Part shown: one piece after another, positions 1 to 43,000 of the stretch
Numbering within the stretch: the first letter of the stretch is position 1
Layout: each line of letters opens with the position of its first letter
Sequence record: SRR31156797_21105
Strand: one strand, 5' to 3'
DNA length: 43,000 nucleotides
Notes under the pieces: model-generated
Told to the model about the DNA's origin: nothing
The model's database searches: none
The model's input: only the letters and a program-made list of their open reading frames with translations
Made by a program: the position numbers and the translations under genes

Positions 1-1
1 A

Positions 2-1219
2 GAGGTTATGGCTGGTATGCAAAGCGATATAAGAAGCGATGTATACTCTGCGGGATTGCTTTTTTATGAAATGATAACAGGCAAGAACTTGCTTATACCG
101 CCATTTCAGATAAGACCGGTAAAAGAGTCTAGTGAATATTTGCCTGAATACCTTGATGATATTATAGAAAAGGCAACCGATTTCAATCAAACCAATAGAT
201 ATAAAACTGTAGAAGAATTTATTAATGCAATTGAATATCCTGAAATAAAGAAAAAACGACTAAACATATCCTCAAAGCTAATTATAGGTATAGCCATAGG
301 CTTTGTTGTGTTTATAGTAATTGGAACTACTTTCTATTTATTATCAAAACGAGATTTGGCTGTAAAGAACACCCTGGTTCCAACTGATGATATAGTGAAT
401 ACAATCACAGGCAATAATACTGAAAACATAGTGGATACGATTGCCAGCAATGGTACTGATGAGAGTGAAGTTATTGATAAAGCACAATACGAAGTGATTC
501 TGGAACTTGATTTTGAAGATAAATCTGATGCATCATGGTTTGAAATAGCAGGAGATAATGCAGATAGCATCGTAGCAGAAGATTGTATTGATAATGGCAT
601 ATTCACTTTAAAAGGACAAGTCGTATTAAAACAAGCTATTCAAATGGGAAAGTTTGTTCATATAAAAGCAACTTCACCTGATTTTGATAAAACAGGTTCA
701 ATGTTTATGCTGGATTTGACAAGCAGCAGTTGGAGTATGAACTCGGAGTTACAAATGTTTAGATTCTATTTTGAGAATAACAGACCTTTATCCTTTGGTG
801 TGAATAAACATACTGAATATGCATCTGTTAGTCAGATTGAAACAGCTATGATGATGAGAAGCAATATGACAGTAGACATTATTGTCTGGCTGAATGATGA
901 AGATAATTCAATTAGATATATTATTTGTGATTCAGTTGACAAAAGTGATATATGTCTTATGGGAGTAACGCTGGATGACAGCTTGATAAGTGAAACATGG
1001 ATGATAAATATTGAACTGGATACCGGGGTTTGGAATGGAGCTGTTACAGTAGAAGAACTATATACTGACATTGATTTTCTTAATGTTATATCTGGTTCGT
1101 TTACAGCGTATCTAGATGAAAATATCCCATCATATGCATTAAGGAAAGATAGTATAGAGAAATTCATCACTAACTCTGTTCCAAAAATGAGTGAGCTTAA
1201 TTATATGAAGTATGATTAG
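2..1219 (+). CDS. Transmembrane Hanks-type Ser/Thr protein kinase, 5'-truncated by the window edge (kinase C-lobe, one TM, large ectodomain)
   Basis: Frame is open from base 2 (E-V-M-A-G, probably the end of the APE motif). Subdomain IX SDVYSAGLLFYEMITG and subdomain XI '..NRYKTVEEF' are present, then TM LIIGIAIGFVVFIVIGTTFYLL and an acidic beta-rich ectodomain. Confidence 0.88.
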   Translation, partial: EVMAGMQSDIRSDVYSAGLLFYEMITGKNLLIPPFQIRPVKESSEYLPEYLDDIIEKATDFNQTNRYKTVEEFINAIEYPEIKKKRLNISSKLIIGIAIGFVVFIVIGTTFYLLSKRDLAVKNTLVPTDDIVNTITGNNTENIVDTIASNGTDESEVIDKAQYEVILELDFEDKSDASWFEIAGDNADSIVAEDCIDNGIFTLKGQVVLKQAIQMGKFVHIKATSPDFDKTGSMFMLDLTSSSWSMNSELQMFRFYFENNRPLSFGVNKHTEYASVSQIETAMMMRSNMTVDIIVWLNDEDNSIRYIICDSVDKSDICLMGVTLDDSLISETWMINIELDTGVWNGAVTVEELYTDIDFLNVISGSFTAYLDENIPSYALRKDSIEKFITNSVPKMSELNYMKYD

Positions 1220-1265
1220 TAAATAGAGTTAATTTAAAATTAAATATATAACATTATAAATAAGT

Positions 1266-1293
1266 AGAGAGCTCTGGGCTCTCTTTTTTTTTT
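1266..1293 (+). terminator. Rho-independent terminator after the kinase
   Basis: AGAGAGC-TCTGG-GCTCTCT stem-loop followed by a T run. Confidence 0.85.
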
Positions 1294-1368
1294 ACAAATA
1301 TATGGTATTCTAATACTAATAAAAGATATTTAAGTGAAAATTATGAATAATAGTACAAAAATGGATAT

Positions 1369-1845
1369 TTGCTTAGACAAATCAAGGAAGCGAAATCAGA
1401 AAAACTATCAGAGCATGAAAAAGCATGCTGGTTTTGCAAGTCTGAATCTCCTGCAGAAAAAAGCAAATGGGCTAAGCAGCAAATCACAAAACCTGCATCG
1501 TCTAGGTCTTATAAAGTAAAAAGTACATACGAACTATATATGAGCATACCAAGATGTGATAAGTGCTATAGAATACATGCAGCAAAGAAGATATATAATT
1601 CAATATTTATATTAACGATGTTGGCTCCTATAGTACTATCTGCAGCAGGTATAGCATATCCACCACCTATATTAATGTCTGTAGGTATAGGTGGTTTAGT
1701 AGTCGGTACTATTATTTATCAAATAATTATTGGAAAACACACAAAACCGGAAAAGTATAAACTCCAGTATCCGCCTATTTTAGAATTGAGAAGACAAGGT
1801 TACAAGAGGTGGTGGGCAACAATGTTTACTAGAGACTTCCAATAG
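1369..1845 (+). CDS. Small membrane protein with a putative Zn-binding CxxC...CxxC and two TM helices; start uncertain
   Basis: CWFC and CDKC pairs, two hydrophobic segments, basic C-terminus; TTG start without an obvious RBS. Confidence 0.65.
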   Translation: MLRQIKEAKSEKLSEHEKACWFCKSESPAEKSKWAKQQITKPASSRSYKVKSTYELYMSIPRCDKCYRIHAAKKIYNSIFILTMLAPIVLSAAGIAYPPPILMSVGIGGLVVGTIIYQIIIGKHTKPEKYKLQYPPILELRRQGYKRWWATMFTRDFQ

Positions 1846-1884
1846 TAAATTAGTAGATTACTAAAGAATTTTAGGAGTGGAATT

Positions 1885-3042
1885 ATGACAAATATCAGAA
1901 GAGAACTGAGGAAGATTAAGAATCAAGAAATAGGGCAGCAACAAGCAGTTATTCTAGAACTATTAAGTGAGGCAAAAGCAAAGTACCTTGGCTTAATAGC
2001 AAAAAGCATAAATAATAATGAGGTGTTAACAGAAGCTTTAGTTGATAAAGCAAAAGGCTTCCTTGACAGCAAAGATTGGAAAGAGAGGTATTGTGCACTA
2101 GAGGCAGTTAAGGATATAAAAAACGAACAAGTAAATACAATGTTTGTTCAATCACTAAATGACGCGTATAAGGGAATACTTGGATATGCAATTACAGAGT
2201 GCGGAAACAGGAAGCTAAAGGAAAGCGTTGATTTAATTATCCAAGCTTTTGAGATTGATGATTTACATGTCAAGATGAATGCAGCAGACGCATTGGGCAA
2301 TATTGGTGACAAAAAAGCAGTAGATGATCTTATAAGTCAGTTTAAGTATTATGATACCTCTATTAATAACAGTATTATAACTTCACATATAGCTGAAGCG
2401 CTTGGTAAATTAAAAGATGCAGATGCTATTCCAGTGCTTATGAAAGCTCATCAAACCGGAGAGATATTTATGGCCAACACTGAAATAGTGAATGCAATTG
2501 GTGAACTGGGAGCTAAAGACTATTTACCTACTCTTAGTAAATGGAGAGCATCCAGCAAATTATCTGATGAGCGTAATGCAATAAAAAAAATATATGGAAC
2601 TATAAAAGAGCCTTTGGTTATACCATATTTAACAAGCTGCTTGGAGGGAACATATGTAGACTGGGAAGAAACTGTCGTTATGCTTGGAAATACGGGCTGC
2701 ATTGAAGCTGCATCCTCAATTATTAATGGTACTGTATTTGCATCATTTCCGCAGTCATGGATAAGTAATGGATGGGTATCAAGGATACATCTTTCAGGTG
2801 CTATGGCATTACTGAAGCTGCCTCAAGCTGAAGTTCTTCCAATGCTGATTATGCATATAAAAGATTTGACACAAAAAAAGATGTGGTTACAAAGAAGTAT
2901 TTTTTATGATTTTTGTGCACCATTTATTGAGAGGATATCAGATTTAGATGCAAAGCCTTTACTTGAATCATTGCTGGAACACGAAAAAAAGTCAATACGA
3001 AATGCAGCGAAAAAAACTATAGATAGGATGAATAGTCAGTAA
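1885..3042 (+). CDS. HEAT-repeat (PBS-lyase-like) protein
   Basis: Repeated helices such as NAADALGNIGDKKAVDDLI, IAEALGKLKDADAIPVLM, IVNAIGELGAKDYLPTL and IRNAAKKTI; AGGAG RBS. Confidence 0.85.
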   Translation: MTNIRRELRKIKNQEIGQQQAVILELLSEAKAKYLGLIAKSINNNEVLTEALVDKAKGFLDSKDWKERYCALEAVKDIKNEQVNTMFVQSLNDAYKGILGYAITECGNRKLKESVDLIIQAFEIDDLHVKMNAADALGNIGDKKAVDDLISQFKYYDTSINNSIITSHIAEALGKLKDADAIPVLMKAHQTGEIFMANTEIVNAIGELGAKDYLPTLSKWRASSKLSDERNAIKKIYGTIKEPLVIPYLTSCLEGTYVDWEETVVMLGNTGCIEAASSIINGTVFASFPQSWISNGWVSRIHLSGAMALLKLPQAEVLPMLIMHIKDLTQKKMWLQRSIFYDFCAPFIERISDLDAKPLLESLLEHEKKSIRNAAKKTIDRMNSQ

Positions 3043-3083
3043 AAGAATAAGAAATCGTATATTTGTACTGCAGGGACAATATC

Positions 3084-3377
3084 ATGGCTGATAATATTAA
3101 AATAACATATCACTTTAAATGTAATGATGATATTTATATGATTATTGAAAATTGGGCTGAAAAATATGGAATTATTGAAGATAAATTCCCAAAACAGCTT
3201 GGAAGTGATGACCTAACTTATTGTTACAGCCTAAATGAAAACAATCAAAAGACATTGCTTACAATTAATATACTGGATGGAATAGTCTATATTGAAACGT
3301 GGATTATGGCAAGTATCAGTAGAGAGGAATTATCGAAAAAGCATATCAGTGAATTATTAGAAAAACTAAAAAATTAA
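3084..3377 (+). CDS. Hypothetical protein
   Basis: About 97-aa ORF co-oriented between neighbours; ATG at 3084 preceded by CAGGGA. Confidence 0.55.
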   Translation: MADNIKITYHFKCNDDIYMIIENWAEKYGIIEDKFPKQLGSDDLTYCYSLNENNQKTLLTINILDGIVYIETWIMASISREELSKKHISELLEKLKN

Positions 3378-3403
3378 ATAACAGATTAAACTGGAGGTAT
3401 GAA

Positions 3404-5038
3404 ATGAAAAAAATTCTTATGATGATTGCAGTCGTGATGGTTTTAAGCCTAACTGCATGCAGTGAACAGACTGAAGTAGCACAGCCAACAGCAGAGCCAA
3501 CTGAACAGACAGAGACTGAACAACAAGAAAACGAGGATACTGAAATAGCTGACTGGGAGTATGACCAAGCAACAAAAACCCTTTTTGTAAATACGGATAT
3601 GGGAGCCTTTGAACCAGATGCGCCTGATTTTGACGGAACAACAAGCAACGCACCTTGGGCTGAGTATCTGCCAGAGATTGAAAACATTGTGGTTTCAGAC
3701 GATGTGACATATATCGGAGACTATGCTTTTGCCTTTTGTCAAAATCTAAAAAACGTTGAAGCTGGCAATAATATTGGAGCATTGGACTGCAGGTGTTTCT
3801 TTAAGTGCGGTGACTGGGATAACGATTCAAACATTGATTTTCACTTTAACAGCACACCAAGTTATGGTGATGATGTATTCGGCTACACTTGGGACAATCC
3901 TAATGTAATGATTTATGTGCCAGATGATATGAAGGAATACTGGGCAGAGTACATTATGCAAAAGGGAGAAATGAAACTTGATGGATATGAACTGAAAATG
4001 CAATTCTCAAGGGAAGATGTATTGTTTTCTTCGCTTATGAACCCTCAGGAGCTATGGGCAGAGGGAAGCGGGGGCTTTGCAGAAAATCAAGGCGGTGAAT
4101 TTGGCGGCGGAGCATCTGAAAAGAAATTTAATGAAAACGAAATGAGATTGGAAATGTTGTCTGATGATAATGGTGCATGTGTACCATTTAATACAAGCAT
4201 AATGACCTGTATGTCGGATGTAGGTAAAGACAAAACTCCACAGCAGGCTGTTATGATAAAGTTTTCAGCATCAAATGCAAGGGATATAAGATTCTCATTT
4301 GAGGCAATGGATGAGATTTCATTTAGTTTTAGAGATGATGGAATCTACTTTGTCGATGTTGCAAACTTCTTCGAAATGCCTATAACAGATTTTATGCCAA
4401 ACAATCTGGAGATAAAGGATGATACGATTTATTATTTCTTCTTTGCTTTTGATGCCGAAGGTAATATTCGTATGTTTATCTGGGAAGAGGGTTTAGCAGA
4501 AAATCAGGCTTACTTCGAGTATGACCTATACCAGGAGAGTAATGATATTAACAATAGTGATTTGAAGATGTATATTGGATTTGGTGCTAACGGGCAGTTT
4601 AATATCTATGAGTACTGGGTATATACATTTGATAGTTTTATGGACGGTATGCCATATGTGGTAAACACAAATACTCAAAGTAATGATATGCAGGATGGAA
4701 ATAATGATTATGGTCCATCTTGGAATATTAATATCGCTGGCAACTTTGATATTATGAGTGATATGGTGTGGCAGAGTGTAGAACTGCAGGATATAGATGC
4801 TGATGGTGATACATATGCAGGATATAATCTGGCGGAGATGATGAATTTCTCTGGTAATGGTCAGGATAATGCTATGATAGTCTTTGGTCAGCAGGGTGTA
4901 GACGGTATAGAAGTTCATTTAACACAGGATGCATATATTGTGTTTAAAAAGAATGATGAATTTTTAGATGGACCGTATTTGTTAAATGTTGACGGACTGT
5001 CTGAGTATCCAGTAATAGAAGTTCAAACAGATTATTAG
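3404..5038 (+). CDS. Acidic lipoprotein with a short BspA-like leucine-rich-repeat (LRR_5) domain and further beta domains
   Basis: Lipobox SLTAC; GGAGG RBS; APWAEYLPEIENIVVSDDVTYIGDYAFAFCQNLKNV is the typical BspA/TpLRR cap plus repeat. Confidence 0.8.
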   Translation: MKKILMMIAVVMVLSLTACSEQTEVAQPTAEPTEQTETEQQENEDTEIADWEYDQATKTLFVNTDMGAFEPDAPDFDGTTSNAPWAEYLPEIENIVVSDDVTYIGDYAFAFCQNLKNVEAGNNIGALDCRCFFKCGDWDNDSNIDFHFNSTPSYGDDVFGYTWDNPNVMIYVPDDMKEYWAEYIMQKGEMKLDGYELKMQFSREDVLFSSLMNPQELWAEGSGGFAENQGGEFGGGASEKKFNENEMRLEMLSDDNGACVPFNTSIMTCMSDVGKDKTPQQAVMIKFSASNARDIRFSFEAMDEISFSFRDDGIYFVDVANFFEMPITDFMPNNLEIKDDTIYYFFFAFDAEGNIRMFIWEEGLAENQAYFEYDLYQESNDINNSDLKMYIGFGANGQFNIYEYWVYTFDSFMDGMPYVVNTNTQSNDMQDGNNDYGPSWNINIAGNFDIMSDMVWQSVELQDIDADGDTYAGYNLAEMMNFSGNGQDNAMIVFGQQGVDGIEVHLTQDAYIVFKKNDEFLDGPYLLNVDGLSEYPVIEVQTDY

Positions 5039-5115
5039 AGGACTTTGCTTAATATAATGTTATCTGCATTGACTTAACATGATAGGTTCTGGACAAATAA
5101 TAGATGAAAATAGAA

Positions 5116-5147
5116 ACGGCTTAAGAGATGTTGATTTCTTAAGCCGT
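5116..5147. terminator. Probable bidirectional terminator between convergent genes
   Basis: ACGGCTTAAGA / TCTTAAGCCGT 11-bp stem flanked by A- and T-rich sequence. Confidence 0.7.
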
Positions 5148-5374
5148 ATTTATCAGTGGGAATAATTTATGATTGTTATATACATCATACCCAAGTTACA
5201 ATTTTTATTCAATTCAACTCCATGATAATTATGCAAAGAGAAATTACGTTCATCTAATTATAATAAAGTATCTATGAGTGAAGAGTAAACGCAAAACTCT
5301 TCCTTTATAATAGTAGTAGTAAACTACATATCTTCTGCATAAAAGCAAGATATAATACAGTGTTATATTTAATA

Positions 5375-6064
5375 TTATTGTGTTATAGTCTCACCATCGT
5401 GTTTTAGCATTGTAATAGCTTTGACACTTTCAATATTCTTTATTTGAGATGCAAATTCACTATCATTTTTTACATTTGAGAGTTCAATAACAAGTTCAAT
5501 ATCATCATTGAACATACTTCTGCTCATTATTTGGAAATGCCTTGCTTTTTCTTTTATATATTTCATTAATACTTCTTCAGCCTTCACATCATTAAATTTG
5601 ACTACCAGAACTTGAGGAGCCTTCTTTAATGGTATCAATTGATATAGAGTTATGCCTATTGCAATTATTAGGCAGCTAACTATTGCCAAGAGGTACAAAC
5701 CAGCACCAGTTATTATTCCTATCGAAATGGACCAGAACATGAATAAAAGGTCTATTGGATTTTTTATAGCCGTCCTAAAGCGCACAATTGAAAGGGCTCC
5801 TACCATACCTAATGATATAACAATATTTGATTGTACTGCCAAAACAATAGCACAAGTAACCACTGAAACCATGCACATTGCTAGCACATACCCTTTTGAA
5901 TACGGAATATCTTTGACAGTAAATCTGTATACAAAAAACATAAAGAATGACAAGAGCAGTGACAAACAAAGAACAAAAATCATCATTTCTATTGTGATTT
6001 CTTTCAAATAGCCCTCAACAAATGTTTTTTTAAACATATCAGTAAATCTAATCATTTCATCCAA
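5375..6064 (-). CDS. DUF4956 family membrane protein (copy 1)
   Basis: Signature SLGMVGALSIVRFRTAIKNPIDL; several TM helices then a soluble ACT-like C-terminal domain; directly after a VTC-domain gene. Confidence 0.88.
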   Translation of the reverse strand: MDEMIRFTDMFKKTFVEGYLKEITIEMMIFVLCLSLLLSFFMFFVYRFTVKDIPYSKGYVLAMCMVSVVTCAIVLAVQSNIVISLGMVGALSIVRFRTAIKNPIDLLFMFWSISIGIITGAGLYLLAIVSCLIIAIGITLYQLIPLKKAPQVLVVKFNDVKAEEVLMKYIKEKARHFQIMSRSMFNDDIELVIELSNVKNDSEFASQIKNIESVKAITMLKHDGETITQ

Positions 6065-6068
6065 AATT

Positions 6069-6770
6069 CTATCCTCCGTGTTTTAACTTTGTTTTTCCCT
6101 GTGTCGCCATACGACACAATAAATATTTAGAGCAAGCCTGATTCTTGCCATAATCCATCTGTAATAACTGCCTTATATACTCTGGCAGAAATGTATCATA
6201 TTTTATCTCAAGTATACTTTCGTTTGCACTTAGTACAGGAACATGCGAGGAATCCGGCTCAAAGAAAGAGAGATTCACTGGTGCTGATAATTGTGTATCA
6301 AAAGTTATCCGTACATTCCCAGCTTCACATACAAATGCGTTCCTGATATAATTAACAATCTGCATAGGTCTGAGCAGTCTTGTCTTTTTCAAAAGAAGTA
6401 GTTCATTAATAAGTTTATTATCGCAGAAATCTTCAAACATATTATCACAATTTAGTAGTGTTTCAGCCGCTTGTTTTGAAATTAATGTTCTATTCTTATA
6501 GCAATACTCACCTATTTTGATTTTTTTCTCTAGAAAAATGGTATTAATATCATTATTATATGTACGCAGTCTAAACTTTCCACGCTCATATTTTCCAGCC
6601 AATTTATCGTAAAGCCCACTATCTGTTACATCATCAAAGTATATACTTTTGATCAAATATCCGTTTTCATCATCAAACCTATCCCTTTCAAGAATAGGGT
6701 TAAGCCTGTGAAAGAGCTTTATCCTAGTTCTTTCATCTATAATATATTTATGTTCATGACGATACTTCAT
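6069..6770 (-). CDS. Polyphosphate-polymerase (VTC / CYTH-TTM) domain protein (copy 1)
   Basis: RHEHKY, IKSIYFD, KFRLRTY, FLEKKIK, YIRNAF, VRITFD, ILEIKY and SKY motifs. Confidence 0.9.
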   Translation of the reverse strand: MKYRHEHKYIIDERTRIKLFHRLNPILERDRFDDENGYLIKSIYFDDVTDSGLYDKLAGKYERGKFRLRTYNNDINTIFLEKKIKIGEYCYKNRTLISKQAAETLLNCDNMFEDFCDNKLINELLLLKKTRLLRPMQIVNYIRNAFVCEAGNVRITFDTQLSAPVNLSFFEPDSSHVPVLSANESILEIKYDTFLPEYIRQLLQMDYGKNQACSKYLLCRMATQGKTKLKHGG

Positions 6771-6787
6771 CTCTACATATCCTATCT

Positions 6788-8464
6788 TTATCCGAGTATT
6801 TCACCATCTAAATAATCAAGACGACTCTCTAACCATTGTGAAATATATTCTAGTTCTGATTCAACATCTAACGGACGGAAGGCAATACCTAGAATTTCAG
6901 CATTTTCCATGGTTTCATTCCACCTACTAGCCTCACGTCTTAATGCACCAGATGAATCAAGTAAATCATAAGCAGTATAAAACCTTGACATTAGCACGCT
7001 CAATGAAAACTCATCTTGACGCAGTTGTTTCCATTTTTCTACTAATGCATCATTGAAAGAATCAGTGTCTTGTTCCATAAGACGATCATATAGACCGTTT
7101 GTTATTATTCCAGTCTCCGGAGTAATTTCATTTTGCCAGCTGCGTCCAACACAATCATCCAAATCCCATGCAGTAATAAATATTTTGCGTTTTTCTGCTG
7201 TCTCGGTATCTGCTACAGAGTAAAATATATTTTTACCCATATTACCGGTTCCGCCTACAAGATTTATAAACAGATAATATTCTATAAGATTATCATAATC
7301 TATCATTGCAGATATTTTTTCATTAAAGCTCTCATCGTCACCTGCTGTTGTGAGATAAGCAAGCTCATAAAAAGGTTCCCAGTCATATATGTACATTTTT
7401 TCATTTGTATTTGGATATGTAATAACCATTCCCCCCCAGCTTTCTTCAGCCATTACTGGAGTCTCAGGTATGTCCCTAAACGAGTTTATCATCTTACCGT
7501 TATATGTCATTGATATGCCTTTGTATAGTAAACCTCCACCTAAGCCATTATCATTCAGAGCTAAGCCCAATTGCTTACCGTCAATTCTTTCATGTAAAAA
7601 ATATATACCCTTATATTCATTATCTAAATAAAGTTCAATGTACATTCCTCTGCACCCATTGACAACATTTTCATCATAATACACAGTACTAATATCGCAC
7701 CATAAATCCATCAATACGTTTTTACGCATTCTTGAATAATCATTATATGCACCCTCAAGTACCCAATCGTCATCTTTTCTTAGATTAGGAAAGGAAACAT
7801 CGACTTTATTAATGTCTGAATCAATGAATTTGAGATTATAATTCTTCTTATCATACTGTAATGATGTATTTCCACGTACCTCAACTCTTGCTAAGTTAGT
7901 CTCTTGAGTAGTATATTCTGGGTTATTTGGATCATAAAAATAAAACTGATTAACTGAAGTGTTAATAGATAGACATGTCATAATTGGCAGCTTTGTAAAT
8001 TTAAGGTAGTAATTCTCATTCACACCATTGTTAGAAATTGTAATTTCATAATTTTTTTCAAAGGACACCTCAACGCCTGTATCCTTACTGATTTCTATAC
8101 CATCCAGTAAAATGCAGTCTGATTCATTGTAAAATTCGATATCTAATGTAACTATATCGCCTTGTAATATATCCTCAGACAGCGGCATCAGAAACGTATT
8201 CGATATACTGTCATACGCACATATAGTTTCGTTTATTTTCAATGTTTGATCTTCGATATTAATTTCTTCAAAAGATGACATTCCTTCTTCTACTTCATCA
8301 AGTTTCAACTCGTAAGAATAATCGTGTTTTTCTAAAAAAGCAGCAACTACATTTTCGGGTCCAAGCTGACTTTTCATTATTGAATATCCCAAGAAGATGC
8401 ATGCTAAAATGACAATAAATATAAGTAAACGCAATGTTCTCTTTATGTTAATTCTCTCTGTCAT
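6788..8464 (-). CDS. CotH-family kinase with N-terminal membrane anchor (copy 1)
   Basis: RGNTSLQYDKKNY, DDDWVLEGAYNDYSRMR, YLDNEYKGIYFLHE, GNMGKN and AWDLD motifs; TM LLIFIVILACIFLGYSIM. Start placed at ATG 8464 (ORF track starts at 8512). Confidence 0.88.
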   Translation of the reverse strand: MTERINIKRTLRLLIFIVILACIFLGYSIMKSQLGPENVVAAFLEKHDYSYELKLDEVEEGMSSFEEINIEDQTLKINETICAYDSISNTFLMPLSEDILQGDIVTLDIEFYNESDCILLDGIEISKDTGVEVSFEKNYEITISNNGVNENYYLKFTKLPIMTCLSINTSVNQFYFYDPNNPEYTTQETNLARVEVRGNTSLQYDKKNYNLKFIDSDINKVDVSFPNLRKDDDWVLEGAYNDYSRMRKNVLMDLWCDISTVYYDENVVNGCRGMYIELYLDNEYKGIYFLHERIDGKQLGLALNDNGLGGGLLYKGISMTYNGKMINSFRDIPETPVMAEESWGGMVITYPNTNEKMYIYDWEPFYELAYLTTAGDDESFNEKISAMIDYDNLIEYYLFINLVGGTGNMGKNIFYSVADTETAEKRKIFITAWDLDDCVGRSWQNEITPETGIITNGLYDRLMEQDTDSFNDALVEKWKQLRQDEFSLSVLMSRFYTAYDLLDSSGALRREASRWNETMENAEILGIAFRPLDVESELEYISQWLESRLDYLDGEILG

Positions 8465-8472
8465 ATCTATAT

Positions 8473-8501
8473 AATATACTATATGCTTTTTCTTATTGCA
8501 A
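8473..8501 (-). promoter_or_regulatory. Putative sigma-A promoter of CotH cassette 1
   Basis: TTGCAA-17 bp-TATATT on the minus strand, 8 nt upstream of ATG 8464. Confidence 0.5.
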
Positions 8502-8636
8502 TACTTAAGCAAACATATTGGTGATTTTACCTTTGCTCTTACTTATAAGGATTAAAAAGAATTCAGAATATTAGATAATAAAGTTTTTATCTGTAAATTG
8601 AAAACCCAAAATTGATATTTTACTAAGGAGGGCAAT

Positions 8637-10667
8637 GTGCATTCTAGCATAAAAACACATTTCCCCAATATTAAAATGATTATAATTTATTTAGAATGTT
8701 TGTTGGAATTCAAAATATCGACTTATAATACTATATATGTTATATGTATATGTTGTACGTATTGCGTATTTACAATAAAAATATATTGTGATAAACTAAA
8801 AGGATTGTTAGGAAAACAAACTGGTATGAAGAGTATTTTGCCCAAAATGTCTAATAAATCTCGGAATAGAGGATATTTTATACTACTAATATTGTTTCAA
8901 GTATTAGTAGTATTTATGTACTTCTTTCTAAAGTGGAAACTAGGAATAAGTGACATTGAAGTATATAAAGTTATACAAGATAATGATTTCCCACGGATTG
9001 AGATTGAAGGATACAAAAACTTTGATGGAGAGGGCAAAAGTGCTGCAAATATCAAATACTATAATCAAGGTCTTGTTTTTGAAGAAACAGTAGATGTTTC
9101 TATACAAGGTGGCACATCAATATATTATCCTAAAAAAAATTACAATATAGATATTCTTATAGATGGTTCTACAATTAGTTCAGCTGATGAAAGCAGCATT
9201 CAATTCGGCGATTGGTACAAAATGGACAGATACTGTCTAAAAGCAAATTATGTAGATTTCAGCATGGCGAGAAATACTGTTGCTTCAAAGCTATGGGGGG
9301 ATATAGTAGAAAGCCGTGACAATATTAACCCTAATTTAGAGGAGATAGTTAATTACGGTGCTGTAGATGGTTTTCCTGTAGCGTTGTATTTGAACGGAAA
9401 ATACAAAGGTATTTATAATGTAAACACTTCAAAGGACTGTTTGTTTTACAATATGCAGAAAGGCAGTATGCAGGCTGTATTATTTGGAGATAATTTAGAT
9501 TCTGTAACAGTTCAATTAAAGGAAACATCCGATTCATCCCCACCAAATGGCGGTTGGCAGTTAGTATATAATTCTGAAGATAATACTGAATGGATAACCG
9601 AGAGCTTTAATCGGCTTATTGCTTTTAATTTGAACAATGATGATGAAGCATTTAAGCAGGGCATTAGTAAATATTTAGATGTAGAAGCAGCTATTGATTA
9701 TTTAATATACTATCAGTTTTTTAGTCTAGTGGATAATCAATACAAGAACATGATGTGGGTCACATATGATGGAACACAATGGATTCCATCTGCATATGAT
9801 TTGGATAAATCATTTGGTTTAAATTTAGATGGTATAGGATTCTTTAACCTCGATGTACTAATGCCATACTATGACAGCAAGGAACAGATCTTCTATGCCA
9901 ACAGCGAGAATGCATTATGGAACAGATTACTCAATACTCACAGAGAGGAAATAGCTGATAGGTATTTTGAACTGAGAGAGGGAGCGTTAAGTATTGAGAA
10001 TATTTCAGCAAGATTTAATGAGTTTAATGGTGAAATTCCTCAGGAACTGTTTAGGATTGAGGCAAAGCTATGGCCTGGAATCCCAAGCCTGAACATTTCT
10101 GATATTAGTACTATAATGGATTATCAAATAAAAAGAGCAGAAGTAATGGATAATTTCTATTTATTATATGCTCAGGAAGATGGTTTCCAATCAAGCGGAT
10201 GTGAAGAATTTACAAAATATACTGTAACTATTGAGTGCCCTCTTCGAGAGAGTGATTTAACATTTAAAATGGATTATAACCAAGTATTTGATATAAATGA
10301 AATAATGAAAAGCCCTTCTGCTGAATATGAGTTTGATAAGCTTGTATATAAAGACAGCGACGTGGAATTTGCAGATGGCACAGCTATTACACAGGATACT
10401 GAGCTGGAAATCATATGGAAAGCTGCGGAGGTAAAGCAGCAAATAGTTGTAGAAGCTCCAGAACCAGCAGTTGAGAAATCTTTAAAAGAAAAGACTGATG
10501 ATTTCGTTGTTAAAGTTAAGCAATTTATTAGTAAAGTCAAAACATTTATCATGGAGACGAAGTCAGAATCGTTCTTTGTTTCAATATTTGTTATTATATT
10601 TATAATCCTTATTGTTACATATAAAATCAGAGTAGGAAAGGATAAGCACGGTAATAACTGCGGGTAA
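8637..10667 (+). CDS. CotH-family kinase with N- and C-terminal TM helices and a degenerate InlB-B-repeat-like domain (copy 2); start is 8637, 8826 or 8847
   Basis: QGGTSIYYPKKNY, YCLKANYVDFSMARN, DGFPVALYLNGKYKGIY, LVDNQYKN and AYDLDKSFG motifs; TM segments GYFILLILFQVLVVFMYFFL and FFVSIFVIIFIILIVTY. AAGGAGG precedes GTG 8637, but a TTTACA-17-TAAACT promoter-like site at 8769-8797 favours the later starts. Confidence 0.88.
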   Translation: MHSSIKTHFPNIKMIIIYLECLLEFKISTYNTIYVICICCTYCVFTIKIYCDKLKGLLGKQTGMKSILPKMSNKSRNRGYFILLILFQVLVVFMYFFLKWKLGISDIEVYKVIQDNDFPRIEIEGYKNFDGEGKSAANIKYYNQGLVFEETVDVSIQGGTSIYYPKKNYNIDILIDGSTISSADESSIQFGDWYKMDRYCLKANYVDFSMARNTVASKLWGDIVESRDNINPNLEEIVNYGAVDGFPVALYLNGKYKGIYNVNTSKDCLFYNMQKGSMQAVLFGDNLDSVTVQLKETSDSSPPNGGWQLVYNSEDNTEWITESFNRLIAFNLNNDDEAFKQGISKYLDVEAAIDYLIYYQFFSLVDNQYKNMMWVTYDGTQWIPSAYDLDKSFGLNLDGIGFFNLDVLMPYYDSKEQIFYANSENALWNRLLNTHREEIADRYFELREGALSIENISARFNEFNGEIPQELFRIEAKLWPGIPSLNISDISTIMDYQIKRAEVMDNFYLLYAQEDGFQSSGCEEFTKYTVTIECPLRESDLTFKMDYNQVFDINEIMKSPSAEYEFDKLVYKDSDVEFADGTAITQDTELEIIWKAAEVKQQIVVEAPEPAVEKSLKEKTDDFVVKVKQFISKVKTFIMETKSESFFVSIFVIIFIILIVTYKIRVGKDKHGNNCG

Positions 10668-10671
10668 ACGC

Positions 10672-11364
10672 ATGTATAGAAACGAACTAAAATATATATG
10701 TTCGATAGCTCAATCAGAAATACTGAAAATTCGTCTGAAGGCAATAGCAAAGCCTGATATGCATTCCAACTCAAATGGGATGTATAATGTGCGTAGCATG
10801 TATTTTGATGACTTAAAGAACTCAAGCTTCTATGAAAATGAAAGCGGTACTGATCCCAGAGAAAAATATAGAATAAGAATATATGACTGTTCAAAGAAGA
10901 TAAATCTGGAGCTAAAGTCCAAAGTGAATACAAAGACTCAAAAGCGAGTTACCCCAATAGGCATGGATGATTACAATCTTTTACGAGCTTCCAAGCCGGT
11001 TGAGACAGATGATAGTACATCGCCGTTATTACGCAGAATGTCTACAGATATACAGAATAGAATGCTGCGGCCGGTAGTAATTGTTGATTATAATAGAGCA
11101 GCATATACCTATAGTGTAGGAAATGTTAGAATTACCTTTGATACAAATATATCGTCATCTAATTCGTTTGATAAGTTCTTTGATAAGGATATACAAAAAC
11201 GCAGTATTTTACCTACAGGATATAGCATACTTGAAGTGAAATATGATAATTTCATTCCAGATTTTATTAAAAATACTTTACAAACTGATAGTTTAATCAA
11301 TACATCATTCTCAAAATTTTACTTATGTAGAAAATACAATATGGCTGGAGGCTTATTAATATGA
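10672..11364 (+). CDS. Polyphosphate-polymerase (VTC / CYTH-TTM) domain protein (copy 2)
   Basis: RNELKY, VRSMYFD, KYRIRIY, NLELKSK, YNRAAY, VRITFD, ILEVKY and FSKF motifs. Confidence 0.9.
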   Translation: MYRNELKYICSIAQSEILKIRLKAIAKPDMHSNSNGMYNVRSMYFDDLKNSSFYENESGTDPREKYRIRIYDCSKKINLELKSKVNTKTQKRVTPIGMDDYNLLRASKPVETDDSTSPLLRRMSTDIQNRMLRPVVIVDYNRAAYTYSVGNVRITFDTNISSSNSFDKFFDKDIQKRSILPTGYSILEVKYDNFIPDFIKNTLQTDSLINTSFSKFYLCRKYNMAGGLLI

Positions 11365-12035
11365 ATTACTCTGATATTTTCAGAAAAACTTTTATCGAAG
11401 GATATAGTGCGGCGAATATTACTGTTATAAATGTGGTACTTACTATTGCTATAACTTCGCTTATTGGACTGTATCTATTCTTTGTACATAGATTGATAAC
11501 CAGAAAGACCTTTTATGATAAGGCATTCAGTCTGTCATTACCTACATTAGCAATTATAACAGCAGCTATTATAATGACTATTCAGTCAAGCATTGTAATT
11601 TCGCTGGGTATGGTAGGTGCATTGTCTATTGTTAGATTCCGTACAGCGATTAAGAGTCCGATGGATTTGGTATTTCTGTTTTGGGCAATAGCCATAGGAA
11701 TTATCTGCGGTGCAGGTTTTGCAGAGATAGCAATAATTATTTCTGTATTTTTGACCGTGGGCATATTTTTGCTTGATCTTATTCCTGTTATCAGATCATC
11801 TCAGCTGCTTGTTGTAAATGCTGATAATTATGATGTTGAAGATGAGCTGATTGCTGTAATGAATAAATTGTGTAAGCATTATAAGATTAAATCTCGTAAT
11901 ATCTCTGAAGGCAATTTAGACATAATAGCAGAAGTGCGTGTGAAAGATGATAGAAAATTGGTTAAAGAGGTTTTTGAGATAAATGGCATAAAAAACGCTT
12001 CATTACTGACTCATGATGGAGAGGTTTCTTTTTAA
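11361..12035 (+). CDS. DUF4956 family membrane protein (copy 2)
   Basis: SLGMVGALSIVRFRTAIKSPMDL; ATGA overlap with the VTC gene and GGAGG RBS. Confidence 0.9.
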   Translation: MNYSDIFRKTFIEGYSAANITVINVVLTIAITSLIGLYLFFVHRLITRKTFYDKAFSLSLPTLAIITAAIIMTIQSSIVISLGMVGALSIVRFRTAIKSPMDLVFLFWAIAIGIICGAGFAEIAIIISVFLTVGIFLLDLIPVIRSSQLLVVNADNYDVEDELIAVMNKLCKHYKIKSRNISEGNLDIIAEVRVKDDRKLVKEVFEINGIKNASLLTHDGEVSF

Positions 12036-12222
12036 TGCATTATGCTGGTAAAGCTGCACTTAAATAACTAGTGATTATATGCTTGGAAAAGCTGTCGTAC
12101 ACTCATCTAGCATACAAATCAGCTGTCTGATATTCATCCAGAGATTCTTATGGCGATTGTGGCACTGATGATAAAACTGACAAAAACACTTCTGACAAGT
12201 AGAATGCAGCAAATAACATATG

Positions 12223-12318
12223 TAAATACACCTTAAGGCGATAGGATGCAACGGGATTTGACAATTGTTAGTTCATGATTATTGCATCGCAATAATCTGT
12301 TGCCCAAAGGTGTATTTA
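12223..12318 (+). other. Long branched stem-loop in non-coding DNA, identity unknown
   Basis: TAAATACACCTT/AAGGTGTATTTA (12 bp), then GGCGATAG/CTGTTGCC (8 bp with two G-U pairs), enclosing the hairpin GATTATTGC-ATC-GCAATAATC. Confidence 0.55.
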
Positions 12319-12709
12319 TTTAAGAAATACATTGAAAGGCTGAGATTACTTGTTCTGATCTGGTATTGTCTATCAATACTGAAAACCGCAGTATGTTGTG
12401 GTTTTTAACATACTGTTACCAGCATTTATATAGTGTAGATTGCATAATAACTCATTATAAATATAAACAGCAAATTATGTAAGAAGCAAAATATTTGCCT
12501 ATCACAATAGAAAAAAATAAACTGAAAATAGTGTAATTTTCTGCATATTCTGTATAGTTTTGCATGAAATTCACGTAATATAACACCTATTCCTAGTGAG
12601 AGCATGTTGCATAGTTAAGGGCTAAAATATTGGTGAGTGAAGGGTAAATGTATATTTCTGTGAATATCTCATTTGTGAAATGAATCTAGGCTTCGTAATT
12701 TAAATTGAT

Positions 12710-12784
12710 TGGCTGGGGCGGTAGGATTCGAACCTACGAATGCTGGAGTCAGAGTCCAGTGCCTTACCGCTTGGCGACGCCCCA
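12710..12784 (-). tRNA. tRNA-Gln, anticodon CTG, CCA encoded
   Basis: Minus strand reads TGGGGCGTCGCCAAGCGGTAAGGCACTGGACTCTGACTCCAGCATTCGTAGGTTCGAATCCTACCGCCCCAGCCA: cloverleaf, GTTCGAATC T-loop, anticodon loop CT-CTG-AC. Confidence 0.97.
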
Positions 12785-12825
12785 AAATAATTCTAGTGAA
12801 ATTCTATATAAATTTATGCTAATAG

Positions 12826-12854
12826 ATTCTAACATACAGTACACAAAAAATCAA
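12826..12854 (-). promoter_or_regulatory. Putative sigma-A promoter of tRNA-Gln
   Basis: TTGATT-17 bp-TAGAAT with TGn extended -10 on the minus strand. Confidence 0.6.
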
Positions 12855-13095
12855 TACTGTATTGCATTAAAAAACGAGAATAAAAAACGCTTAACCATAT
12901 AGATGTGTCAAGAATATACAAGCAAATATCGATAATTACTTCGAAAGCAAGTGCTGAAACATAAAATAAGATTGTATTGCAAATATATGATAAATAAGCC
13001 ATATCAAAGAATGGAAGTTAAAAATTATAATAAAAGAGTATGGACAAGAAATATTCAAAAAGTACATTAAACGAGCAATTACTTCATACTTCAAC

Positions 13096-13136
13096 TTGAA
13101 AAATGTGCAAAAACGTGTTAAGATGTTGAACAACAT
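13096..13136 (+). promoter_or_regulatory. Sigma-A promoter with overlapping palindromic operator, likely the GntR site
   Basis: TTGAAA(13096)-17 bp-TAAGAT(13119) with TGn; palindrome ATGTTG-AA-CAACAT at 13123-13136 overlaps the -10/+1 region. Confidence 0.65.
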
Positions 13137-13151
13137 GGAACATGTGCAACG

Positions 13152-13895
13152 ATGAGGTCAAAGAACATGCTAAATAAGTTTAAAAGTTCAAACGGTAATA
13201 GTATTCCATCGTATGTTAGTGTATATAATTCACTTTATTCGGATATTATGAACGATGTATATGCACAGACGGAGCTTCTGCCGGGAGAAACTCATCTTTC
13301 GAAAAAGTACGGAGTCAGTCGAAACACTTTGCGGCAAGCCCTTGCAATATTGGCAGAAGATGGCCTGATTATAAAAATTCAAGGAAAAGGTACGGTTGTA
13401 GCAAGACGTACAAAAACACATTTTATAAAAAACAAGATGAACCCTATGGTACAACTTTCTATAGAGAAAATAACCAATATTACATATGATTATAATTTTA
13501 ACCCACCAACAGATATTGCAAGACAGATGCTGGAGCTGAGTGCAAATGATATAGTTCTTGCAAGCAACAATGTATTTAAAGCAGAAGATACAATAGTTGG
13601 GTATTCATTTATACAGGTACCAACTATGATGTTTAACCAGCTTGGAGTAGATGCAGGTAAACGCAATGATATTGAAGAACTTCTGAATAATAGAATATTC
13701 GAAAATACATCAAAGTCTAATATGACAATTAAATTAATTTATGCAAACGAAATAGAAGTAGAATATCTAAAAGTAGAGCTTAATACACTTCTCATACTCA
13801 TAGAAACGATTCTTTACAATGGCAATATAAGACCATTTGCCAGATGCAAATTCTATTTCAAACCAAAGCACTATAAACTTTCGTTTCAGACCTGA
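13152..13895 (+). CDS. GntR-family (HutC/UTRA-type) transcriptional regulator
   Basis: LPGETHLSKKYGVSRNTLRQALAILAEDGLIIKIQGKGTVV winged HTH; UTRA-like C-terminal domain. Confidence 0.9.
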   Translation: MRSKNMLNKFKSSNGNSIPSYVSVYNSLYSDIMNDVYAQTELLPGETHLSKKYGVSRNTLRQALAILAEDGLIIKIQGKGTVVARRTKTHFIKNKMNPMVQLSIEKITNITYDYNFNPPTDIARQMLELSANDIVLASNNVFKAEDTIVGYSFIQVPTMMFNQLGVDAGKRNDIEELLNNRIFENTSKSNMTIKLIYANEIEVEYLKVELNTLLILIETILYNGNIRPFARCKFYFKPKHYKLSFQT

Positions 13896-14043
13896 GAACT
13901 ATTACTTTTTGTATATGTATAGTGCTGTTATATGCAGTACTGTAAATATAAATAATGTGGTCGGTTTGTTTATGATTAACATAACAACAGGCTGTAAAAT
14001 TGATTAGAGAGTCTAACAACAAAACCCTAAGGAGAACATGCGC

Positions 14044-14604
14044 ATGAAAAAATTATTTAAAGTTACAACTAAGACTATCGTTGCAACTGGTCTAGGAGCA
14101 GCACTTTTTACGCTGCTGTTTATGTTTGTAAAAATACCATCTCCAGTACCAGAAACTAGTTTCCAAACTGCTTACGGCCTTTCAGGCATGTTTGCAACAT
14201 TATTCGGACCAATTTGCGGATTTTTAATTTCATTTATAGGACACGCATTATCTGACGCAATTCAGTATGGCTCACCATGGTGGAGCTGGGTACTTGCCAG
14301 TGGTATTTCTGGTTTTGTATTCGGTTTTGCATACAGAAAAGTACGTGCTAATGAAGGTGACTTCAAAGGCAAAGATATCTTAAGATACAATGTTATCCAA
14401 GTAGTAGGCAACATTATTGCATGGATTATTGTAGCTCCTTTATTAGATATAATCATTTATGCTGAACCAGTTAACTTGGTATTCACACAAGGCGCAATTG
14501 CTTGTGTTATGAATTCAATTAGTGCTGGTGTAATTGGTACTTTACTGCTAATTGCATATGCTGCAACAAGAACCAAAAAAGGTAGCTTATCAAAAGAAGA
14601 ATAA
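14044..14604 (+). CDS. ECF transporter S component, UPF0397/MtsT-like
   Basis: TKTIVATGLGAALF, IPSPVPET, LFGPICGFLISFIGHALSDAIQYGSPWWSW and KKGSLSKE; AAGGAG RBS; upstream of ECF A-A' and T genes. Confidence 0.85.
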   Translation: MKKLFKVTTKTIVATGLGAALFTLLFMFVKIPSPVPETSFQTAYGLSGMFATLFGPICGFLISFIGHALSDAIQYGSPWWSWVLASGISGFVFGFAYRKVRANEGDFKGKDILRYNVIQVVGNIIAWIIVAPLLDIIIYAEPVNLVFTQGAIACVMNSISAGVIGTLLLIAYAATRTKKGSLSKEE

Positions 14605-14626
14605 TCTAGTATAAGTGAGGAAAATC

Positions 14627-16336
14627 ATGAACGATAAACCGATTATTGCATTCAAAGACTTCTCTTTTCAATATTATAGTCAACAAGAACCAACATTGAA
14701 TGACATTAACCTGGAGATATTCTCAGGTGAAAAAATACTTATTATAGGACCAAGCGGCAGTGGGAAAAGTACACTTGGACACTGCATTAATGGACTAATT
14801 CCTTTTTATTATAAGGGCAGTATATCGGGCTCTTTAAAAGTAAATGGTATGAAGACCCAAGATCAGGATATTTTTAAGCTGTCAAAAATAATTGGTACGG
14901 TATTGCAGGATACTGATGGTCAATTTGTGGGATTATCTGTAGGTGAAGATATAGCATTTTCCATGGAAAATGACTGTGTTCCTCTAGAAGAAATGAGACC
15001 GCGAGTTAAAGTTATTTCTGAAATGGTAGACATGGATAAATGGCTGTCGTCCTCTCCATTTGAACTTTCCGGCGGTCAAAAGCAAAGAACTGCACTTGCA
15101 GGAGTAATGGTAGATGATGTTGATGTACTGTTATTTGACGAACCGCTTGCAAACCTTGATCCTGCAACTGGAAAACAAGCAATTGAAATAATCCATGATA
15201 TCAGCAAAGATCAGGACAAAACTATTATAATAATTGAGCATCGTTTAGAGGATGTATTGTATTGTGATATTGATAGAATAATTGTGATAAATGATGGAAA
15301 GATACTTGCGGATATGAATGCTCATGAGCTGGTTGCTTCGGATGTTTTGAAGGATAACGGAATACGAGAACCCCTGTATGTCACAGCATTAAAATATGCA
15401 GGAATTGATGTAAATGAGTCATTGCAGGCAGGGCATATAAACACATTAAAACTAAATGATAGTGAAAAGGCAAAAGTTAGAGAATGGCATAATTCAATTC
15501 TGCGACAGAGCCCTGATAGAGATAAAAACGCAATATTACAAATGAAAAACATTAATTTCAGTTATGAAAAAGATAAACAAATATTAAAGGAAGTTAATAT
15601 TGATATTTTAGAGGGCGAAATGCTGGCTTTAGTAGGAAGAAATGGAGCAGGCAAATCTACAATCGCAAAGCTTTTATGCGGCTTTGAAAAACAAGATAGT
15701 GGTACTATATACTATAATGGAATTGATATCGCAGATAAAAGCATTAAAGAACGTGCGGAGATGATAGGCTATGTAATGCAGAATCCTAACCAGATGATTT
15801 CGCAAAACCTGATATATGATGAGATAGCACTTGGGTTAAGGCTGAGAAATGCAGATGAAGAAGAAGTTGATAAAACGGTGAAAAAGGTACTGAAGATATG
15901 CGGTCTACTGCCTTTTAGGAAATGGCCGATTTCAGCACTCAGCTATGGTCAGAAAAAGCGTGTTACTATCGCTTCTATACTGGCACTGCATCCTAAAGTA
16001 ATTATATTAGATGAACCTACTGCAGGACAAGATTATAAGCATTACACTGAGATAATGGAATTCTTGGTGGAAATAAATAAAACAGGTATAACCGTATTGA
16101 TGATTACTCATGACATGCATTTGATGCAGGAATATACGCCAAGAGCAGTAGTGCTGTCGGATGGAGTAGTGATAGAAAATAATGCTGCATCAGTAGTGCT
16201 TACAGAACATAATGTAATAGATGCTGCTAATTTAAAGGAAACATCCTTGTATCAGCTGGCACAGATAGTAGGAATAGCAGATGAAACTGATTTTGTTCAA
16301 GGATTTATTGACTATGAAAGGCGGTTAAGAGCATGA
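14627..16336 (+). CDS. ECF transporter fused double ATPase (A-A', MtsU-like)
   Basis: Two ABC domains: GPSGSGKST / LSGGQKQR / DEPLANLD and GRNGAGKST / LSYGQKKR / DEPTAGQD; GIREPLY linker. Confidence 0.93.
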   Translation: MNDKPIIAFKDFSFQYYSQQEPTLNDINLEIFSGEKILIIGPSGSGKSTLGHCINGLIPFYYKGSISGSLKVNGMKTQDQDIFKLSKIIGTVLQDTDGQFVGLSVGEDIAFSMENDCVPLEEMRPRVKVISEMVDMDKWLSSSPFELSGGQKQRTALAGVMVDDVDVLLFDEPLANLDPATGKQAIEIIHDISKDQDKTIIIIEHRLEDVLYCDIDRIIVINDGKILADMNAHELVASDVLKDNGIREPLYVTALKYAGIDVNESLQAGHINTLKLNDSEKAKVREWHNSILRQSPDRDKNAILQMKNINFSYEKDKQILKEVNIDILEGEMLALVGRNGAGKSTIAKLLCGFEKQDSGTIYYNGIDIADKSIKERAEMIGYVMQNPNQMISQNLIYDEIALGLRLRNADEEEVDKTVKKVLKICGLLPFRKWPISALSYGQKKRVTIASILALHPKVIILDEPTAGQDYKHYTEIMEFLVEINKTGITVLMITHDMHLMQEYTPRAVVLSDGVVIENNAASVVLTEHNVIDAANLKETSLYQLAQIVGIADETDFVQGFIDYERRLRA

Positions 16337-17166
16337 AATCTTCTTTATTCTCTGCACAAAAGCTGGATACGCCGATTCATAATCTTTCTGGTCTTACGAA
16401 ATTGCTTTGCTTTTTGCTTCTGACAGGAGCTGTGATGTTTTCATATGATCTGAGAGTAATCCTTGTTATTATGGTATTTTCGTTTTCCATGCTTCGCTTG
16501 GCGGAAATTAAATTTTCACAAATTAAGGTAATGGTGATTTATGTTTTAGTTTTCTTGCTAGTTAATGCAGTGCTCACCTTCTTTTTCTCACCAAACTATG
16601 GTACAGATGTTTATGGTACTAGAACGGAATTGTTCAAAATCTTTGGTCCATATACTGTAACATCAGAGACCTTATTCTTTATAATAACAAAGTTTGCAAA
16701 ATATGCATCTGTCATCCCACTTGGCATGATATTCTTTTTAACCACTGACCCTAGTGAGCTTGCTGCTTCAATGTCTGGAATAGGACTTCATTACAAAGCA
16801 TCTTATTCTCTTGCTTTGACTCTTCGCTATTTTCCAGAAGTTCAGAGGGAATATCGGGATATATCTCAGGCACAGCAGGCAAGGGGTTTGGAAATGTCAA
16901 AAAAGGCTAAGTTATGGGATAGATTTAAGCGAGCAATTTCTATTATCTTGCCTTTAATTTTGTCCACAATGGATAGAATAGACACAATAACAAATGCAAT
17001 GGATTTGAGAGGCTTTGGAAAAAATAAAAAGAGAACTTGGTATAGGAAAAGGAAACTAAAAAAGAATGATTATATTGCACTTGGTATTTCAATAATCATT
17101 TTGCTGTGTACCATTGCAGTTTCTGTATTTATAAATCACAGTAGATTCTATAATCCGTTTATTTAA
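16333..17166 (+). CDS. ecfT: ECF transporter T component
   Basis: TM helices plus the two Arg motifs AQQARG and AMDLRGF; ATGA overlap. Confidence 0.92.
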   Translation: MKSSLFSAQKLDTPIHNLSGLTKLLCFLLLTGAVMFSYDLRVILVIMVFSFSMLRLAEIKFSQIKVMVIYVLVFLLVNAVLTFFFSPNYGTDVYGTRTELFKIFGPYTVTSETLFFIITKFAKYASVIPLGMIFFLTTDPSELAASMSGIGLHYKASYSLALTLRYFPEVQREYRDISQAQQARGLEMSKKAKLWDRFKRAISIILPLILSTMDRIDTITNAMDLRGFGKNKKRTWYRKRKLKKNDYIALGISIIILLCTIAVSVFINHSRFYNPFI

Positions 17167-17189
17167 TAAAAGCATATAAGGAGGAAAAC

Positions 17190-18035
17190 GTGAAACAATT
17201 AATAGTATTTTTGACTGACTTCACTTACAAAGAGGGTGCTATATGTGCAATGTATGGAGTAGTAAAAAGTGTAGATAGAGATTTAGATATAATAGATGGT
17301 ACCCATGAGCTGCCTCAGTATGATACTTGGAGTGCATCTTATAGAATATATCAATCTATGAAATTCTGGCCTAAAGGCACAGTTTTTGTTTTGGTTGTAG
17401 ACCCTGGTGTCGGAACACCAAGAAAAGCATCGGTTGCTAAAACTAAAGACGGTTATTATGTTGTGTCTCCGGATAATGGCTCATTAACTCATTTGAAACT
17501 TAAAGTAGGCATAGAAGAAATAAGAGAGATAGATGAGACTATAAACAGGCTTAAAGGTAAGGATACTGAGGAGGTTGCAATATTTCATGGACGTGACCTA
17601 TTTGGATATTGTGGTGCAAGGCTTGCTAGTGGTGTAATAACATTTGAACAAGTTGGACCATCTTATCCCGTTAAAGACATCATTGAACATGAGATTCTAG
17701 AGCCAATAGTAGAAGATGGCAAAGTGAAAGGGATAATAGAAATTCCGGATCCGAACTTTGGAAATTCATGGACCAATATTCCTCTTAGTGTATTTAAATC
17801 TGTAGGATTTGAGTACGGAGATATGCTGGATGTTGTGATAAAAAATAAAGATGAGGTTATATTTGAGGAGAAATTACTGTTCCATCAATCATTTGGATAT
17901 GCAGAAAAGGGACAGCCAATGATTTATAATAATGAGCTTATGCATATAGCTTTTGCAGTAAACCAGGGCAGCTTTTTTGGTAATTATAATATTGGGTATG
18001 GTGCTGATTGGACCGTTGAATTTTCAAAGAATTAA
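17190..18035 (+). CDS. DUF62 / SAM hydroxide adenosyltransferase (SAM hydrolase) family, paralog 1
   Basis: FLTDF, VVDPGVGTPR, PDNG, FHGRD, FGNSWTN and AVNQG motifs; AAGGAGG RBS, GTG start. Confidence 0.92.
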   Translation: MKQLIVFLTDFTYKEGAICAMYGVVKSVDRDLDIIDGTHELPQYDTWSASYRIYQSMKFWPKGTVFVLVVDPGVGTPRKASVAKTKDGYYVVSPDNGSLTHLKLKVGIEEIREIDETINRLKGKDTEEVAIFHGRDLFGYCGARLASGVITFEQVGPSYPVKDIIEHEILEPIVEDGKVKGIIEIPDPNFGNSWTNIPLSVFKSVGFEYGDMLDVVIKNKDEVIFEEKLLFHQSFGYAEKGQPMIYNNELMHIAFAVNQGSFFGNYNIGYGADWTVEFSKN

Positions 18036-18073
18036 CTTTTTGATTTTCATACAGTGATATAAGGAGAGATATA

Positions 18074-18919
18074 ATGAAAAAATTACTTGTTTTTCAATCT
18101 GATTTCGGATTAGTCGATGGTGCTGTTGCTGCCATGTACGGTGTTGCATTTGAAGTAGATGATACTATACGTGCTTTTAATTTGACTCATGACATACCGC
18201 AATACAACATTTTTGAGGCTTCATACAGACTATTTCAAGCTATAGAATATTGGCCTGAAGACACAGTATTTGTTTCTGTAGTTGACCCAGGAGTGGGGAC
18301 GAAGCGCAAAAGTGTCGTTGCTAAAACTGTAGATGGGAAATATGTTGTTACTCCAGATAATGGCACACTGACGCACTTAAAAAAATATGTAGGAATTTCT
18401 GAAATTCGTGAAATAGAAGAAAGCAAACACAGAAGAAAAAACACTCAGCATTCATATACATTCCATGGACGTGATGTATATGCTTATACCGGAGCCAAAC
18501 TGGCATCAAGAACAATCAAATTCGAAGATGTTGGAGAAGAGTTATCTGTAGAAAGAATTATCGAGTTGGAAACCGGCATAGTTGAAAAGAAAGAGAACAG
18601 TATAAAGGGCAGTATCGATATTTTGGATGTTCGCTTCGGATCGCTTTGGACAAATATATCAAGAGAAGACTTTTTGGATATTGGGTTTGAATTTGGTGAA
18701 AGTGTGGAAGTAATTATTAAGGACGGCCAAAGAATGGTTTATAATAATCGTGTAAAATTTGGCAGATCATTTGCGGATGTACACACTAGTGAGCAGATAG
18801 TTTATGTAAACTCATTATATAGAGTTGCTATTGCAATTAATCAAGGTAATTTTGCTAAGGCTTATAATATTGGCACAGGTACTCAATGGGCAGTAGAATT
18901 CAAAAAGCTAATAGACTAA
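18074..18919 (+). CDS. DUF62 / SAM hydroxide adenosyltransferase (SAM hydrolase) family, paralog 2
   Basis: QSDFGLVDG, VVDPGVGTKR, PDNG, TFHGRD, FGSLWTN and AINQG motifs; AAGGAG RBS. Confidence 0.93.
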   Translation: MKKLLVFQSDFGLVDGAVAAMYGVAFEVDDTIRAFNLTHDIPQYNIFEASYRLFQAIEYWPEDTVFVSVVDPGVGTKRKSVVAKTVDGKYVVTPDNGTLTHLKKYVGISEIREIEESKHRRKNTQHSYTFHGRDVYAYTGAKLASRTIKFEDVGEELSVERIIELETGIVEKKENSIKGSIDILDVRFGSLWTNISREDFLDIGFEFGESVEVIIKDGQRMVYNNRVKFGRSFADVHTSEQIVYVNSLYRVAIAINQGNFAKAYNIGTGTQWAVEFKKLID

Positions 18920-18941
18920 ATAAACTTAATATAAATGATTT

Positions 18942-18972
18942 AAGTTGCCATATAATATTTATGTGGCAACTT
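18942..18972. terminator. Stem-loop ending the ECF/DUF62 operon
   Basis: AAGTTGCCATATA / TATGTGGCAACTT inverted repeat. Confidence 0.7.
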
Positions 18973-19106
18973 GTACAAATCATGTGTATGATTCACAAAG
19001 GACATATTACTGTAGTATAATTATCGATTCTAAAGTGGAGTTTATTGACAAGATTATAAGTGAGGTTGTTTAAAGATAAGACATTTTTTAAGCAATTTTT
19101 AATCTA

Positions 19107-19939
19107 CTAGATTATTTGCACCAGAAACTGAGGCAAGGACGGCACATTCATTTTCAGATTTTGTGAAGCAATACTGCTGCATGATAACAAAATTTTGTTA
19201 AAATAATTGTAATGTTGTGTGAAAGCATACCTTATAGTATAGCTCTTATTCAGTCGTCTTTCAATGTATTCCATATCATAATAAGCAATACTTATTGTTT
19301 TTGATAAAGAAAATTGAGATGTATCTATTGCTCTAGAGTGTATTATATCTTTTTCTATATCGTTATATAGACTATTTAAGAAGAAAAATTTATCATCTTT
19401 AGTTAGTTTAACAATAAAATCCTGCACACTTTTATCATCCATATAGCTTTTTGGAATATCATCAAATAATCCATCTTCTACAAACAAGTCTAAACCATCT
19501 TTTGTAAAATAGTTTTTTATATATGATTTTTCATCAACTATACCTTTGTAAAAGGATTTGACTAATGTAATATATCTTTCTCGATCGGGGATATCGTTTA
19601 TCAATTTTTTCTCAATCAAGTCTTCTGTAAAATAAACTCCAAAACTTGACTGTGATTTAATTGAGGTGGATCTTTTTAAAGAAGTACATTTATCCATATG
19701 GGAATTCATTAACTCATAAGAATTACTGAATACTGTTAGTAATTTGCTGCAATGTTTTTTTGCTGTTCGAAGTTATGCTGATAAACTGTATAGTTCATTG
19801 TCGGCAAAAATAAATATTTTGTCAAAACCACTAGAAATCAGCACCAAGAAATTGTTTGTTAAAATATAATATGGCAGTGCAACCTCGTCTATTATTGTAG
19901 CATTAACTGTCCCATAATAATATTATGGAATATACTCAG
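19107..19939 (-). pseudogene. Degraded, 5'-truncated hypothetical gene
   Basis: The frame of ORF 19107-19709 continues upstream as protein-like sequence (..EYIP*YYYGTVNATIIDEVALPYYILTNNFLVLISSGFDKIFIFADNELYSLSA*LRTAKKHC..) with two in-frame TAA stops and no start or RBS. Confidence 0.55.
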
Positions 19940-19941
19940 AT

Positions 19942-21033
19942 GTAGGCGATGTGGAAACAATAAGCGTAACAGCGAGTGTAACTGACAGCGGAATACTTAG
20001 TTATCAATGGTACTCAAATACAACCGACAGTAATTCAGGTGGTACATTAAAAAGTGGTGCAACGTTAGCAAGTTATACAGTGCCAACAACAAATACTGGA
20101 ACAACTTATTATTATTGTATAATAACAAATACAAACAGTTCAGCAACTGGAAGCGCAACAACTGCAACAGCAAGCGATACAGCAACCGTATCAGTAATCG
20201 AATCAAGTATAAATGTAACAGATATAGAGTTTGCTAATATATATCAGCTAATGGAATTAACTACAAACGATTCATTAACTGGTGTCTGTCCCTATACAAT
20301 AACTCCTAGTGATGCAACTGATACTTCAGTAACATGGAGCAGCTCTAACCCTAATGTTGCCAGTATTAGCAGCAACAATATTACATCTTATGCAGTAGGG
20401 CGTACAACTATAGAAGTTATAGCCAATGACGCTGTTAACGGTACTATATCAGACACTATGGTGGTTGAGGTTAAAGATTCTGATGCATCTACAGCTGATA
20501 CCAAATATATATATTTAAATGGAATGATAGTGGATAGTAATGGAAATCCATTGGTAGACTATATTGTTACACTATATTCGGACCCTGTTACAACTACAAC
20601 TAATTCATCCGGTGAATTTAGTTTTACAGATACACCTCTTATGAACCATACTTTAGTTGTTAATAGGAGGACAGCAGTTGGTTTGGAGGAAGTGGGACGA
20701 TATGCACTGAATATTGACTTAGGAGACAGTTCCAGTGTTGTACCAAATAATCAAACAAAAGCGGCAGCTATAACATACACTAGAAATACTTTTAGTATAG
20801 ATTTGGAATTTAGTGTGAATATCGCTTTCAATGATATTGATATTGTCAGCGGAAATGTAATAAACAGAATTATATCTGATAATAATTCAAATGCGCAAAT
20901 ACCAAATCCTAAGACCAGTGACGATTCACAAAGTCCTCAGGACTGGTGGTGCCTGATTGGAATACTGCATATATCTGTAATAGTGATATATATAAAGAAA
21001 AGCGCTTGGTATGCAAAGAGATGGAATAAGTAA
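19942..21033 (+). pseudogene. 5'-truncated cell-surface protein: Ig-like (YQWY) domain, Big_2 domain, carboxypeptidase-regulatory-like domain, sortase-type tail
   Basis: Begins mid-domain (VGDVETISVTASV..LSYQWY..YYYCII) with no signal peptide or RBS; ITPSDATDTSVTWSSSNPNVA (Big_2); NPKTSD plus hydrophobic segment and basic tail. Confidence 0.7.
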
Positions 21034-21075
21034 AATTTACAGTGATTTTGAATAAACTATCAAAACCGTCTTTTC

Positions 21076-21097
21076 AAGGTGCTTTCGGGCACTTTTT
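21076..21097 (+). terminator. Rho-independent terminator
   Basis: AGGTGCT-TTCG-GGCACTT followed by T run. Confidence 0.7.
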
Positions 21098-21398
21098 GTT
21101 ATGTGTCAAATTTATTCCTGCTATTTTAGCTGATGGCTTAAAAAACATACGCATACAAATTAAACTAATCAGATTGTTATGTAAAGAATTATATTAATAA
21201 TTCAGAAATGATATATTAACACTAGACTAATTTAACTAAAATGCAAGCGAGTAAAATCTTAATGTACCTACTGTGCTATACGGAGTAAGGGTGAATTGTA
21301 TTCATTTTTGGATTTAAGTATAATTCTGTTATTTTTCGTTATTACTATGTTGAAATACTTACAGCTTTTATGTAAAGGTGGAATCGCTGATATTGAAA

Positions 21399-22472
21399 CT
21401 AATATTTTCTTGATGTAGATTTACGAATGCTGAGAGAAACATCAAGAATTTTATTTTCGATTTGTTTACCATTTAGCAAATCCATCATCATTTCAACAGC
21501 TGTTGCTCCTATCTTACTAGCGTCTTGATTAACAGATGTAAGTGTAGGCTGAACTATTTGAGCAATTGGACCATCATCATATCCGATTACAGATATTTCG
21601 TCTGGTACAGAAATTTTTTGTTCTTTTAGAAAGTTGATAGCTCCTGCAGCTACGCTGTCATTAAATGCTAGAATTGAATCAACTTCAATAGAGTTTGATA
21701 GAATTTTTTGGGTGGCATTATATCCGTCTATATAGGTATCGCAACTTGAGATAATACGGTTATAATCGATGTCAATATTTGCTTCTTCATGAGCTTTTAA
21801 ATATCCTTTTAATCTATCTATTGATGAATAATAACCTAGCATATTTCCGTTAATTAAGCGTAGAATTTCTTCAATTGGCATGGATTGTCCGTAAAAACCA
21901 CCTAAAAAAGCTATTTTTTTTCTTCCCAGATTAATAAGATACTTTGTTGCAATGTACCCGCCTTTAATATTATTGGCATTTATATGAGGAACGTTATTGT
22001 AAATATTTTGACGGTATGCAACGACTATTGGAATAGAACCAAATGCTTTCAAACTTGGATAACCGGAACTTTGAGATATTGGAGTAAAGATTAAGCCGTC
22101 AATAACAGAAGTGGAAAAAATCTGAAGTGTATTTTTTTGATCGTCCGGGCAACTATTTGTTGAAGAGACAAGAATATTATAGTTGTATTTCTGTGCTTTT
22201 GATATAGCGCCTGCAATCATATGGTTGAAATAAGTCATAGTAATGTCAGGTACTATAAATCCAATAACATTTGATTTTAGCCCTTTCATGCTCCGAGCTG
22301 CTACACTTGGCTTATAACCAAGCTTTTCCACTGCATCCCATACTTTCTTAAAAAGCTCTGGTGCTACAGATTTATTGTTATTGAGAACTCTTGAAACTGT
22401 TGCGATAGAAACACCGGCTTCGTTTGCAACGTTTTTTATAGTAGGTTGTGAACTTTCTTTCATAAGATGCAT
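21399..22472 (-). CDS. LacI-family transcriptional regulator (start possibly 22463)
   Basis: TIKNVANEAGVSIATVSRVLN HTH; LGYKPSVAARSM; VPDEISVIGYDD; PTLTSV. Confidence 0.96.
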   Translation of the reverse strand: MHLMKESSQPTIKNVANEAGVSIATVSRVLNNNKSVAPELFKKVWDAVEKLGYKPSVAARSMKGLKSNVIGFIVPDITMTYFNHMIAGAISKAQKYNYNILVSSTNSCPDDQKNTLQIFSTSVIDGLIFTPISQSSGYPSLKAFGSIPIVVAYRQNIYNNVPHINANNIKGGYIATKYLINLGRKKIAFLGGFYGQSMPIEEILRLINGNMLGYYSSIDRLKGYLKAHEEANIDIDYNRIISSCDTYIDGYNATQKILSNSIEVDSILAFNDSVAAGAINFLKEQKISVPDEISVIGYDDGPIAQIVQPTLTSVNQDASKIGATAVEMMMDLLNGKQIENKILDVSLSIRKSTSRKY

Positions 22473-22538
22473 CCTGTATATATTTCGTGTAAACGATTTA
22501 TTGTATTATGTGTGTATCTAGTAGTACACATTGGCAAC

Positions 22539-22567
22539 ATTATAACAATAAATGTCACTTAAGTCAA
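22539..22567 (-). promoter_or_regulatory. Sigma-A promoter of the LacI gene
   Basis: TTGACT-17 bp-TATAAT with TGn on the minus strand. Confidence 0.75.
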
Positions 22568-22691
22568 AAGTGAAGTAATATTTTACTAGTAAATAGTGAA
22601 AATGAAACTGGCGAGTAAACGATATCATAGACGAAAATGGATAATATATCTAAAATATGTGCAATTAATTTAGTATAAACGACAAAATTAC

Positions 22692-22720
22692 TTGCATATA
22701 GCAAAAATGCATGCTATAAT
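22692..22720 (+). promoter_or_regulatory. Sigma-A promoter of the Opp/Dpp operon
   Basis: TTGCAT-17 bp-TATAAT with TGn. Confidence 0.75.
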
Positions 22721-22742
22721 ACGGGAAAAGCAGAACGATACG

Positions 22743-22756
22743 AGAAAACGTTTTAT
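22743..22756. promoter_or_regulatory. Putative LacI operator
   Basis: AGAAAACGTTTTAT, a CG-centred palindrome just downstream of the promoter; related sites at 22488-22501 and 22614-22627. Confidence 0.6.
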
Positions 22757-22886
22757 AACCAAGATTGGTTATAAGTTAAATTTTTTGTAATTTCCCTTAA
22801 TGGGATAGCGTATCTGCTTTATTATAAGTAGTGCGTATAATTTATTGCATAATGAACTTAAATAGTATAAGAAAAGGAGAAGAAAA

Positions 22887-24449
22887 ATGAAACATAATAT
22901 CAAAACAACACTGACGATTCTGTTAGTTGTTTGTATGCTGTTTAGTATGACAGCCTGCAACGGTAACAGTACATCCCCTGAAACTACCACTTCTGCTGAA
23001 GATGATAACCAAAGTGGTACACAGACAACTAAATCTGATTTGGTTATAGCCATCCCAGGTGAACCTAGCACGCTGGATCCGTATGCTCACTCTGTGTATT
23101 CAGCATTCATTCCTGTGACGCTTATCTTCGATACCTTGATTAAAAAGGATGAAAATGGAGAATTCCAGAGCAGTCTTGCAGAATCATGGGAGTTTACAGA
23201 TGAGACGACTGTTATATTTAACCTACGTGACGATGTCACATTCAGTAATGGTAACAAGTTTACGGCTGAAGACGTAAAATACACTCTTCAGGTAGCTAGT
23301 GAGAGTACTTTCTCTGGCAGCCTTTATGATTGCATTGATGTAGAAAATACTACAGTTGTTAGCGATTATGTAATTGAAGTTAAGCTTAAGTATGCATATG
23401 CTCCTCTTATGGATTTGCTTGCTTCTTTCCGTGGGGGTATTTTGGATCACATTTCTTATGAAGCGGATCCTGATGCTTATGGACATAACCCTGTCGGTAC
23501 TGGCCCTATGAAGTTAACCAACTGGGTTTCCGGCGATCGCTTTGAGCTTGAAGCCAATGAGAACTACTGGGGCGAAGCAACTGCGTTTAACAAATGTACA
23601 TTCCGTGTAATTGTAGAAGCTTCATCTCGTACAATTGAATTGGAAACAGGTGGCGTAGATATTGCAGTAGAGATACCGTTTTCAGATTGGTCTCGCCTCG
23701 AGGATGATTCGAATTTGGAGCTAGTGTCAGGACAAACAAATCTGCTATCATCTCTAGCATTTAACATGTCTATTGAACTATTCCAGGACGAACGAGTTCG
23801 TAAAGCACTGGCTTATGGATTAAATCTTGACGCATTGGTTCAAACTGTTTGGGAAGGCACTGCTGATGTTGCTGATAGCTTCTATGCTAAAAACCTGCTT
23901 GGCTATAAAACCGAGGGACCTATGGAATATGACGTAGAAAAAGCTAAGCAACTTCTGGCAGAAGCGGGATATCCAGATGGTTTTGATTTGGAATATACCA
24001 CATATCAGACTGCACTCAATCAGTCATTTGCAGAAGTTTTACAGAGTATGTGGAGCCAGATTGGTATAAATGTAAAAATTAATATAGTTGATCTTGCTAC
24101 TTTTATATCCATGAATAACAGTGGCGAATTGACTGTATCAAAGCTGACACCTTCCGTCGCAATTGCTGATCCTGCTGCTGCGTTGCTTCTGTGGCCAGTT
24201 GAGCGTACAATCTCTTTGCGTCACAACGATCAGAATATACAGGATTTTCTTGACGCTGGTTCATCAACATATGATACTGAAGAGCGTGTGAAAATATATA
24301 ATCAATTACAGGATTATTTGTATGAGAAAACATACACTGTACCGGTTGCTTACACGAAGTTCGCATTTGGCGCACAAAGCTATGTACAGGGATTTCCTTT
24401 TGAGCCAAGTCAAGTTCCAGATCTTACAAGCGTTTATTTTAGTGAGTAA
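22887..24449 (+). CDS. Family-5 (Opp/Dpp/Nik) ABC substrate-binding lipoprotein
   Basis: Lipobox SMTAC; LAESWE, LRDDVTFSNGNKFTAEDVKYT, PVGTGP and YDVEKAKQLLAEAGYPDG. Confidence 0.95.
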   Translation: MKHNIKTTLTILLVVCMLFSMTACNGNSTSPETTTSAEDDNQSGTQTTKSDLVIAIPGEPSTLDPYAHSVYSAFIPVTLIFDTLIKKDENGEFQSSLAESWEFTDETTVIFNLRDDVTFSNGNKFTAEDVKYTLQVASESTFSGSLYDCIDVENTTVVSDYVIEVKLKYAYAPLMDLLASFRGGILDHISYEADPDAYGHNPVGTGPMKLTNWVSGDRFELEANENYWGEATAFNKCTFRVIVEASSRTIELETGGVDIAVEIPFSDWSRLEDDSNLELVSGQTNLLSSLAFNMSIELFQDERVRKALAYGLNLDALVQTVWEGTADVADSFYAKNLLGYKTEGPMEYDVEKAKQLLAEAGYPDGFDLEYTTYQTALNQSFAEVLQSMWSQIGINVKINIVDLATFISMNNSGELTVSKLTPSVAIADPAAALLLWPVERTISLRHNDQNIQDFLDAGSSTYDTEERVKIYNQLQDYLYEKTYTVPVAYTKFAFGAQSYVQGFPFEPSQVPDLTSVYFSE

Positions 24450-24475
24450 CTTAATGACTTTACAATAATTCTAAC

Positions 24476-24519
24476 GGGATGCGGTTAATTTATACCGACA
24501 CCGTATCCCATAATTTTTT
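24476..24519 (+). terminator. Intercistronic stem-loop after the binding-protein gene (attenuator or mRNA stabiliser)
   Basis: GGGATGCGGT / ACCGTATCCC stem followed by a T run. Confidence 0.6.
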
Positions 24520-24567
24520 GTGGGGATATAAAAGTAATCTCCTCAATGCAGTAAGGAGCAAACAGCA

Positions 24568-25557
24568 ATGCTGAAATTTATTATAAAACGTATAATAATC
24601 ATGGTTCCCGTATTGCTTGGTGTTACGTTCATCATTTTTACTATGATGTACTTTACACCTGGTGATCCAGCTCGAATGTTGCTGGGTGATATGGCAACCG
24701 ATGAAGAAGTGGAAATAAAACGTGACGAGATGGGCCTGAATGATTCTTTTCTTGAACGCTATCTTTCCTATCTTGGCAATCTGGTTCAGGGGGATTTAGG
24801 TACATCCTATTCAACTAAGCAACCAGTTACCACTGAGATTGCAAATCGTTTGCCGGCTACAGTTAAACTAGCTGTTTTTAGCAGTTTGTTTGCTGTTGTA
24901 GTAGGTGTATCGATAGGTATTATATCTGCGGTTAAGCAATATTCACTGATTGATAACGTTTCGAGAATACTTGCACTGGTAGGTGTTACGCTGCCGAATT
25001 TCTGGCTAGCGTTACTACTGGTACTTATGTTTTCAGTAAATCTTGATTGGCTGCCTGCATCGGGTCTGTACGGTCCAAAATATTATATCATGCCAGTTAT
25101 TAGTATAAGTGCAGTTTCTCTTGCAACGTTTGCCCGTATGACACGATCCTCAATGCTAGAAGTTATTCGTCAGGATTTTATTCGTACTGCATTCGCTAAA
25201 GGACAAAAAGGAAACGTTATTATATTTAAACATGCATTACGCAACGCTCTTATTCCTATTATTACTGTTGTGGGAATTCAGTTTGCTACAGCACTGGGTG
25301 GGGCGGTTGTTAATGAGCAGGTCTTTGCTATACCAGGACTAGGAAAGCTAATGGTGGATGCTATCAAAGCACGTGATTATCCCATTGTACAGGGAGGAGT
25401 ATTGGTGATTGCGATGATGTTTAGCATTTTGAATCTTGGGATAGACCTTCTTTATGCATTTGTTGATCCGAGAATTAAATCACAGTATATAAAAACTAAA
25501 ACAAGAAAGTCAAGAGATACGAGTGATAGTGATACACAGAAGGCGGTGGAAGCATGA
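24568..25557 (+). CDS. Opp/Dpp ABC permease (DppB-like)
   Basis: PGDPA, GDLGTSY, RSSMLEVIRQDFIRTAFAKG, RDYPIVQG, DPRI. Confidence 0.95.
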   Translation: MLKFIIKRIIIMVPVLLGVTFIIFTMMYFTPGDPARMLLGDMATDEEVEIKRDEMGLNDSFLERYLSYLGNLVQGDLGTSYSTKQPVTTEIANRLPATVKLAVFSSLFAVVVGVSIGIISAVKQYSLIDNVSRILALVGVTLPNFWLALLLVLMFSVNLDWLPASGLYGPKYYIMPVISISAVSLATFARMTRSSMLEVIRQDFIRTAFAKGQKGNVIIFKHALRNALIPIITVVGIQFATALGGAVVNEQVFAIPGLGKLMVDAIKARDYPIVQGGVLVIAMMFSILNLGIDLLYAFVDPRIKSQYIKTKTRKSRDTSDSDTQKAVEA

Positions 25558-26438
25558 AATCTGCAGCAAAGGACAAGGAAACAAAGGTAATTAAAAAGCG
25601 AAGCCAAGGGATGGAAATATGGAAAAGGCTTAGGAGAAACAGGCTTGCAGTCATAGGTATGATTATTCTTTTGATGATTGTGCTACTAGCCATTTTTGCT
25701 GAGCAGATAGCTCCGTATCCTTATGATTTGCAGGATTATAGTGCCACGTTTCAAAGACCGTCGGCTCAGCATTTGTTCGGCACGGACAATTATGGTCGTG
25801 ACATTTTTAGTCGTGTGATTTTTGGTACACGTACCTCTTTGCAAATTGGGTTTATTTCACTGGGCGTTGGTGCGCTGGCTGGCTGTATAATTGGTGCGAT
25901 TGCTGGTTATTTTGGAGGTGTAGTGGATAGTGTTATTATGCGCTTTACTGATATTCTAATGGCTATACCGAGAATTGTGCTTGCTATAGCAATAGCAACG
26001 ACACTTGGATCAGGGCTTACGAATGCTGTAATTGCAGTTGCTATTAGTTCGATTCCCAATTTCGCTCGTGTTGTACGTGCGTCTACATTGACTGTGAAAG
26101 ATCAGGAATTTGTAGAGGCTGCACGCTGTATAGGAGCTAAGAGTCCGCATATAATTATGCGTCACATTCTTCCGAATGTTCTATCGCCAATAATTGTACA
26201 GGCTACTATTGGTGTGGGTACTGCTATTATACTTGCTGCTGCACTAAGCTTTCTCGGTTTAGGTGTACAGCCACCAACACCTGAGTGGGGTTCTATGCTA
26301 TCTGCAGCTCGTACATACATGCGTGACAATCAGTATATGGTTGCATTCCCAGGACTTGCAATTATGGTTACTGTACTTGCACTGAATCTTTTCGGTGATG
26401 GGTTACGTGACGCCCTTGATCCAAAGCTCAAGAAGTGA
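25554..26438 (+). CDS. Opp/Dpp ABC permease (DppC-like)
   Basis: HLFGTDNYGRDIFSR, EFVEAARCIGA, LSFLGLGVQPPTPEWG, GDGLRDALDP. Confidence 0.95.
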   Translation: MKSAAKDKETKVIKKRSQGMEIWKRLRRNRLAVIGMIILLMIVLLAIFAEQIAPYPYDLQDYSATFQRPSAQHLFGTDNYGRDIFSRVIFGTRTSLQIGFISLGVGALAGCIIGAIAGYFGGVVDSVIMRFTDILMAIPRIVLAIAIATTLGSGLTNAVIAVAISSIPNFARVVRASTLTVKDQEFVEAARCIGAKSPHIIMRHILPNVLSPIIVQATIGVGTAIILAAALSFLGLGVQPPTPEWGSMLSAARTYMRDNQYMVAFPGLAIMVTVLALNLFGDGLRDALDPKLKK

Positions 26439-26450
26439 GGAAGATATACT

Positions 26451-27437
26451 ATGGGAAATAAGATATTAGAGATTTGTAACTTAATAATTCACTATGACAC
26501 TGATGAAGGTGTAGTTCAGGCAGTTAATGGCATTGACCTCTCTATTGATGTAGGTAAAACTGTTGGACTAGTCGGCGAGACTGGTGCAGGAAAAACCACA
26601 ACTGCTCTAGGTATTATGCGTTTGATTCCGAATCCGCCCGGTAAGATTATTGATGGAGAAATCTTATTTAACGATAAGGATTTAATTAAAGAAAAAGAAG
26701 ATAAAATGCGTAAACATCGGGGTAAGGACATTTCCATGATTTTTCAGGATCCGATGACTTCACTCAATCCAGTCATTACAGTTGGTGAGCAGATAGCGGA
26801 AGTGATTCGCCTTCATGAGAAAGTGTCACGTGCAGAAGCGGTCAAAAAGGCAGCTGATATGCTCGCTATAGTAGGAATTTCTCCTGAGCGGATGTTAGAG
26901 TATCCGCACCAGTTTTCGGGAGGAATGAAACAGCGTGTAGTTATTGCGATGGCACTTGCGTGCAGACCAAAGTTGATAATTGCTGATGAACCTACAACGG
27001 CATTGGATGTTACTATTCAAGCTCAGGTGCTTGAGCTGATGTCTGAATTACGTAAAAAATTCAACACATCTATGCTGCTAATCACGCATGATCTCGGCGT
27101 TGTAGCTGAAATTTGTGATAATGTCGCTATTATGTATGCAGGGCAGATTGTTGAAAGTGGCGCTATTGAGCAAATATATGAAAATACAAAGCATCCTTAC
27201 ACTAAGGGGCTATTCGGATCGTTACCCAGTCTTAGTACGAAAGTACATAGACTAAGTCCTATTAAGGGATTAATGCCTGATCCAACTGAAATTCCAAGTG
27301 GTTGCCCTTTTCACCCACGTTGTCCAGAGTGCATGGAGATATGTAAATCAAGAATACCGGTGAAAACAGAATTAGAAACGGGTCATTTTGTAAGATGTTT
27401 ATTATATGAAGACGGCGTTCCAGTGCGGACGCAGTAA
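26451..27437 (+). CDS. Opp/Dpp ABC ATPase (DppD-like)
   Basis: [30 protein letters not shown] and C-terminal GCPFHPRC. Confidence 0.95.
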
Positions 27438-27448
27438 CGGAGGATACT

Positions 27449-28423
27449 ATGGCGACTATACTTCAGGTTCAGGATTTAAAAAAATACTTTAAAACATCCA
27501 GTGGTATGCTGCATGCGGTTGATGGAATTAACTTCAGCATAGAAGAAGGTCAGACGCTCGGCGTCGTTGGTGAATCAGGCTGTGGTAAATCAACATTGGG
27601 ACGTGTGGTTATCCGTCTTTTAGATGCGACTGATGGCAAGGTTTTCTTTGAAGGTAAGGATATATTGTCACAAAAGCGTTCCAATAATTTATACAAAAAA
27701 ATGCAGATGATATTTCAGGATCCCTTTGCTTCGCTTAACCCTCGTATGTCGGTAAGTGAAATAATTGCTGAGCCTCTAAATGTGCATAAGATTTACAAGA
27801 GCAGGCATGACCGTGAAAAGCGTGTTAATGAGCTGATGAATACAGTTGGATTAGCGAGACGTTTTGTTAATACGTATCCACATGAGATGGACGGTGGAAG
27901 GAGACAACGCATAGGTATTGCCCGTGCTCTAGCACTAAATCCACGGTTCATTATATGTGATGAACCAGTTTCTGCGCTGGATGTTTCTATACAGGCTCAA
28001 ATCCTGAATTTGTTACAGGACATTCAGGAAGAAATGGGTTTTACATATATGTTTATTACACATGATTTGTCGGTTGTTAAGCATATTTCAGATAATATCA
28101 TGGTTATGTACCTTGGACAAGCAGTCGAAAAATGCACATCTGACGAATTATTTGAAAAGCCGCTGCATCCTTATACAAAGGCTCTTTTGTCTGCAATTCC
28201 AGAGCCAGTGGTAAATAAAGAAAGTAAACGTACTTTACTGCGTGGTGAGATTGTTTCTCCTATTAATCCAAAGCCTGGATGTAGATTTGCGGCCCGCTGT
28301 CCCTATGCTAAGGATATTTGTAATAATGAAGCACCAGAACTAGAGCAGGTTTTGCCGGGGCATTTTGTGGCATGTCATCGTGTTTGTGATATTAACGATA
28401 CGTTGCTTTTTAAAAATAAATGA
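27449..28423 (+). CDS. Opp/Dpp ABC ATPase (DppF-like)
   Basis: [43 protein letters not shown]. Confidence 0.95.
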
Positions 28424-28439
28424 AGTGGGAGGAAGCGAT

Positions 28440-29816
28440 ATGAATGGAACGATTCTTGAAAATCTAGCAGAGTATGCTTCTACACTTGAGTTCGAAGATC
28501 TTCCTACAGAAGTAGTTAGCAGGGCCAATGACTGCTTTTATGATTTGGTTGGATGCTATTTCGCAGCTTTATCTCGGGAAGAGAACAGTCAACTTGTACA
28601 TAAAGTCATGATGCTAAATCCTAAACCGGAAGTCACCGTATGGGGAATGGATAAGAAGTGTGGCATTGCAGAGGCTGCACTTGCAATTGGGACGTTAAGC
28701 TATGATTTGGAGTATGATGATGGGGTATCATTAGGTGGACACTGGGGCAGTGCTTCCATCCCAGCAACATTCCTTTCAACTGAATTGCATGGCGGCGATG
28801 GTAAAAGACTGCTGACGGCTATTGTTGCAGCATACGAAACGGGTACGCGTATTAGTCGTATGTATTCTCCACGCTTGCTTAAAAAACACGTACACTTTCC
28901 ATGTTTAATGGGAGCTTTTGCAGCGACAGCTGGGTATTGTAACGCCTCTGGTGCCTCATCATCCGAACTTACAGGTGCACTGTCTCTTGCTGGCTTATAT
29001 CCAATTGGCACATATAGCACGGCAATATCCGGTGCACAAGGGAAAGGTTTGTATTCGGGCTGGCCAAATTTTTTGGGAATTAACACTATACGCCTGTCCA
29101 ATATGGGATTGTGTGGAGATCATGATGTAATGGAGAGCCCGGATGGCTTTGGAAATGTTTTTGGGCTTGGTAGTGCGGACGATACATGCAGGAGTGTAGC
29201 ACTAGACGGGCTTGGATCAAAATACTATATGATGCAAGTGTACTTTAAGCCGTATCCCTGCTGTCGATGGTTACATGCACCAATTCAAGCTGTACTTGGA
29301 CTTATGCAGAAATATAATCTGAAAAATGAGGAAATTGAGAAAATTCAAATATCGGGTCCTGAATTTATCATGATGTACAATAAGCAAGATGGATTTGATT
29401 CAAAGGTTACATGTCAGTACAGCATTCCATACTCTGTTGGGGCTGCAGCTTATTTCGGTGAGCTTGGTCTGAAGCAGTATGAGCTACAGGCAAGATGTAA
29501 TCCTAGAATTATTGAAATTGCTCGACGTGTTGAGGTTGGTGTAGATGATGAACTTCAACGTAATAATAAGAATTCTTTCACTGTTCGAGCTTCTATAGAG
29601 TGCATAGACGGTCGTGTTTTTGAGACTGAACAGGGTATGCCGTGGGGAGCAGAGTGTCCCCCAACCAAGCAGGAACTAATTCAGAAATTTAATAGCATAA
29701 CAGCAGATATTTTGTCAGTTCATGAACAGGAAGAATGGGCAGCGATATACCTCGGAGGTATGGAATGCCCGGGCGCATTTAAAAAAGCCTTGGCTCTGCT
29801 TGGGAAAAGAAGATAA
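28440..29816 (+). CDS. MmgE/PrpD family protein
   Basis: LEFEDLPTEVV, DLVGC, LEYDD..GH, AIVAAYE, FKPYPCCRWLH, QYSIPY, KF; GGAGG RBS before ATG 28440. Confidence 0.92.
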   Translation: MNGTILENLAEYASTLEFEDLPTEVVSRANDCFYDLVGCYFAALSREENSQLVHKVMMLNPKPEVTVWGMDKKCGIAEAALAIGTLSYDLEYDDGVSLGGHWGSASIPATFLSTELHGGDGKRLLTAIVAAYETGTRISRMYSPRLLKKHVHFPCLMGAFAATAGYCNASGASSSELTGALSLAGLYPIGTYSTAISGAQGKGLYSGWPNFLGINTIRLSNMGLCGDHDVMESPDGFGNVFGLGSADDTCRSVALDGLGSKYYMMQVYFKPYPCCRWLHAPIQAVLGLMQKYNLKNEEIEKIQISGPEFIMMYNKQDGFDSKVTCQYSIPYSVGAAAYFGELGLKQYELQARCNPRIIEIARRVEVGVDDELQRNNKNSFTVRASIECIDGRVFETEQGMPWGAECPPTKQELIQKFNSITADILSVHEQEEWAAIYLGGMECPGAFKKALALLGKRR

Positions 29817-30095
29817 TGAACATACTTTGGCATTTTTGCCGAGTGTTTAATAACAATTGTTAGACCCATTTTGCAATAAATTATGCTTAATGTCGGAGGT
29901 TTGATATATTCAATTATTTAATCTGATATTTATGAAACCAAATAGTGTATAAGAATTGTAAAAGACTGATGTTTTGTTTGAGGAAAGATCCTCATATAGA
30001 GCATTTATTGCGACAGTGGTGAAATATTAAATTGTTGTAGTTTTAATCACCATCAATCAAATGATTATAAATACCACTAAAAGGAGAATTGAACC

Positions 30096-31388
30096 ATGAA
30101 TATAACTTCTAAGATGAGTGTATTAAATGGAGAAATAACTATACCTGGCTCAAAAAGCCATACTATTCGAGCTGTGCTGCTTGCTGCAATGTCTGAAGGC
30201 ATCTCGTGTATACATAATCCTTTAGAGAGCTTTGATTGTCAGAGTGCAATGACTGTGGCTTCAAGCTTTGGATGCGAAACACGTATGGAATCTGGTCTGT
30301 GGACTGTACATGGTCTCGGGAACAATCTTAAAGTACCTGAAAACTATGTAGATTGTAATAATTCAGGCAGTACTGCATATTTTGCATGCTCTATGGCTGC
30401 ACTTATTGATGGATATACTTTTATTACGGGAGACGATCAGATTCGACGTCGCCCCATCCAGAATGTTCTGGATGCAATCAACACTTTAGGCGGCAAGGCT
30501 TTTACAAGTCGACCAGGTGTGAATGCTTCACCTGCGATTATTCGTGGAAAAATGACAGGCGGAACAGTACATTTTAGAAAGAGTCTTTCACAGTTTGTTT
30601 CAAGCATCATGCTTTCAGCTCCACTGAGCATGGGAGACACTGAGATTATCAACGAAGAACCTATAGAAAAACCGTATCTTCAGATTACGATAGACTGGAT
30701 GCGACGCTATGGTATTGAGTTAGCCTATAACAGTGGTGATTATCGGCATTTCAAAATTAAGGGTAGGCAGGCTTACACAGCAACAGATAGTATTATTCCT
30801 GGTGATTGGTCTGGTGTGGCATTTCCTTTGGTTGCCGCACTAATTACAAACTCTGAAATTACTATCTTAGGCGTTGATTTTAATGACAGTCAAGGAGATA
30901 AAGCGGTTATTGACTATTTGATTTCGATGGGTGCGGATATTAAGAAGGATATTGAACGTGGACGATTACTGGTTAAGGGAGGAAATACTCTTAAAGGAGG
31001 GCTAGAGATTGACCTTTCTGACATACCTGACGCACTTCCAATTCTCACCATAGCAGCAGCATTTGCAAAAGGAAGCACTACGTTTAAAGGGCTTGGACAT
31101 GTTCGGCTTAAGGAAACGGATCGAGTAGCCGTTATGGCAGAAGAATTGGGAAAGATAGGTGCGGAAATAGTAGTTGGTCCGGATTATATGATTGTAAATG
31201 GCGGACGAGATATGACAGGTTCATATATCAAAAGTCACGGTGATCATCGTGTAGCTATGGCGATGACAGTATGCGGCTTGGCGTGTAAAGGTGAAATGAT
31301 TGTCGAAGGCGGAGAATGTGCAGCTGTGTCTTTTCCTTCATTCTTTAAAGTTATGAGAGCTCTTGGAGCAAATATTAGCGAACAATAA
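30096..31388 (+). CDS. aroA: EPSP synthase-family enolpyruvyl transferase
   Basis: PGSKSHTIRA, NSGST, RRPI, SQF, PGDWS, IPD, RLKETDR and GDHRVAM motifs; AAGGAG RBS. Confidence 0.88.
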   Translation: MNITSKMSVLNGEITIPGSKSHTIRAVLLAAMSEGISCIHNPLESFDCQSAMTVASSFGCETRMESGLWTVHGLGNNLKVPENYVDCNNSGSTAYFACSMAALIDGYTFITGDDQIRRRPIQNVLDAINTLGGKAFTSRPGVNASPAIIRGKMTGGTVHFRKSLSQFVSSIMLSAPLSMGDTEIINEEPIEKPYLQITIDWMRRYGIELAYNSGDYRHFKIKGRQAYTATDSIIPGDWSGVAFPLVAALITNSEITILGVDFNDSQGDKAVIDYLISMGADIKKDIERGRLLVKGGNTLKGGLEIDLSDIPDALPILTIAAAFAKGSTTFKGLGHVRLKETDRVAVMAEELGKIGAEIVVGPDYMIVNGGRDMTGSYIKSHGDHRVAMAMTVCGLACKGEMIVEGGECAAVSFPSFFKVMRALGANISEQ

Positions 31389-31881
31389 ATTAACTTATAT
31401 CGTGTACTTTGTTATAACAGTTACTTCTATTAAGAGAGTACAGTAATTATTTATTCAAGCTTAGATATAGCGTTTTCACTTGATTTATAATTGAACCAAT
31501 ATTAACCGGCTTAGTTACACAAAACAAGCCGGGTGTGTTTAAGTTACCTTTAGAACGTATTATTAGCCAAGTCTGGCTCGAGTAAAGTATTATAATTGAT
31601 TTTTTGAAATATTTGGAATTGACATAAATCTTTTGCTTTATTAAGGATTATCAGGGTTTTATTATACTAAGCTTTGTACTGGTAGGCTACCTTCTTAATT
31701 AAGAAAAGGATGATGGTGTGCATAATCAAAACCTAGTAAATAGGTTTGCATGTAGGTGTAAATAAAGGAATATCGATAGAAATATGGTAGTAATCATATG
31801 TCTAAGTGAAGGTATTGTTTTCTTGTTTTTTATCCACCTAAAAGTATTTATATATTACATTCAAATGAAAGTTGGTTCATA

Positions 31882-33294
31882 ATGGATTTTTTTCTTAAGA
31901 TAAAAAATAAACAACACGGAACTCCGGGGAGTAATGGTAAAAAATTATTGTGGTTAGTATTATCCATTATTATAGCACTTTTAATTTTTTTTATTAGACC
32001 TCTTGGAATGGATTGGAAACAGAGTGCAGTTATAGGCATTTTAATTATGATTATTATCTGGTGGTCTACAAATCTAGTAAGTAAGATTGTCTCCTCGGTA
32101 TTACTATTGGTTAGTTTTATTTTGCTTACACAAGCACCACTTACGAAGATATTCTCATTTCCGCTTTCCAACAGTTTTTTGCTAATTGCATTAACATACG
32201 TTTTTTCACGAGGTATCTCCAACTCTAAAATCGCAGAGAAGATTCTAGAGCCTCTTTTATCACGATTTGTGAATACTCCGTTTCGTGCTATGATAGCAAT
32301 GGTACTTATGTTCGCAATGACCATGTATATTATTCCACAACCATTAGCGCGATTGATTATATTAGCAAATATCTTTGAAGGTTTTCTTTCTAGAACCAAC
32401 GCTAAGGATGGTACTAAAGAGAAATTAATGTTCTCTGTCTTTGTAATATATATCTTTATCAACATGTGTACGCTGAAAGCTGATATTATTTTGAACACGT
32501 TGGCTGTACGTATGACGGAAATTAATTTTACAGACATCGACTGGATTAAATACATGGCTGTGCCATCCTTAATATATCTTGCTTTTGCAATCGGTTTTAT
32601 ACTTTTAATATTCCGTAATGATTTATGGCATGTACATTTTATGGTTCTTCAAGAGGAACAGGAGAATGCAGATTCCAGAAAAGTAGATCGTCGAGACATT
32701 ACTATGCTTTGTTTGCTTGCTATGACGGCTATTTTATGGATGACTGAATCGCTGCATGGAATTCCCGCATGGCTGGTAACTTTGATAAGTATTATAGTAA
32801 TGGCTGTATTAGGTGTACTTAAGCTGCGTGATATTGATTCTTTGGATGTTTCGATGCTGTTTTTCTTGACTGCAGCGATGTCAATCGGTGGTGTTATGAA
32901 AGCAAACGGTACAGCTGATTTAATATTCAACTATCTTGGTTTATTAATTCCCAACAGTTCACAAATAGTTGTTGTCACGGTTATAATGGTTATTACTATA
33001 TGTATGCATATGGTGCTTGGAAGTAATTCCACAACCATTTCGGTTGTTGTTCCGGGATTACTCGTCATGTGTTCAGGAATGTTGCCGGACGAAATTATTA
33101 TGTGTATTGTATATGTAACGTTAGCAACCCAGTGGTTATTTCCATTCCATTCTGTTGCTATGATGGTGGGAGTTTCAAGGGATAGCTTTCCTTCTCGTTA
33201 CATACTAAAAATGGGAATTCCAATGACAGTATTGGTGTTTGCTGCTATCTTCGGTCTGTATATTACATGGTGGCATCTGCTAGGCTTAATGTAA
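31882..33294 (+). CDS. SLC13/DASS-family anion (di/tricarboxylate) permease
   Basis: More than 10 hydrophobic helices; RPLGMDW..IIWW.T, LWMTESLHGI and FPFHS patterns. Confidence 0.8.
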   Translation: MDFFLKIKNKQHGTPGSNGKKLLWLVLSIIIALLIFFIRPLGMDWKQSAVIGILIMIIIWWSTNLVSKIVSSVLLLVSFILLTQAPLTKIFSFPLSNSFLLIALTYVFSRGISNSKIAEKILEPLLSRFVNTPFRAMIAMVLMFAMTMYIIPQPLARLIILANIFEGFLSRTNAKDGTKEKLMFSVFVIYIFINMCTLKADIILNTLAVRMTEINFTDIDWIKYMAVPSLIYLAFAIGFILLIFRNDLWHVHFMVLQEEQENADSRKVDRRDITMLCLLAMTAILWMTESLHGIPAWLVTLISIIVMAVLGVLKLRDIDSLDVSMLFFLTAAMSIGGVMKANGTADLIFNYLGLLIPNSSQIVVVTVIMVITICMHMVLGSNSTTISVVVPGLLVMCSGMLPDEIIMCIVYVTLATQWLFPFHSVAMMVGVSRDSFPSRYILKMGIPMTVLVFAAIFGLYITWWHLLGLM

Positions 33295-33340
33295 TAAGAA
33301 CGATTTCGGCTCAATACTGTAAAATTGGCTCAAAAAGAGT

Positions 33341-33394
33341 GCACTGTAAAACCACTTATTTCAAAAAAAATGAGTGGTTTTGCAGTGCTTTTTT
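33341..33394 (+). terminator. Strong Rho-independent terminator
   Basis: GCACTGTAAAACCACTTA / TGAGTGGTTTTGCAGTGC 18-bp stem plus T run. Confidence 0.8.
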
Positions 33395-33680
33395 AAAAGT
33401 CTTTATTTGACTATGCCATACTATTTCAATAGCAGTTGTTGTAGTAATAATTGTACGACAATTAGGAGCTAACAACCTGCTCATAAAAGTAATATTTCTT
33501 AAAGATTAACACAACTATTAAGAAATTTATATATTCTACATCAATATTATGTCTAATTGTTGCCAAAATGTAAATTATATGTTACATTTTAATATATGGA
33601 GTGTTACATATAATAACTATGATATGTAATAGGATAACGAAAGATACTAACAGGATAGAAGTAGATAATTAGGATATTAC

Positions 33681-34433
33681 ATGAATGAAATAAAAACCGA
33701 CCTGAAAAGAGCTTTATTTGACAAAGCTTCGTATATATCGATTGCGGTAACTATAGTAATCATCGCACTGGGAGTAGGCTTTAAAAGCTTATTTCCTAAA
33801 GGTGCTTTTGAGCATGGTGTAATGACATACTATCATGCAGAAATATTGTTTCAATCTCTATGTTCGGATGTAGTTCTGATGGCACTTCCTATAATCTGCA
33901 CTATTCCTTATACGACAGCATTCCTAGAGGAATACACCAGTGGATATATTAAGGTTTATTTAATGAAGTGCGATAAAATGCAATATATAAAAGGTAAAAT
34001 CATAGCACCAATGGTGTCAGGCGGATTTGTGTTTATCATTGGCATTTTATCGTTTTTCTTTATTACTAAATTGATGTATTCGCCTATGGAGATAGCAAGT
34101 GAATATGCAATCCCTCCATTTATGAAAGTATTGCAGATGTGCATACAATTCTTTTTTGCTGGAGCATTATGGTCAAGCGTAGGTGCACTATTTGCCAATA
34201 TATCATTGTCAAAATATATGGCATATGTTTCGCCCTTTGTATTTTTTTATGTACTGGTAATCCTGCAGGAAAGATATTTCATAAGTTTCTACTTCTTGAA
34301 TCCTAAAGAATGGTTAACCGTTGCGAATCCCTGGGTTCTGAATAAATGGGGAGCTATTATCCTTATGGCTTTGATTACTGTTGTAGTATGTGCAGTAAAT
34401 TTTAGTATTATCGAAAGGAAAATATCTGATTAA
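33681..34433 (+). CDS. ABC-2-like permease / membrane protein
   Basis: About 6 TM helices; PIICTIPYTTAFLEEYTSGY..YIKGK pattern; upstream of an ABC ATPase. Confidence 0.75.
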   Translation: MNEIKTDLKRALFDKASYISIAVTIVIIALGVGFKSLFPKGAFEHGVMTYYHAEILFQSLCSDVVLMALPIICTIPYTTAFLEEYTSGYIKVYLMKCDKMQYIKGKIIAPMVSGGFVFIIGILSFFFITKLMYSPMEIASEYAIPPFMKVLQMCIQFFFAGALWSSVGALFANISLSKYMAYVSPFVFFYVLVILQERYFISFYFLNPKEWLTVANPWVLNKWGAIILMALITVVVCAVNFSIIERKISD

Positions 34434-34509
34434 TGGTTGATTTGAGAATATACAGTAGTAATAGCAAACTCATATTAAATAAAATGTTATTTAAAAAGGA
34501 CAAAGCCTT

Positions 34510-35406
34510 ATGAAAGTACTAAACCAAATATGGGAAATATGCTTGTACAATTTCCGTAGCTGGAAGAAGAATCCGAAGATGTTTATTACTTTTGGTCTGG
34601 CTTTTATTCTGTGTTTTCTACTGACAGATAAGGCTGTAAAATTCAGCTACGAATACGAAACCATTATGCAGATGGCAGAACCATTTGTATGGACATTCGG
34701 GGACAGCAATTCCATTTTACTCGCTTCTTTATTGCTAATACTGTTGTTCTCGGATATGCCGTTTCTCGGTGTGGGTATCCCATATTACCTTATGAGAACC
34801 ACTCGCTTTAGGTGGATGTTAGGACAAGTACTCTATATAACACTGGCAACTTTTATCTATATGATGTTTATTTTAGTATCTAGTATTATCCTATGTGCAA
34901 GGAATGCATTCCCCGGCAACATGTGGTCAGAAACAGGTGCTATACTCGGATATTCACCTGCAGGTAAAGCAATAGCACTGCCATCTGCAGTAAAAACAAT
35001 GGAAATGAGTATCCCATATAAATGTATGATTACGATATTTATATTGATGCTCTTATATGTACTTGTCTGTGTGTTCATTATGTTTGTCACAAATCTGAAA
35101 AAAGGGAAATTCTGGGGGATTGTTAGCGTACTTGCCTTTAGTCTATATGGTTTTTTGTTGAACCCACAGATTTTTAAGCAGGCATTAAAGTTATCCGATG
35201 AACAGATGTATATAGCAAATGTAGCAACTGGCTGGGCATCGCCATTAAATCATGCAACATACCATATGCATAATTTCGGATACGATTTACTGCCAAGACT
35301 TTGGCATACATATATTTTCTATGGCGGTGTGATACTGATACTTTTTATATTGTCATACTTGTCTGTTAGAAAATATAATTTCAAATTTACCGGAGGTCTG
35401 GATTAA
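34510..35406 (+). CDS. ABC-2-like permease / membrane protein
   Basis: About 6 TM helices; EPFVWTF..LLFSDMPF..R..WMLGQ; 1-bp overlap with the ATPase gene. Confidence 0.75.
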   Translation: MKVLNQIWEICLYNFRSWKKNPKMFITFGLAFILCFLLTDKAVKFSYEYETIMQMAEPFVWTFGDSNSILLASLLLILLFSDMPFLGVGIPYYLMRTTRFRWMLGQVLYITLATFIYMMFILVSSIILCARNAFPGNMWSETGAILGYSPAGKAIALPSAVKTMEMSIPYKCMITIFILMLLYVLVCVFIMFVTNLKKGKFWGIVSVLAFSLYGFLLNPQIFKQALKLSDEQMYIANVATGWASPLNHATYHMHNFGYDLLPRLWHTYIFYGGVILILFILSYLSVRKYNFKFTGGLD

Positions 35407-36056
35407 TGAGCAGAAAAGATATTGCGATAAGCGTACAGAAAATATATAAATCATTTGGTGAAGAAGAAGTGCTCCACGGAATAACTCACGATTTTGAAGA
35501 GGGCTTAATACATGGAGTAGTAGGCAATAACGGCAGTGGTAAGACTGTACTGTTTAAATGTATATGCGGCTTTTTACATCCTACAAAAGGAAAAATATTT
35601 GTAGACTATCAGCAGGTGGGAAGCGATATGGACTTCCCTGAGGATATGGGGATAATTATTGAAACACCTGGCTTTCTGCCATATCAGACTGGAATGAAAA
35701 ACCTGCAGATATTAGCATCGCTGAGAAAGAAAATTGACAATCAGACAATAAGAGAAACTATTGAACGAGTTGGACTTGACCCAGATATGAAAAAGCCTGT
35801 ATCAAAGTATTCTTTGGGTATGCGGCAGCGTCTAGGCATAGCACAGGCTATTATGGAGGATCCGTTTATGCTAATACTTGACGAGCCATTTAACGGACTA
35901 GATAAACACGCAGTGCGGGATATGAGAGAGCTTATTTTGGAACTAAAGGAAAAGGGAAAAACTATACTACTTGCAAGCCATAATCAGGCAGATATAGATG
36001 AACTCTGTGATACTGTCTGCGAGATGGATGCTGGAGTATTGACGATAATCAGATAA
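35406..36056 (+). CDS. ABC exporter ATP-binding protein
   Basis: GNNGSGKT, YSLGMRQRLGIAQA, LDEPFNGLD, SH. Confidence 0.95.
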   Translation: MSRKDIAISVQKIYKSFGEEEVLHGITHDFEEGLIHGVVGNNGSGKTVLFKCICGFLHPTKGKIFVDYQQVGSDMDFPEDMGIIIETPGFLPYQTGMKNLQILASLRKKIDNQTIRETIERVGLDPDMKKPVSKYSLGMRQRLGIAQAIMEDPFMLILDEPFNGLDKHAVRDMRELILELKEKGKTILLASHNQADIDELCDTVCEMDAGVLTIIR

Positions 36057-36093
36057 TTTAACTAAAATAAACATTGAACGAAAGGTGAAAAGA

Positions 36094-37545
36094 ATGAAAA
36101 TAAAAACAAATAATATATTACTATTACTATTAATATTAGTGCTTTTAGCAGTACTATTAACAGCATGTCAACCAACACCAACGGAGGAAATTGTTGTTCA
36201 AAGAGATAATACTGAGAAAGAAGTCTTGGAGTCAGCACAGGAAGAAAGCAATGAAGAGGAGGAAATTGTTTTCGAATACACTACTCCAGAGCATGTGGAG
36301 GAAAGGTTTACGGTGTTTGAAGATACTATGGATGTTGTCATAGATGCAGATGTTATTATGCCTGATATTGACAATATTCCCGTTGCAAAGGTTACACAGG
36401 ACTTATTTACACAGGAAAGAGCAGATGAGCTGAGAGCATTTTTTATGACAGATGGCGAACTTGTTTCTGATTTTGTAATGACAAAGGCAGACTATGATGA
36501 GATGATTATTGAGGCAAGAAGAGGACATGAAGTAGATGGTGAAATGGTATATGACGAAGGCAGCGAACAGTGGGTGCAGCAGTTGTTAGAGGAAAGAGAA
36601 AAAGCACCTGATACTGATACTCCTACAGTTATTACAGACTATTCAATATCTAAAGAAGATGGTCTGCACGGAAGAGTAAGAGTAGATGGAGAGATAACAG
36701 GCTATTTAAGTATTCAGGAAGACATGTTTTTGTGGAGTACAGATAGCTTCTACAGGTCTTCTACCAGAGTGAGTTACAATGAGGAAACTGGTGAAGAGAT
36801 ACAAATGCCGCAAAAAGATATTGACTTTACTCTGGAAGAAGCTATAGAAATTGCACAGAATCTCTTTTCCCAGCTTGGAATTGAAGATATGCAAATAGCA
36901 GAATCAGATAAAGTATATTTTTTAGAAGATGACTACTACGGAGATATTAAATACGGTGGCTACTACATAACTTTTATGAGAGAGTTTGGAGGTTTGCTCC
37001 CAATCAGCATTAATGGCTGGAGCATGGGACCAGATGACAATTTCGATGTATCACCACCAGTTAGGAGTGAAAGCATTGATATCTGTATAGATGAATATGG
37101 TACTATAACTCAGTTTTATTGGCGAAATCCTGTTAAGATTGTAGAAATAATGACTGAGCATGTGGACATTCTACCATTTGAAGATATTTTGGATAGGTTA
37201 AGGCAAAGTGCGAAGCTGCAATATTCCTATATGAGTGAATACTCATCAGAAGTTTTAATGATTAAAGATATTTATGAAATTAGATTGGGATTAAATTATT
37301 TGCCTATTAAAAACAATTCAACCGAATTTATGTATGCACCATGCTGGTATTTCATCTATAAAGACTGGCAGGAATATACAGAAGAACAAGAAGAGGAAAT
37401 GGCAGAATGGGGATACTATCCGCATTGGGACGAAATGTCCGATGAGTATTTTATCTTTTCAGCTGTAGATGGTGCCACAGTATCATCATATACTTCAGAA
37501 GATTATGAAGAGATGATGAGATGGGAAGAAGAATATGAAGAATGA
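36094..37545 (+). CDS. Acidic lipoprotein, DUF6034-like
   Basis: Lipobox LLTAC followed by CQPTPTEEIVVQ; C-terminal EIRLG..P.WYF..FSAVDGA pattern; family name recalled from memory. Confidence 0.7.
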   Translation: MKIKTNNILLLLLILVLLAVLLTACQPTPTEEIVVQRDNTEKEVLESAQEESNEEEEIVFEYTTPEHVEERFTVFEDTMDVVIDADVIMPDIDNIPVAKVTQDLFTQERADELRAFFMTDGELVSDFVMTKADYDEMIIEARRGHEVDGEMVYDEGSEQWVQQLLEEREKAPDTDTPTVITDYSISKEDGLHGRVRVDGEITGYLSIQEDMFLWSTDSFYRSSTRVSYNEETGEEIQMPQKDIDFTLEEAIEIAQNLFSQLGIEDMQIAESDKVYFLEDDYYGDIKYGGYYITFMREFGGLLPISINGWSMGPDDNFDVSPPVRSESIDICIDEYGTITQFYWRNPVKIVEIMTEHVDILPFEDILDRLRQSAKLQYSYMSEYSSEVLMIKDIYEIRLGLNYLPIKNNSTEFMYAPCWYFIYKDWQEYTEEQEEEMAEWGYYPHWDEMSDEYFIFSAVDGATVSSYTSEDYEEMMRWEEEYEE

Positions 37546-38230
37546 GAGCAAGGATGACCCCTTTATTATTGCCCGTAATTTAACTAAAATATACAAAACT
37601 CAAAAAACCAGACTAAAGGCACTATCCGGTGTGAATTTAAGCGTGGAAAAAGGCGAGTTTGTTTCAATTGTAGGAACATCCGGAAGCGGAAAATCTACAT
37701 TGCTGTCATTATTAGCTGGTCTTGAGAAACCTAGTGCAGGAAGAATTATAATCAATGGCTATGGAATCCACAGACTTAGCGAAGAACAGCTGGTAAGATT
37801 CAGACTGGATAACACAGGGTTTGTATTTCAATCCTTTAATTTGTTTGAAGTTCTGACTGCACAGGAGAATGTTGCATTCCCTTTGATGGCACAAGGGATA
37901 GATAAGCATGATAGAATGGAGAGAGCACGAGAGCTGTTGATAGAGTATGGTTTAGGAGAACACCTTCACCATAAGCCAAATGAATTATCCGGCGGACAGC
38001 AGCAGCGTGTATCCATTGCAAGAGCGATAATTACAGAACCTGACATAATTTTTGCAGATGAACCAACAGGTAATCTGGACAGCCATACTGCAGACGTAAT
38101 TATTAACAGCCTGAAAAATATATGTAAGCATAAAGGAACTACCATACTTATGGTAACACATGATAATGAAAGAGCAAGATACGCTGACCGTATTATTGAG
38201 ATTACGGACGGTTACATAGAAGCATTGTAA
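37535..38230 (+). CDS. LolD/MacB-type ABC ATP-binding protein
   Basis: [42 protein letters not shown]. Confidence 0.95.
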
Positions 38231-38269
38231 GAAAAGAATGTTCACGGGGAGAAAGGTTAAGAGAGAGAA

Positions 38270-39712
38270 ATGAAAAAGGTGTATTATTTAATTGTAATAG
38301 TTTTAATTCTAGGCATTATACCTATTGCATCGCTGCAAATTGCACAAGCAGATGGAGAAATATTGTCTTTGGATAATACGAATATCTACAGCGGCATGGA
38401 TATGTCATATTCCTCAGGTTATAAACCTACAATATCTGACGGAAAGGTTACTATAGTACTGCCTTTGATAAATTCTAGTACAGAAGCTATCAATAACAAT
38501 GAAGTAATAGCAACTGTAGATTTAGGCAGTACGGATGATACTCCATTTGTATATGCAAACTATCAAAAAGGTGTAACAATAGGTAATAACTCAATACAAA
38601 ATGGTGCATCTATGACATCATATCTTATCCGTTTTGATTTACCATTATCCAGCGAAAGATACGAGGGGATTTATCCTGTAAATATAGATATTTCATATTC
38701 AACATCTTCCAATGATAATATTGAACAAACCTTTACAATTTATTTTACTACAGATGGGAAAGATCCGGATGAAACACCAGAACCAGAAAAAGAAGCTCTG
38801 CCTCGGGAAGCGCCAAAGGTAATCTTGGAATCATACAAGATAAGTAAGGATGAGATATTTGCTGGTGATGAATTCAGCGTAGATATTACCCTGAAAAACA
38901 CTGAAGATCATTGGTATGCTAAAAACATTTTAGTATCATATACAGGTGAAACTACTGATATAATCCCCAATGCAGAAGGCAACACATTTCATATATCAGA
39001 GATTGAGGATAGGTGCACTCATCACCTAACACTGTACCTGAAAGTACGTGCGGACGCAAAGTCTGAGCCGCAAAAGGTGGTTATAACCATTGCTTATGAA
39101 GACAGTGCAGGAAGTGCGTACAATGTAACAGAGGAAATAATTGTAGAAGTAAAGCAGCCTATTCGTTTAGTATTAGATACTGTAAGCATTGCAAGCAGCG
39201 TAAATGCGGGGGATAGCATTCCTATCACTATGCAGATGTTTAATATGGGTAAGTCAACCTTATACAATGTTCTGGTTACATTGGAGATGACAGGTGCTAC
39301 ACCAGACGGCAGCAGCTATATAGGACATTTAGAGAGCGGAACAGCAGGCAAGGCTGAGATATATACTTTCTTTGGTACTTTGGATATGGGCAGTAATCCT
39401 ACAGATACTGATCAAAAATATGGGCTGTCTACAGGTACATTAACTGTTTATTATGAGGATGAATACGGCACTGCTTATACTGAAATAGTTGATGTGTCAA
39501 CAACAATTGAACGTCCTGTATTTGACGATATGTATATGACAGAAGAAGAAGAGGTAGAAGAAGAGCCGAAGATGGGCAGCTGGTGGATATCTATAGGGAT
39601 ATTAGTAGGAGTTGCACTGATTATTATAGGAATAACGTCATACAGGCGCAGTATAGAGAAGATTCGTCGGGAATATGGAGACAGCGGAAAAGGCAGGAGC
39701 TACAGACGATGA
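38270..39712 (+). CDS. Secreted, C-terminally anchored Ig/CARDB-like protein (COG1361-like)
   Basis: Signal peptide; repeated beta-sandwich motifs (AGDEFSVDITLKN, AGDSIPITMQMFNMGK, YED..G); C-terminal TM; lies between the ATPase and the permease. Confidence 0.75.
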   Translation: MKKVYYLIVIVLILGIIPIASLQIAQADGEILSLDNTNIYSGMDMSYSSGYKPTISDGKVTIVLPLINSSTEAINNNEVIATVDLGSTDDTPFVYANYQKGVTIGNNSIQNGASMTSYLIRFDLPLSSERYEGIYPVNIDISYSTSSNDNIEQTFTIYFTTDGKDPDETPEPEKEALPREAPKVILESYKISKDEIFAGDEFSVDITLKNTEDHWYAKNILVSYTGETTDIIPNAEGNTFHISEIEDRCTHHLTLYLKVRADAKSEPQKVVITIAYEDSAGSAYNVTEEIIVEVKQPIRLVLDTVSIASSVNAGDSIPITMQMFNMGKSTLYNVLVTLEMTGATPDGSSYIGHLESGTAGKAEIYTFFGTLDMGSNPTDTDQKYGLSTGTLTVYYEDEYGTAYTEIVDVSTTIERPVFDDMYMTEEEEVEEEPKMGSWWISIGILVGVALIIIGITSYRRSIEKIRREYGDSGKGRSYRR

Positions 39713-40992
39713 AGCTCATTGATATAGTTAAACTTGCTGCCCTCAATCTATACAGGCGAGTATCACGTACACTGCTTACTATTGTAGGTGTTGTTATTGG
39801 TACTAGCTGTATAGTGATTATGGTATCAATTGGTTTAACAAATCTGGCGCAGTTTGATGAAATGCTGAAGGATTCGAATTTGGAACGGATTGAGGTTTAT
39901 TCGGCTGAGAGCAATAGTGTGAGCTCGGTAGAGCTTGACAGCATGGCTGTTGAAGCATTCACAAGGCTTAGTAATGTAGATTATGTTGTGCCGATGCAAA
40001 GGATTACATTCTATGCAAAGGTAAAAAAATACTATGCGCCGTACTTGTCTGTTACTGCAATACCTGCAGAGTATCTGGATAAATTTGCTGAGGTTGAAAA
40101 AGGTACATCTATCAATCCTGAAAGCTCTATGATACAGATAGTCATGGGTGAAGGTGTATTTGCCAATTTTATTGAATCGGACAATGATTACAATATAGAT
40201 TATACTGGTCCAGCGATAGACTTTTTATCTGTACCCATTGAACTATATTTAGGCGGTCAGTATTCTGTAGAAGATGAATCTATCCCAGCTTCCAGAATGT
40301 ACAAGGCAGACGTTGTTGGTATTCTTGTAAATGAAAGTGAAAATTATAAGAGCTACGATGCATATATGAGCCTTGATATGGCAAAGAAAATACTACAGGA
40401 AAATTATAAAACAGCAAATGCACTAAATCTTGATTATGATTGCTATGATAATGTATATGTTTACGCAGATGATATGGATAATGTAGAAGAAATCCTAACT
40501 AAAATCCGCTCATATGGCTTTGAAGCGTATTCCAATGCTGAGTGGATTCAAGAAATGAAAAAGCAGCAGAAAGCGCAGCAAGGTCAGCTTCTGGCAATAG
40601 GCTTGATATCCTTAATCGTTTCTGCAATTGGCATTGCTAATACAATGATGATGAGTATTATTGAGCGAAAGAAAGAAATAGGCGTAATGAAAGTAATTGG
40701 TGTATCCATTAAAAAAATACGTCAAATGTTTTTGATAGAGTCAGCTATAATTGGTGCTGCAGGCGGTATTGCAGGATGCATAATTGCTCATATGTTTTCT
40801 TATATCGTAGTTTCCGGCGGTGAGGAAGTCAATTTCCTAGGTATGTATTTTGAAAGCGGCATGAGGTTTGTTATGCCTTTATGGCTTGATTTCGGAGCTA
40901 TTGGTATAGCGGTAATTGTTGGCGTGATTGCTGGATTCCTGCCTGCAAGGAGGGCTACTATGTTAAGTCCGTTGGAGGCTGTCAGGGGGTAG
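39709..40992 (+). CDS. MacB/FtsX-type ABC permease
   Basis: RTLLTIVGVVIG, GIANTMMMSIIERKKEIGVMKVIG, FLIES, PARRA..LSPLEAVR; ATG 39709 overlaps the upstream stop (ATGA). Confidence 0.93.
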   Translation: MKLIDIVKLAALNLYRRVSRTLLTIVGVVIGTSCIVIMVSIGLTNLAQFDEMLKDSNLERIEVYSAESNSVSSVELDSMAVEAFTRLSNVDYVVPMQRITFYAKVKKYYAPYLSVTAIPAEYLDKFAEVEKGTSINPESSMIQIVMGEGVFANFIESDNDYNIDYTGPAIDFLSVPIELYLGGQYSVEDESIPASRMYKADVVGILVNESENYKSYDAYMSLDMAKKILQENYKTANALNLDYDCYDNVYVYADDMDNVEEILTKIRSYGFEAYSNAEWIQEMKKQQKAQQGQLLAIGLISLIVSAIGIANTMMMSIIERKKEIGVMKVIGVSIKKIRQMFLIESAIIGAAGGIAGCIIAHMFSYIVVSGGEEVNFLGMYFESGMRFVMPLWLDFGAIGIAVIVGVIAGFLPARRATMLSPLEAVRG

Positions 40993-41233
40993 TAGCTAAA
41001 GATCAAGTGAATGGAAATAAAGCTGGTTATTTTATTAATACTAGATTGATACGATAGATTTAATTTCTACAAGATTTCGGACATGTTAATAATGTTATGT
41101 ACTGAACAATCTTTCATACACTCATCAAATTTATGAATGCAGAGAAATCTAACATTAATCCAATATGCAGTATTTTCCAGTTGGGAGATTGTGTGGTTTT
41201 TTGCATCTAACATTTTGAAATAGATATCATAAA

Positions 41234-42382
41234 TTAGCTTGTTTCTAGCTTAATCAATAGCTCAATGTTTTTCTTTTCTTTTAAAAACCCACTAAAACGA
41301 TTGGGATCATCTTTTAACAAAGTTGTATAATAATATTTATTAAATAAAAATTCAGGTAGTCCTTTGTTACGTTCATTAATATATTGACCATTAATTATTC
41401 TAGTATACGATACTACATCAATCTGCTTTAAAACTAGCATGAAAATAAATGATTTGAAATCAGTTGTTTCTTTGACTGGACGCGGATGTTTAGTTATGTA
41501 GTTAACTATTTTCTGCAATTCTCGTAGGCTTATTTCAAGTTCATTAGCAAATTCATAGAGATGAGTGTTCATATTATCTCTGAATTGTCCTACATGTGCA
41601 GTGGGTAAAGAGTTAAGGTACTGCATAAGTTCTATATTTGGTAAATCAAATTTATAATCATAGAATTTACTTAGATATATATTATAATTAATATTTCCAT
41701 AAACGGATTTAATTGATTCACCTAGTTGGCTAATATCTGACGATATAATGAAAGTCATATTACATTCGTTGAAAAAGTGTTTTATGAACTCGAGTGTTTC
41801 TATCGCAAATAAAGGTTTACATCTGTCTAATTCATCAATTATAAAAACGATTTTACTATCATCTAATTTATCTGATAGATACTTTGAAAATGCTTCTTTA
41901 GTTTTGTTGTACGCTTCAAATCCTTCTTGATACTTTAATAGGTCATTTTCCTTGACTTCATTTTTAACCTCTTCAGGTAAATTTATTAACTGTGCAATTG
42001 TTGATTCTTTTATTCCAACTTTGGTTTGTATTATATCAAATAATAATGTAGAGAGAACATTAAGGCTTTTTTTGAATCCTAAGTTAAGCATTGCTTCAAT
42101 ATACTTATCGATTTTTTCGTCTACTTTCTCAGATTCTTTTAGACAGTGCACTATTGGAGACATTGGCTCTGTCCAATCATCACACTTCCATGCATCGTAG
42201 TATAAATAGTCAAAGCTTGTATGCTTTTTCATAAATTCATTTAGAAGAGTTGTTTTTCCTGTACCCCATTTAGAGTCAATAAATATGACAAGTGATTTGT
42301 TATCTAAAGTTTTATATTGTTCGCTATTGCTTAGAATAGTTAACAGAGCATTATTAGCTATATTGTTTTCAAGTATATCCAT
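41234..42382 (-). CDS. KAP-family P-loop NTPase (soluble)
   Basis: Walker A DSKWGTGKT, YYDAW, Walker B VFIIDELDRC, LEFIKHFF, YLSKFYD; GGAG RBS before ATG 42382. Confidence 0.9.
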   Translation of the reverse strand: MDILENNIANNALLTILSNSEQYKTLDNKSLVIFIDSKWGTGKTTLLNEFMKKHTSFDYLYYDAWKCDDWTEPMSPIVHCLKESEKVDEKIDKYIEAMLNLGFKKSLNVLSTLLFDIIQTKVGIKESTIAQLINLPEEVKNEVKENDLLKYQEGFEAYNKTKEAFSKYLSDKLDDSKIVFIIDELDRCKPLFAIETLEFIKHFFNECNMTFIISSDISQLGESIKSVYGNINYNIYLSKFYDYKFDLPNIELMQYLNSLPTAHVGQFRDNMNTHLYEFANELEISLRELQKIVNYITKHPRPVKETTDFKSFIFMLVLKQIDVVSYTRIINGQYINERNKGLPEFLFNKYYYTTLLKDDPNRFSGFLKEKKNIELLIKLETS

Positions 42383-42537
42383 ATATTTTCTCCAATTACT
42401 TAAAATTATAACATTATTTTTACATATTTTTAAGTTCATTACAATAGGTTTTATTGATGCCTGATATTATTAAAGGTAAATATATCACTATTCTCTCTAG
42501 AATATTTATGTAAATGTGATAATTCAAATTGCAATAG

Positions 42538-42569
42538 AAAAAACCCCACCAAGCATAAAGCCTGATGGG
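42538..42569 (-). terminator. Terminator downstream of the integrase
   Basis: Minus strand CCCATCAGGC-TTTAT-GCTTGGTGGG then GTTTTTT. Confidence 0.7.
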
Positions 42570-42585
42570 TAAAAACGGAGGTAGA

Positions 42586-42999
42586 TTATCCCAACTTCCC
42601 GAGCAAAGCCGCCAACGTCCTTTTCTGCAACTCTGGATCACTAGTAATACGCTTAATAATATCGTCATCGATATCTTTGTCATGTGACATAACTTCATCT
42701 TCAATATGCGAGTATGTGTTTAGAAGTGTATCAGCTTTTGCATGACCAGTATCTCCTTGTACTGACTTCGCATCACCGCCACTAGCTCGTAGTTTGTATG
42801 TAGAGCTTGAGTGATGTATCTCATGGAACGTAAGTGGTTGAAAGTCTAAGGTGTTTTCTATTTGCCATTTCTTAAACCACTTTGTACATAGATTTACTTC
42901 CAGTGGCATACCAGTATCTAATGCGAATACCATGTTATTGTCAGTGTATTCATGACCTAGATAATGCTTAAGCCTTTGTATATCACCAAATCTTTCTAG
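42586..42999 (-). mobile_element. Tyrosine recombinase/integrase C-terminal part, probably inactive; runs off the window edge
   Basis: Frame is open to the window end: LGHEYTDNNMVFA..GMP, TFHEIHHS (HxxR box with R replaced by H), SVQGDTGHA..LNTYSH (catalytic His and Tyr). Confidence 0.85.
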
Positions 43000-43000
43000 T

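Follow-up and report, generated by a model that had tools for sequence, protein, structure and literature searches.

Organization of the locus

The window analyzed here, a stretch of 43,000 nucleotides from sequence record SRR31156797_21105, carries six intact ORFs in the order DUF4956<-VTC<-CotH / CotH->VTC->DUF4956. In a Pfam profile search each of them scored above the curated cut-off of its family (CotH PF08757, 23.8 bits; VTC PF09359, 23 bits; DUF4956 PF16316, 30.6 bits). The mirror-image pair of complete, divergently transcribed cassettes described in the original prediction was thereby confirmed, as all six ORFs were recovered at its coordinates with the expected family matches. The features are listed in Table 1.

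Table 1. Features of the divergent locus (positions in the window)
Feature	Position	Strand	Description
DUF4956_A	5375-6064	-	PF16316, 48.8 bits; polytopic membrane protein with soluble C-terminal domain; closes cassette A
VTC_A	6069-6770	-	PF09359, 122.3 bits; 233 aa, stand-alone, Vtc4-like triphosphate-tunnel protein, predicted cytoplasmic
CotH_A	6788-8464 from ATG 8464 (558 aa); ORF open to TTG 8512	-	PF08757, 123.1 bits
CotH_A Gly407 codon	7244-7246	-	column of the catalytic Asp in CotH kinases; read from translation and alignments
Divergent intergenic region	8465-8825	.	both putative promoters; 8637-8825 may instead encode an N-terminal extension of CotH_B
CotH_B	8826-10667 from ATG 8826 (613 aa), or 8637-10667 from GTG 8637 (676 aa)	+	PF08757, 91.5 bits
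VTC_B	10672-11364	+	PF09359, 127.1 bits; 230 aa, stand-alone, polyphosphate polymerase-like, predicted cytoplasmic
DUF4956_B	11361-12035	+	PF16316, 55.4 bits; membrane protein, ACT-like C-terminal domain (model)

The layout supports each arm as a complete, tight operon. The stop of VTC_B and the start of DUF4956_B share a 4-nt overlap. The most likely start of CotH_A is ATG 8464, as the alignment with its 77% identical relative P0121 begins at residue 1. For CotH_B the start may be GTG 8637, 5 nt ahead of which lies AAGGAGG (8625-8631), or ATG 8826, and the spacer between the two CotH genes is therefore 172 or 361 nt long. A promoter scan of this spacer was uninformative (57 sites, 47.7 expected). 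A HEAT-repeat protein of 385 aa is encoded at 1885-3042, 2.3 kb from cassette A; it has no plasmid match and no relative among the 80 related loci compared.

Properties of the gene products

Hydropathy gives CotH_A a single hydrophobic segment, at the N-terminus (residues 11-29 of the 558-aa form) and followed by 529 residues of acidic character, and CotH_B two segments (17-35 and 583-601 of the 613-aa form) and basic termini. The predicted difference in anchoring, one N-terminal anchor as opposed to N- and C-terminal anchors, was thus borne out; the B-repeat-like domain also ascribed to CotH_B was not recovered, as no Pfam family matches residues 440-585, even at E<=5. The bodies of both proteins are predicted to lie outside the membrane, because they follow, or lie between, hydrophobic anchors whose cytoplasmic ends are basic. 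In the related loci a hydrophobic segment occurs within the first 120 aa of 66 of 67 CotH ORFs, and 73 of 76 VTC ORFs have none.

A profile of the family that includes the window CotH proteins (A2) matches Bacillus cereus CotH (5jd9_A) with an E-value of 1.5e-37. CotH_A reads GTGNMGKN in place of xxDNxxKN, which puts Gly407 in the column of the catalytic aspartate; this column holds Asp in 149 of 152 rows and Gly in the other three (CotH_A, P0121 and P0287). Its equivalence to D228 of B. subtilis CotH is deduced from chain 5jd9_A, in which the offset is a constant +4 and the spacing equal, and the B. subtilis D228Q protein is inactive (PMC7821199). In CotH_B the catalytic-loop Asp is present (LVDNQYKN, codon 9732-9734). 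The metal-binding Asp of the WD-x-D motif (equivalent to B. subtilis D251), found in 151 of 152 rows, is kept by both proteins (WDLDD in CotH_A, YDLDK in CotH_B). Judged from the alignment, replacement of the catalytic Asp by Gly is rare but conserved in a small CotH subfamily. CotH_A may thus be a non-catalytic binder or scaffold, or have altered chemistry, beside a canonical CotH_B.

No hydrophobic segment was found in VTC_A or VTC_B by hydropathy. The AlphaFold model of VTC_B, the one VTC protein modeled, has a pLDDT of 95.5, and its best PDB matches in Foldseek are to yeast Vtc4 (3g3r_B, E 4.9e-14, TM 0.70-0.72); the best ten are all Vtc4 or VTC-complex chains. Nine Vtc4 residues have been listed as binding triphosphate or Mn: K200, R264, R266, K281, Y359, R361, E426, S457 and K458 (10.1101/2023.01.27.525886). 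The first seven align to K7, R67, R69, K82, Y140, R142 and E188 of VTC_B, and these columns are invariant in all 54 rows of alignment A4, both window proteins included; VTC_A carries all 26 invariant columns of this alignment. S457 and K458 lie outside the HMM-aligned stretch, and their equivalent, from order and spacing rather than a tool alignment, is likely the invariant pair S214-K215. On this mapping both window VTC proteins retain seven residues that correspond to triphosphate or Mn ligands of the yeast polyphosphate polymerase.

DUF4956_A shows three strong hydrophobic segments by hydropathy, followed by an 89-aa C-terminal tail. The model of DUF4956_B, the one member modeled (pLDDT 81.4), has five helices (22-140) and a beta-alpha-beta-beta-alpha-beta domain (148-217), with middling confidence in the membrane part (block means 59-91). 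The PDB match is limited to the C-terminal domain (ACT domain 3ibw_A, E 6.9e-4), and the fold search returned no channel and no similarity to the membrane chains of VTC. R92, R94 and K98 are invariant, as is the basic motif SIVRFRTAIK. Against the MgtC/SapB NCBIfam profile, DUF4956 scored 27 and 17.2 bits, far below its cut-off of 214, which marks a resemblance only; the similarity is weak in DUF4956_A (E 3e-6).

Co-inheritance and genomic context

Adjacent VTC->DUF4956 pairs number 74 in the 80 related loci, and 17 of the 74 have the 4-nt stop/start overlap of cassette B. At the deepest split, the VTC tree and the DUF4956 tree both set apart an identical group of 16 rows, and pairwise distances in the two families are correlated (r=0.80). 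This supports VTC-DUF4956 as a tightly co-inherited pair, in the sense of linked genes and with no bearing on binding specificity. VTC and DUF4956 of cassette A fall in clade I (VTC_A is sister to L070, support 98/88) and those of cassette B in clade II; by their placement in the trees, the two pairs of the window are from different deep lineages.

CotH behaves differently from the pair. It was found in 63 of the 80 loci, in many families and usually within tens of bases of the pair, and in several loci a single VTC-DUF4956 pair is accompanied by two CotH genes. It was undetected in 17 loci, nine of them flanked by 8 kb or more on either side; these contain the pair or DUF4956 alone, and the pair therefore has a role independent of a neighboring CotH. 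CotH distances are only loosely related to those of the pair (r=0.44 and 0.53), and the CotH tree disagrees with that of VTC-DUF4956. Both window CotH proteins belong to one class whose other members accompany clade-II pairs. The grouping of CotH_A with the CotH proteins of clade-I loci is rejected in an AU test (p=0.00097), for a group named after the tree had been seen and with CotH_B on a long branch. On these comparisons VTC and DUF4956 form the conserved core, with CotH as a third partner that is frequent and yet exchangeable. The obligate three-part machine with cognate partners proposed in the original prediction, for which congruent trees of the three families were to be the check, is thus supported for VTC and DUF4956, which behave as a unit, and is not supported for CotH.

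The mirror layout is rare: it occurs in none of the 80 loci, and two full cassettes occur in one, in tandem. Related loci often lie in glycopolymer operons, with co-directional neighbors of the GT2 (23/80), Bac_transf (10/80) and LytR-CpsA-Psr (9/80) families and at least one glycopolymer-type cluster in 26 of 80. On a Pseudobutyrivibrio plasmid (RefSeq annotation) the trio stands within an exopolysaccharide locus. The three genes have been reported as accessory genes of Gram-positive pel loci, in the order cotH-PPP-DUF4956(-DUF4832) (PMC7112168). In Streptococcus intermedius, deletion of the DUF4956-like or the CotH gene altered the level of Pel in opposite directions and lowered aggregation by more than 50% in artificial sputum medium; with the VTC gene deleted, aggregation and Pel persisted, and no change is singled out in the excerpted text (PMC12345266). 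The earlier statement that no functional description of the module was known therefore needs amending for the pel role and the deletion phenotypes, and stands for mechanism, none being found for the trio in the literature searched.

Origin of the two arms

The locus consists of two operons, long separated in evolution, that belong to one widespread module and stand back to back. Between the arms, protein identity is 25% for CotH (329 aa), 36% for VTC (220 aa) and 39% for DUF4956 (221 aa), and there is no long inverted DNA repeat, the longest being 28 nt with 75% complementarity, which is the chance level for AT-rich DNA. The pair is therefore neither an artefact nor a recent duplication, as originally predicted; an assembly artefact or very recent inverted duplication, which the symmetric layout alone had brought to mind, is scarcely conceivable given also the different clades of the two VTC-DUF4956 pairs, and, to the extent that sequence can show, is refuted. 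Moreover, an independent data set contains relatives of genes of either arm on contigs of identical size: P0121 (77% identical to CotH_A), P0422 and P0001 (87% identical to DUF4956_B) each lie on a contig of exactly 8,888 bp. P0422 is linked to CotH_B through the 90%-identity cluster of P0153, and it is P0153 that is 70% identical to CotH_B. This suggests, without proving it, the same head-to-head arrangement in one independent assembly. A further reading takes the cassettes for redundant duplicates of which A is in decay. It draws on Gly407, at the position where the B. subtilis substitution inactivates the enzyme; CotH_A would then be on its way to a pseudogene. This is improbable. The three genes of cassette A are all intact, CotH_A retains every other invariant CotH column (G198, K206, K207, R247, N408, N412, D434, D436), and the TGNM motif that it has in common with the 77% relative P0121 and the 31% relative P0287 points to a maintained subfamily. 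Its VTC and DUF4956 genes belong to a different deep clade from those of cassette B and are not simple duplicates.

Proposed mechanism and alternatives

An exported kinase in the cell wall of an anaerobe has no obvious source of ATP. The explanation tentatively favored overall is that in each of the two old, diverged operons VTC would make polyphosphate, DUF4956 export it and CotH use it outside. On the inner membrane face VTC would build the polymer from ATP, and a DUF4956 oligomer would carry the chain across, the SIVRFRTAIK motif and the ACT-like domain providing path and gate; the pair would be a bacterial analogue of the eukaryotic VTC synthase-translocase. Where ATP is scarce, CotH would draw on the exported phosphoanhydride to add phosphate or polyphosphate to a surface protein or a glycopolymer of the cell wall, and the two cassettes may serve different substrates or conditions. 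We know of no evidence that a CotH fold uses polyphosphate. In its most specific form, with a Vtc4-like polymerase docked on the DUF4956 oligomer, ATP-independent extracellular phosphorylation of wall glycopolymers by CotH, and CotH_B and the Asp-less CotH_A side by side under divergent promoters, the proposal is rather unlikely to hold in every part. Counted against export are the lack of a structural match of DUF4956 to any channel, its sole family resemblance being the weak one to MgtC/SapB, and, in the scan of window ORFs, the lack of a glycosyltransferase near the cassettes. The known use of ATP by CotH kinases (PMC7821199) and the persistence of aggregation and Pel in the S. intermedius VTC-gene mutant (PMC12345266) also weigh against it, as do the 17 loci in which CotH was undetected.

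A possible, if doubtful, alternative is that VTC and DUF4956 make or regulate intracellular polyphosphate, DUF4956 being an MgtC-like anchor or sensor, while CotH acts outside independently, as a kinase on released ATP or as a non-enzymatic surface protein, and the linkage reflects only co-regulation in envelope or exopolysaccharide programs. The MgtC/SapB similarity and the ACT-like domain, typical of regulators, fit this account, as do the loci lacking CotH, the incongruent CotH tree, the absence of a singled-out change in the excerpted account of the VTC deletion and the opposite effects of the other two deletions on Pel (PMC12345266). It explains poorly why CotH adjoins the pair in 63 loci of many families; the regular combination of an enzyme in the cytoplasm, a protein in the membrane and a kinase that is exported suggests a shared task across the membrane, and the kinase in the wall would still be short of ATP. 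There is little probability that the VTC-domain proteins are instead tunnel-fold hydrolases or cyclases, making or removing a signal sensed by the ACT-like domain of DUF4956. Triphosphatases and class IV adenylate cyclases do have the tunnel fold and were also among the hits of the fold search; tunnel enzymes other than Vtc4 match the VTC_B model with E about 1e-7 to 1e-8 and TM about 0.5, some six orders of magnitude behind the Vtc4 chains in E-value and lower in TM-score. Among solved structures the profile search finds Vtc4 and Vtc2 alone, and the positions aligned with the Vtc4 triphosphate site do not vary.

How a kinase acts outside a bacterial cell, where ATP is scarce, is a question for many exported CotH proteins, including those of cellulosomes, pel loci and Bacteroidota secretion substrates. 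The predicted layout of exported CotH, cytoplasmic VTC and conserved membrane protein suggests a testable answer, polyphosphate as the exported donor. If that holds, it would be the first polyphosphate exporter in bacteria, and gut and rumen Firmicutes would have a new way to phosphorylate polymers of the cell surface; otherwise the locus simply carries a common operon twice. The window contributes a natural pair of diverged modules suited to swap experiments, a natural Asp-less CotH subfamily, and evidence that VTC-DUF4956 is the conserved core and CotH exchangeable.

Comparison with known systems

With the eukaryotic VTC complex (yeast Vtc4/Vtc3/Vtc1) the window proteins share the Pfam VTC match and, for the VTC_B model, closest similarity to the Vtc4 catalytic tunnel; in both systems the enzyme is tied to a membrane protein, here encoded by the neighboring gene. 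In the VTC complex, synthesis is coupled to transit through a pore lined by rings of K and R (10.1101/2023.01.27.525886). The window VTC proteins, of 230-233 aa, differ in having no SPX domain and no fused three-helix membrane domain of the kind that forms a pentameric channel, and their partner, with about 4-5 helices and an ACT-like domain, is unlike the three-helix Vtc1-type subunit of that preprint. Export in the bacterial case would be to the cell exterior and not to the vacuole, and polymerase activity is here a prediction.

DUF4956 shares with MgtC/SapB/YhiD a membrane domain followed by a small ACT-like C-terminal domain, besides the weak profile similarity (residues 77-219, E 3e-6), and one source labels a DUF4956 relative 'YhiD'. 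It is nevertheless a Pfam family of its own and has a distinct motif, SLGMVGALSIVRFR, which is invariant. MgtC, for its part, is described as regulatory and not as a transporter (PMC12345266).

Both window CotH proteins share the Pfam CotH match with the spore-coat kinase CotH of B. subtilis and B. cereus (5jd9). CotH_B has both Asp residues whose mutation inactivates the B. subtilis enzyme, whereas CotH_A is without the catalytic one. Unlike the spore-coat protein, they are membrane-anchored with the kinase body predicted outside the cell, have extra N- or C-terminal regions without a Pfam match, and stand outside a sporulation context, linked to VTC and DUF4956.

The pel accessory set (PMC7112168), including S. 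intermedius SIR_1594-1592 (PMC12345266), consists of the same three families in one operon, with a matching predicted topology, in which CotH is secreted and the membrane protein has four TM segments and an ACT domain inside the cell. Here pel contiguity and DUF4832 are absent (no pel gene family or DUF4832 among the 31 other ORFs of at least 100 aa at E<=1e-4, in a window that begins 5.4 kb upstream of cassette A), and the trio occurs twice, head to head. The excerpted mBio text reports the synteny as not found outside the Pel locus (PMC12345266); the trio occurs in other contexts in the window, in the plasmid locus and in the loci with scanned neighbors. The table of Clostridium perfringens NELoc-2 lists a VTC domain, a 226-aa membrane protein, a resolvase, a VTC domain and a 222-aa membrane protein, then CotH, a 685-aa hypothetical protein and a 377-aa HEAT-repeat protein (PMC2879425); the proteins annotated there as tubulin/FtsZ would, from size and position, be DUF4956. 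By the table's descriptions, NELoc-2 and the window both have two VTC pairs per locus and a HEAT-repeat neighbor, whereas NELoc-2 has a single CotH to its two pairs, which lie in tandem around the resolvase, and a glycosyltransferase comes after.

Organization of the locus

All six genes are intact in the ORF listing and in Pfam and stand in the divergent mirror order claimed in the original prediction, with cassette A on the minus strand and cassette B on the plus strand. Packing is tight, with gaps of 17 and 4 nt in cassette A, a gap of 4 nt between CotH_B and VTC_B, and a 4-nt overlap of the VTC_B stop with the DUF4956_B start.

Features of the cassette locus and the remainder of the window
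Feature	Position	Strand	Remarks
Ser/Thr-kinase-like ORF	2-1219	+	Window begins inside gene; first ~76 residues align to the C-terminal part of a Hanks-type kinase domain
ORF	1369-1845		No relatives in 80 loci
HEAT-repeat protein	1885-3042	+	385 aa; just upstream of cassette A
ORF	3063-3377		No relatives in 80 loci
BspA-type LRR protein	3404-5038	+	544 aa; lipoprotein-like N-terminus; just upstream of cassette A
Inverted repeat	5110-5153		20 nt, 85% complementary, 4-nt loop; between convergent ends of LRR gene and DUF4956_A
DUF4956_A	5375-6064	-	Intact
VTC_A	6069-6770	-	Intact
CotH_A ORF	6788-8512	-	Intact
CotH_B ORF	8637-10667	+	Intact
VTC_B	10672-11364	+	Intact
DUF4956_B	11361-12035	+	Intact
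tRNA-Gln (CTG)	12710-12784	-	Rfam; 675 nt downstream of cassette B
ECF-type transporter	14038-18919	+	Riboflavin-type S component, fused double ATPase, CbiQ, then two tandem SAM hydroxide adenosyltransferase paralogues; all downstream of a GntR/UTRA regulator
Region of higher G+C	23001-31000		0.39-0.43 (elsewhere in window 0.28-0.37); Opp-type peptide ABC transporter, PrpD/MmgE-family gene, EPSP synthase
DUF6034 protein	36085-37545	+	Between ABC-transporter ATPase genes; FtsX/MacB-type permease further downstream
KAP-family P-loop NTPase	41234-42439	-	Near window end

Between the arms, protein identity is 25% for CotH, 36% for VTC and 39% for DUF4956, and inverted DNA matches reach at most 28 nt, at 75%. 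The low identity and the lack of a long inverted match exclude both alternatives discounted in the original prediction, assembly artefact and recent inverted duplication, as far as the DNA itself can tell; the arms are old copies. The G+C content of the cassette region (~0.28-0.34) is much as in the flanks. The contigs carrying three database relatives, P0121 (77% identical to CotH_A), P0001 (87% to DUF4956_B) and P0422, are all exactly 8,888 bp long, which suggests the same head-to-head locus in an independently assembled relative; P0422 belongs to the 90%-identity cluster of P0153, whose own identity to CotH_B is 70%. The best named relatives of DUF4956_B come from Christensenellales and Lachnospiraceae genome bins.

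The start of CotH_A is most likely ATG 8464, since P0121 aligns to it from residue 1. A strong Shine-Dalgarno sequence (AAGGAGG, in the 8625-8639 region) is found 5 nt before GTG 8637, so that CotH_B may begin there (676 aa), the alternative being ATG 8826 (613 aa). The GTG start would cut the divergent spacer to 172 nt and give CotH_B a 63-aa N-terminal extension that may hold a further hydrophobic stretch. Promoter and terminator scans were uninformative in this AT-rich DNA (57 sites versus 47.7 expected; terminator-like, 1 versus 2.9 expected). The inverted repeat between the LRR gene and DUF4956_A may be a two-way terminator and was not flagged by the simple terminator scan. The Rfam scan gave tRNA-Gln as its only match, with no riboswitch near the cassettes, and tandem repeats are limited to trivial short ones.

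The neighbours are the truncated Ser/Thr-kinase-like gene, the HEAT-repeat protein, the LRR lipoprotein, tRNA-Gln, GntR and the ECF transporter. The truncated gene matches a PknB-type model at positions 182-266 (E 1.4e-9), has no family match over its remaining ~330 residues and has no relatives in the 80 related loci described below; the LRR protein has none in those loci or in plasmids. The tRNA lies in a 1.1-kb stretch without an ORF of at least 80 aa, and no integrase or recombinase was seen near it.

Related loci

The comparison set, retrieved with DUF4956 alignment A1, is the best 80 of at least 597, with each locus from a different species-level genome. Most come from Lachnospiraceae and Oscillospiraceae; Paenibacillaceae, Clostridiaceae, Treponema and others are also represented. 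Sampling favours relatives of DUF4956_B, and no close relative of either window cassette is included, the best identities being 54% and 43% for DUF4956, 49% and 43% for VTC and 24-29% for CotH. Architectures come from iterated searches in which profiles of the window proteins were run against the 3,820 ORFs of the 80 loci and the window.

Gene arrangements among the 80 related loci
Arrangement	Loci
CotH-VTC-DUF4956	29
VTC-DUF4956-CotH	20
VTC-DUF4956, CotH undetected	16
CotH and DUF4956, VTC undetected	4
Two CotH upstream (one case a split gene)	3
CotH divergent from VTC-DUF4956 pair	2
DUF4956-VTC-CotH	2
DUF4956 by itself	1
CotH flanking both sides	1
Two CotH downstream	1
Two complete cassettes in tandem on one strand (L011)	1

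CotH occurs in 63 of the loci; nine of the 17 lacking it, including L076 and L080, have at least 8 kb of flank on either side. The mirror layout was seen in none of these best 80 of at least 597, DUF4956_B-biased loci. The module itself is common and known, though unexplained, and the window arranges it in a rare way. The tandem cassettes of L011 (7360-10675 and 17024-19950 of that locus, ~6.3 kb apart), the only one of the 80 loci with two complete ones, have their VTC and DUF4956 in different subclades and their CotH in different classes. In four loci (L017, L039, L047, L057) one VTC-DUF4956 pair is accompanied by two full CotH genes. The two CotHs of L047, of L039 and of L057 group most closely with one another, which suggests that they arose by duplication in place.

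Inheritance of the three genes

The VTC and DUF4956 trees each hold 54 rows, the two window copies and 52 copies from 51 loci, pre-selected for full-length VTC ORFs with 29 loci left out. The deepest split of the VTC tree separates clade I (16 rows, with VTC_A) from clade II (38 rows, with VTC_B) at support 99/98. The same 16 rows fall on one side of a branch (96/74) in the DUF4956 tree, none of 500 label shuffles being as low; many small clades are identical between the trees, and the partners stay together within each L011 cassette. Over 44 rows, the pairwise distances of VTC and DUF4956 correlate at r=0.80, against 0.44 and 0.53 when either is compared with CotH; in clade II alone the corresponding figures are 0.77 for the pair and 0.32 and 0.36 with CotH. 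Congruent trees had been proposed as a check on co-evolution, and VTC and DUF4956 share the 16-row split, whereas CotH tracks them weakly. Such congruence is expected from tight linkage, and these trees and distances show co-inheritance of VTC and DUF4956, not binding specificity.

A quick method was applied to the 381-column kinase core of 66 ORFs, five of the 71 having been set aside as fragments, and the resulting CotH tree has four classes. One of these is made up of the proteins of eleven clade-I loci; another, of 14 rows (97), includes both CotH_A and CotH_B, its remaining members being attached to clade-II pairs. Grouping of CotH_A with the eleven clade-I proteins was rejected by the AU test (p=0.00097), the tested group having been named after the tree was seen and CotH_B having a long branch (2.42). 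In our reading, VTC-DUF4956 is a conserved core between whose lineages CotH has been exchanged. Of the predicted obligate three-part machine with cognate partners, VTC-DUF4956 is supported as a unit of inheritance, but membership of CotH in it is not supported. The CotH proteins of L023, L042 and L004, whose type is part of a separate 20-row class, align with xxDWP...N and KWRWMLFD in place of DN..KN and PWDxD.

Topology and the CotH catalytic site

Hydropathy bears out the claimed difference in anchors, with a single N-terminal hydrophobic segment in CotH_A and N- and C-terminal segments in CotH_B, each of the latter beside a short basic end; the 'B-repeat-like' domain proposed for CotH_B found no Pfam match even at E<=5. 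With anchors placed in this way, the acidic bodies of the two kinases (529 and 547 aa) are predicted to be outside the membrane. VTC_A and VTC_B lack a hydrophobic segment, and each DUF4956 protein has three or four strong ones plus an 83-89-aa tail. In related loci, an early hydrophobic segment is present in 66 of 67 CotH ORFs, accompanied in 12 of the 67 by a late one as in CotH_B, and 73 of 76 VTC ORFs have none, so that exported CotH with cytoplasmic VTC is the predicted rule.

The CotH profile matches Bacillus cereus CotH (5jd9_A, E 1.5e-37), whose Asp224 and Asp247 are 23 residues apart, the same spacing as D228 and D251 of B. subtilis CotH, which is inactivated by their mutation according to PMC7821199. 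The D228 column holds Asp in CotH_B (LVDNQYKN) and Gly407 in CotH_A (GTGNMGKN); judged by this site, the two are non-equivalent kinases. In a 23-row alignment the Asp is missing only in CotH_A and its 77% relative. Over 152 rows (the 150 best cluster representatives of 2,610 matches and the two window proteins) the column is Asp in 149 and Gly in three, CotH_A, P0121 and P0287. The remaining invariant columns are unchanged in CotH_A, and the Asp-less form looks like a small maintained subfamily rather than decay. P0287 keeps the TGNM motif and is only 31% identical to CotH_A. After P0121, a word-indexed search gave relatives of CotH_A at 26-34% identity, mostly with a Por_Secre_tail domain, the sole named one from a Bacteroidota genus; an exhaustive search added a few closer representatives (up to 42%). 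Pairing of an active with an Asp-less CotH in two-CotH loci was rejected, both proteins of L017 and of L011 keeping the Asp.

VTC and DUF4956

Single-sequence searches of PDB sequences with VTC_B and CotH_B gave chance-level matches only; the matches below come from profiles and folds. The VTC_B model (pLDDT 95.5, pTM 0.90) has yeast Vtc4 or VTC-complex chains as its ten best PDB matches (best E 4.9e-14, TM 0.70-0.72), followed by triphosphatases and class IV cyclases (E ~1e-7 to 1e-8, TM ~0.5). Searched against PDB sequences, a 54-row VTC profile matched Vtc4 and Vtc2 alone (E 3.3e-10). With Vtc4 numbered as chain index + 185, which reproduces the published residue numbers, K7, R67, R69, K82, Y140, R142 and E188 align to Vtc4 K200, R264, R266, K281, Y359, R361 and E426 and are invariant in 54 of 54 rows, both window copies included. 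According to 10.1101/2023.01.27.525886, these seven residues together with S457 and K458 hold triphosphate and Mn, mutating them reduces polyphosphate, and K458 is what distinguishes active Vtc4 from the inactive Vtc2/Vtc3. S214-K215, likewise invariant, is the probable equivalent of S457-K458.

The DUF4956_B model (pLDDT 81.4) consists of a short N-terminal helix, five helices between 22 and 140 and a beta-alpha-beta-beta-alpha-beta domain at 148-217. Only this domain matches PDB folds, namely an ACT domain (3ibw_A, E 6.9e-4, TM 0.65 on target) and other ferredoxin-like folds, and the DUF4956 profile has no match among PDB sequences. NCBIfam gives a weak MgtC/SapB resemblance, far below cut-off. 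The most conserved stretch is SLGMVGALSIVRFRTAIK, with R92, R94 and K98 invariant.

Genomic context and working model

The module is often co-directional with glycopolymer genes in related loci. Recurrent neighbour clusters, each annotated from one representative, are family-2 glycosyltransferases (23/80 loci), Bac_transf (10/80), LytR-CpsA-Psr (9/80), GlmS (6/80), ABC-2 permease (6/80), Cthe_2159 (5/80) and GtrA (4/80); at least one of these glycopolymer-type clusters occurs in 26/80. A scan of 139 of the 143 immediate neighbours, the four longest left out, gave as commonest families GT2 (10), response regulators (6), and GDP-mannose dehydratase-type enzymes, GtrA and nucleotidyl transferases (4 each). 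A Pseudobutyrivibrio xylanivorans plasmid carries the trio amid glycosyl-, acyl- and pyruvyl-transferases, annotated in RefSeq as CotH kinase family protein, polyphosphate polymerase domain-containing protein and DUF4956. No glycosyltransferase is found near the window cassettes.

Topology, active-site conservation, gene coupling and context together suggest a working model in which VTC would make polyphosphate inside the cell, DUF4956 would pass it out, and the outward-facing CotH would use it on wall polymers. As a whole this model leads the field only tentatively, its probability lying well below even. The chief alternative, in which the polyphosphate system is intracellular, its membrane protein is a regulator and CotH is independent of it, is about equally probable. 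That CotH_A lacks the Asp and that the two cores stem from different lineages speaks for different jobs of cassettes A and B.

Comparison with known systems

The original prediction knew of no functional description of the module. This holds for mechanism, no mechanistic account of DUF4956, of CotH with VTC or polyphosphate, or of secreted CotH kinases having been found in the literature outside subscription-only papers, but the trio itself is known and deletion phenotypes exist. In PMC7112168, the accessory genes contiguous with pelDEADAFG are, for streptococci and clostridia, cotH, a polyphosphate polymerase gene, DUF4956 and DUF4832; for bifidobacteria, cotH, the polyphosphate polymerase gene and DUF4956 are listed together with a diguanylate cyclase/phosphodiesterase gene. 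Clostridium perfringens NELoc-2 combines two VTC pairs with a single CotH and a HEAT-repeat protein (PMC2879425); it resembles the window in having a HEAT-repeat protein of similar size near CotH. As a conserved partner the HEAT-repeat protein was dropped, with no relative in the 80 loci and no plasmid match.

The invariant basic residues of DUF4956 may parallel the K and R rings that line the yeast VTC channel (10.1101/2023.01.27.525886). In Streptococcus intermedius, PMC12345266 reports more Pel upon deletion of SIR_1592 (DUF4956-like) and less upon deletion of SIR_1594 (CotH), each deletion cutting aggregation by >50% in one medium, and aggregation retained in the SIR_1593 (VTC) mutant; its authors report synteny of the trio nowhere outside the Pel locus. 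The DUF4956_B model and the weak MgtC/SapB resemblance agree with the S. intermedius protein as described there.

Follow-up and report, generated by a model that had tools for sequence, protein, structure and literature searches.

In yeast, the VTC complex couples polyphosphate (polyP) synthesis to a cationic membrane channel, as described in the available text of PMC9911596. In Bacillus, the spore-coat protein CotH is a kinase that phosphorylates using ATP, and mutant data have been published for its residues D228 and D251 (PMC7821199). Members of these two protein families are found together with a DUF4956 protein in the accessory set of Gram-positive pel operons, which, according to the accessible part of Whitfield et al. 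(10.1101/768473), holds the same three families in the same order as the DNA analysed here. In the S. intermedius set (SIR_1594-1592), CotH is predicted to be secreted, VTC to be cytoplasmic and DUF4956 to combine a membrane part with an ACT domain; the available portion of that paper reports no aggregation or Pel phenotype for deletion of the VTC homologue, whereas deletions of the CotH and DUF4956 homologues did have such phenotypes (PMC12345266). The authors of an S. intermedius preprint suggest, in the accessible part of its text, that polyP may stay cytoplasmic (10.1101/2024.04.20.589940). As far as the available texts go, the trio was reported not to be found outside pel loci (10.1101/768473; PMC12345266).

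We describe here the same trio in a setting without pel genes. It touches two open problems: how chemistry is energised outside the bacterial membrane, where ATP is scarce, and what role is played by the many CotH proteins that have no part in sporulation.

Two divergent trios without pel genes

We analysed a 43-kb stretch of DNA (SRR31156797_21105; hereafter the window), for which an earlier note had proposed that a VTC-like machine makes and exports polyP and supplies it as phosphate to an extracellular CotH kinase. Open reading frame (ORF) calls and Pfam searches showed that CotH, VTC and DUF4956 are encoded in that order on the plus strand between positions 8637 and 12035, with every feature that the note had claimed for this interval present. 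They also revealed a diverged, mirror-image trio on the minus strand (8512-5375), outside the coordinates of the note. The features are as follows:

5375-6064, minus strand: paralogous DUF4956 (Pfam DUF4956; 39% identity to the plus-strand DUF4956)
6069-6770, minus strand: paralogous VTC protein (Pfam VTC, 122.3 bits; 36% identity to the plus-strand VTC)
6788-8512, minus strand: paralogous CotH, membrane-anchored (Pfam CotH, 123.1 bits; 22% identity to the plus-strand CotH)
8513-8825, no strand: divergent intergenic region between the two trios (AAGGAGG at 8625-8631, GTG at 8637, alternative CotH start ATG at 8826)
8637-10667, plus strand: CotH-family kinase-fold protein (Pfam CotH, 91.5 bits, E = 9.4e-26)
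10672-11364, plus strand: soluble VTC protein (Vtc4-like triphosphate-tunnel), candidate polyphosphate polymerase (Pfam VTC, 127.1 bits, E = 1.1e-36)
11361-12035, plus strand: DUF4956 membrane protein (Pfam DUF4956, E = 8.1e-15; ATGA overlap with the VTC stop)

All three plus-strand genes exceed the curated Pfam cut-offs (23 bits for VTC, PF09359; 30.6 for DUF4956, PF16316; 23.8 for CotH, PF08757), and the two DUF4956 copies score 55.4 and 48.8 bits. The VTC stop and the DUF4956 start share the sequence ATGA at 11361-11364, confirming the gene overlap described before; on the minus strand, DUF4956 starts 4 nt past the VTC stop. The intergenic region matched no Rfam family. Promoter-like sites were not in excess (57 versus 47.7 ± 6.9 in shuffles), and a single terminator-like site was seen where 3.0 were expected. 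The second CotH mentioned in the note is the member of the minus-strand trio.

Family scans of the 31 other window proteins revealed no pel genes, and none of 30 scanned families that recur as neighbours across 80 related genome loci was pel-like; the recurrent ones are GT2, Bac_transf, LytR_cpsA_psr, GtrA and Wzt. The trio is already in print as the pel-operon accessory set; here it occurs without pel genes. Whereas the pel-operon set adjoins pelDEADAFG, the window trios do not, and the window further differs in holding two divergent trios, in one of which the CotH is without its catalytic Asp. The genes upstream in the window (HEAT, LRR and others) were also considered as conserved partners and discarded: apart from two weak LRR matches, they are absent beside the trio in the 80 loci.

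The VTC protein is closest to Vtc4

The VTC domain stands alone in the VTC protein (residues 3-219 of 230), with no SPX domain. Neither trio encodes a VTC protein with a hydrophobic segment, and only 1 of 84 VTC ORFs has one. Searching solved structures with single sequences brought no significant match, and profiles were needed; the VTC profile matched Vtc4 (3g3q, E = 2.8e-10). An AF2 model (pLDDT 90.2) found its best Foldseek matches in Vtc4 structures 3g3r and 3g3q (E = 4e-15 to 7e-15, with 3.9e-15 for 3g3r; TMq 0.72), which outscored YgiF and CYTH enzymes and were ahead of YgiF by six orders of magnitude in E-value. Residues R3, K7, R67, R69 and K82 are invariant in 33 aligned sequences and align to yeast Vtc4 R196, K200, R264, R266 and K281, respectively. 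E188, S214 and K215 are likewise invariant and, by a mapping made without a tool alignment, we infer that they are the equivalents of Vtc4 E426 and S457/K458. These data bear out the earlier description of the VTC proteins as soluble and as keeping the tunnel motifs. The β1 motif reads R-x-E-x-K in the bacterial proteins versus R-x-T-x-K in yeast Vtc4. ExExK is the motif of hydrolytic tunnel enzymes, and the bacterial β1 motif is nearer to these.

One CotH keeps its catalytic residues

In both trios, CotH begins with basic residues followed by a hydrophobic helix, and hydrophobicity analysis thereby upheld for two copies what had been read from the sequence before. The plus-strand protein continues with a CotH ectodomain and one further domain on its C-terminal side, and it ends in a second membrane helix with a basic tail; the last two, at ORF residues 641-668, were missing from the earlier note. 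There are two candidate starts for this ORF. A strong AAGGAGG lies 5 nt upstream of GTG 8637, and ATG 8826 agrees with the position of the hydrophobic helix in CotH homologues, mostly within the first 5-30 residues. The latter is the likely start, and with either one the CotH domain is predicted to lie outside the membrane. An N-terminal hydrophobic segment is present in 75 of the 78 neighbouring CotH ORFs, in line with the extracytoplasmic location predicted previously.

The plus-strand CotH profile matched B. cereus CotH (5jd9, E = 4.6e-8). The protein keeps D303, N308, D325, D327 and K103, among which D303 and D325 are the equivalents of the catalytic D228 and the metal-binding D251 of B. 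subtilis; by the residues kept, this copy is catalytically complete. The minus-strand CotH carries G407 at the position of the catalytic Asp, where 73 of the 78 neighbourhood CotH ORFs have Asp, and because of this Gly it is probably an inactive pseudokinase. The Bacillus kinase belongs to the same Pfam family but is about 360 aa long and resides in the mother-cell cytoplasm, whereas the CotH protein here is about 600 aa long, membrane-anchored and predicted to be outside, with extra domains. The partners cotB and cotG are absent here.

DUF4956 is a membrane protein with an ACT-like domain

Alignment and modelling indicate that DUF4956 consists of an N-terminal amphipathic helix, five membrane helices, a cytoplasmic RFRTAIK loop and a C-terminal ACT-like domain, and its loop charges suit an N-out/C-in topology with the RFR loop inside. 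The basic RFRTAIK motif singled out in the earlier note is present in both copies and mostly invariant across 32 aligned homologues (R92, F93, R94, T95, A96 and K98); the wider signature of the loop is an invariant RFR(T/S). The N-terminal helix, with the pattern F..F.EG, is conserved across phyla. A fold search with the low-confidence model (pLDDT 64.8) explained the ACT domain alone (2lqj, Z = 9.4; 7qa5, Z = 8.4; MgtC C-domains) and gave no informative structure match for the membrane part. An ESM Atlas search returned DUF4956 clusters only, and a comparison with Vtc1/DUF202 found no DUF202 match even at E values up to 10.

Comparison with MgtC stayed below the curated thresholds (16 versus 31.4 bits for Pfam PF02308), as did that with NCBIfam NF007431 (17-27 bits versus a cut-off of 214). 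Along with these weak sequence matches, DUF4956 shares with MgtC/SapB an N-terminal multi-helix membrane domain together with an ACT-like domain at the C terminus; unlike MgtC/SapB, it carries an invariant RFR(T/S) signature of its own and keeps to fixed partners, namely VTC and CotH. What is known of the MgtC family is a regulatory role, not channel activity.

DUF4956 is the hub of a conserved module

In the 80 related loci, DUF4956 adjoins VTC in 78 and CotH is in the locus in 68, in agreement with the earlier treatment of the three genes as one unit. We also surveyed two phyla, that of genome G001 (first phylum, 201 genomes; a search centred on G002 sampled the same phylum) and that of G003 (second phylum, 151 genomes). 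In the first phylum, VTC is present in 31 of 201 genomes; these same 31 are the ones that have DUF4956, and the copy numbers of the two agree. DUF4956 lies within about 2.3 kb of 36 of the 38 VTC matches (downstream in 28, upstream in 8), and CotH occurs in 27 genomes, 24 of them common to VTC. In the second phylum, all 6 of the 151 genomes with VTC have DUF4956, and all 17 with DUF4956 have CotH, which is present in 18. VTC without DUF4956 was found in 0 of 37 genomes across the two phyla; VTC and DUF4956 are thus an obligate genomic pair (37/37). Together, these data strongly support the trio as a conserved functional unit.

Eleven of the 17 second-phylum genomes with DUF4956 and CotH have no VTC, and the CotH and DUF4956 genes are adjacent in 4 of the 9 VTC-less loci examined. 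Since the pairing of DUF4956 with CotH persists in the absence of VTC, VTC is not a first step that the module always requires. DUF4956 is the hub of the module. PPK1 is present in 10 of these 11 VTC-less genomes versus 40 of 134 DUF4956-negative genomes (Fisher p = 1e-4, in a test that ignores kinship, the 11 genomes probably representing only 4-5 lineages), although never adjacent to the module. This enrichment newly supports the link to polyP. Adding the VTC counts, 47 of 48 DUF4956 genomes therefore have VTC or PPK1. Two rules of co-occurrence emerge: VTC never occurs without DUF4956, and DUF4956 almost always occurs with CotH and a polyP synthase. Among control genomes, B. thetaiotaomicron, C. 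glutamicum and M. acetivorans match all three families and B. subtilis matches CotH only.

A possible polyphosphate route to the cell surface

The module resembles yeast VTC in several respects. The tunnel domain belongs to the same Pfam family, has its closest fold there and conserves the key basic residues; and the enzyme's obligate companion is a membrane protein with conserved basic residues at its cytoplasmic face. Unlike in yeast, the enzyme is a free soluble protein with no SPX domain and no membrane domain of its own, β1 carries Glu instead of Thr, and the partner is not a three-helix Vtc1/DUF202 channel but DUF4956, with five helices and an ACT domain, and MgtC-like. The target compartment would be the cell exterior, and the module is tied to a CotH ecto-enzyme. 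Of the previously proposed polymerase-translocase, the genomic pairing of VTC with DUF4956 holds in 37 of 37 genomes. DUF4956 is not homologous to the yeast channel (no DUF202 match).

The interpretation given in the earlier note is partly supported. We tentatively propose, with somewhat less than even confidence, that each trio represents one instance of a module widespread in prokaryotes, which connects cytoplasm and cell surface by a polyP route. From its fold and residues, VTC is likely to be a cytoplasmic Vtc4-type enzyme that makes polyP from ATP; PPK1 would supply polyP where VTC is missing. The obligate genomic pairing makes it quite probable that VTC works only with DUF4956, to which it would physically dock, and the cytoplasmic RFR(T/S) loop and ACT domain would face the enzyme. 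As the hub, DUF4956 would also serve the extracytoplasmic CotH, with which it is observed to co-occur. It is conceivable, although far from assured, that DUF4956 passes polyP or derived phosphoryl units across the membrane, driven by the inside-negative potential; such passage would be the simplest link between a cytoplasmic source of phosphate polymer and a kinase-fold enzyme outside. In VTC-less, spirochaete-type loci, the CotH proteins carry lipoprotein-like signals and have no membrane helices, and therefore intramembrane contact cannot be the general link. More doubtful is the last step, in which polyP would serve CotH as donor or activator for the phosphorylation of a polymer at the surface, probably a glycopolymer of the wall; we know of no kinase-fold enzyme that uses polyP. 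Several observations count against the proposed route: DUF4956 resembles no known channel, no credible VTC-DUF4956 fusion was found among 19 longer VTC forms, the VTC deletion in S. intermedius was silent, VTC is missing from 11 of 48 DUF4956 genomes and PPK1 does not adjoin the module in these, the β1 motif has Glu, and Bacillus CotH works with ATP.

Should VTC and DUF4956 indeed make and export polyP, prokaryotes would have a third polyP route in addition to PPK1 and PPK2, and the pair would be the first polyP exporter of bacteria and a counterpart, without homology, to the VTC channel of eukaryotes. An ecto-kinase running on polyP, if real, would be new enzyme chemistry, with consequences for the biofilm matrix and cell-wall biology. 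We regard as unlikely a more general version in which DUF4956 is a polyanion translocase of a new class and CotH proteins, whether anchored in the membrane or secreted, work as polyP-dependent phosphotransferases in bacteria and some archaea, with exported polyP, made by a Vtc4-like enzyme or PPK1, powering extracellular phosphorylation in place of ATP and with wall glycopolymers (Pel-type or LCP-attached polysaccharides) as targets. Even on a conservative view, the two rules of co-occurrence are useful, in that they single out DUF4956 as the hub and provide a clean, testable three-protein system.

Alternatively, polyP may stay inside the cell. VTC would then produce it at the membrane's inner face with DUF4956 as an MgtC-like anchor or regulator, its ACT domain replacing the eukaryotic SPX sensor, and CotH would be a separate ecto-kinase using available ATP, the genes being co-inherited for one envelope or phosphate programme. 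The weak similarity of DUF4956 to MgtC, the ACT fold common to MgtC C-domains and the lack of channel homology are consistent with this, as are, within the accessible S. intermedius texts, the silent VTC deletion (PMC12345266) and the cytoplasmic polyP suggested by the preprint authors (10.1101/2024.04.20.589940). However, it leaves unexplained the perfect tracking of DUF4956 with CotH without VTC (17/17), as well as why monoderms, diderms and an archaeon (control genomes) should link an enzyme outside the cell to something that regulates a cytoplasmic one, and we consider it rather doubtful.

The same tracking (17/17 second-phylum genomes, 11 without VTC) would also fit a core made of CotH and DUF4956, in which DUF4956 either sends out a small phosphodonor (ATP, for example) or acts on CotH, activating or positioning it by means of the conserved N-terminal helix that faces outward, and VTC or PPK1 only buffers phosphate or energy. 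The adjacent genes in 4 of 9 VTC-less loci point the same way, as do the conservation of the F..F.EG helix across phyla and, in the available text of PMC12345266, the phenotypes of the CotH and DUF4956 but not the VTC deletions. Yet the occurrence of VTC solely with DUF4956 (37/37), and its translational coupling here, exceed what an accessory role predicts, and the PPK1 enrichment points to polyP specifically; such a core seems improbable to us. Finally, it is very unlikely that bacterial VTC is a tunnel-fold triphosphatase or other nucleotide-modifying enzyme in a trio unrelated to polyP: the invariant β1 Glu is reminiscent of ExExK, other tunnel enzymes are also significant fold matches and we found no assay of any bacterial VTC protein in the literature searched, but the Pfam match is to VTC and not CYTH, Vtc4 is the best fold match by the margin in E-value over YgiF given above, and there is no variation at the Lys and Arg positions that polymerisation requires.

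Sequence variants of the module

The C-terminal HDGE motif of DUF4956 was considered as a mark of partnership with VTC and set aside, since 75 of 81 Clostridial copies carry it but just 2 of the 8 copies that adjoin VTC in the second phylum do so. Among 19 longer VTC forms, P0258 was the sole candidate for a VTC-DUF4956 (Rosetta-stone) fusion; we rejected this singleton because its junction is Arg/Pro-rich, as is typical of frameshift read-through. The remaining longer forms consist of VTC with disordered basic N-terminal extensions. The module is common in gut Clostridia.

Paired CotH, VTC and DUF4956 genes

The earlier note had described CotH, VTC and DUF4956 genes at 8637-12035, and our Pfam searches and ORF calls bear this out. 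The genes are co-directional, and the three products of this plus-strand trio score above the curated Pfam thresholds. Directly to its left lies a minus-strand trio, which is divergently transcribed, identical in gene order and much diverged in sequence.

8637-10667 (+), CotH-family protein (ORF)
10672-11364 (+), VTC-domain protein
11361-12035 (+), DUF4956 protein
8512-6788 (-), second CotH
6770-6069 (-), second VTC
6064-5375 (-), second DUF4956

Identity between the paralogues is 22% for CotH, 36% for VTC and 39% for DUF4956. The stop of the plus-strand VTC gene and the start of its DUF4956 neighbour share the ATGA that had been reported there (11361-11364), and the remaining junctions are 4 nt. 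Within 8625-8850, a strong AAGGAGG stands 5 nt ahead of GTG 8637, a putative CotH start or leader element; starting there gives 63 extra, AT-rich-looking residues relative to ATG 8826, the start favoured by homologue N-termini. The plus-strand trio is followed closely by a tRNA-Gln gene (anticodon CTG; 12710-12784, -).

VTC does not occur without DUF4956 in the sampled genomes

Using a VTC profile, we collected 80 genome loci, in which CotH was sought with an iterated model and cluster representatives were confirmed by Pfam. DUF4956 adjoined VTC in 78 of these loci, the exceptions (L015 and L061) being loci whose contig ends just past VTC; CotH was present in 68. In the first phylum (201 genomes), VTC and DUF4956 occurred in the identical 31 genomes and in equal copy numbers. 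DUF4956 lay within about 2.3 kb of 36 of the 38 VTC matches, downstream in 28 and upstream in 8, so their adjacency survives rearrangement. CotH was found in 27 genomes of this phylum. VTC accompanies it in 24, and of the other three, two carry a short spore-coat type of about 360 aa. In the second phylum (151 genomes), all 6 genomes with VTC have DUF4956, and all 17 with DUF4956 have CotH, which totals 18. Across both phyla, every VTC genome has DUF4956 (37/37), which strongly supports a functional VTC–DUF4956 pair, and CotH was found by Pfam in 41 of 48 DUF4956 genomes. Since VTC never occurs without DUF4956, and DUF4956 almost never without CotH, DUF4956 is the hub of the set.

CotH also adjoins DUF4956 in four of the nine VTC-less loci that we fetched. 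The CotH proteins of VTC-less loci have lipoprotein-type signals, and the DUF4956 proteins keep the RFR(S/T) core. Beside CotH and DUF4956 at three VTC-less loci of the second phylum, we noted proteins that have a signal peptide, much beta-strand-like sequence and no Pfam family (L083:7260-8285(-), L089:4347-5417(-) and L081:3660-5339(+)); these might supply the module with an outer-membrane component in diderms.

Features of the three proteins

The VTC protein had been described as soluble with intact tunnel motifs, and both properties hold: the window VTC lacks a hydrophobic segment, which is present in just 1 of 84 VTC ORFs, and R3, K7, R67, R69 and K82, all invariant, correspond to yeast R196, K200, R264, R266 and K281 (natural numbering of chain 8i6v_E). 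When 33 homologues were combined into a profile, it matched the catalytic domain of yeast Vtc4 (3g3q, E 2.8e-10). The nearest fold to the confident VTC model (pLDDT 90.2) was likewise Vtc4 (3g3r, E 3.9e-15, TMq 0.72), with YgiF (7.4e-9) and CYTH enzymes ranking behind. Glu5 of the protein encoded at 10672-11364 is invariant in the homologue alignment (A1), at the position of Thr198 in yeast Vtc4. The bacterial beta1 strand reads R-x-E-x-K, a pattern partway between those of Vtc4 and of the hydrolytic tunnel enzymes.

A profile of 46 CotH sequences matched B. cereus CotH (5jd9, E 4.6e-8). D303 and D325 of the plus-strand CotH are the equivalents of the catalytic and metal-binding Asp; according to a B. 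subtilis study, mutating either counterpart, D228 or D251, inactivates the kinase (PMC7821199). Both copies have the basic N-terminus and ensuing membrane helix claimed for them, and the plus-strand copy has an additional C-terminal helix with a basic tail. An N-terminal hydrophobic segment was found in 75 of 78 neighbourhood CotH ORFs, and a C-terminal one too in 22. The minus-strand CotH (6788-8512) retains the metal-binding Asp and has Gly, within GGTGNMGKN, at the catalytic site, which is Asp in 73 of the 78 ORFs. Judged by these residues, it may serve as a pseudokinase partner to the presumably active plus-strand copy.

The DUF4956 alignment shows an invariant core consisting of SLGMVGALSIVRFRTA-K and then L..FW.I..GI..GAG. 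The DUF4956 model, of low confidence (pLDDT 64.8), starts with an amphipathic helix at the N-terminus, continues through five membrane helices and ends in a beta-alpha-beta-beta-alpha-beta domain. The fold matches of this last domain are ACT domains, among them the MgtC C-domains 2lqj (Z 9.4) and 7qa5 (Z 8.4); sequence similarity to MgtC was below threshold. Loop charges favour an N-out/C-in topology, which would place the RFR loop and ACT domain inside. The yeast VTC complex is a 3:1:1 pentamer with a cationic channel formed by TM1 helices beneath the Vtc4 tunnel (PMC9911596). Sequence comparison of DUF4956 with the Vtc1/DUF202 channel found no similarity; DUF4956 would be an analogue of that channel rather than a homologue.

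A possible link to polyphosphate

The earlier note proposed that VTC and DUF4956 form a split polymerase-translocase feeding an extracellular CotH kinase. If the surface enzyme needs polyphosphate (polyP), a different polyP synthase would be expected in genomes that have CotH and DUF4956 and lack VTC. PPK1 (PF02503) was present in 10 of 11 such genomes; among the DUF4956-negative genomes sampled with them, it was present in 40 of 134 (Fisher p = 1e-4, a value that ignores kinship, the 11 genomes resembling 4-5 lineages). VTC or PPK1 occurred in 47 of 48 DUF4956 genomes. PPK1 was missing from 21 of the 31 VTC genomes of the first phylum, and in the 11 VTC-less genomes it showed no linkage to the module. 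The enrichment fits the polyP hypothesis and slightly raises the specific mechanism, in which polyP threads through DUF4956 and is used by CotH.

This inferred mechanism is plausible, although the analogous rather than homologous relation of DUF4956 to the yeast channel weighs against it, as does the fact that some lineages and a published mutant can do without VTC. In S. intermedius, deleting the CotH or DUF4956 homologue altered Pel level and aggregation, whereas deleting the VTC homologue left both unchanged (PMC12345266). The authors of the S. intermedius preprint suggested that polyP may stay cytoplasmic. Our literature search found no paper proposing polyP export via DUF4956 or polyP use by CotH. 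We regard the layered model as a whole, with VTC making polyP inside, DUF4956 docking VTC and exporting polyP, and extracytoplasmic CotH using it, as possible but somewhat doubtful; its export step we hold more tentatively, and a polyP-dependent CotH seems unlikely.

Genomic context

One report describes the trio as accessory to Gram-positive pel operons (10.1101/768473), and the S. intermedius authors reported not finding it outside pel loci (PMC12345266). In contrast to those operons, the window trio occurs without pel genes, none being found in the rest of the window. GT2 enzymes recur near the trio (34, 23, 19 and 12 of the 80 loci), as do a Bac_transf priming transferase (27), LytR_cpsA_psr (23), GtrA (12), a TPR protein (12) and Wzt (10). 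These neighbours belong to a wall-glycopolymer pathway rather than a pel one. At 12 of the 80 loci (for example L021:6705-8123(-)), a divergent gene upstream of the trio encodes a purple-acid-phosphatase-like metallophosphoesterase, which might oppose the module as a surface phosphatase or polyphosphatase. The C. perfringens NELoc-2 listing also includes two VTC proteins, CotH and a HEAT protein (PMC11677781).

The nearest relatives are uncultured Clostridia. Elsewhere the window encodes a HEAT-repeat protein, an LRR lipoprotein, a GntR regulator, an ECF transporter and a truncated Ser/Thr kinase, among others. The last (2-1219, +) is truncated by the edge of the window; what remains is the C-terminal part of a Hanks-type kinase, then a membrane helix and an extracellular domain of no assigned family. 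Directly after the ECF transporter operon (14038-17166) is a tandem pair of SAM hydroxide adenosyltransferase paralogues (17190-18919, +). An Opp-type ABC transporter and an MmgE/PrpD gene (22887-29816, +) have a G+C content of 0.40-0.42, compared with about 0.33 for the rest of the window, and may be acquired DNA.
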